This document shows, one piece after another, positions 1-25,663 of a stretch of DNA of 25,663 bases (position 1 is the stretch's first letter; every line of letters begins with the position of its first letter). The position numbers were made by a program, and so were the translations under genes. Where the stretch lies: IMG/VR virus record IMGVR_UViG_3300032315_000486. One strand, written 5' to 3'. The notes below the pieces were generated by a model, which was not told where the DNA came from, did not search any database, and was given only the letters and a program-made list of their open reading frames with translations. Source of the stretch: a virus (Duplodnaviria; Heunggongvirae; Uroviricota; Caudoviricetes).

Positions 1-26
1 ACTTTCGAGGTTTTTGCATCAGCCAT
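1..26 (-). CDS. 5' end of a small gene (MADAKTSK...), truncated by the window edge
   Basis: AAGGAG RBS 6 nt before ATG at 26; own promoter at 61-93. Confidence 0.55.
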
Positions 27-166
27 TGCTTTCTCCTTCGCTTCTTGGCTTCTTCAATACAATCTTTATAGGCGATTCTCAGCGGGTGTGCAAGAAGAAA
101 TTTGCGGCGGCTACTAGGAAAGAATCCTTTGAAATCAATGACTTAGCCGCCGGGGCGCCGCACCTC

Positions 167-337
167 CTAAGTGCTTGAAACTCTAGGGTTTTTTCTCTCT
201 GCGTCATACCATCCACGGAACCAACATTTGGCGTAGATGTGACCTTTAGTATAGGGGCAGGAGAACTCCCACCCCTTGAGATACATATCGCGGCCAGCAT
301 TGTAAGCCACTTGACGATTAGCGTGCAGATATACCAT
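167..337 (-). CDS. 56-aa ribosome modulation factor (RMF)-like protein, not in ORF track
   Basis: Manual translation MVYLHANRQVAYNAGRDMYLKGWEFSCPYTKGHIYAKCWFRGWYDAERKNPRVSST; GGGAG RBS; G-x-CPY-x-W-x2-GW-x2-A pattern of the RMF family. Confidence 0.7.
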   Translation of the reverse strand: MVYLHANRQVAYNAGRDMYLKGWEFSCPYTKGHIYAKCWFRGWYDAERKNPRVSST

Positions 338-339
338 TG

Positions 340-543
340 TTAGCTCCCGCTGTAAACGATCATGCTCAGGCTAGAACCGACGGTGGACCGTTCAAACGGA
401 CGCTGCGGCTTGTGAGGATATGGGCAGCTAGGCACGCCACACGGCCAGATTGCGGGTTCGTTGCTCGTCTCTGACCAGCAATTAATTCCGCAGGTTGGGC
501 ATTTACCGGAAGGATCCAGTTTACGGAAATCAAGTTTGCTCAT
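340..543 (-). CDS. 67-aa Cys-rich, putative zinc-binding hypothetical protein
   Basis: AAGGAG RBS; promoter at about 566-594; CPTC..C and C-x4-C clusters. Confidence 0.75.
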   Translation of the reverse strand: MSKLDFRKLDPSGKCPTCGINCWSETSNEPAIWPCGVPSCPYPHKPQRPFERSTVGSSLSMIVYSGS

Positions 544-749
544 AGGCGTCTCCTTTGTTAATATATTTATAAGCGATTCTCAGGCATCAAGCAAGCGCAA
601 AGTTTCTTTTGTTGCCAGCATGTTAGCAGACTCAGCGCCTAAATCGCTAACTGATTGATTCGATACAGTTTTTACACCTACTTTTCACAATTTTACCACC
701 GGCGCAGGCGTGAGCCTGCGCTATGGCAGGCTCAACTTTATACCTCGTT

Positions 750-932
750 TTACAACTCCAACTTGTCAAAGCCTTCCTGGACCGTAGCGATTTCATCGCC
801 AACCCCGTCGGGAAATACAACCCATAGAGTAGTCGAGATACTACCGTCAGTCAGGATTTCATTTTCGATTTCAATCTTGCCTACAACCGATTCGTAAATC
901 GTAGTCTTGAAGGTCAGGCCAGTCAGGTCCAT
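750..932 (-). CDS. 60-aa acidic hypothetical protein
   Basis: GGAG RBS before ATG at 932; promoter at about 957-985. Confidence 0.7.
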   Translation of the reverse strand: MDLTGLTFKTTIYESVVGKIEIENEILTDGSISTTLWVVFPDGVGDEIATVQEGFDKLEL

Positions 933-1065
933 TTGCATCTCCATTGCTGATTATTATTTATCGCATAACTCGCCGCGCTGTGCAACAGCTAAAATCGTGT
1001 GTAGTTTCAGTAGGTTAAGTTGCGGAGCGCCGCCCTTCCTAACTCATTGAGCAGCAAGGCTTTTT

Positions 1066-1257
1066 TCAGGGTTGCCAAGTAATACCTGTGATGACAAGGC
1101 AAACGCCGTTTTCATCAGGCGACAGATCGCCGTGATGATATGTGAAATAGTCGCACGCATCTTGAAGATGTTTTGCGTAAATCGTCTGCTCGTATTTGCC
1201 TTCGATAACGCCCGTGGCCGCGACAGCTTCCCAAGTGAACAGATAGTTGCCTTCCAT
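1066..1257 (-). CDS. 63-aa hypothetical protein
   Basis: AAGGAG RBS before ATG at 1257; TTGACA promoter with -35 at 1309-1314. Confidence 0.75.
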   Translation of the reverse strand: MEGNYLFTWEAVAATGVIEGKYEQTIYAKHLQDACDYFTYHHGDLSPDENGVCLVITGITWQP

Positions 1258-1392
1258 GACCGTATCTCCTTGCTTCGGTGAGATCTTTGTAGCGCGATTC
1301 GTCGGTGTTGTCAAGCATATAAAAAGCGTGTCTTTTCAATGCCTTGGATCGCGGGGCGCCGCCCCTCCTAACTCCTTGATTTTGTTGGGAAA

Positions 1393-1872
1393 TCAACAGC
1401 CCTCAAGCCGCTGATTTACCTTGACAGCGTTCAGGCAGGCAATGCCAATCTCGCGCATCTTGCGAATCACTGGGATAGCGTCGTCAAACATATAGACGGG
1501 CTTGCCACGGAACTGCTTTAGGTTGCGGAGCCGCTGAATCTTGCGCGCCTTGAGGGTGGCATCTTTGATGTGATTCTCGGAGCCATCTTCAGGACGGCAC
1601 AAAACAAGGTGAGCGTCAAGCCCGTGATGGGCGAGATAGTCGCGGTCGTCTTGATTCATGGCACGAGCCGTGCAGATGACAACGTAATTTTCGGAACGGT
1701 CCAGAGCCTTGAACGTATCGGCCAGAGGCAAGAGTGTATCGCGGAAAATGCTTTCGCGGTTTTTCATCGCGAAATAGCGGTCTAGGTCCAGAGTCCCGTC
1801 AGGACGATTCGGGGTGCGATGTTTGGAGTTGATGATCGTTTCATCAAGGTCAAAGATCACGACGCGTTTCAT
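1393..1872 (-). CDS. HAD-superfamily phosphatase (PNKP 3'-phosphatase/nucleotidase-like), 159 aa
   Basis: Motif I FDLDET, motif II CTAR, Lys in TLKARK, motif IV MFDD; GAAGGA RBS; own promoter. Confidence 0.85.
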   Translation of the reverse strand: MKRVVIFDLDETIINSKHRTPNRPDGTLDLDRYFAMKNRESIFRDTLLPLADTFKALDRSENYVVICTARAMNQDDRDYLAHHGLDAHLVLCRPEDGSENHIKDATLKARKIQRLRNLKQFRGKPVYMFDDAIPVIRKMREIGIACLNAVKVNQRLEGC

Positions 1873-1973
1873 GGTAGCTTCCTTCAGTTGATGATTATAC
1901 ATAGCGTGATTCGTTTGGCATTGCAACAGCTAAATTATCGTGTGTTTTCAGTGGCTTAGCCGCCGGGGCGCCG

Positions 1974-2120
1974 CTACCCGTAAGCCTCTGATTTCATTGA
2001 GGCTTTTAGGGCGATGCGGTTACGTTTCTTTAGCTGTTTGGGGGTTGGACCCATAGCACCTTGTTTTTTCTTAACAAGGTGCTGCACAAAAGGGTCGCGC
2101 GGTTTTGGTTGTTTTTTCAT
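1974..2120 (-). CDS. 48-aa basic hypothetical protein (MKKQPKPRDPF...)
   Basis: ATG overlaps the TGA of the upstream micro-ORF (TGATG); very Lys/Arg-rich. Confidence 0.65.
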   Translation of the reverse strand: MKKQPKPRDPFVQHLVKKKQGAMGPTPKQLKKRNRIALKASMKSEAYG

Positions 2121-2173
2121 CACACAACCCAGATAATAGCAGCGCAAATCAAGATACCGATTGCCCAAACCAT
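2120..2173 (-). CDS. 17-aa single-TM micropeptide MVWAIGILICAAIIWVV
   Basis: GAGGAG RBS 7 nt upstream; wholly hydrophobic; stop overlaps next start. Confidence 0.6.
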   Translation of the reverse strand: MVWAIGILICAAIIWVV

Positions 2174-2174
2174 A

Positions 2175-2354
2175 TTAATTCTCCTCGCTTTTATTCATCA
2201 GAATGTCAGCTTCAATCCAAGAGATTCCCTTAATTGAAGCAACCGCCTCAACAATGCCAACCATTTTACCCTCATAATAGGCATTATTCTTGCTGGTATT
2301 ATAAGCATTGCGCGCTTCTTGGTAACGCTGGCGGATGAACTCGATCTTTTCCAT
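2175..2354 (-). CDS. 59-aa hypothetical protein (MEKIEFIRQRYQEARNAYN...), not in ORF track
   Basis: AAGGAG RBS; promoter with -35 at 2402-2407; open frame to TAA at 2175-2177. Confidence 0.75.
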   Translation of the reverse strand: MEKIEFIRQRYQEARNAYNTSKNNAYYEGKMVGIVEAVASIKGISWIEADILMNKSEEN

Positions 2355-2555
2355 AGCTATCTCCTTAGCTGATAATTAACAATAGCCTGATTCGCAGCAT
2401 CGTGCAAGAGCTATTTTTCGTTGCGTTATCAGTTACTTAGCCCGACCGGCGGCGGCACGTCTAACCCCTTGAATTCACACAGAATTTCGACTGTTTACTT
2501 TCAACTTCGCACCGGCGCAGGCGAAGCCTGCACCACAGTGCAAGCCCGATCCGCC

Positions 2556-2834
2556 TCAATCAACCGCGGTCGCGCCGTATTCCAGCGCGTCCTCGTTGGA
2601 CCAACCCATCGCCCGCGCAGCGTGATATGCGCCCACCATGATTTCGTGACGGGACTCGGACGCGCGGGACTCGCGCACCGCATCCGCCTGCGCGCGCTTG
2701 CCTTCGCGCATGGCGGCGTAGATGGTCCGATCCGACTCGATAGCGCGCACGCCCGAATCAACCACGGTGGCCTTGCCACCACGTGCTGCAAACTGGGCCT
2801 TCATCGCGTCGAGGTCGAAGGAAACTTTAGCCAT
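2556..2834 (-). CDS. 92-aa Ala-rich hypothetical protein
   Basis: AGGAG RBS before ATG at 2834; TTGACG-N17-TATGTT promoter. Confidence 0.75.
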   Translation of the reverse strand: MAKVSFDLDAMKAQFAARGGKATVVDSGVRAIESDRTIYAAMREGKRAQADAVRESRASESRHEIMVGAYHAARAMGWSNEDALEYGATAVD

Positions 2835-2970
2835 AGTGATTCTCCTATCTGGGTTAAGATCAACATACGTCAAAGCCGTAGGCTCGTCAACAACTAAAAA
2901 AGCGTGTAGTTTCAATGGGTTAGCCCCGGGGGCGCCGCCCTTGCTAACCTATTGATTAGCAAGGGCTTTT

Positions 2971-3261
2971 TCATCCTATGAAAGTCTCAACCAACTCTTT
3001 TGCTTCCAGCAAACCCAGCCGAGGCGTGAAGGCGTTGCGAACATATTTGATCGCCTCAATCTTCTGGCCAGCCCGAAACGACAAGCGAGCCTTTTCCAAG
3101 GCCAAGCGATTCTCGCCGCTGGCGTATTTGGTGTAGGTGTTGTCGGGCAGGATCTCGCCCACAATGCGGGCAGCCTCGACCAGCGTCAGGGCGATGTGTT
3201 CGTCCCCGTTCCAGTCGGTGAGGATGTAGCCGTTGCGAGCCGTGCGGATAGTGTAGTCCAT
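2971..3261 (-). CDS. 96-aa protein with a ribosomal protein bL12 (L7/L12) C-terminal-like motif
   Basis: C-terminal QKIEAIKYVRNAFTPRLGLLEAKELVE; AAGGAG RBS; own promoter. Confidence 0.7.
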   Translation of the reverse strand: MDYTIRTARNGYILTDWNGDEHIALTLVEAARIVGEILPDNTYTKYASGENRLALEKARLSFRAGQKIEAIKYVRNAFTPRLGLLEAKELVETFIG

Positions 3262-3563
3262 AGCAATCTCCTTTGATGTCTTGTTAACTATAGCTGATTC
3301 GCAAGCGATGTGCAAGCCTGAAATAAGTGTTTGTTGTCAACAGTTTAGCCTCGGCGGCGGAGAGACCTGTAACCCGTTGTTTTCGCACAGTTTTTTCACC
3401 TAAAAAACACACAAAAATACCACAATTTTACCACCGGCGCAGGCTTCGCCTGCGCTATGATAGCACGGGCGGCGGTGATTCGTCAAGACCAAAAAATGAA
3501 CTGATCGAAAAATAACTTCGATTTGTAACTCGCCCGACCTAGGATATTTTATCGGGCCGCCAC

Positions 3564-3654
3564 GGGGCAATTCTTAAAATCACCGCAACCTTTTAAGAGT
3601 TGCGGCGATGGGGCAATTCTTAAAATCACCGCAACCTTTTAAGAGTTGCGGCGA
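3564..3654. repeat. Tandem duplication, period 46 bp, overlapping the HNH stop codon
   Basis: 3564-3608 identical to 3610-3654. Confidence 0.95.
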
Positions 3655-3970
3655 CTTTTCCCTCCTTAATCCCGACCGTGAAAGCGGTATTTACGATCTT
3701 TTGATTAACGGCCCAAACGCTTTCAATTACAGTTGCAGTGCGAATTGCAAAGGACCAATCATTGCCGCTTTTAGCAACGTTGCATCCTTTGCAAAGGCAT
3801 TGCAGATTCTCGATTTTAGCCTTGCCGCCATTCATTTCAGCAATTACGTGGTCACAGTCCAGATAGGGCGCATAGTTTGCAGAACCGCCAAACCCGCAAG
3901 CGCGGCAGATGTGATTGTCACGCGCCAGAACCTTTGCGCGAACCGTATCCGAGATCTTTGCCTTTGCCAT
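3626..3970 (-). CDS. HNH endonuclease, 114 aa
   Basis: CRAC...DCDHVI..NGG...NLQCLCKGCN zinc-HNH pattern; AAGGAG RBS. Confidence 0.85.
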   Translation of the reverse strand: MAKAKISDTVRAKVLARDNHICRACGFGGSANYAPYLDCDHVIAEMNGGKAKIENLQCLCKGCNVAKSGNDWSFAIRTATVIESVWAVNQKIVNTAFTVGIKEGKVAATLKRLR

Positions 3971-4135
3971 CTTCCGTCTCCCTTGCTGATGATTCTTTAT
4001 CGCACGCCGTCACGCGATTCGCAAGGACTATCTGCGCTTTTTTCAATCTTATTTTTTGCCTCACGCTATTGACACGGTTTGCGAATCGCTGTAAAATCGG
4101 CGCCAGGTGTGGCTAATCTGCCACACCCCTTGCCG

Positions 4136-4381
4136 TCATGCGGCGGCAAGGATCCCGACCTTGACAGCCCACGCGTCATCCAGAACCAGAACCGTCGGGA
4201 TGCCGACTCGGTCGCCGTCCTGCGCGGTGGCAATCACCACGCTAGCGCGGTCTTGCTCGTGACGGACAAGAATCTTGGCCTTGGGAACCCAGAGCGGCTT
4301 GACGCCAGCTTTCATGTCGCGACGCGCGACGAAGGCAACGGCGGCTTCAGTTTCGCGGACGATGTAACCGGTGGTCTGCAT
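4136..4381 (-). CDS. 81-aa hypothetical protein, paralog of 5764..6009
   Basis: Shared TGYIVRETEAA, GVKP.W.P and TAQDG.RVGIP; RBS and promoter present. Confidence 0.8.
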   Translation of the reverse strand: MQTTGYIVRETEAAVAFVARRDMKAGVKPLWVPKAKILVRHEQDRASVVIATAQDGDRVGIPTVLVLDDAWAVKVGILAAA

Positions 4382-4548
4382 GGTGGGTTCCTTCCCTGTT
4401 TCGATGATTCTTTATCGCATGAGTCGCAGCGATTCGCAAGACCTTTCTCAGATAACATTTTATGTGTCAGTGCCGATTTCCCTTGACAAGATTCCAGCCA
4501 GCCCGTATAATCGGCGCGTGATTCGGGCTTGCGCCCGAATCGGTCACC

Positions 4549-4731
4549 TCATATTCCAAGGACAGAGGCAACCAAGCCGACAGCCGACACGGCGATCATA
4601 GCAACCACAAGGAGAGTCAGAACGAGATCCTGCCGATTCCCGCTGTTAATCAAAGCATTGCGCTCTTTCTTGCGCAGGTAGGTTTCGCTGCGCTGGATCG
4701 AGGCACGTTGGACGGCGTCATAGGTCTGCAT
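4549..4731 (-). CDS. 60-aa protein with C-terminal TM segment
   Basis: AGGAG RBS; hydrophobic LVLTLLVVAMIAVSAVGLVASVLGI. Confidence 0.75.
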   Translation of the reverse strand: MQTYDAVQRASIQRSETYLRKKERNALINSGNRQDLVLTLLVVAMIAVSAVGLVASVLGI

Positions 4732-4867
4732 GGTGATCTCCTTTTCTGTTATCTAACCTTAGTGCGATTCGCTTGGCGTGTCTACGGCTAAAAAACTGTG
4801 TGTTATCAAGCAGTTAGCCTCGGCGGCGGCCCCCTTGCTAACTCATTGATTAGCAAGGGTTTTCCGG

Positions 4868-5053
4868 TCACTCAGTTGCCATGTCCATCTCACACGTCAG
4901 CGCGAAGTCATTGACGTTGAACGTCTTTTCCAGCAAGATCTGCTGTTCCTCGATTCGAACGGCGCAAGACTCGGCTGTCATACCAGTTTCAATGGCATAA
5001 AACATATCAGGTGAATTGAATCCAAACACTGTGAGGATGAGAGCGAAGGGCAT
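4868..5053 (-). CDS. 61-aa hypothetical protein
   Basis: AAGGA RBS; operon-like with 5065..5250. Confidence 0.65.
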   Translation of the reverse strand: MPFALILTVFGFNSPDMFYAIETGMTAESCAVRIEEQQILLEKTFNVNDFALTCEMDMATE

Positions 5054-5064
5054 TTCTTGATTCC

Positions 5065-5250
5065 TTATTTGAGGTCGGCATTAGCATATAATGCGTCGAC
5101 ATATTTAGCGATTGCGGCTTGGCGGATCGGATCTTTTGCATTATCTGCAAGGCGCTTTTGATTTCTGCAATGTGCCATGCAATACTTAAAATGAAAGATA
5201 AAGTAAACCAATCCATCTGCGCGGATTGCGTCTAAAATATGTTGCTTCAT
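5065..5250 (-). CDS. 61-aa hypothetical protein
   Basis: AAGGA RBS 8 nt before ATG. Confidence 0.65.
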   Translation of the reverse strand: MKQHILDAIRADGLVYFIFHFKYCMAHCRNQKRLADNAKDPIRQAAIAKYVDALYANADLK

Positions 5251-5265
5251 TTTAGGATTCCTTTT

Positions 5266-5308
5266 CGGTTTCAGACTGGTCGGTTTCAGACTGATCGGTT
5301 TCAGACTG
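5266..5308. repeat. Three 15-bp tandem units CGGTTTCAGACTG(GT/AT)
   Basis: Units start at 5266, 5281, 5296. Confidence 0.9.
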
Positions 5309-5319
5309 TGACCTGGCCG

Positions 5320-5484
5320 TTAGGCCAGATCCTCCCGTTCGTCGATTTCGGCTTTCACTTCCTCGACCGAGTCGGCGTTGACCTGCCAGTCGTGCGACTC
5401 GCCGTCGAAGCGGTCGTCATGGGTGGCGACGAAGCCGACGTAAGCGGCGGTGATGGTCCAACCTTTGTAAGCGATGCGGGTCAT
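5320..5484 (-). CDS. 54-aa acidic hypothetical protein (MTRIAYKGWTI...)
   Basis: AAGGAG RBS before ATG at 5484; promoter at 5519-5547. Confidence 0.75.
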   Translation of the reverse strand: MTRIAYKGWTITAAYVGFVATHDDRFDGESHDWQVNADSVEEVKAEIDEREDLA

Positions 5485-5663
5485 GAGAAGCTCCTTGTCT
5501 CTCTCGTTTCGATGATTCTTTATCGCACGCCCCGCCGTGATTCGCAAGACCTTTGTTCAAATATCTTTTCACGCTAGACCCCGATTTCGCTTGACAAGGT
5601 TAGCGAATCGCTATAAAATCGGCGCCTGATTCGGCGAATCGCCCAGTCGGCGCGTCCTACCTC

Positions 5664-5693
5664 ATTATAGCATGGCGAATCACCTGCTGTCAA
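5664..5693 (-). promoter_or_regulatory. Leftward TTGACA-N18-TATAAT promoter with GATTC in the spacer
   Basis: Direct consensus match; no adjacent ORF. Confidence 0.55.
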
Positions 5694-5763
5694 GGGGAAC
5701 AAAACGTGAACACGGACGGCAAAGAAAAGGCGGGCAAGCTGCCCGCCCCGCCTAGGCGCTGGC

Positions 5764-6009
5764 TTAGGCCAGCACGCCGATCCGATCAAGGAAAGCCGGA
5801 TCCACCTCGAGGGTCGCGGGAATGCCGACCCGCTCACCATCCTGCGCGGTTTGGATCCGGCGACCCGCGCAATCCGACTCGCGCACGCGACCCAGTTTCT
5901 TGCGCGGGAACCAAATCGGCTTGACGCCTGCGACGCCTGCATCGGCTTGACGCACGAAAGCAATGGCGGCTTCAGTTTCGCGAACAATGTATCCGGTCAG
6001 GTTCAGCAT
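5764..6009 (-). CDS. 81-aa hypothetical protein, paralog of 4136..4381
   Basis: Motifs shared with 4136..4381; GGAG RBS; leftward promoter with -35 at 6082-6087. Confidence 0.8.
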   Translation of the reverse strand: MLNLTGYIVRETEAAIAFVRQADAGVAGVKPIWFPRKKLGRVRESDCAGRRIQTAQDGERVGIPATLEVDPAFLDRIGVLA

Positions 6010-6161
6010 GGCAGTTCTCCGATTCGCGGGCTTGGCGTCTTGCCTTCCCTATGCCTATACAATGCACGAATCCGCCGCGCCTTGCAAGCGGAATCTTTCG
6101 CTTGCCATGCCGGATCGCATGGCGTATAAAGTAAGGGTAGGCAACAAAGGAAACCCGAATC

Positions 6162-6539
6162 ATGGCCAAGGCTCGCATCTCTGACAAGGTTAAACTGGCG
6201 GTCCGCGCATCCTACGCGGGTTGCGTGTGCTGCGGAACCTATGACGCTTTCGACACGGGCCACATGATTGCCGAGTCGCGCGGCGGGTCGCTTGACCTGT
6301 CCAACCTGCGGTTGATGTGCGATCGCTGCAATGGGGCCATCCGCAATGCGAATTGCCAATTCGCCCGCTACGCGACCCCGAACGATGGCGCTCGCGCCGT
6401 AGTAGAAACTAATCGCGCCGCGTGGTTTGCTTATTGCGATTTGGAAATCCGGTATTGGGATGCAGAGGATCGGGTTATTAAGGGAAAGGCAAAACAGAAT
6501 CCTTATAAGCGGCCCGCGCCTTTTAGCGCGCCGCTCTAA
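6162..6539 (+). CDS. HNH-like protein, 125 aa, possibly degenerate active site
   Basis: CVCC...DTGHMI..RGG...NLRLMCDRCN; AAGGA RBS; TTGCCA-N17-TATAAA promoter at 6102-6130. Confidence 0.8.
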   Translation: MAKARISDKVKLAVRASYAGCVCCGTYDAFDTGHMIAESRGGSLDLSNLRLMCDRCNGAIRNANCQFARYATPNDGARAVVETNRAAWFAYCDLEIRYWDAEDRVIKGKAKQNPYKRPAPFSAPL

Positions 6540-6543
6540 TTAG

Positions 6544-6980
6544 ATTAAGGCGGGGGCAGTATTGCCCTCGCTTAATAGGGGGGCGGATATTAGGGCAGTT
6601 ATCGGGGCAGTTATAAGGGCAGTTAACAATTTGATTAGCTTAAAATCATGCTAGATTTTAATCTATTACAACCTAGGGCGGTTCTTAGGACTTGCTGATT
6701 CGGTGATTCGCGGGGCCCTTCGCCACGAAAACCATCAGGTATTTTTTCAAACTTTCCCAGAACGCCGTTGAACTCCGTTCAAACCGATACCGACCCGTTC
6801 AAACCGATACAACCTTACCTAGACTTGATGTCAATTTCGTTTCGTCAAAATCCGACGACCAAGTGACACAAGAAATTCTAGGATTCATCCCAGCCGCCTG
6901 CGCACAGGTTTCAACCTGTTTAACTCGTCTCACAACTGTCTCACACCCTCTCACAACCGCTCACACCCGCTCTTCGGGTG
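6544..6980. repeat. Non-coding repeat cluster: hairpin 6544-6576; GGGCAGTTA x3 (6593, 6605, 6617); CCGTTCAAACCGATAC x2 (6775, 6795); CTCACA x4 (6929, 6940, 6950, 6960); hairpins 6904-6919 and 6963-6980
   Basis: Read directly from sequence. Confidence 0.85.
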
Positions 6981-7006
6981 TCAAACTAAATTTAAAAAAA
7001 AGAAGT

Positions 7007-7035
7007 TTGACTTCGTTCGCAGTTCATCATATAAT
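7007..7035 (+). promoter_or_regulatory. Late promoter TTGACT-N17-TATAAT with upstream A-tract
   Basis: TATAAT at 7030-7035, 6 nt before ATG 7042. Confidence 0.75.
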
Positions 7036-7041
7036 TATTGT

Positions 7042-7479
7042 ATGAACAGACGTGAATCTCAACTAAAAATCATCGACTCGCTCAAGCGAATAGACGGACG
7101 CACAAGTCCGTGGAATCCCTCATACACTTTTAATGTGGACGTACACGACAACGTACTTGACCATGACGAATACGTAGACAACATCAACTCGTTTCCTTGT
7201 GTGATGATTATCATTACCGACACCCAGATTCGTCACATCGGCGGTGGCGAACGTTATGTGGTTAGTAGTTTTCGAATCCGTGGAATCACTTGGGATGAAA
7301 GTGTTGAAGATGCTGGTGAGCTGTTGGCTGATGACATTGAACATGCTCTCTCCTATGTTAGACAAGACAATCCAGAGTTTGACGAGGTCAGACTTGACAC
7401 GCTACAAACAGATGAAGGACTCAACGCACCTCTAGGAGCTGTCATAGTCCAAGGAACCATGGTGTATAGACATGAATGA
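7042..7479 (+). CDS. Tail terminator-like protein (T5 p142-like)
   Basis: FPCV and C-terminal TDEGLNAPLG resemble recalled T5 p142 (FPYV, TDEGLLAPYG). Confidence 0.65.
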   Translation: MNRRESQLKIIDSLKRIDGRTSPWNPSYTFNVDVHDNVLDHDEYVDNINSFPCVMIIITDTQIRHIGGGERYVVSSFRIRGITWDESVEDAGELLADDIEHALSYVRQDNPEFDEVRLDTLQTDEGLNAPLGAVIVQGTMVYRHE

Positions 7480-7921
7480 ATTAACAACCTACTCAGACAA
7501 TCTGAACTCTAGTCTAGACGCCCCTGAGCTAGACCCACAACACCTGCTTATAGCTAATGAACTGTTAGCCGGTAAGACGATTCCACAAATCGCTGATGAT
7601 TTCGGTATCTCGGCGGATCGCGTAACCGCGATTGTGGAGCGTAGTGATACCAAGCGATATGTGGATACTGTGATCATGAATCAAGGATATCTACACCGTT
7701 CTCGTCGTCTCTCGATCATCAATAAAGTTATCGACGAAAAACTTCAAGAGGCTGCCGAGACAGGCATGTACTCTAAAAAAGACTTATTTGACTGGATCAA
7801 GCTGCTAAATGATATGGATCGTGATGCTCGTCCTAAACAGCCGACAACTGCTGTGCAGGTAAACAACACTACTAACTATACCACCCTTATGCAAGATCTG
7901 TTTAAAGGAGATGGCAAATGA
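7472..7921 (+). CDS. terS: Terminase small subunit (T5-like)
   Basis: N-terminal HTH-like segment; IDEKLQEAAETG and the NYTTLMQDL tail resemble recalled T5 TerS. Confidence 0.75.
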   Translation: MNELTTYSDNLNSSLDAPELDPQHLLIANELLAGKTIPQIADDFGISADRVTAIVERSDTKRYVDTVIMNQGYLHRSRRLSIINKVIDEKLQEAAETGMYSKKDLFDWIKLLNDMDRDARPKQPTTAVQVNNTTNYTTLMQDLFKGDGK

Positions 7922-8298
7922 GTGCCGGACGCTATGACATAACACTAGAACAGGGAGCCACATTTGATCTTCCTCTCCGTTATCGCACTCCTGCCGGAGT
8001 GGCTGTTAACCTGACTGGTTATTCGGCCAAGATGCAGGTTCGCGAAGCTCCTGCTAGCAGTCTGCTTGTTGAGTTCAACTCGACACTCACCGCTAACGGA
8101 TTCATATGGTTGACTGGATCAGCTGAAAATCGTGAAGACGGAGCTAACGGTAATGTTCGTGTGTACATGACTGCTGCTAACACAGCTGCGCTGCCTCGTT
8201 TTGCAGGTCGTTATGATCTAGAACTTCGTGATGCTAGCGGTTATGTGACCCGCCTGCTTGAAGGTCAGTTCCGTGTAGAACCTGAGATCACTAGATGA
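7918..8298 (+). CDS. Ig-like fibre-attachment/collar protein (T5 p132/LtfC-like)
   Basis: QGATF...NLTGYSAKMQVR...YDLEL...RLLEG pattern of phage beta-sandwich adaptors. Confidence 0.6.
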   Translation: MSAGRYDITLEQGATFDLPLRYRTPAGVAVNLTGYSAKMQVREAPASSLLVEFNSTLTANGFIWLTGSAENREDGANGNVRVYMTAANTAALPRFAGRYDLELRDASGYVTRLLEGQFRVEPEITR

Positions 8299-8942
8299 AT
8301 CAAGTAACTGCTAATCCCATCCAAATGGTGGTGGAGGTCAATACCCCCACTCCTACTACCGTAACTGTGGAACGTCCGCAAGCCACAGTAGTGGCTGTGG
8401 CTGAGCAAGGTCCTCGTGGTCCTGCTGGTGTAAGTGGCACAGCTAACACATTTCTCATAGCTGGCGATGGCCTAACTGGTGGCGGCCCTATTTCTTCAAA
8501 CGTAACAGTTGCTGTAAATGCTTCTGTTGCTCGCGTAGGCGGGGTTCTGTGGTTAGACTATGCAAATGCTCGTGTAGGAATTAACCAAACTGATCCTCGT
8601 ATAGATCTTCAGATTGGTAGTGCTGGTCTGGGATCGTACACAGCCAACCTAACTAACGGAACTCCAAATCAGATCGTAGATCAGTGGTCGGCTCTTGATT
8701 TTAGATCAGCTAAGTATCAAATACAGCTGCACGCTCCTGCAGTTGACCAGTACGAGATAAGTGAGCTGTTTATAGTTCACAATGGTGGAGAATCATACTT
8801 GACTGAGTATGCTATCATAAACCAAGGCGTCAGACTAGCGCAATACAGCGCTTCAATATTTAACAATACAGTGCGACTTCTATGCAGTCCAACATACGGA
8901 ACCAGCTCGGTTAAGGTGTTTAGAACTGTTATCGCGACATAA
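8295..8942 (+). CDS. Short fibre/virion protein with a collagen-like triplet and C-terminal FRSAKY domain
   Basis: GPRGPAG; C-terminal about 90 aa similar to that of 8955..10700. Confidence 0.6.
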   Translation: MNQVTANPIQMVVEVNTPTPTTVTVERPQATVVAVAEQGPRGPAGVSGTANTFLIAGDGLTGGGPISSNVTVAVNASVARVGGVLWLDYANARVGINQTDPRIDLQIGSAGLGSYTANLTNGTPNQIVDQWSALDFRSAKYQIQLHAPAVDQYEISELFIVHNGGESYLTEYAIINQGVRLAQYSASIFNNTVRLLCSPTYGTSSVKVFRTVIAT

Positions 8943-8954
8943 AGGAAAACAAAA

Positions 8955-10700
8955 ATGGCAACATTAAAAGATTTTGTAGTTAATCGCGGGCTGGTAGTAA
9001 ACACTCAGGCAATCATCAACGGAGTTGATGTTCTAGCTAATGATGGCGTAACACTGCTTAGTGCCTACGCCAACGACGTGGCTACCCTAAACACACTACG
9101 AGCTAACGATTTTAACTCATTCACAACTCTGAACGGTAGAATCAACACTGTTCAAGATAACGTGGGGTCCCTCGTAGCTAATTACTCAGCTAATGACTAT
9201 GTGACATGGCTGGCAGCTATGGCCAACGACTTCTCAACCTATACCACTCTGAATGGTCAAATCAACACTGTTCAGAACAACGTAGGTTCTATCGTAGCTA
9301 ACTACTCAGCTAACGATTATGTGACATGGTTGGCTGCTCAGGCTAATGACGGAGTAACACTAGCTTCCGCTCGTGCAAACGACTATTCGACATATACCAC
9401 ACTAGTTTCCGCATATCAGTCAAATGATTATGCTACACTGCTCAGCGCTTATGCAAATGATGTTTCGACTCTTAATACGGCTCGTGCAAACGATTATGCA
9501 ACTCTACTCGCAGCACAAGCCAATGATGGCGTAACCCTACTTAACGCACGCTCAAACGACTACTCAACTTACACCACTCTGGTAAATGAGTACCAGGCTA
9601 ACGACAGTGCTACATATAACACACTGTTAAACGGATATCGCGCTAACGACTATGCCACTTGGAACGGTCTAAACTCGTACACAAACATCAAGGCTAACTC
9701 AGATGTTAATGTTATAGCAGGTAGTGGTCTTAGCGGTGGCGGAGCTTTAACGGGCAACGTAACTCTATCAGTAGACTCTACTGTTGTACGTACCACAGGT
9801 GCTCAAAATATTGGCGGGTTGAAAACTTTTACAGACAGCGTAGTTATATCGGGTGATCTTACTGTTGAAGGCAACACTACTACAATTGGTACTACTTCGC
9901 TTCTAGTTGAAGACAAGTTTATCGAGCTAGCCTCTAATACAACTGGCGTTCCTAGTGGAGACGTAGGTATCTATCTGAACCGCGGAAACGAAGGTAACTC
10001 TGCAATCTACTATGATCAGAGTGAAGGATACTTTGCTCTAGTTAACACTCTTGATCCTGCAACAAACACTGTGGTGAGTCCTACTAGCTATGCTGCTCTT
10101 CGCATTGGAACTCTAATAGTGTCCAACACTCAAGTGGTCACAAATCTTAACGCTGATCAACTAGACGGCCAAAGCGGTTCCTACTATCTAGATTTTGGAA
10201 ACCTAACAAACACTGGTGTTATAACTCTAGATCGTGTGTTAGCTAATGGAAACTCATCTTCGCACTCAATCAGCGTTGGTGGGCTAACAGTAGACGCTAA
10301 CACATTCCATGTGGACTCAACTAACAACTTTGTAGGTGTTCGCACTCTAACTCCACTAGCTCCGCTACAAGTAGAAGCTGTTGGTTTTGATACCAGCTTC
10401 CTTGCAACTACCACAACAACCTCCAACCAGGTGTTAGATTCGTTTGCAGCCGCATCCTTTAGAACTGCTAAATATACCATCCAAGTTCACGATACAGCCA
10501 ACAACTACTACCACTCTTGCGAGATCTTGCTGATCCATGACGGTGCTACTGTGTACATGACTGAGTATGCTATTGTGTTTACAAGCGTATCTCTGGCATC
10601 ATTTAACGCAGACATAAGCGGTGGAAATGTTAGACTTCTAGTAACTCCTACCAACAATACTAATAACATACGCGTTGTAAGATCAACGTTGTTAGTATAA
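8955..10700 (+). CDS. Fibre-like virion protein with ANDY coiled-coil repeats
   Basis: N-terminal KDFVVNRGLVV; many (A/S)ND repeats; GDLTVEG fibre motif; C-terminal FRTAKY domain. Confidence 0.7.
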   Translation: MATLKDFVVNRGLVVNTQAIINGVDVLANDGVTLLSAYANDVATLNTLRANDFNSFTTLNGRINTVQDNVGSLVANYSANDYVTWLAAMANDFSTYTTLNGQINTVQNNVGSIVANYSANDYVTWLAAQANDGVTLASARANDYSTYTTLVSAYQSNDYATLLSAYANDVSTLNTARANDYATLLAAQANDGVTLLNARSNDYSTYTTLVNEYQANDSATYNTLLNGYRANDYATWNGLNSYTNIKANSDVNVIAGSGLSGGGALTGNVTLSVDSTVVRTTGAQNIGGLKTFTDSVVISGDLTVEGNTTTIGTTSLLVEDKFIELASNTTGVPSGDVGIYLNRGNEGNSAIYYDQSEGYFALVNTLDPATNTVVSPTSYAALRIGTLIVSNTQVVTNLNADQLDGQSGSYYLDFGNLTNTGVITLDRVLANGNSSSHSISVGGLTVDANTFHVDSTNNFVGVRTLTPLAPLQVEAVGFDTSFLATTTTTSNQVLDSFAAASFRTAKYTIQVHDTANNYYHSCEILLIHDGATVYMTEYAIVFTSVSLASFNADISGGNVRLLVTPTNNTNNIRVVRSTLLV

Positions 10701-10727
10701 TGTCGGTCATCTAGGGATAGGGAACAG

Positions 10728-12338
10728 ATGGCAGATAAAGATTTTAGAGTCAAGCTAGGCTTGCACGTAGGCGCTAACGCTTACATAGAAGGAAATATAA
10801 CAAGCGTAGATCTTGTTCAAATGAACGTAGCCTCGCCAGCGACTGTTGGCGGGGCTGGTCAGCTTGCATGGAATACTACCGACAGAACTCTTGACATAGG
10901 CGTGAATGCTAATACCACACTACAGGTAGGTCAAGAGCAGTACTACTATGTTCGTAATCATACCGCAGTTACAATTCCTGATGGTACTGCGGTAATGGCT
11001 AATGGTGTTGGGGGCGCCAATAGGATACACATAGAGCCTGCTATAGCTAATGGCAGCGTACCTCCCAAGTATATACTCGGTATCACCACTGAAGAGATTG
11101 CAGCGGGGCAGACCGGTTTTGTTACATCATTTGGTAAGGTAAGAAACCTTAACACCTCTATGTTTAGTGAGGGCGACATTTTATATGCTAGTCCTAATAC
11201 TTATGGAGGTTTGTCTAACACCATCCCAATAGCTCCTAATAATATTGTTACCTTGGCTATTGTAACAAATAAAAGTGCTAGTACCGGCGAGTTATTTGTC
11301 CGTCCTATATACGGAAGTACCTTATATGAAAACGAAGATGTACACCTAGAGAGTGTATCTGACGGTCAAGCGCTAGTTTATGTTACTGCTAATGCTCGTT
11401 TTGAGAATAAAAACGTAGCTGCTGCCTCATCTAACAGTTTTACAACTATAAGCGTAAGCGGCCAAAGCAACGTTGTTGCAGACTCAAGCACCGACACTTT
11501 AACTCTGGCTGCTGGTACAGGCATTTCACTAACTACTGATGCTGCTACTGACACTATAACTATTACCAGCACTTCTAGTGGTGGAGACGCTTCTAATGCG
11601 TGGGTGAATGCAAACGACTACTCCACTCTACTGTCAGCTCGTTCAAATGATTTTAACACACTTCAGACAGCCTATGCAAATGACTATGCAACGTTATTAA
11701 CAGCGCAGGCTAATGATTTTAACACACTGCTGTCAGCGCGTTCTAATGATTATGCAACTCTGTTATCTGCGCAAGCCAATGACGGAGTTACTTTACTAAA
11801 TGCGCGTTCTAATGATTATGCAACTCTGTTATCTGCTTATGCAAATGACTTTGCACTATACTCAAGTGTGCGAAGCTTTAATGCTTTCGTAGTAGCAGGG
11901 CAAAGTGATGTGGTCGCAGACGGTTTCACTGACACTGTGACTCTGGTAGCCGGTACAGGCATTTCATTAACTACTAATGCTGCTGCTGATAGCATAACAA
12001 TCGCAAGCATAGGACCTCGACTAGTGTATCTAGCTGACTCTACTTCTATAACTGTGAACACAGATACGACGGATGTTGCTCAGCAAAATAATACTCAAGC
12101 TGTTGGAACTCTAACTGTGAATGCTCCTACAGGAACTATAACTGATTCAGAGAAATTTATTCTCAGAATAAAGAGCACTAATGTTCAGACATTCAGTTGG
12201 AATGGAGTTTTTGCAGGCTCTACAGATGGTTCGCTCCCCACTGTCACTAGCGGTGCTGGAAAAACAGACTATATGGGTTTCATGTATATGACTGCCGATA
12301 CTAAATGGCACATGATAGCCAAGAACTTTGGATTTTAA
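10728..12338 (+). CDS. Fibre-like virion protein with ANDY repeats between duplicated beta segments
   Basis: N-terminal KDFRVKLGLHV; two copies of GQS.VVAD..TDT.TL.AGTGISLTT; ANDYATLLSA repeats. Confidence 0.7.
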   Translation: MADKDFRVKLGLHVGANAYIEGNITSVDLVQMNVASPATVGGAGQLAWNTTDRTLDIGVNANTTLQVGQEQYYYVRNHTAVTIPDGTAVMANGVGGANRIHIEPAIANGSVPPKYILGITTEEIAAGQTGFVTSFGKVRNLNTSMFSEGDILYASPNTYGGLSNTIPIAPNNIVTLAIVTNKSASTGELFVRPIYGSTLYENEDVHLESVSDGQALVYVTANARFENKNVAAASSNSFTTISVSGQSNVVADSSTDTLTLAAGTGISLTTDAATDTITITSTSSGGDASNAWVNANDYSTLLSARSNDFNTLQTAYANDYATLLTAQANDFNTLLSARSNDYATLLSAQANDGVTLLNARSNDYATLLSAYANDFALYSSVRSFNAFVVAGQSDVVADGFTDTVTLVAGTGISLTTNAAADSITIASIGPRLVYLADSTSITVNTDTTDVAQQNNTQAVGTLTVNAPTGTITDSEKFILRIKSTNVQTFSWNGVFAGSTDGSLPTVTSGAGKTDYMGFMYMTADTKWHMIAKNFGF

Positions 12339-12349
12339 TTGAGGACACA

Positions 12350-12583
12350 ATGATAAAAATAGACTTTGAAATGACAAGTGATAACGGTGCGTGGATTTAT
12401 AGAGATGCTCTACATCTACCCGACGACCACACCTATACAGAAGCGGACATTGAAGTGATGAAGCAGGCTCGCTTTGCCAGATGGTTAGAAGTTATTACTG
12501 CTCCGCCTGTTATAGTTGAAGAAACTCCAGTAGATGTTTTACCCGATGAACCATCGGTTGAAGACATTCCTGTGCAGGAGTAA
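12350..12583 (+). CDS. 77-aa possible fibre-assembly chaperone
   Basis: GAGG RBS before ATG at 12350; small acidic gene between fibre and adhesin genes. Confidence 0.5.
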   Translation: MIKIDFEMTSDNGAWIYRDALHLPDDHTYTEADIEVMKQARFARWLEVITAPPVIVEETPVDVLPDEPSVEDIPVQE

Positions 12584-12585
12584 TC

Positions 12586-15500
12586 ATGGCTGATAGATAT
12601 TGGGTAGGAGGCACTGGTACTTGGAACGCAGTCTCTACAACTAACTGGTCTACTAGTAGTGGCGGCAGCAGCGGTGCTTCAGTTCCTACCGCTGCAGATA
12701 ACGTAATTTTTGATAGCGGTAGTAATGTTGGCACTGGTGCGTTTACTGTTACAACAGGTGTTTCAACTAGACCGTGCCTAAACCTAACTATATCTGGGCT
12801 TGATGGTGCAATGACTCTTGCTGGCAGTACTGGAATAACCGTGTCTGCAAGCATGTCACTTCCAGCCGCAAATTTAAGTTGGACTAATACAGGTACTTTA
12901 ACCTTTGCTGCTACTACCTCACAAACAATAACATCAAATGCAGTCACAATCGCTTCGCCAATTACTTTTAGTGGAACTGGAGGTACATGGGCACTACAAG
13001 ATGCACTAACATCCACCGGTTCGGCAGTAACACTGAGTGCGGGTACGTTAAATTTAAATGGTTATACATTAACTTGTCCTACATTTGTTTCTAACGTATC
13101 AGTAGCGCGCACCATAGCTTACGGGTCCACGGGTATAATAAATATAACAGGTACTGGCACTGTTTGGAATACCAGTACATTAACTAACTTTAGCTACACA
13201 GGTACTAGTAACGTAAGATTGACTAATGCGGGTTCTACAGCAATTACCATAACTCCAGGTTCTGCTACCGCAGCTCAAGCACAGAACTTTGCTATAACTG
13301 CAGGTACATATGCTCTCACCATAAGTGCTGGCAGCAATATAAACAACTTAGATTTTACAGGCTTTAGCGGATCGTTTACACTTGGCGGCACAGTAACACT
13401 CTATGGCAATTTGACTCTAAGTAGTACAACAACCAGTACGCTTGTTGCTAATAGTCTTACATTTGGTGGTACGAGTGTAACCCAAACTCTTACAACTGCC
13501 GACAAGAATATTGGGTGTAGTGTTAACATCAACGGTTCCGCTAATACTGTAAGACTAGTCGGAACATTAACCCAAACCTCTACACGTGCATTCACTCTGA
13601 CAAGTGGTACCCTTGACATAAACTCACAAACAACCAGTGTGGGTATTCTTACTATTGTTACTGGCACAAAGGCAATTACTAATGGCACTATTAATGCCGT
13701 ATCCGTCACTCATACTAGTGGTGCTATTGCTGTTACCTCTACTGCCACAATAGTAACTACAGGTACTTACACGTTTACAGCTGGATCAATAGATATTGGC
13801 AATAGTGCTGTTCTATCTGTAGGTGCCTTCAGTTCTGCCAATACCGGTACTAGATCAATTTCTTATAACACTTCAGGAGAGTTGCGACTTACCGGTACTG
13901 GCACTGTGTGGGATACGGGCACAGTAACAAACTTTAGTTATACAGGTACTAGTAACATAAGATTGACTAACTCGGGCTCTACTGCTATAACTATTACTGC
14001 AGGGTCTATGTCTGCCGCTCAGGCTCAAAACTTTGCTATAACAGCTGGGACATACACACTAACTACCACAACTAGTGGTGCAATGAATAATTTAGATTTT
14101 ACAGGGTTTAGTGGCACTTACGCACAGGCAGCTACTTCTATATCTGTTTTTGGGAATTTAGTATATTCTGCTACAATGACGACGTCTACTACAGCAGGTA
14201 GTGGTTTTATAATAATGGCTGCAACTAGCGGTACTGATACTATAACTACAAACGGCATTACTGTAAACAATAACATACGATTCAATGGTGTTGGTGGCAC
14301 ATTTCAGTTAGCCGATAACTTCACTCAAGGCACTACTAGTTATTTTAATATACAAAATGGAACTGTTGACTTCAATAACGTTATTTATTCAATAGGTGTT
14401 CTAGAGTTCACCTCTGGTACTAACTCGTATATAAATTATGGCGGTACTTTAAATCCTGCTTCCGTTATTCATACCTCAGGAACTGTTAATACTGGAACTG
14501 GTGCATTAATCGTCACTACAGGTTCATATACTTTTACTGCAGGAACTCTAAACATAAACAACGGTGTCACGCTATCTGTACGTTCCTTTTCATCTGTTAA
14601 TACCAATACGCGTGTAATAGCTTTTGGCACAGGCAATATAACTACTACAGGTAGTGGAACTATGTGGAACGTGACGGCGGCTACAGGTTTTAGCTATACA
14701 GGCACTCCAACAGTACGTATAAATAATAATACTGCTACCTCTGGATCTATAAATAATACAGCAACTGCTGCCAGCGCAGTTAACTTCAATATCGTTAGTG
14801 GTACATATACTTTAACAATAAGTACTGCCGGCTCTTTTAATGATATAGACTTTACAGGGTTTGCAGGTACTATGTCATTTGGTAGTACTAACATTACTAT
14901 GTATGGTAACTTAACACTAGCGACCGGTATGACAACTACAGGTACTGCTAGTCAAACTCATATTACATGGGCACACACTACTGGAACTGAGATTATAACT
15001 TCTAATGGAATAACTTCTAATTTTGGAATTAGAGTAAACGGAACTGGTGGAACTCTAAGGTTTGCTGATACATTCAATCAGGGCTCTACTCAAGTATTCA
15101 TATTAACAGCAGGTACTTTTGATCTTAATTCGCAGTCTGTTACTGCAGGAATATTTAATATAAATACTGGTACTCATGCTATCACTAACGGCACTTTAAA
15201 TTGTGCTTCAGCCACTCATTCTAGCGGTGACTTGTCGATAGGTACTGGTTATAATGTTATTTGCTCCGGTGCTTATACATTTGTACTAGGTTCTATAACT
15301 ATAAACAATGATGTAAATTTATCAGTTGGATCGTTCAGCTCGGCCAACACCAATACTAGATCTATTGCTTTTGGTGCTGCTGGTACTATAACTACTACCG
15401 GTACTATTAACGTATGGAACGTCACCGGTGTTAGTGGATTTTCTTTTACTGGTACGAGTAAAATTATAGTAAATAATAATACTTCTACAGCCGTAAACGT

Positions 15501-17187
15501 AACTAATACTGCAACTGCGGCAAGCGCTATGAGCTTTGCTTTCATAAACGGTACATACGCTTTAAATCTAGTTTCAGGAAATAGCTTTAGAGATTTAAAT
15601 TTTACGGGGTTCACAGGTAGCATAGACTTCTCTACTAATACTCATACTATGTATGGAAATTTAACGCTAGGAAGTGGCATGACTACCAGTGCTACTGCAA
15701 ATACTAACACACTAGCTTGGGTTTCTACTAGCGGCACTCGTACTATTACTTCAAACGGAGTTACTGCAAACTTTGGTATATCTTTAAGTGGCGCGGGCCA
15801 GACTTTACAGTTGGCCGATGCCTTTATTCAAGGCTCAACACAAAGATTTTCCTACACCAATGGAACTTTTGATATGGCGGGATATTCCGCAGCCCTAGGT
15901 GTGTTTACCATTACAACAGGCACTCACGCATTGTTAAACGGTACAGCAACCTGTGCTACTGTAACTCATACTAGCGGCAACCTGGCTGTAGGATCTGGAT
16001 ACCTTCTGGCATGTAGTGGAACTTATACACTAACTAACGGAACTATAACAATCAACGACAACGTAACTTTAACAATGTTTGCATTCTCCAGCAATAACTC
16101 AAATGCAGGCAGATCTATAGCATTTGGAACGTCTGGATTAGTTGAAATAACAGGTAAAAGTACTACTGTTTGGTTGGTAAACCCGGCTGGGTTTACTTAT
16201 ACTGGAACTAGCCTAGTAAGACTTACTGCTACAGGAACTGGAACAACCACTACTATAAATCCTGGGACTGGTAGTGCTACTATTTCTTTTAATTTTGAGG
16301 TTACAGCCGGGTCCTACCCGATTACAACGCCACTAGGCGCTGGATTTAAGTCTTTAAATTTTACAGGCTACTCAGGTGCTTGGACTAATACAACAGGGGC
16401 TAACTTATACGGAGATTTAATAATCAGTAGCGGTATGACCTTTGGTGTTACTTTTGGAACTATCTCATTTAGTTCTGGTACTTACAACGCCGTACTGACT
16501 AGTAACGGAAAAAACTTTCCTAGTTCTGTAACTCTATCAAATACAGGATCTGTTACTCTAACAGATAATTATAGTGGCTCTACCAGTCTTGTTAGAGATA
16601 CTAGTGGGTCTATAGTTGCAAATGCAAATGTTAGCGCTAGTAATATTACTATTAACGGTAATGCAAATCTAGGATCTGGTATATGGAGTGTTGGCGGTTC
16701 GTGGACTACTGGAGCATCAAGCGTTATAACTCCTGGCACGTCTACTATAAGAATGGGTAGCGCATCTACAAAAACATTTGCGGGCGCCGGTAAAACCTAC
16801 TATAATCTAGAGCAGAATGATACGGGTACGCTAATTATAACAGGTTCTAACTCATTCAATGATATCACGGTAACCCCATCATTAGGGGCGTCTACAATTA
16901 CACTTACGTCGGGAACAACTCAAACTGTTACAAACTTTACTCTATCTGGTACTGCCGGTAATCTAGTAACGCTAAATAGCTCTACACCAGGCAGCCCCGC
17001 AACACTGTCAAAAAGTACAGGCACAGTTTCAGTGAGCTATCTTAACATAGTAGATTCTACTGCTACTGGCGGTGCTACTTGGCAAGCATATACCAGTAAT
17101 GGAAACGTAGATGGTGGTGGAAACTCTGGTTGGGACTTTGGAGCCATAATTGCTGCAGCCATTGGCGCTTTTTTTGCTTTCTTTTGA
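12586..17187 (+). CDS. 1533-aa Thr/Gly/Asn/Ser-rich repetitive adhesin-like virion protein
   Basis: About 250-aa internal repeats (GTGTVW..T..FSYTGT, LDFTGF.G, YGNL); predicted beta-solenoid. Confidence 0.7.
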   Translation: MADRYWVGGTGTWNAVSTTNWSTSSGGSSGASVPTAADNVIFDSGSNVGTGAFTVTTGVSTRPCLNLTISGLDGAMTLAGSTGITVSASMSLPAANLSWTNTGTLTFAATTSQTITSNAVTIASPITFSGTGGTWALQDALTSTGSAVTLSAGTLNLNGYTLTCPTFVSNVSVARTIAYGSTGIINITGTGTVWNTSTLTNFSYTGTSNVRLTNAGSTAITITPGSATAAQAQNFAITAGTYALTISAGSNINNLDFTGFSGSFTLGGTVTLYGNLTLSSTTTSTLVANSLTFGGTSVTQTLTTADKNIGCSVNINGSANTVRLVGTLTQTSTRAFTLTSGTLDINSQTTSVGILTIVTGTKAITNGTINAVSVTHTSGAIAVTSTATIVTTGTYTFTAGSIDIGNSAVLSVGAFSSANTGTRSISYNTSGELRLTGTGTVWDTGTVTNFSYTGTSNIRLTNSGSTAITITAGSMSAAQAQNFAITAGTYTLTTTTSGAMNNLDFTGFSGTYAQAATSISVFGNLVYSATMTTSTTAGSGFIIMAATSGTDTITTNGITVNNNIRFNGVGGTFQLADNFTQGTTSYFNIQNGTVDFNNVIYSIGVLEFTSGTNSYINYGGTLNPASVIHTSGTVNTGTGALIVTTGSYTFTAGTLNINNGVTLSVRSFSSVNTNTRVIAFGTGNITTTGSGTMWNVTAATGFSYTGTPTVRINNNTATSGSINNTATAASAVNFNIVSGTYTLTISTAGSFNDIDFTGFAGTMSFGSTNITMYGNLTLATGMTTTGTASQTHITWAHTTGTEIITSNGITSNFGIRVNGTGGTLRFADTFNQGSTQVFILTAGTFDLNSQSVTAGIFNINTGTHAITNGTLNCASATHSSGDLSIGTGYNVICSGAYTFVLGSITINNDVNLSVGSFSSANTNTRSIAFGAAGTITTTGTINVWNVTGVSGFSFTGTSKIIVNNNTSTAVNVTNTATAASAMSFAFINGTYALNLVSGNSFRDLNFTGFTGSIDFSTNTHTMYGNLTLGSGMTTSATANTNTLAWVSTSGTRTITSNGVTANFGISLSGAGQTLQLADAFIQGSTQRFSYTNGTFDMAGYSAALGVFTITTGTHALLNGTATCATVTHTSGNLAVGSGYLLACSGTYTLTNGTITINDNVTLTMFAFSSNNSNAGRSIAFGTSGLVEITGKSTTVWLVNPAGFTYTGTSLVRLTATGTGTTTTINPGTGSATISFNFEVTAGSYPITTPLGAGFKSLNFTGYSGAWTNTTGANLYGDLIISSGMTFGVTFGTISFSSGTYNAVLTSNGKNFPSSVTLSNTGSVTLTDNYSGSTSLVRDTSGSIVANANVSASNITINGNANLGSGIWSVGGSWTTGASSVITPGTSTIRMGSASTKTFAGAGKTYYNLEQNDTGTLIITGSNSFNDITVTPSLGASTITLTSGTTQTVTNFTLSGTAGNLVTLNSSTPGSPATLSKSTGTVSVSYLNIVDSTATGGATWQAYTSNGNVDGGGNSGWDFGAIIAAAIGAFFAFF

Positions 17188-17223
17188 TAGTAACGAGACA
17201 AGTTAAATACTATAAAATAGTGC

Positions 17224-17252
17224 TGGACATAGTGCTATAAAAATTGTAAATT
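17224..17252 (+). promoter_or_regulatory. Possible late promoter TGGACA-N17-TAAATT
   Basis: In the 100-bp gap before 17288; partial consensus. Confidence 0.4.
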
Positions 17253-17287
17253 ATATATTAGGTTATAACCTTAAATAGGAAGATAAA

Positions 17288-18160
17288 ATGACATCAAACG
17301 TATTTGTAACACCCAGAGCAGTGAGTACTATTAGTAGGGGCAGAGTAAATCACAACTCATCTCTACAAGCACTACTGCAGAATTTTTATAGTACTGCAGC
17401 ACCCGCTTCTGCATCAGTAGATTTAGAAGGAGTACTAGGTCTACAAAATGGAATGCTTTGGAGGCAGGGCGGTACCAGGCCACAAGACGGAAGACTATTT
17501 GTATATGATACTAATAGTCCTAGTCATCCGTTATATTCTGGATATACTCGTGAAGGCATATCTCATATAACGCAGAATAACTTAGCGCAAGCAACTTCGG
17601 CATTGTCTAATAATTACTTTCAGAGTGGTGAAATAGTAAGAATACGTGATGAAGATAAACTTTATCTTGTTAATGAATCTAGAACCTCGTTGATTGCAAT
17701 AGGTTCTGGAACTAGTACAGCAGCTAATATATGGCAAACTGATAATAGCTATGTATATTACACTGGTGCTTTAAATGTGGGTATAGGTACGGCTACCCCC
17801 ACTTACAAGCTTCAAGTTAGTGGTAATACTTACAGTACCGTATACTATGAGACTAGAGGTACGCTATCTGGTACTTCTGTTGCTATAAACGGTCAAACAG
17901 GTACAGTATTTACTCTAACCACTAGTGGAAATACAACATTTACATTTACCAATCCTCCAGCTTCAGGCATTGCTTATGGTTTTACATTACTAGTTACTGC
18001 TGGGGGCAGCCATTCTCTCACTTGGCCTGCTAGCGTAAGATGGAGTAGCGGGTCTCAGCCGATAGCACCTGCTACTGGAGAGACAGACATATATGTATTT
18101 TTCACTTACGACCAGGGTACTAATTGGTTTGGTTTATTAGCTGGGGAGTCTATGGCCTAA
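17288..18160 (+). CDS. 290-aa tail-fibre-like protein
   Basis: NVGIGTATP fibre motif; C-terminal LTWPASVRWSSGSQP...TDIYVFFTYDQGTNWFG domain; AGGA RBS. Confidence 0.6.
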   Translation: MTSNVFVTPRAVSTISRGRVNHNSSLQALLQNFYSTAAPASASVDLEGVLGLQNGMLWRQGGTRPQDGRLFVYDTNSPSHPLYSGYTREGISHITQNNLAQATSALSNNYFQSGEIVRIRDEDKLYLVNESRTSLIAIGSGTSTAANIWQTDNSYVYYTGALNVGIGTATPTYKLQVSGNTYSTVYYETRGTLSGTSVAINGQTGTVFTLTTSGNTTFTFTNPPASGIAYGFTLLVTAGGSHSLTWPASVRWSSGSQPIAPATGETDIYVFFTYDQGTNWFGLLAGESMA

Positions 18161-20598
18161 TGAGTGTATTAAGTAAATACATACAGTCCGCTGCAGGTAT
18201 AGGTCAGAGAAGAACTGCGAATGCTTGGAACTTAAGCACTGCAGTACCAGATTACAATGATGATGTACCATACACTGCGTGTAGTAGTTTTGGTGCCGCT
18301 TCTATACAAATTAGTAGAGACGGCACTAAGCTTTTTATAGTAAACTACTTCTCTGTTGAAGAGTATAGTTTAGGAACTCCTTGGAAGTTGGCTACTAGAA
18401 GTTATACAGCTACTAATATATTCTTGCCTAAGCTTACTGACATATACTCAGGGTCAATAAGTTCTGATGGCTTGACCTTACTACTAATTTTAACAAATAA
18501 AACCTTAGTAACCTATAGGCTAGGTACTGCATGGAACTTGTCTACTGTTCAAGAACCTACTCCTGATGCAAAGTTCGCATCCTTACCAGGAGTACTTAAT
18601 TCTATATCAGACGTAGTAATGAAACCTGATGGCACTATTTTATATGTTTTAGGGTTGGGAAGTAGATACGTTTATCAATATGCTCTTAGTACTCCTTTTG
18701 ATTTATCTACTATTTCTCTCACCTATTCAATAGATATGGCACCATACACCTCTATAACTCCTTTAGAAGGTATGGACTTTAAAACTGATGGGACTGTGCT
18801 GTATATAACTAGTCAGTCTTTTTTGGCAAGATTTCCACTAAGCACTGCATGGAATATAAGCAGCATATCAACAGGCACAACTACTTTTGGTTTCCCGCCA
18901 TCTTATACCACTAAAGGTATCAGGATGTCACCTGAGGGCAATTACTTCTATGCAATAGATGATCTTAATAATAACCTAGATCAGTATACTACAGACACTC
19001 CTTGGGTTTTTTCTTCAGCTAGTAAAACTTCTAATGTCAGTATAGCTGCAACTGCCAGCACTTCTAGAACGTTATCTTTTTCTAGCGACGGTGCTAATAT
19101 ATACGTGAGTAACGGACAAGCTAGCAGTAGCAGTATTGTACAGTACAAATTAACATCTCCATGGAACGTAAACTCTATATCGTCTACTAGCACTTTTAAC
19201 CCTAGAATAGGAATAGGAAATTATATAGGCTACGCAGGCCTAGGAGGTATTTCTTTTAACAATTCTGGAAATACTATGTATGTTGCAAGTGGAGACGAAC
19301 ATTTTATGTTTGCTTACTCGCTATCTGAATCTTGGAATGTTCAATCAGCTACGATCTCTAATACTTCCACTTCTATGCAACATCTATCTCAAATGACTAG
19401 TAATGCTGCTGGACTCGCCATAGCTAATAATGGTTTGAGTGTGTATACCGTATCTTCAGATAACATATACCAATACACAATGGGTTCTTATATGAATACA
19501 GCTTCGCTGGCGTACTCATCCAATGTTTATAATCCTAGAATTGGATTTGGAAGTTTAACTAATTTAGCTATACAAGAAGACGGCGGTGCAATATTCACTA
19601 CTATATTTAACAGTAGAATATTAGTACGACTTCCTATGAGTACCCCATTTTTACTAACTCCTTCTTCTGCTAACACTACTGCAAGCATTACAGGAGTTGA
19701 CAGGGCTGAAGGTATATTTATTAAAGGTGATAATACTCATCTATATGTTAATGATGATGTAAGCACAGTTATATCAGACATAACTTACGATTTTTCTGCC
19801 AATGCCATTAGTTTAAGTATTGCTTCGGCAGGTGCTGGCTACTTGTACTTAAATAGATACTTATCTGACGGAGAGCGCACAGCTGATTATACTGGAATAT
19901 ACTTCAAGCCTGACGGTAAGCAGGCATATTTTATGAATGGCAGTAGATATGTATTTTCGAGCACTTTTAGCAACTCTTGGAATCTAAGTTCTTTATCCGG
20001 AGGAGTAGTAAGTAACACTAGAAGTACCGGTACTACTACCAATGTTGGGTTATTTTTTAGACCCAACGGAGGCACATATTATAATATATCAGTTAGCTCT
20101 CCTTATGAATCTGTAGCTCCTTACAATGTAGCCCCTCCGTGGAGTGTATCATCTACTAGCGCCACAACTAGACAACTAACAGACGATACTAATATGGTAA
20201 AAGTAGTATTCAGTAATGACGGCACCAGAATGTTCTCCTTAGGCAAATCTAACAATAGGATATATGCTTACAACTTATCTACTGCTTGGTCAATATCTAC
20301 TGCAACTCTTAGTACCAGCTATAGTATAGGATCTAATTCTTGGACAGATATGATAATTGCAACTACAGGTAAACATATTTTTGTAAGCACTTCTACCGGT
20401 CAAATATACAGGATTACTTTGGCTACTGCTTGGGACTTAGCTACAGTGTCCAGTATGGCACTCAATTTAACACTGGCTAACACCTATTCGTCGGGTGGAG
20501 ATTTTAACATAGCAGCTATGCATATTACTCCATATGGAGATAGGCTTTTCGTAGCTGGGTCCGATAAAATGCTCGTACAGAGCTACACTATAACTTAA
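18160..20598 (+). CDS. 812-aa multi-blade beta-propeller protein, candidate receptor-binding protein
   Basis: Recurrent Y.L.TAW.(L/I)S(T/S) units; start coupled by TAATG overlap at 18158-18162. Confidence 0.7.
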   Translation: MSVLSKYIQSAAGIGQRRTANAWNLSTAVPDYNDDVPYTACSSFGAASIQISRDGTKLFIVNYFSVEEYSLGTPWKLATRSYTATNIFLPKLTDIYSGSISSDGLTLLLILTNKTLVTYRLGTAWNLSTVQEPTPDAKFASLPGVLNSISDVVMKPDGTILYVLGLGSRYVYQYALSTPFDLSTISLTYSIDMAPYTSITPLEGMDFKTDGTVLYITSQSFLARFPLSTAWNISSISTGTTTFGFPPSYTTKGIRMSPEGNYFYAIDDLNNNLDQYTTDTPWVFSSASKTSNVSIAATASTSRTLSFSSDGANIYVSNGQASSSSIVQYKLTSPWNVNSISSTSTFNPRIGIGNYIGYAGLGGISFNNSGNTMYVASGDEHFMFAYSLSESWNVQSATISNTSTSMQHLSQMTSNAAGLAIANNGLSVYTVSSDNIYQYTMGSYMNTASLAYSSNVYNPRIGFGSLTNLAIQEDGGAIFTTIFNSRILVRLPMSTPFLLTPSSANTTASITGVDRAEGIFIKGDNTHLYVNDDVSTVISDITYDFSANAISLSIASAGAGYLYLNRYLSDGERTADYTGIYFKPDGKQAYFMNGSRYVFSSTFSNSWNLSSLSGGVVSNTRSTGTTTNVGLFFRPNGGTYYNISVSSPYESVAPYNVAPPWSVSSTSATTRQLTDDTNMVKVVFSNDGTRMFSLGKSNNRIYAYNLSTAWSISTATLSTSYSIGSNSWTDMIIATTGKHIFVSTSTGQIYRITLATAWDLATVSSMALNLTLANTYSSGGDFNIAAMHITPYGDRLFVAGSDKMLVQSYTIT

Positions 20599-20606
20599 GG
20601 AATATA

Positions 20607-21890
20607 ATGCAAGACTACTTTAGGATACCAATAAACAAATTAGCCTCTAAGCTGCCAGACAAGTATGGATTTAAAGATTTTAATCCAAGTCAACAAGCTA
20701 TGATTGACGGGCTATCAGAAAAACGATTCTGGGTTCATATCAGTGCTCGCCGTACTGGTAAGTCTAGTGCAGCTGCTGTACTAGCTCTAAGTAAGCTACT
20801 AGAACCTAACCAACAAGTGTTGGTAGTAGCACCCAACTTTAACCTGAGTTCGATTATCTGGGATTATACTGCTCAACTAATTGAAAGTTTCGGTATTGAA
20901 ACAAAAAAGTATAACCAGAAAGACCACGTAGTTCAGTTGATAAATGACAGTACTCTTCGTCTATTGTCTGCAGAAAATCGTAGTTCTCTAGTTGGTCGTG
21001 CTGCTAACTTCCTGATAGTAGACGAAGCCGCACTGATAGCAGATGACGAATACTTTACACGAGACCTCCGACCGGCTCTTTCCACCTTCCCCGATTCTCG
21101 GGCACTATTTATCAGCACTCCTCGCGGCAAGGAAAACTATCTATACGAGTATTATCAACGTGGTCAGAGCAGTGAGTTTGAAGATTGGGGTAGTGGGCTT
21201 TATCCTTGGCACTCAAATCCAAGACTTCAAAAATCTGACATTGAAGAGGCTAAGCGCTCTCTGCCAGAAGCCATATTCAGACAAGAATACTATTGTGAAT
21301 GGGCAAGCTTTGAGGGGCAGATTTATAAGATAGATGATGATAAGCATCTAGTAGACCTAACCAGTGAAGAGGCGCCGTATAAGATCACCCCAGGGGATCA
21401 ACGTTTTACTTTCCTTGCAGGCTTGGACATGGGTTTCCGTGATGATACTGCATTTATAGTTATTGCCACAGATGATATAAATTTTTTCGTTGTAGATGAA
21501 TATATAGCCAGTGAAGCTGCTACCAGTGTACACGCTGAGCGCATACGAGAACTCATTGATCACTGGGGCATTGAGCTGATATACATAGACAGTGCCGCAC
21601 AACAAACAAAAGCAGACCTAGCCTATGAGTACGATATATATTGTGACAATGCTGTAAAAAGCGTTACTGACGGTATAGCACACATACAGAGCCTTGTAAC
21701 TCAAGATAAGATAATATTTGATATGAATAATGCATACCACAGCCATAAAAGTATGACCGCCTATCGCTGGAATTCAAGGACTGAAAAAGTAAAACCTGTG
21801 CACGACTGGTCGAGCCACGCTTGTGATGCTATCAGATATGCAATTTATACTTACACTAAGTCTAGTGCGGTAGATATATATACTGGATAA
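20607..21890 (+). CDS. terL: Terminase large subunit (T5-like)
   Basis: Walker A ARRTGKS, Walker B LIVDEAA, FISTPRG, nuclease motifs GLDMG and HACDAIRY. Confidence 0.95.
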   Translation: MQDYFRIPINKLASKLPDKYGFKDFNPSQQAMIDGLSEKRFWVHISARRTGKSSAAAVLALSKLLEPNQQVLVVAPNFNLSSIIWDYTAQLIESFGIETKKYNQKDHVVQLINDSTLRLLSAENRSSLVGRAANFLIVDEAALIADDEYFTRDLRPALSTFPDSRALFISTPRGKENYLYEYYQRGQSSEFEDWGSGLYPWHSNPRLQKSDIEEAKRSLPEAIFRQEYYCEWASFEGQIYKIDDDKHLVDLTSEEAPYKITPGDQRFTFLAGLDMGFRDDTAFIVIATDDINFFVVDEYIASEAATSVHAERIRELIDHWGIELIYIDSAAQQTKADLAYEYDIYCDNAVKSVTDGIAHIQSLVTQDKIIFDMNNAYHSHKSMTAYRWNSRTEKVKPVHDWSSHACDAIRYAIYTYTKSSAVDIYTG

Positions 21891-21918
21891 ACAACTTATA
21901 TTTTTTACATTTTAATTT

Positions 21919-21947
21919 TTGACTTTGTGAATTTTTAGACTTATAAT
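21919..21947 (+). promoter_or_regulatory. Late promoter TTGACT-N17-TATAAT for HNH-portal-protease/capsid
   Basis: Same hexamers as the 7007-7035 promoter; T-tracts upstream. Confidence 0.8.
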
Positions 21948-21957
21948 AGGATAAGAA

Positions 21958-22368
21958 ATGAAAGAACCCGATAAAAAACTTACTAGACTACCTGTTAAGT
22001 GGGTACGAGACGGAATAAAGAAAAACTACAAGGATAAAGAGCCTTGTTTTATTTGCGGTGCCGAGCAAGATATAGAACTTCATCACATTTATAGCATAAG
22101 TGAGTTATGGAATAATTGGCTGCGTGTTAACAGAGTATTTATTTCGTGCGATGAAGATGTAGTTTTAAACAGAGGCAAGTTTGAACAAGACAATTTAGAT
22201 AAGCTATCTAACGATAATTTATATTCCTTGTGCAAGACACACCATTTAAAGCTACATCAAATATATGGGAAGTCGTACTCAAACTACATGGGTGAACGTG
22301 TAAGAGAGTGGATTTATAAACAACGAGATAAGTACGGAGATGAGCAACAATGGCAAGAGGACCTATAA
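21958..22368 (+). CDS. HNH nicking endonuclease in T5-like position between terL and portal
   Basis: VRDGIK..Y...CFICG...ELHH...LCKTHHLKLH. Confidence 0.8.
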   Translation: MKEPDKKLTRLPVKWVRDGIKKNYKDKEPCFICGAEQDIELHHIYSISELWNNWLRVNRVFISCDEDVVLNRGKFEQDNLDKLSNDNLYSLCKTHHLKLHQIYGKSYSNYMGERVREWIYKQRDKYGDEQQWQEDL

Positions 22369-23600
22369 ATTGGTTAGTAGAGAAGCTTAATCCTGCACAA
22401 CCGCAGATTCACACTCGTCAGCCTTTTGCTAGCCCACAAACTAACGTAGATTACAGAGCTGCATATGATCAAATAGAGGTTATACATCGCGCTGTAGAAA
22501 TGATAGTAAGTGCTTGTGTAGAAGTGCCTTTTGATATTACTAACGGCGGACCGGCTAAAAAACTTAATAAGCTTTTAAATGATAGACCAAACCCATTTGA
22601 AGACAGAATAAAACTATTTAGAAGAGCTTATTTTGATTTAATAATTGACGGAAACGCATTCTTCTATTATGACGGAACTAACTTATATGTACTTCCAGCT
22701 AACGACGTACAGATAATAACAGATCCAAAAACTTTTATTAAAGGTTATCTTTTCTTAGTAACCTCAAACTATTCTAGTTATGCTACCGGCTCTAGAGACA
22801 GTAAGAATCAGAGTTCTATTGAATTTAGCGCGGAAGAAATCATTCACATTAAGATGGATAATGATGAAAGCATATTTAGAGGTAAGAGCCCTATAAAGAG
22901 TTTAGATAACATAATAAATATCTATAACGCACTATTAAAGTTTCAGAAGCAGTTCTTTAAAAACAATGCAGTACCTGGAGTTGTGTTAACCACTGACTCG
23001 GTACTTAATACAAAAGTAAAAGATAGACTTCTACAGTCCTGGCGCTCTAGCTATGCCACTATGTTTGATGGTGCTAGAAGCCCTGCCATATTAGATGGCG
23101 GATTAAAAGTAGATAAGTTTAGCGATGTTAACTTTCAGAGTTTGGACTTTGAAGCAAGTATTGAGCGTTTAGAACAAGATATGGCAAAAGCCCTAGGTGT
23201 TCCATATGTTCTTATGAAAAGCGGAAATAATGCTAACATTGCTGCAAACCAAGTACTGTTTTACGAGCATACCATACTTCCAATAGTTTCTATGTTCGCT
23301 AGTGCATTTACACAATATTTTAACTCTAGCCTTATCAGACCTGACAAAACTGTAATAACTGCATTACAACCAGATCTTAGGACGCAGAGTCAATACTATG
23401 TTAGTTTAGTTAATTCTGGTATAATAACTGCTGATGAAGCAAGAGTAAAGCTTGGGTTTGCTAAAATGGACACTGCCGATACTAACACTATCAGGATGCC
23501 TCAAAACATCACAGGAAGTGCTACTAATCCATCTATTGGAGGCAGGCCTACTAATGAAGCTGTAGACGATATTCCAAACGATGCAGCTAAAGAAACTTAA
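22350..23600 (+). CDS. Portal protein (HK97 family, T5 pb7-like)
   Basis: EKLNPAQ, RPNPF, ILDGGLK, ALGVP, GNNANI, GIITADEAR. Confidence 0.93.
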   Translation: MARGPINWLVEKLNPAQPQIHTRQPFASPQTNVDYRAAYDQIEVIHRAVEMIVSACVEVPFDITNGGPAKKLNKLLNDRPNPFEDRIKLFRRAYFDLIIDGNAFFYYDGTNLYVLPANDVQIITDPKTFIKGYLFLVTSNYSSYATGSRDSKNQSSIEFSAEEIIHIKMDNDESIFRGKSPIKSLDNIINIYNALLKFQKQFFKNNAVPGVVLTTDSVLNTKVKDRLLQSWRSSYATMFDGARSPAILDGGLKVDKFSDVNFQSLDFEASIERLEQDMAKALGVPYVLMKSGNNANIAANQVLFYEHTILPIVSMFASAFTQYFNSSLIRPDKTVITALQPDLRTQSQYYVSLVNSGIITADEARVKLGFAKMDTADTNTIRMPQNITGSATNPSIGGRPTNEAVDDIPNDAAKET

Positions 23601-23610
23601 GGAGCATACA

Positions 23611-25663
23611 ATGCAAAAAACATTTTACATTGATACCGATGATTTTGCAGTCAAGGGTATTGCTGATAATAAAGCTTTAAAAATTGCTGGCTATGCTAAC
23701 ACTGCTGACAAAGATAGAACAGGTGATATAGTACTATCAAATGCGTGGGCTAAGGGTGTAGAAAACTTTAGAAGAAATCCTATTCTTCTATATCAACACG
23801 ACCACGGTAAACCTATTGGTAGAGTAAATAATATTACTGTAGATAAAAAAGGTATATTTGTAGAAGCAAGTGTGAGCGATGCCGCAGAAAAGCAACACGC
23901 AGTAAAGACACTTATAAAAGACGGAGTATTAAAAAGCTTCAGCGTAGGATTTAGAATCAAAGATGCTGACTACGATAAGAGAAGCGATACTTTTGTAATT
24001 AAGGATCTAGAACTGCTGGAAATATCTGTAGTTAGCGTACCAGCTAACCAAAATTCACTATTCTCTATTCGTAAGAGTTTTGAAAATGACGACACTTATA
24101 AAGAATTCAAAGGTCAATTTACCTCTTCAAAGGAAAAAGCCTCTAAGGTAGTTGACAATGAAGAAGAAGAGGAAGAAATCGTAACAGGTCAAGATCCTAT
24201 GAGACAGATTCCTTTTACCAATTTACTAAGCGAAGACACTAGTAAAATAACCGAGAAGACTTTTGTTATATTAGACGGTTACAGATATAAAACCTCAAGA
24301 ATAGCTACTGCAGAAAATCCTAATTTTGTATTTGAAAAATGCGATGCTTTAGGTAATACTCTGGGTGGAACTTTAGAAGTAAATGCACTAGATATTACTA
24401 TTATAAACAAGTGGGATTTAGATAGCGAATACGATTTAAGATTACTGGTTACTAAAGAAAAGACATTCTTAGACGAGGAAAAAACTCATATAATATCTAA
24501 GTTTAAGTCTCTAATAAGTAGATCAGAGATAGAATTACTTCAGCTTAAATCTGCTGAAAATATTAAAAACGATAAGAACTTACAAAAAATATTAAACGAT
24601 ACACTAAATCTTATCACACTAAACTATACTAATTGGAATGAATCTCATTTCTATTTAGCCAATAAAACTTGTATGGTTGTAGAGACTCTAAAACGCCTTC
24701 CGGTGGAGAGCAATAGAGATCTTATGCTGAATGTATATGGCCATAATATACAAAAAACTCTAGAGGAGAATAACAAAATGACTACTGAAAACGTAGGTGA
24801 TCCAATCACAATCAGCACAAAAGCTGCTTCAGCCCAGGTAGATACCAAAGCTGCTGTTGCTACTGTTGCAGAACCACGCGTTGCACAGCTAGTAGAAAAA
24901 GCCGGTGAGGCTGTTCTAAGAGCTGAGGCTGCAGAATATATAGCTGATCAAACAGGCCGCTCAGCCGATCCGCGCGTAATGGAAGAACTAGCTGAACTAA
25001 AAGGTCAGCTAAAAGCATATCGTGAGCAAGTAAATTCTATGCAAACAAGCAAGATGCACTATGCTGAAAACAATCGTTCATACGAGCAGTTCTCAGATCG
25101 CGATAAATCAAACGCTATATTCCTATCAAAAGCCCTAAACAAGCACGTATTTAATACACGCATGGGCGACCGTATGAAAGCTGTCCTAACAGACACAAAT
25201 CTAAATGAAGCTTTCAGCACAAACGTATACAACGAAATGCAACAACAACTAGTGGTTGCTCCACTATTTAACCGTGTTGAAGTAAGTTCGGGATCCTTCC
25301 GTATTCCAGTAGCTGACGAAGATACAAGCGATTTCGTTGCTCAGTTCCCATCAGGCTCATTTGCTGCTGGCGTAACTGATTTTACCACAATACCAACAAG
25401 CCGTCAGGCTCAAATTGGTGCGGTAGAACTACAACCAAAGAAATTCATGGTTGCAACTCACATTGCCAAGGACGAAGAAGAAGATACAATTCTTCCTCTA
25501 ATCGACTTCCTACGTCAAGCTGCTACTCGTCGTCTAGCACGTGGTATCGACAAAGCTATCCTACGCGGTGACGGTACTCTGAGCGCATTCAGTGCTTCTA
25601 ACCCACTAGCTGCTGCTGGTGCATTTAGATCTGTTATCAAAGGCGTTGTAGAACTAGCTGCCG
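23611..25663 (+). CDS. Prohead protease (S78/HK97-type) fused in frame to linker and major capsid protein; 3' partial; not in ORF track
   Basis: AAGGAG RBS; GYAN, YQHDHGKPIG, KSFSVGF, EISVVSVPAN; frame read manually with no stop from 23611 to window end. Confidence 0.88.
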   Translation, partial: MQKTFYIDTDDFAVKGIADNKALKIAGYANTADKDRTGDIVLSNAWAKGVENFRRNPILLYQHDHGKPIGRVNNITVDKKGIFVEASVSDAAEKQHAVKTLIKDGVLKSFSVGFRIKDADYDKRSDTFVIKDLELLEISVVSVPANQNSLFSIRKSFENDDTYKEFKGQFTSSKEKASKVVDNEEEEEEIVTGQDPMRQIPFTNLLSEDTSKITEKTFVILDGYRYKTSRIATAENPNFVFEKCDALGNTLGGTLEVNALDITIINKWDLDSEYDLRLLVTKEKTFLDEEKTHIISKFKSLISRSEIELLQLKSAENIKNDKNLQKILNDTLNLITLNYTNWNESHFYLANKTCMVVETLKRLPVESNRDLMLNVYGHNIQKTLEENNKMTTENVGDPITISTKAASAQVDTKAAVATVAEPRVAQLVEKAGEAVLRAEAAEYIADQTGRSADPRVMEELAELKGQLKAYREQVNSMQTSKMHYAENNRSYEQFSDRDKSNAIFLSKALNKHVFNTRMGDRMKAVLTDTNLNEAFSTNVYNEMQQQLVVAPLFNRVEVSSGSFRIPVADEDTSDFVAQFPSGSFAAGVTDFTTIPTSRQAQIGAVELQPKKFMVATHIAKDEEEDTILPLIDFLRQAATRRLARGIDKAILRGDGTLSAFSASNPLAAAGAFRSVIKGVVELAA
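24778..25663 (+). CDS. Major capsid protein (HK97 fold, T5 pb8-like) from an internal start; 3' partial
   Basis: GAGGAG at 24763-24768, 9 nt before ATG; FSTNVYNEMQQQLVVAPLF, DEEEDTILPLI, KAILRGDG. Confidence 0.88.
   Translation, partial: MTTENVGDPITISTKAASAQVDTKAAVATVAEPRVAQLVEKAGEAVLRAEAAEYIADQTGRSADPRVMEELAELKGQLKAYREQVNSMQTSKMHYAENNRSYEQFSDRDKSNAIFLSKALNKHVFNTRMGDRMKAVLTDTNLNEAFSTNVYNEMQQQLVVAPLFNRVEVSSGSFRIPVADEDTSDFVAQFPSGSFAAGVTDFTTIPTSRQAQIGAVELQPKKFMVATHIAKDEEEDTILPLIDFLRQAATRRLARGIDKAILRGDGTLSAFSASNPLAAAGAFRSVIKGVVELAA

Follow-up and report, generated by a model that had tools for sequence, protein, structure and literature searches.

In phages Mu and lambda, a host IHF site is located upstream of a sigma70 early promoter of the phage (Mu Pe and lambda pL, respectively). 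Each has a single site, the centre of which lies some 80-90 bp upstream of the one promoter concerned, and at Mu Pe IHF also relieves H-NS repression. A different intergenic arrangement, the promoter-early stem-loop (PeSL), is associated with gene cassettes in the T4-type phages (Arbiol et al. 2010, PMC2839356; Comeau et al. 2014, PMC4122927). The locus analyzed here, found in a window of 25,663 nucleotides, recalls both arrangements: repeated intergenic elements precede sigma70-like promoters of small genes, and each element consists of two inverted arms resembling IHF sites.

Nine copies are present in the window, all at the coordinates given in a preliminary description of this DNA, and every arm quoted there is present as written (Table 1). 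Their TCA..TGA cores are symmetric and 44 bp long; the 48-bp units described previously correspond to the cores extended by 2 bp at either end. The extent of the array, described as nine copies, holds for the window but not beyond it, as the window cuts the array. On the whole 78-kb contig, nhmmer detected 18 copies, all within a 10.6-kb small-gene block (genome positions 20,812-31,448), and no match with E < 0.1 in the rest of the contig. Together with related IMG/VR phage contigs, 107 unique copies were collected. The contigs compared are fragments, about 10-71% complete, this one being linear and about 50% complete. What these sequences show directly is the motif with its geometry, its confinement to the early-gene block and its persistence throughout the phage clade.

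Table 1. Elements, downstream promoters and further features of the window, listed by position
Feature	Coordinates	Strand	Remarks
A2-like helix-turn-helix protein, 121 aa, gene start	1..26	-	runs off left window edge
Promoter downstream of copy 9	65..93	-	TTGCAC-17-TATAAA
Element copy 9	135..178	-	distal arm contains stop codon of upstream gene
Promoter downstream of copy 8	566..594	-	TTGCTT-17-TATAAA
Element copy 8	615..658	-	centre and proximal arm degenerate
Promoter downstream of copy 7	957..985	-	TTGCAC-17-GATAAA
Element copy 7	1007..1050	-	flanks, with copy 6, a cassette missing from relative G001
Promoter downstream of copy 6	1286..1314	-	TTGACA-17-TACAAA
Element copy 6	1336..1379	-	flanks, with copy 7, a cassette missing from relative G001
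HAD phosphatase, homolog of T5 pre-early Dmp	1393..1872	-	34% identity, E 2e-16
Promoter downstream of copy 5	1898..1926	-	TTGCAA-17-TATGTA; overlapping alternative ATGCCA-16-TATAAT
Element copy 5	1948..1991	-	TCAG variant in both arms; distal arm contains stop codon of upstream gene
Promoter downstream of copy 4	2379..2407	-	TTGCAC-17-TATTGT
Element copy 4	2429..2472	-	centre of CCGCCGCCG type
Promoter downstream of copy 3	2862..2890	-	TTGACG-17-TATGTT
Element copy 3	2912..2955	-	top-scoring; GGCGCC centre
Intrinsic-terminator-like hairpin, antisense	2937..2971	+	11-bp stem, 8-nt loop, T5; distal arm of copy 3 supplies the loop and one arm of the stem
Promoter downstream of copy 2	3287..3315	-	TTGCAC-17-TATAGT
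Element copy 2	3337..3380	-	degenerate; distal arm begins ACAA; weak nhmmer match
Sigma70-like promoter downstream of copy 1	4756..4784	-	TAGACA-17-TAAGGT; consensus match only
Element copy 1	4806..4849	-	44-bp core (distal arm, GC centre, proximal arm); both arms exact WATCAA-N4-TTR; extended A/T tracts span out to 4790-4865
Terminator-like hairpin, antisense	4832..4865	+	over distal arm of copy 1

Across the 214 arms of the 107 copies, conservation falls on the positions of the IHF consensus WATCARNNNNTTR, which is matched exactly by 98 arms and with one mismatch by 102. Along the arm, T is found in 92%, C and A in 100% each and R in 99%, followed, after four variable positions, by T in 98%, T in 100% and R in 100%; copies were collected with a profile built on strict copies, so that the invariance of the core is overstated, leaving N4 and the flanks unaffected. 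Variation is free at N4, and no arm departs from the middle T of TTR. Alteration of this base lowers IHF affinity more than 100-fold (bioRxiv 10.1101/382655). Outside the core, an A/T tract is present at positions -16 to -11 from the T of TCAA, with at least five of six bases being W in 187 of the 214 arms, as compared with 13% of background hexamers. The tract is seen in the distal arms and in the proximal arms when each set is taken by itself, whether or not a hairpin is present, and has the same offset from the T of TCAA as the A6 tract of lambda H'; such H'-type A-tracts stabilise the fully bent IHF complex (bioRxiv 10.1101/382655). In 96% of arms W is also found at position -7, at a distance of 9 bp from the CAA step, and position 11, outside the IHF consensus, is G in 82%.

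A scan for IHF motifs against shuffled background showed enrichment in the window. Exact WATCAANNNNTTR was found eight times (1.38 expected), six of these matches being arms, and none of 100 shuffled windows reached eight. Similarly, 13 of the 14 matches to TCARNNNNTTAG (2.35 expected) are arms, and WATCARNNNNTTR has 20 matches in the 11.9-kb block versus 8 in the remaining 66.5 kb. The two arms of an element showed no covariation with each other: complementarity at positions 0-18 equals the column-frequency expectation, and N4 identity between partner arms is 1.64, versus 1.76 with shuffled partners. Pairing between the arms, in a hairpin or cruciform, therefore does not account for them. Furthermore, the motif is conserved in both orientations and is therefore to be read as duplex DNA, not as RNA.

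The geometry is equally regular. In a search permitting spacers of 14-28 bp, 98 of 105 elements measured exactly 44 bp from arm to arm. The spacer had been said simply to diverge among copies. It is indeed not uniform across clades, but its centre is 88% G+C and forms a short palindrome conserved within each phage clade (GGCGC(C) here), a feature beyond the IHF consensus; between clades this centre changes while the arms stay the same. As for the promoters, which were called by match to the sigma70 consensus alone, the gap from core to -35 is 20-22 bp in 65 of the 87 scored, with a mode of 21. Within the window, the gap measured from the 48-bp units is 19 bp in seven of nine copies, 18 bp at copy 8 and 39 bp at copy 9, exactly as reported before. 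From the cores, copies 8 and 9 are at 20 and 41 bp, the latter being the single long gap in the window (+20 bp, approximately two extra helical turns).

Judging from these sequence features, the element is most likely a promoter scaffold, predicted to be folded by protein. More specifically, we consider it probable that each copy is a double-stranded protein-binding module with two opposed H'-class sites for IHF, or for a very IHF-like DNABII protein, in front of a pre-early promoter. A stiff G+C-rich clamp of about 18 bp would keep the two sites apart, and the distance and helical phase between the whole module and the downstream promoter, which is of sigma70 type, would be fixed. Two IHF dimers would then have their bend centres near -55 and -102, that is 47 bp or about 4.5 helical turns apart, and the paired bends might give the upstream DNA an S- or Z-shaped path. 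On the promoter side, the A/T tract at -46 to -41 would coincide with the position of the proximal UP-element subsite. This fold may set promoter output, either by wrapping upstream DNA on RNA polymerase or by shielding the promoter from silencing or read-through, and by analogy with T5 the promoters affected would be on the DNA entering the cell first. Activation, insulation, folding and titration, all suggested previously, are equal guesses, and the presence and specificity of host IHF are assumed. No match to PF00216 (DNABII) was found in this contig and seven related fragments, therefore any DNABII binder would have to be the host's.

The proposal of two IHF-type sites phased to a promoter is much strengthened on its sequence side by the additional copies (214 arms, 44 bp, free N4). 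The predicted binder is rivalled by a phage protein. The array encodes two A2-like proteins, the paralogs being 77% identical and 3 kb apart. Both match phrog_1725 'DNA binding protein', show 36% identity to T5 A2 (E 7e-8), which the T5 record annotates as a DNA-binding pre-early protein, and share its SVRSKL helix. Homologs are present in all four array-bearing relatives searched, in one to three copies each. The arms might then be operators for a phage regulator, most plausibly these paralogs, which would turn the pre-early promoters on or off, or else retain the DNA transferred first; any resemblance of the arms to IHF sites would then be coincidental. Conservation of the G at arm position 11 and of the GC centre beyond the IHF consensus would agree with this, and, all contigs being fragments, the gene of a phage-encoded binder could also lie outside them. 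However, the arm is asymmetric (TCAA-N4-TTAG) and not the dyad expected of a helix-turn-helix dimer, and its conserved positions, free N4 and A/T tract 10 nt off match an IHF site in detail. The arms also remain constant across clades in which A2-like proteins fall to 53-57% identity. Moreover, A2 as the arm binder is disfavoured because T5 possesses A2 and yet its terminal repeat lacks the motif: it contains no element, and one match to the IHF consensus versus 1.7 expected. We regard operators of this kind as an unlikely, though not negligible, explanation.

The homolog of T5 pre-early Dmp marks the array block, by sequence similarity, as the likely counterpart of the T5 first-step-transfer region. 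The earlier idea of 'first-injected DNA' gains indirect support from this, since the block holds both dmp and A2 homologs of the T5 pre-early set. The same position, together with the conserved short palindrome at the centre in each clade and an HNH endonuclease gene located in the array, could be taken to mean that the elements serve in cis some DNA transaction distinct from transcription, for example as places of specific T5-type single-strand nicks at the GC centre, as a pause or anchor signal during stepwise entry, or as targets of a homing or recombination enzyme. We find this very improbable: fixed phasing to -35, seen at 65 of 87 promoters, links the module with transcription, the centre differs among clades with the arms unchanged, and the conserved non-coding repeats in the T5 repeat regions carry DnaA boxes and not this motif. 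If IHF-type binding is accepted, a bolder and rather doubtful extension is that the whole array is a dedicated host-IHF-dependent scaffold, which would fold the first-entering DNA, linear and torsionally relaxed, as a zig-zag fibre. The 10.6 kb would offer at least 36 high-affinity H'-class sites, and twice as many if the block is a terminal repeat. Such a fibre might provide every pre-early promoter with upstream DNA that is pre-bent and topologically isolated, as a substitute for supercoiling, and might help to pull in, anchor or protect first-step DNA.

The elements also mark gain and loss of gene cassettes between related phages. A cassette with a 63-aa gene, situated in this phage (G000) between the copies at 24285 and 24614, is absent from the relative G001, and the junction of this indel falls inside an element: one element of G001 is bordered by sequence 82% identical to the upstream flank of copy 24285 and, on its other side, by sequence 73% identical to the downstream flank of copy 24614. 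Being repeated and similar, the elements probably also act as crossover points. It is a further step, and in our opinion quite an improbable one, to assume that they are PeSL-type stem-loops (terminators, attenuators or RNA 3'-end hairpins) combined with an early promoter, lacking a dedicated binder and maintained mainly as recombination linkers. Besides the indel junction, the layout does correspond to such structures (PMC2839356): small orphan genes are separated by a G-run/C-run centre, followed by an A/T-rich stretch and then by a sigma70 promoter. In addition, 47 of 107 distal arms take part in hairpins of at least 6 bp with their outer flank, with stems covarying in some copies; antisense-strand terminator-like hairpins overlap about 40% of distal arms, and for 34 distal arms the A-run is equally explicable as the T-run of an antisense terminator. 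On the antisense (+) strand of the window, a G/C stem followed by a U-run is present at 2937-2971 and 4832-4865. In contrast, a sense-strand rho-independent terminator exists at none of the nine window copies, because the T-run sits 10 nt past the palindrome. A terminator scan found 9 terminator-like sites versus 8.5 expected from shuffles, with a single one at the elements, on the antisense strand. Predicted folds vary from copy to copy, and the GC centre by itself allows stems of 4-6 bp at most. The absence of covariation between the arms argues in the same direction, and recombination requires similarity alone, which leaves an invariant core beside a free N4 unexplained.

If IHF binds as predicted, this would be among the most regular natural cases of stereospecific promoter architecture, with a two-bend module of 44 bp, placed 21 bp from -35, recurring more than 100 times across an uncultured freshwater-type clade of T5-like phages. 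The copies would then offer a ready set of natural variants, differing in spacing, phasing and sequence, with which to study the control of sigma70 promoters by upstream bending, and would bear on expression of first-entering DNA in a two-step-injecting phage. PeSL-style cassette shuffling would become linked to a host architectural protein, and the array-wide scaffold, if real, would represent a use of a nucleoid protein undescribed for T5-like phages. The elements could also serve as compact, portable promoter-insulator parts.

Among known systems, the T5 left terminal repeat is similar in its dmp and A2 homologs, HNH endonuclease, many small genes and host-type promoters, but has DnaA boxes in place of the element or any excess of the IHF consensus. 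BIME-1 and RIP (RIB) of E. coli are likewise repeated extragenic modules with G/C-rich palindromic units and an IHF site; their order is nevertheless REP-IHF-REP, the inverse of IHF-GC-IHF, and they are chromosomal and without promoter coupling, whereas the elements here are promoter-coupled. In 596 Gb of prokaryote genomes, the paired pattern gave 43 scattered single matches, about chance level, and was enriched in none of 185,579 species genomes. PeSLs share with the elements the intergenic position between small orphan genes, the G/C-rich dyad with an A/T-rich stretch and sigma70 early promoter, and cassette indels between relatives with junctions in the repeat. They are, however, defined by a functional terminator stem-loop, and IHF boxes are not described for them; the arms here neither covary nor provide a sense-strand terminator, and the phage is T5-like, not T4-like. 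Lambda attP H' has the same core WATCARNNNNTTR, the same 10-nt distance from A/T tract to TCAA and W at the second-kink position, and lambda H1 reads TCAA-N4-TTAG, like the arms. While H' belongs to a recombination site, here two predicted sites stand head-to-head over a GC clamp at an invariant 44 bp, in a unit repeated 18 times and phased to promoters. Compared with the single sites of Mu Pe and lambda pL, a predicted pair near -55 and -102 is found at nearly every promoter of the array.

The array of elements noted in the preliminary description was confirmed and extended, to 18 copies in the contig and more in its relatives. All nine elements claimed in the window are present at the claimed positions. 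Each has two inverted arms resembling IHF sites around a GC-rich centre and precedes a sigma70-like promoter. The exact consensus matches proved to be in excess over shuffled background: the window has 8 occurrences of WATCAANNNNTTR versus 1.38 expected, 0 of 100 shuffles reached 8, and six of the eight matches are element arms. The TCARNNNNTTAG form occurs 14 times versus 2.35 expected, with arms accounting for 13 occurrences. In a profile search of the window's IMG/VR contig (G000), all 18 copies fell within genome positions 20,812-31,448, and no element match with E <0.1 was found in the rest of the contig. The related contig G001 (94% terminase identity) contains 12-14 copies of different sequence, and a pattern scan of IMG/VR detected further contigs whose arrays reach about 20 copies. 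After duplicate removal, 107 in-register copies, i.e. 214 arms, were analysed. No element or comparable repeat array was present in one 16-kb stretch of the incomplete contig G002 (72% terminase nucleotide identity), which represents the contig end and carries distant A2-like genes. Matches of the element pattern to prokaryote genomes (43, scattered and single) were consistent with chance.

Coordinates of the 44-bp TCA..TGA element cores and of other features in the window and its contig (G000); L032 and L105 are stretches of phage contigs
Feature	Window position (strand)	Position elsewhere
Element core 1	135-178	
Element core 2	615-658	
Element core 3	1007-1050	
Element core 4	1336-1379	
Element core 5	1948-1991	
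Element core 6	2429-2472	
Element core 7	2912-2955	
Element core 8	3337-3380	
Element core 9	4806-4849	
A2-like paralog 1	1-26 (-), continuing in contig	G000 25638-26003
A2-like paralog 2		G000 28691-29017 (L105:3092-3418)
Antisense terminator-like hairpin over distal arm	2937-2971 (+)	
Antisense terminator-like hairpin over distal arm	4832-4865 (+)	
Antisense sigma70 promoter 1	4069-4097 (+)	
Antisense sigma70 promoter 2	4483-4511 (+)	
Antisense sigma70 promoter 3	5591-5619 (+)	
Intergenic region with antisense promoter module	3970-4135	
Intergenic region with antisense promoter module	4382-4548	
Intergenic region with antisense promoter module	5485-5763	
Hairpin after antisense promoter (example)	4519-4540	
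GAATC in promoter spacer (example)	4766-4770	
GAATC in promoter spacer (example)	1296-1300	
Promoter + 63-aa gene cassette	1257-1336	absent in G001 (L032 about 5100-5200)
96-aa protein	2971-3261 (-)	
148-aa protein		L105:578-1024 (G000 26177-26623)
46-bp tandem duplication	3556-3647	
15-bp tandem units	5265-5309	
12-bp repeats	6580-6636	
Isolated exact IHF-consensus match	6624-6636	

The window corresponds, in reverse complement, to positions 1-25,663 of the 78,366-bp contig, which is classed as linear (CheckV completeness about 50%). Tail, terminase, portal and protease-capsid proteins are encoded on the + strand of window 7,000-25,663, the terminase sharing about 40% identity with T5-like phage terminases. 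Small genes occupy the minus strand of window 1-6,400, and the same block extends past the left edge of the window. The block encodes a T5 Dmp homolog (34% identity, E 2e-16), two paralogs related to A2, a DNA-binding protein of T5, and an HNH endonuclease, a gene content that identifies it as equivalent to the pre-early, first-step-transfer region of T5. Its G+C content is 48-55% (window 1-7000) versus 36-47% for the structural genes (7001-25663). A blastn search with window 1-8000 among 50,697 phage records matched no cultured relative, and a host search, in which genomes were scanned with the tail-fibre protein, gave no match. The C-terminus of a 96-aa protein matches the Pfam Ribosomal_L12 C-terminal domain (E 1.4e-5, narrowly below the curated cut-off), and a 148-aa protein encoded inside the array is nucleoside 2-deoxyribosyltransferase-like (Pfam PF05014, E 6.5e-6, below cut-off). 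Tandem repeats are represented by a 46-bp duplication (93% identity), three 15-bp units TCGGTTTCAGACTG(G/A/T) directly upstream of the start codon of minus-strand gene 5065-5250, and 3-4 12-bp repeats of GGGGCAGTTA type. The last group has at its end a lone exact match to the IHF consensus, located where the early block and the tail genes diverge.

Likeness of the arms to IHF sites was judged by degenerate consensus, fetched lambda sites and per-column counts. When the T of TCAA is numbered 0, the first four positions of the core are T (92%), C (100%), A (100%) and A/G (92/7%), and four variable positions later come T (98%), T (100%), A/G (93/7%) and G (82%; n=214). The consensus WATCARNNNNTTR is matched exactly by 98 of the 214 arms and with one mismatch by 102. 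Outside the core, A accounts for 73-78% at positions -16 to -14, and positions -13 to -11 are W. At least five W among the six positions -16 to -11 were found in 187 of 214 arms versus 13% of background hexamers, and this A/T tract is present in distal, proximal and hairpin-free arms, each taken separately. The lambda attP H' site likewise has an A6 tract 10 nt before the T of TCAA, i.e. at the same offset, and lambda H1 reads TCAA-N4-TTAG. The second kink of IHF is expected 9 bp from the CAA step; position -7 of the arms, at this distance, is W in 96%. The middle T of TTR, the change of which lowers IHF affinity >100-fold (bioRxiv 10.1101/382655), is invariant in the arms.

Element length was exactly 44 bp in 98 of 105 unique elements when spacers of 14-28 bp were permitted. 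The distance to the promoter also agreed with that originally reported: measured from the 48-bp units, seven copies lie 19 bp from the -35, one 18 bp and one 39 bp, and the single long gap corresponds to an addition of 20 bp, by which the helical face is kept. From TTGA to TTG of the -35, 65 of the 87 promoters scored have a gap of 20-22 bp (mode 21). As for element core 7, its proximal arm core lies at about -57 to -67 and its distal one near -100, and the A/T tract of the proximal arm occupies -46 to -41, where the proximal UP-element subsite lies. Bend centres would be situated about 2 bp outside each TCAA and hence 47 bp apart; at about 4.5 turns, this would set the two U-turns in anti-phase and give the DNA an S-shaped path. 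The centre is 88% G+C versus 31% in the outer flanks. Previously unnoticed was its conservation by clade, as GGCGC(C) in the window phage and near relatives and as GCCCCGGC in another clade. A GANTC site (GAATC) is located in the spacers of seven of the nine element-linked promoters, 3-5 nt (mostly 4 nt) upstream of the -10 hexamer, and overlaps the -35 in the three alternative cassettes with antisense promoters (TTGCGAATC). This site, which is present in the clade of the window phage and absent from the promoters of the more distant array-bearing contigs L060 and L048, may point to CcrM-type methylation or a host factor. CtrA or DnaA boxes were discarded as a general feature, TTAACCAC being found in only three recently duplicated copies.

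A single long hairpin or cruciform, with the arms as its stem, was ruled out, as the arms lack covariation and minimum-free-energy folds are heterogeneous. Inter-arm complementarity equals the column-frequency prediction at every position 0-18, and partner arms are no closer than chance (1.64 N4 matches versus 1.76 for shuffled partners). Covariation between arms is confined to two central pairs and mirrors the two clade types of centre. Furthermore, conservation of the motif extends to both orientations, a feature that belongs to duplex DNA rather than to a single RNA strand, predicted folds vary between copies, and no known RNA family was matched in window 1-7000 (Rfam, E up to 1). These observations argue against a stem; on their sequence evidence, the arms are sequence-specific duplex sites. 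Some GC centres read GGGGC-GGC-GCCCC, which suggested hairpin promoters of the N4 type (stem of 5-7 bp, loop of 3 nt). This idea was abandoned, given a centre that differs between clades, T5-like virion genes and an ordinary sigma70 promoter after each copy.

Since no HU/IHF-family gene (PF00216) was matched in the contig and seven related fragments, a DNABII protein binding the arms would be that of the host. Alternatively, the arms might be bound by the A2-like helix-turn-helix protein, which each of four array-bearing relatives searched encodes in 1-3 copies; the two paralogs of the window phage are 77% identical and contain a weak sigma70 region-4-like helix-turn-helix. However, each arm is asymmetric, and arms are constant across clades in which A2-like proteins diverge down to about 55% identity. 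Moreover, the A2 of T5 itself shares the SVRSKL helix segment, yet the T5 terminal repeat is without the element and without motif excess.

Another feature missed in the preliminary description is that 47 of 107 distal arms form a hairpin of at least 6 bp with their outer flank, and 34 of these have an A-run. On the antisense strand this combination is intrinsic-terminator-like, and it has no sense-strand equivalent. These hairpins, seen also in related contigs, lie at 3' ends of sense genes; their loop consists of the TCAA-N4 portion of the arm, and the stem covaries in two copies. Three near-perfect sigma70 promoters (TTGACA-17-TATAAT or TAAAAT) are oriented antisense to the small genes, in a module that replaces the IHF-type element in their intergenic regions, with a hairpin no more than about 10 nt downstream of each. 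Transcription from the second of them would produce antisense RNA, about 350 nt long, up to the terminator-like hairpin over core 9.

The modules also coincide with cassette boundaries between relatives, which had likewise escaped notice. One G001 element is chimeric, its upstream flank resembling one G000 copy (82% identity) and its downstream flank the next copy (73%). The cassette of promoter and 63-aa gene that separates these two copies in G000 is absent in G001, and the junction of this loss falls inside the single chimeric element. Cassette gain and loss with the junction in a repeat has been described for PeSLs, the promoter-early stem-loop cassettes of T4-type phages (PMC2839356).

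The best reading, to which we give reasonable though not strong credence, is that the element represents two H'-class IHF-type sites, stereospecifically paired, GC-clamped and phased to each pre-early promoter, and would also act as a recombination linker. Candidate functions are activation, insulation, anti-silencing, folding of the first-entering DNA, or titration. Among known systems, the PeSLs are the closest likeness of the array in cassette organisation, although the element is not a strict member because the defining sense-strand terminator stem-loop is missing. The closest likeness of the individual site is lambda H', and that of IHF use at phage early promoters is found in Mu Pe and lambda pL.

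Follow-up and report, generated by a model that had tools for sequence, protein, structure and literature searches.

GcrA-type boxes at fixed positions in the pre-early promoters of an uncultured T5-like phage clade, and their probable use of a host cell-cycle factor

GcrA is an alphaproteobacterial cell-cycle factor that recognizes a short extended DNA site, YGAKTCK, built around GANTC, the target of the methylase CcrM. The window analyzed here is the whole 25,663-nucleotide stretch of the IMG/VR virus record IMGVR_UViG_3300032315_000486 (Caudoviricetes), and it raises the question of why the first-expressed promoters of a phage should carry this word at fixed spots. The first-pass annotation had claimed that GANTC lies 8-9 nt after the -35 element in class-1 promoters, at the -35 edge and again after the -10 element in class-2 promoters, and also in rightward promoters, but not in two late TTGACT promoters. 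It inferred that early expression is coupled to host methylation or cell-cycle state, or that the array acts as a GcrA sink, and that the host is an alphaproteobacterium. All of the sites it cited are in the sequence, and its observation is confirmed and far beyond chance. Its interpretation is supported in part: the CcrM/GcrA-type reading survives the sequence tests applied here, on the extended flanks, the strand, the two known spacer positions plus downstream sites (with the reservations on position given below), conservation across a diverged clade, and absence from sister clades, while the functional claims remain inferences from sequence alone.

Between positions 61 and 6130, 56 GANTC sites are present, of which 39 fit YGAKTCK, whereas dinucleotide shuffles give 24.5+-4.6 and 7.3+-2.6, respectively (z = 6.9 and 12; the maxima of 1000 shuffles were 40 and 17). 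In contrast, region 7300-25663 is at or below expectation. The dense zone extends beyond 61-6130, from about -6700 to +7300 in window coordinates. In the early zone, 61% of GANTC sites fit YGAKTCK, compared to 25% in the null and 19-23% elsewhere in the genome; YGATTCG occurs 40 times in 12.9 kb against 8 times in 64 kb, and TGATTCG, the top GcrA consensus in Haakonsen 2015 (PMC4647560), is the commonest 7-mer. GANTC avoidance outside the early zone was mostly compositional (Markov observed/expected 0.83-0.91) and was not used as evidence.

The sites within the window and the promoters that carry or lack them are listed in Table 1. Leftward class-1 promoters have the form TTGnnn-N8/9-GAATC-N3/4-TAnnnn with a 17-bp spacer, and five more lie to the left of the window. 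In all, 13 of 16 class-1 promoters carry the site, and the chance of 13 or more of 16 is 1.5e-20 even when the high GANTC frequency of the region itself is used. In every cassette, TTGnnn-N17-TAnnnn lies upstream of a ribosome-binding site and ATG, although the assignment as a sigma-70-type promoter rests on consensus only. YGAKTCK lies almost always on the template strand, and the orientation of the box flips with the direction of transcription. A strand-specific nick site (T5 has nicks at fixed words) was rejected on this ground.

Table 1. Promoters and GANTC boxes in the window, in window coordinates; box centers are relative to the inferred start.
Position	Strand	-35 hexamer start	Feature
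65-93	-	93	Class-1 promoter TTGCAC-N9-GAATC-N3-TATAAA; box at 74-78, center about -18
566-594	-	594	Class-1 promoter; box at 575-579, center about -18
957-985	-		Cassette promoter without GANTC (TTGCAC-N17-GATAAA); internal negative example
1286-1314	-	1314	Class-1 promoter TTGACA-N8-GAATC-N4-TACAAA; box at 1296-1300, center about -19
1898-1926	-	1926	Class-1 promoter; box at 1908-1912 (template strand reads TGATTCG)
2379-2407	-	2407	Class-1 promoter; box at 2389-2393
2862-2890	-		Cassette promoter without GANTC in the spacer (TTGACG-N17-TATGTT)
3287-3315	-	3315	Class-1 promoter; box at 3296-3300
3457-3486	-		Promoter TTGACG-N18-TATCAT; GAATC overlapping the -35 edge (3477-3481, center about -29)
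3991-4024	-	4024	Class-2 promoter; TTGCGAATC (box 4016-4020, center -29) and GATAAAGAATC (box 3991-3995, center -4)
4069-4097	+		Rightward promoter TTGACA-N8-GAATC-N4-TAAAAT; box at 4083-4087 on the + (non-template) strand
4406-4439	-	4439	Class-2 promoter with three GANTC: 4431-4435 (-29), 4421-4425 (-19, GACTC, template strand TGAGTCG), 4406-4410 (-4)
4483-4541	+		Rightward consensus promoter (TTGACA-N17-TATAAT); off-consensus GATTC at 4490-4494; two consensus boxes downstream at 4520-4524 and 4537-4541 (about +5 and +22), in a hairpin
4756-4784	-	4784	Class-1 promoter; box at 4766-4770
5514-5547	-	5547	Class-2 promoter; boxes at 5539-5543 (-29) and 5514-5518 (-4)
5591-5640	+		Rightward promoter; spacer box at 5605-5609 (-19), GAATC as in 4069-4097; downstream boxes at 5628-5632 and 5636-5640
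5664-5693	-		Consensus leftward promoter (12 of 12 matches, 18-bp spacer), convergent with the one at 5591; box at 5677-5681 in inverted orientation (non-template strand TGATTCG, center about -22)
6102-6161	+		Rightward promoter of the HNH gene; no spacer box; GAATC at 6157-6161 (about +23), another at 6091-6095 upstream
7007-7035	+		Late-type promoter TTGACT-N17-TATAAT without GANTC in the spacer
21919-21947			Second late-type promoter TTGACT-N17-TATAAT without GANTC in the spacer

Is the word a peculiarity of one genome? Comparison with relatives shows that it marks one clade. All relatives with at least 72% identity in an early protein have the boxes, and the box clade forms one branch of the tree and includes members with 43% GC. 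Across the clade, 203 distinct promoters were picked without regard to GANTC, and 128 of them carry a box; boxes are centered at -19 (62 promoters), -18 (46), and -29 (22), and a further class at -4 is found in 34 promoters. Of the 130 boxes at -19/-18/-29, GA.TC is invariant in 130; the base 3' of GAATC is a purine in 130 (Y on the template strand), the 5' base is C or A in 124 (K), and the center base is A in 123. In a comparison of promoters, GANTC sits at -19/-18 in 86 of 155 promoters in the box clade and in 0 of 158 in the other relatives (Fisher 3e-34), which include sister clades with the same cassette architecture. Orthologous promoters in the sequence labeled L004 keep GA..TC in 24 of 24 positions while about 18% of the other spacer bases differ, and one box changed from GAATC to GAGTC. 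The boxes are also enriched inside pre-early coding DNA, with 28 against 10.6+-2.8 in synonymous shuffles, whereas late coding sequences show no such excess; this gives some support to the idea of a sink.

Published GcrA sites in Caulobacter are centered at -20+-1 and -30+-2 in the spacer or at +5 to +30. The centers found here, at -19, -18, and -29, were counted from the -10 hexamer taken as -12 to -7 rather than from mapped start sites; the -18 class is 1 bp outside the published range, and the -4 class is not a described GcrA position and overlaps an initiation-region word (ATCATC) that boxless relatives also conserve.

The phage itself provides clues to its host. The large terminase (40% identity), portal (36%), and small terminase (25-30%) are related to those of T5-like phages, and together with the pre-early block of small genes and an array of 18 tRNAs they place the phage in a distant T5-like lineage that is not a member of a named genus. 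All cultured relatives infect Gammaproteobacteria, and a weak RMF-like ORF (19.6 bits, below the cut-off) hints at gammaproteobacterial ancestry. However, the phage tRNA-His has A73, no G-1, and a 9-nt D loop, which is the type of Rhodobacteraceae, Rhizobiales, Caulobacterales, and most SAR11. Caulobacter phage CcrColossus has the same type, but T5 has C73 with G1-C72. This is indirect but independent support for the predicted alphaproteobacterial host, although position 72 of the tRNA-His is G and not the U that Caulobacter HisRS prefers. Across uncultured phages, box promoters were found in 3 of 8 with A73 and in 0 of 9 with C73 (p = 0.08), which is suggestive only.

Searches for a phage-encoded reader or methylase, which the first-pass annotation had proposed as a check, gave negative results. 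The families of GcrA (PF07750), CcrM-type methylases (PF01555), and Dam (PF02086, PF05869) were not found in the sequences labeled G000, G001, G003, G010, and others, and no GcrA or CcrM-type gene was found across the roughly 171-kb genome. Walking the 171-kb contig of a 99%-identical relative across the part outside the virus records found replication and nucleotide genes, and only generic SAM-methyltransferase hits in some variants. The early zone had no DNA similarity to cultured phages, the 1533-aa protein had no match among cultured phages, and the tail-fiber protein, compared with 185,579 species genomes for prophage or host clues, had no relative. A search of viral contigs with a 14-base pattern from the upstream dyad gave mostly chance hits, but a few hits turned out to be true relatives. 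BLAST of the tRNA-His and of a box promoter from the phage labeled G011 against cultured phages gave only chance or other-tRNA hits, and Rfam had no match in 1-7300. A strict box-promoter pattern had zero matches in six cultured alphaproteobacterial phages (DSS3phi2, SIO1, phiCbK, CcrColossus, RDJLphi1, and HTVC008M) and in T5, so no cultured positive control for the promoters was obtained.

Taken together, we consider it more likely than not that the conserved word is a GcrA box, a CcrM-methylatable GANTC with YGAKTCK flanks built into the host-type sigma-70 promoters of the pre-early, first-entering gene cassettes. The sequence, geometry, strand, conservation across the clade, absence from sister clades, and enrichment inside early coding DNA are established by this analysis, whereas binding, methylation, GcrA-dependent activation, and the identity of the host are inferred. 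In this view, the host is an alphaproteobacterium whose GcrA travels bound to sigma-70 on RNA polymerase. The GcrA DNA-binding domain would dock on the box on the face of the spacer opposite the polymerase, with centers near -19 and -29, or on boxes just downstream, and would help polymerase load on and open these promoters, whose -10 elements are only moderate (mostly TATAAA or TATACA). With no phage GcrA or CcrM-type methylase found, both the reader and any methylation would come from the host, which leaves the methylation state of the injected DNA uncertain and would favor the onset of infection in cells that contain GcrA, that is, replicating cells.

A possible but unlikely alternative is that the box is the site of some other protein, either a phage pre-early or virion protein, for instance an operator for the shut-off of pre-early transcription as T5 A1 does functionally, or an unknown host factor in a non-alphaproteobacterial host. 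The gammaproteobacterial hosts of the cultured relatives, and a host known only by inference, leave room for this reading, and the spacer between -35 and -10 is also a classic repressor position. However, the site is 7 bp and asymmetric, which fits a monomer like GcrA rather than a dimeric repressor, its allowed degeneracy matches YGAKTCK position by position, and its predicted centers lie at or near both known GcrA spacer positions and at downstream positions. Sister clades share the same early protein families and cassette design yet lack the box, making a conserved phage protein an unlikely reader.

Less likely still is that methylation alone matters, with a host GANTC methylase (CcrM or a HinfI-type enzyme) modifying the spacer and N6-methyladenine changing promoter strength directly without GcrA, as in Dam-sensitive promoters. 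The invariant GANTC core and the ortholog pair in which the center base changed while GANTC was kept agree with this, but a methylase that reads only GANTC would not constrain the flanking Y and K or the center base, kept in 123-130 of 130 boxes, nor the strand. That the word has no function and was inherited from one ancestral promoter copied with its cassette is very unlikely. The cassettes are indeed paralogous repeats with shared upstream dyads, but the spacer bases around the box have diverged while the box is kept, the box appears in three registers and two promoter classes, it is enriched in coding DNA, and it is conserved over a clade down to 72% protein identity; the comparative data already contradict this reading.

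A broader and more tentative reading, which we regard as unlikely though not excluded, is that a whole clade of T5-like phages gained GcrA boxes on nearly all promoters of the DNA that enters first, and scattered more through the pre-early coding sequence (about 5 per kb), when it adapted to alphaproteobacterial hosts. The dense array would then do more than activate single promoters: it would concentrate the GcrA-sigma-70 polymerase pool on the incoming DNA, gate the onset of infection to replicating, GcrA-positive and CcrM-methylating cells, and at the same time drain GcrA from the S-phase regulon of the host.

GcrA with CcrM is the textbook bacterial case of a methylation reader acting as an RNA polymerase cofactor, and so far it is known only on host chromosomes; the pattern on phage DNA is not described in the literature examined. 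What is new here is a clade-level, position-specific, and strand-specific case on phage DNA, with boxless sister clades as natural controls and with defined promoters amenable to existing Caulobacter reagents. It also offers a promoter-based and tRNA-His-based way to assign uncultured phages to alphaproteobacterial hosts. If confirmed, it would show that a lytic phage can tie its very first transcription to the epigenetic cell-cycle state of the host without carrying any gene for that purpose.

Among known systems, the pre-early (first-step-transfer) region of phage T5 with its strong host-type promoters shares the related terminases and portal, the tRNA array, and a block of small genes, each with its own sigma-70-type promoter, next to the structural genes. 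Protein identity is only 25-40%, however, the 28-kb T5 stretch examined in detail has GANTC at about the background level with near-null box flanks (3.4 per kb, box fraction 0.2), and the whole T5 record has no box promoter. The CtrA-box-regulated promoters of alphaproteobacterial phages (Mascolo 2022, PMC9437464) likewise have the site of a host cell-cycle regulator built into phage promoters, tying infection to host cell state, but the regulator and the motif differ, and that study, the one published scan of phage genomes for GcrA sites, found no positional clustering of them in cultured phages. Promoters of the PmipZ type have GcrA boxes downstream of the start at +4/+12 (Wu 2023, PMC9976885), and the rightward promoters at 4483, 5591, and 6102 carry consensus boxes at about +5 to +23 from predicted starts, while the -4 class lies upstream of the described +5 to +30 range. 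Closest are the GcrA-activated, CcrM-methylated sigma-70 promoters of Caulobacter crescentus with a spacer box, such as PcsM (Haakonsen 2015, PMC4647560; Wu 2023, PMC9976885). The boxes described here are on phage DNA, sit 1-2 bp closer to the -10 element (N8/N4 or N9/N3, against N7/N5 in the PcsM-derived scaffold TTGACA-N7-GAATC-N5-TATAAT), and occur at very high density (about 5 per kb), including inside coding DNA. They share with the Caulobacter promoters the GANTC core and YGAKTCK flanks, GAATC on the non-template strand, and a single asymmetric site in the -35/-10 spacer, with predicted centers near -20 and a second class near -30.

The DNA under study corresponds to the minus strand of bases 1-25663 of a 78.4-kb IMG/VR virus record, which is about half complete. 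Its large terminase (40% identity), portal (36%), and small terminase (25-30%) match T5-like phages of Gammaproteobacteria and nothing closer, and the DNA of the early zone matches no cultured phage. The early zone, which spans window positions 1-6200 and continues about 6.7 kb to the left of the window, is a block of about 31 small leftward genes, each of which has its own promoter and an upstream dyad. This block is a compositional island, with a GC3 of 0.58 in the pre-early genes compared with 0.30 in the structural genes, and the genes that are translated first, before the phage tRNAs exist, are much more GC-rich. A weak match to RMF (ribosome modulation factor) in a 56-aa ORF within the block scored 19.6 bits, below the Pfam cut-off, although the ORF is conserved in the relatives L004 and L005. 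The coordinates of the features considered here are collected in the table below.

Coordinates of the promoters and other features (window positions unless another locus is named)
Position	Strand	Feature
1-6200 versus 7000-25663		Pre-early genes versus structural genes compared for GC3
167-337	minus	56-aa ORF with the weak RMF match
about 3564-3654 and 5268-5310		A 45-bp unit duplicated in tandem in a gene-free stretch; three tandem copies of cggtttcagactg between two cassette genes that lack a class-1 promoter
4069	plus	Rightward promoter with GAATC at the same spacer spot as class 1
4406-4439		Class-2 promoter with a third site at -19
4483		Rightward promoter with consensus boxes downstream of the likely start
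5591	plus	Rightward promoter with GAATC at the same spacer spot as class 1 and consensus boxes downstream of the likely start
6102		Promoter with consensus boxes downstream of the likely start
4069-4135, 4483-4545, 5591-5693; L005:3385-3927		Rightward consensus promoters continuing with cggcgcc plus hairpins; the L005 locus, in a distant relative, has the same unit
-5800..6150 (pre-early CDS) and whole genome		Scarcity of CCNGG
L003:2270-2345 (same genome, about 68 kb left of the window)	minus	Phage tRNA-His
L388:16819-17523 and L389:16830-17534 (variants of the tRNA arm)		234-aa generic class-I SAM methyltransferase
L363-L366 of G011 (IMGVR_UViG_3300021378_000010)		Examples of the box promoters of an unrelated phage fragment

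The first-pass annotation had placed GANTC sites at a fixed spot in most of the early promoters, and this observation is confirmed, as every site that it quoted is present in the sequence. Sixteen class-1 cassette promoters were defined by -35, -10, and position alone, and thirteen of them carry GANTC in the spacer, 8 or 9 bases after the -35 and 3 or 4 before the -10. Twelve of these sites have the same orientation and one is inverted, while the other spacer positions carry little information. The three class-2 promoters read TTGCGAATC at the -35 and GATAAAGAATC at the -10. In the two rightward promoters with a spacer site, GAATC lies on the plus strand, so the orientation follows transcription, and the downstream consensus boxes of three promoters lie about 5 to 23 bases beyond the likely start. 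The rightward consensus promoters all face the 3' ends of leftward genes or a convergent promoter and may give rise to small antisense RNAs, although no Rfam match was found. The two late-type TTGACT promoters and two other near-consensus promoters elsewhere in the genome have no GANTC.

The region 61-6130 contains 56 GANTC and 39 YGAKTCK, whereas dinucleotide-preserving shuffles give 24.5+-4.6 and 7.3+-2.6, respectively, and none of 1000 shuffles comes near the observed counts. The structural region sits slightly below expectation. Among all 256 words of the form xxNxx, GANTC is the most over-represented in the early zone and ranks 246 and 251 of 256 elsewhere, but a third-order Markov model shows that the low values elsewhere are mostly compositional. 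Of the early-zone GANTC, 61% fit YGAKTCK, compared with 19-23% elsewhere and a 25% null, YGATTCG is about 25-fold denser, and TGATTCG is the commonest 7-mer. Inside pre-early coding sequences, both GANTC (55 against 39.3+-3.9) and boxes (28 against 10.6+-2.8) exceed synonymous-codon shuffles, late genes show no deviation, and GANTC is the top of the 16 palindromic xxNxx words there. In contrast, CCNGG is almost absent from pre-early coding DNA (2 against 29 expected, z -5.7), and CCNGG and GGNCC are among the rarest xxNxx words in all three compartments of the genome, which looks like restriction-site avoidance.

For a comparative test, we used a conserved early protein (nucleoside-deoxyribosyltransferase-like) to collect 80 metagenome loci and 77 viral loci. 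Every locus at 77% identity or more has 4.5-11 GANTC per kb with a box fraction of 0.5-0.78, including two loci with only 43% GC. Every locus of 3 kb or more at 75% identity or less has 0.6-3 GANTC per kb, and most of these have box fractions near the 25% null, with scatter in the shortest loci. Two loci at 72% identity have a box in 8 and 7 of their 9 and 8 listed promoters, respectively. On a maximum-likelihood tree the box-bearing loci form one clade, with support of 94/82, or 97/93 when the 72% pair is included, and the sister groups are boxless. Promoters were then picked blind to GANTC, requiring TTG, a 17-bp spacer, a -10 with A at position 2, and a following ribosome-binding site and ATG. 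In the box clade, 86 of 155 such promoters have GANTC at -19/-18, 17 at -29, and 26 at -4, whereas in the other relatives the counts are 0, 1, and 0 of 158 (Fisher 3e-34 for -19/-18). With all clade members pooled there are 203 distinct promoters, of which 128 carry a box at -19, -18, or -29. Within those boxes the base after GAATC is a purine in 130 of 130, the base before is C or A in 124 of 130, and the centre is A in 123 of 130, so the variation stays inside the degeneracy of YGAKTCK read on the template strand. In ortholog pairs with L004, the four fixed box bases are unchanged in 24 of 24 positions while about 18% of the other spacer bases differ, and one box changed only its free centre base. 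The boxless relatives keep the same cassette design, -35 and -10, and the same early protein families; the box is therefore an add-on gained once, and its reader is unlikely to be one of the shared phage proteins. In addition, G011, an unrelated 100-kb phage fragment that lacks the early protein used here, has eight near-identical promoters of the form TTGACA-N8-GAATC-N4 and an A73 tRNA-His without G-1, and represents a second, independent box-using lineage.

Six-frame HMM searches found no GcrA, CcrM-type, or Dam family gene in this record, in three other fragments of the clade (G001, G003, and G010), or in unrelated box-bearing phages. A 171-kb contig that is 99% identical in the early protein used as the search key (JACCDP010620575.1) was then examined across the part not covered by those fragments. 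It holds ligase, UvdE, PhoH, DnaB, primase, DNA polymerase A, helicase, SbcCD-like genes, ribonucleotide reductase, ThyX, and then tail genes, and no such family was found. Reader and methylase would therefore have to be host-encoded, which leaves the methylation state of the injected DNA uncertain. Some clade members carry a generic class-I SAM methyltransferase (Methyltransf_23/12) where this genome has other genes, but it is not a known DNA N6-adenine methylase family. Box promoters are concentrated in the pre-early zone, with 11 strict matches in 20 kb against 0-1 per 20 kb elsewhere.

A search of species genomes with the tail-fibre protein returned no match, and the evidence on the host is indirect. 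One independent marker emerged from the phage tRNA-His, which has T at -1, a U1.G72 pair, A73, an encoded CCA, and a 9-nt D loop. Bacterial tRNA-His normally has an encoded G-1, G1-C72, and C73; the exception is the clade Rhodobacteraceae, Rhizobiales, Caulobacterales, Hyphomonadaceae, and most SAR11, which lack G-1, have A73, and have a HisRS that reads the anticodon. The phage tRNA-His is of this rare alphaproteobacterial type, although the marker is imperfect because position 72 is G here. As controls, T5, whose host is E. coli, has G1-C72 and C73, while the Caulobacter phage CcrColossus lacks G-1 and has U1, U72, and A73. Among 17 uncultured phage tRNA-His genes, box promoters occurred only in A73-type phages (3 of 8 against 0 of 9, p = 0.08), and this tRNA could serve as a host marker for uncultured phages. 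Against an alphaproteobacterial host stand the gammaproteobacterial hosts of all cultured relatives and the weak RMF-like ORF. In addition, six cultured alphaproteobacterial phages have no promoter of this pattern, in line with the negative published scan (PMC9437464).

Taken together, the best explanation, in which we have moderate confidence, is that these are GcrA-type boxes used by a host-dependent pre-early transcription programme in an alphaproteobacterial host. The interpretation offered in the first-pass annotation, namely a CcrM/GcrA-type signal pointing to such a host, is thus partly supported. The motif, its placement and strand, its conservation within one clade, and its absence from the sister groups are established by the sequence analysis, whereas GcrA binding, methylation, activation, and the identity of the host are inferred. 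The main rival is that another protein reads the box, which appears unlikely; an effect of methylation alone is less likely still, and inheritance without function is very improbable. In the literature examined, the use of GcrA boxes by phage promoters is undescribed.

In Caulobacter, Haakonsen et al. (PMC4647560) derived TGATTCG, more broadly YGAKTCK, as the preferred methylated site of GcrA. Wu et al. (PMC9976885) state that GcrA elements are centred at -20+-1 and -30+-2 in the spacer, or at +5 to +30, and explain this by the DNA-binding domain sitting opposite the polymerase. The -4 class of the phage boxes lies in a conserved initiation word (ATCATC) that boxless relatives also have, and may be only partly related. 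The PcsM-derived scaffold of Wu et al. reads TTGACA-N7-GAATC-N5-TATAAT on the non-template strand. If the -10 hexamer is taken as -12 to -7, a comparison with an uncertainty of about one base because it does not rest on mapped start sites, the phage boxes are centred at -19 or -18 and at -29, on the same strand as in PcsM and 1-2 bp closer to the -10.

Follow-up and report, generated by a model that had tools for sequence, protein, structure and literature searches.

A protease-capsid fusion gene in a clade of tailed viruses probably encodes two nested, C-terminally identical proteins

Introduction

It is understood only in part how HK97-type proteases enter the prohead in a small, fixed number of copies. 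The cultured phages closest to the virus studied here are Demerecviridae such as T5, in which the portal (pb7), decoration protein (pb10), protease (pb11) and capsid protein (pb8) are encoded by separate genes. In T5-like phages the decoration gene follows the portal gene and precedes the protease gene, and a stop codon plus 17 nt lie between protease and capsid. A pb8-type capsid protein is recognized by its HK97 fold and, N-terminal to this, a coiled-coil Delta domain that carries a K/A maturation site. In the T5-like phage DT57C about 160 N-terminal capsid residues are removed on maturation (PMC10713586), and in T5 the capsid cut is performed by pb11 (PMC5292684).

Other viruses combine these genes. 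In lambda C/Nu3, HSV-1 UL26/UL26.5 and HFTV1 gp17/gp17.5, an internal in-frame start yields an abundant C-terminal product, with the protease as the minority product (bioRxiv 10.64898/2026.09.13.751334). Single-gene fusions of protease and capsid have been described in Arthrobacter clusters AM, AU and AN (PMC5513430), and the families NF045541 and PHROG 617/4523 likewise hold protease and HK97-fold capsid in one ORF; such "protease-capsid fusion" annotations imply an implausible one-to-one ratio. The gp10 prohead protease of HSTV-2 and HRTV-7 (Hafunaviridae) joins a protease, an acidic spacer and a DUF3140-like bundle and ends in a stop codon, with no SH3-like barrel evident in its sequence, and bacterial DUF3140 (PF11338) proteins stand alone. 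Protease-capsid fusions and nested protease/scaffold starts are already known; what we add here is a folded cargo cassette predicted to be present only on the long product of a nested pair. Our literature search, outside which most subscription journals fell, turned up no publication that deals with DUF3140 or describes this arrangement.

Results and discussion

The protease and capsid share one reading frame across the clade

The window, by which we mean the whole stretch of 25,663 nucleotides analysed, ends at the end of a linear 78-kb viral contig that is estimated to be 50% complete. Its last genes follow the T5 order of terminase, nicking endonuclease, portal, protease and capsid, and from the promoter onwards they are arranged as follows:

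21919..21947, + strand: predicted sigma-70-type promoter, TTGACT-17-TATAAT (11/12 consensus match), heading a nicking endonuclease-portal-protease/capsid operon
21958..22368, + strand: T5-type nicking/HNH endonuclease gene (PHROG 3497 and HNH matches; orthologues with PF26848, Phage_T5_Nicking_endo)
22350..23600, + strand: portal protein gene (PF04860, E 5e-53)
23611..25663, + strand: long product with the order protease, spacer, cargo, Delta domain, capsid; incomplete here because the contig ends (about 848 aa in close relatives)

A matching promoter site was found upstream of the same operon in most relatives covering that stretch. The portal stop codon overlaps the Shine-Dalgarno sequence (SD) of the protease start (TAAGGAG at 23598-23604), and the long product starts at ATG 23611; an ATG further upstream, at 23581, is not conserved. 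As a previous sequence-only reading had reported, one stop-free frame runs from ATG 23611, here for 684 codons to 25663, and the other two frames contain 27 and 24 stops over the cargo region. About 164 C-terminal residues of the long product are missing at the contig end.

We confirmed that the protease-capsid fusion is not an assembly error. Every near IMG/VR relative spanning the region carried a single stop-free frame of about 850 codons, and a profile search recovered ten distant full-length homologues (796-1006 aa; cargo identity 26-45%), all in the same gene neighbourhood. In a wider survey, protease and capsid lay in one frame in 62/62 non-duplicate loci with a complete 5' end, although these loci are kin ranked by full-length score, so that their counts are not independent and are biased towards fused forms. 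A tree of 31 of the 62 fused loci had deep branches. A lost stop near the joint, a possibility raised by the sequence-only reading, is excluded by the relatives, all complete members of which keep the frame intact. The one database protein that resembled a free capsid, P0063, was rejected as a split relative since it lies behind a 100-N scaffold gap; a search of limited sensitivity for unfused protease-plus-cargo or stand-alone forms (213-681 aa) returned only this artefact. With the same frame present in dozens of separate assemblies from JGI, ENA, NCBI and Logan, the chance that an assembly or sequencing error hides a stop is negligible.

The joint itself was variable in sequence. The spacers that join the last cargo motif to the capsid Met came in 33 different sequences and six lengths; all are in frame and stop-free, yet 183 of their 346 codons are one change from a stop. 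Because these variable, stop-prone spacers all remain open, read-through across the joint looks to be under selection.

The clade differs from T5-like phages in having no stop between protease and capsid, no decoration gene before the protease, and 230 aa of spacer plus cargo unrelated to pb10. The separate protease and capsid genes and the decoration gene that had been described for T5 were found in a cultured T5-like phage, and in no locus of the fusion clade are portal and protease far enough apart to hold a decoration gene, which agrees with its noted absence here. Our searches found no cultured member of the clade and no locus of it in GTDB genomes, and a search of cultured phages with the cargo, the middle segment, was blank. 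Against NF045541 the protein scored 46.7, the cut-off being 525.

A second group of protease-capsid fusions (L005-L030) was also observed. These are about 660 aa long, some 200 aa shorter than those of the fusion clade, have 47-63% protease identity and carry neither cargo domain. Unlike the cargo clade, most have no strong SD plus ATG between protease and capsid (ATG only considered), and in several another 230-300 codons ahead of the protease are open.

A T5-type protease lies between candidate cleavage sites

The first part of the long product holds two features:

23656..24075, + strand: S78 prohead protease core, aa 16-155, with His63 and Ser111 and with conserved K15 and K155 at its borders (Pfam and TIGR01543)
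24076..24192, + strand: acidic, variable spacer, aa 156-194, predicted to be disordered (pLDDT <50)

The protease scored above curated cut-offs in both PF04586 (78.3 bits vs 21) and TIGR01543 (83.3 vs 59), and the Pfam S78 match at aa 19-156 (E 1e-21) matches the S78 protease of about 170 aa already read from the letters. It is 45% identical to the T5-like protease, whose short C-terminal tail is absent here after aa 177. The predicted catalytic residues H63 and S111 are invariant; their counterparts in the T5-like protease P0026 are H76 and S122, which we take to be catalytic there. K155 is present in 46/46 proteins and K15 is nearly invariant. K155 aligns with K166 of the T5-like protease, presumably its C-terminal self-cleavage site, and K523-A524, at the end of the Delta domain, aligns with K159-A160 of the T5-like capsid. 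Cuts at the predicted sites K155 and K523 would separate the protease from the cargo and release a cargo-Delta piece from the shell. We also considered a general K-[A/S] cleavage code and rejected it, as this rule was only about 1.5-fold enriched in the Delta domain.

The acidic spacer was 3-38% identical to that of distant relatives and had a mean net charge of about -16 (16 relatives, inserts included). The EEEEEE patch noticed earlier falls within it, at aa 184-189 (24160-24177).

The middle segment is predicted to form two folded domains

The segment of about 200 aa between spacer and capsid had been described as an unrecognised linker. That description did not hold: AlphaFold (AF2) returned a confident two-domain model (mean pLDDT 84.5), the full-length model being poor outside the cargo.

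24193..24447, + strand: cargo domain 1, small SH3/Tudor-like beta-barrel, aa 195-279 (AF2 pLDDT about 90 over the barrel)
24457..24747, + strand: cargo domain 2, helical bundle, divergent DUF3140-like, aa 283-379 (ESM Atlas and hhalign)

The cargo segment gave no match to Pfam or PHROG, Foldseek against the PDB found nothing at E<=0.001, and Atlas feature searches gave nothing usable. Among solved structures the best matches to the barrel were SH3/Tudor/KOW barrels at Z 4-5 only; the best (Z 5.1, rmsd 3.0 over 61 aa) was one among many barrels and is weak for assigning a family. The barrel had no profile match to the one DUF2945 (Hva1_TUDOR) protein compared. An origin of the cargo as a relocated T5 decoration protein was rejected, there being no profile match to pb10.

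The bundle superposed on an ESM Atlas DUF3140 cluster over 98 residues (rmsd 2.3, TM 0.73 by target, both being predicted models). Consistent with this, hhalign against nine bacterial DUF3140 proteins gave E 1.8e-4 and a score of 27.9, vs a maximum of 16.8 in 40 block shuffles and also well above reversed controls; with HSTV-2 added, E fell to 1.1e-5. Neither the window protein nor any of 25 aligned members reached the Pfam gathering cut-off for DUF3140 (PF11338). The top BFVD match of the cargo model was the HSTV-2 gp10 prohead protease, the tail of which itself matches DUF3140 proteins weakly, and in the ESM Atlas the model also matched further viral clusters, of protease, capsid and RimK polyproteins. 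One of these, a 1002-aa viral RimK/ATP-grasp polyprotein cluster, aligned to the cargo model over 103 aa with rmsd 2.3, which suggests that polyproteins associated with the head contain the DUF3140-like bundle repeatedly.

By their substitution rates (dN 0.07-0.14 vs dS 0.7 or saturated, in pairs with the window), both cargo domains are under purifying selection. Compared across the clade, the cassette is modular: the barrel was present in 62/62 complete loci and the bundle in 55/62, having been lost in some, and others carry a His-rich insert. This insert, observed after the protease in L059, L061, L064, L065 and L115-L146, comprises about 60-70 aa with three spaced HxH motifs; it had no Pfam match and, from its motifs, is probably metal-binding.

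We also observed, on a Streptomyces fungicidicus plasmid (L157:1032-1612), a DUF2945 (Tudor-like) gene directly before a DUF3140 gene, beside katG. The barrel-then-bundle order is the same as in the cargo, and this DUF2945 has no sequence match to the barrel.

Signals at Met390 point to an internal capsid start

The last part of the frame holds a conserved element, the Delta domain and the capsid:

24733..24768, + strand: nucleotide-level conserved element with no synonymous differences, an inverted repeat (24733-24738 / 24746-24751, 7-nt loop) followed by the SD GAGGAG (24763-24768)
24778..25179, + strand: internal start Met390 and coiled-coil Delta (scaffolding) domain, to the T5-type maturation site K523/A524 (M390 and K523 in 46/46 proteins)
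25180..25663, + strand: N-terminal half of the mature HK97-fold capsid protein, truncated (PF05065, TIGR01554)

Pfam Phage_capsid (PF05065) matched at aa 532-657, above its cut-off, and the capsid, judged from a relative's full domain, is 27-28% identical to Demerecviridae capsids. Long helices are predicted at aa 423-508 of the Delta domain. This predicted architecture, a coiled-coil Delta domain, an aligned K/A site and then the HK97 fold, is that of T5 pb8.

The GAGGAG lies 9 nt before ATG 24778 (codon 390), as had been read from the sequence. Like Met390, Glu386, whose codon gives the GAG of the SD, is present in 46/46 proteins, and GGAG precedes the junction ATG in 69/69 loci. Among all in-frame ATGs, the junction ATG had the best or second-best SD in 14/14 diverse genes. 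Codons 374-386 showed zero synonymous differences among 12 nearer sequences, making this the lowest window of the gene (gene median 0.44). Codon usage also stepped at Met390 in the window, towards a pattern typical of high expression: the share of TTC/TAC/AAC/ATC was 0.22 and 0.25 before and 0.56 after (p 4e-4), that of ATA/AGA/AGG/TTA was 0.40 and 0.56 before and 0.10 after (p 1e-6), and codons matching the phage's own 18 tRNAs rose from about 0.42 to 0.59 (p 7e-5), Leu being encoded by CTA in 18/20 cases after Met390. Most relatives showed the step clearly, but in several distant members it was faint or missing. When the change point in codon usage was fitted freely, it fell at the joint in L034, L035 and L054, and the fit was noisy or unsupported in several distant genes. 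A cluster of 18 tRNA genes was observed outside the window, at G000:C1 67933-78348, with anticodons corresponding to the codons that the capsid part favours.

A shift in codon usage of this kind within a single ORF is not expected of one polypeptide made at one rate. Together, these features strongly support, in silico, the use of Met390 as the capsid start. The invariant SD and ATG, the frozen synonymous sites and the codon-usage step also favour the earlier proposal of two co-terminal products from one gene, which we consider very probable. The opposing view, that only a long polyprotein is made, each subunit carrying protease and cargo and then being trimmed, would leave the SD and ATG as a relic. 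Databases do call this single ORF as one protein, and single-gene protease-capsid fusions have been described (PMC5513430), but an SD and Met kept across deep divergence, synonymous sites that do not vary and unlike codon usage in the two halves make this view very unlikely. If the gene is really two nested genes, as we favour, then the true capsid start is masked wherever databases call a single 850-aa protein, and the clade is an unusually clean sequence case of such a fusion gene being two nested genes.

By its sequence signals, the locus resembles the nested genes of lambda in having an in-frame internal start with its own SD, and SDs at both starts. Such nesting follows lambda/herpes logic, which limits the surprise. 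In lambda, HSV-1 and HFTV1, however, the inner product is scaffold only, whereas here it would be a scaffold-capsid precursor running through the HK97 fold, so that the protease would ride on a lattice subunit; the folded cargo domains are also interposed here, unlike in those nested genes.

The frozen stretch begins 45 nt before ATG 24778 and includes the invariant loop of the inverted repeat. The repeat would form a weak AU hairpin whose folding z-scores were not significant; an Rfam search for a conserved RNA structure at the joint was blank, and the arms of the repeat do not vary. The motif occurs once in the genome. From its position and sequence, the element could be a hairpin, a protein site or an atypical promoter. 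We therefore weighed the alternative that the ratio of the same two proteins is set by RNA, the element acting as an internal promoter or as a processing/stabilising site that yields a capsid-only transcript; the control step would differ and the products would be the same. Constraint reaching about 30 nt upstream of the SD, loop included, fits this alternative, as the SD alone offers no explanation for it, and the spacing of a CATAAT at 24742-24747 would give an ordinary leader of about 24 nt before the ATG. Yet no -35 hexamer lies 16-18 nt from the CATAAT, whereas the operon promoter is canonical, and a canonical internal sigma-70 promoter was rejected on this ground. The element is moreover kept only in the nearer subclade, distant members having the SD without the repeat, and an upstream hairpin has been reported at the nested starts of lambda and HSV-1 (bioRxiv 10.64898/2026.09.13.751334). 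Control at the RNA level is, on balance, unlikely, and we favour ribosome entry at the internal SD.

A further in-frame ATG with a strong SD was observed near the start of the acidic spacer in L059, L064, L085, L095, L096, L115, L121, L128, L131 and L146. Such an extra start occurs in about a third of sampled loci, all distant, and is absent in the window. It could give a protease-free cargo-capsid product, and Glu-rich coding also makes GGAG by chance.

A minority long chain may carry the protease into the prohead

In the model we favour, where use of both starts, their ratio, co-assembly, cleavage and cargo fate are what we infer, an abundant capsid and a minority protease-cargo-capsid chain would co-assemble and be cut inside the prohead. 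We regard this full model as probable. One late-operon gene would yield two proteins with the same C-terminus. Ribosome entry at the internal SD and ATG 24778 would give an abundant Delta-capsid precursor of about 459 aa. Initiation at 23611, probably by coupling to the stop codon of the portal gene, would give a minority chain of about 848 aa, ordered protease, acidic spacer, SH3-like barrel, DUF3140-like bundle, Delta domain and capsid. Because the long chain would join the prohead lattice via its own Delta-capsid end, protease and cargo would hang inside the prohead. The protease would then free itself at K15 and K155 and remove the Delta domains at K523, and the cargo cassette would be released, after which it would be degraded or stay on as an internal protein. 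Co-assembly as the route of protease delivery would fit both the frame kept open across the joint and the conserved T5-type cut sites. If it occurs, it would be a natural design for loading a few protein copies inside a T5-type capsid.

The long chain might instead be a precursor that cuts itself before assembly, with the protease recruited separately as in T5 and HK97. The fusion would then serve folding, timing or protease inactivity, and the cargo could be an inhibitory or docking module. The invariance of K155 is in keeping with self-cutting, as is HSTV-2, in which the protease-acidic spacer-DUF3140-like gene ends in a stop and the scaffold and capsid genes are separate, so that the cassette works without a capsid tail. 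Self-cutting leaves unexplained, however, why no complete locus has gained a stop in the variable, stop-prone joint, and the short C-terminal tail of the T5-like protease has no counterpart here. We consider it improbable, and return to co-assembly as the preferred model.

The cargo may serve the protease as a docking or inhibitory module, a role suggested by its association with proteases elsewhere; alternatively, it may be an internal protein that the head retains. A bolder and doubtful reading, though a possible one, makes the long product a cargo-loading vehicle: a few N-terminally extended capsid subunits would import the protease together with exchangeable folded modules, namely the SH3-like barrel, the DUF3140-like bundle and the His-rich module, and cuts after lysines would free internal virion proteins with a part in packaging, in ejection or in the early stage of infection. 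On this reading, DUF3140 would recur as a module of the head interior in tailed viruses of bacteria and archaea. A part predicted to belong to the long product only, with conserved, swappable folded domains, provides a first testable context for DUF3140.

Other regions of the window and contig

Several features were observed away from the head genes. Upstream of the terminase, positions 8955-20598 of the window hold large tail- or fibre-like ORFs (581, 536, 1533, 290 and 824 aa), of which the 581-aa ORF has capsid-like codon usage (0.57 C-ending), suggesting high expression. Positions 1-7000 have a GC content of 48-55% (head module, 36-40%). Short ORFs lie on both strands there, and several sigma-70-like promoters share a common downstream motif; this is possibly an early or host-takeover region. 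Two near-identical small proteins are encoded just outside the window and at its start. The rest of the contig, outside the window, holds further ORFs of 473, 357 and 476 aa, which from their N-terminal sequences presumably resemble a Ro60/TROVE-type protein, an NMN adenylyltransferase-NUDIX protein and a nicotinamide phosphoribosyltransferase, respectively.
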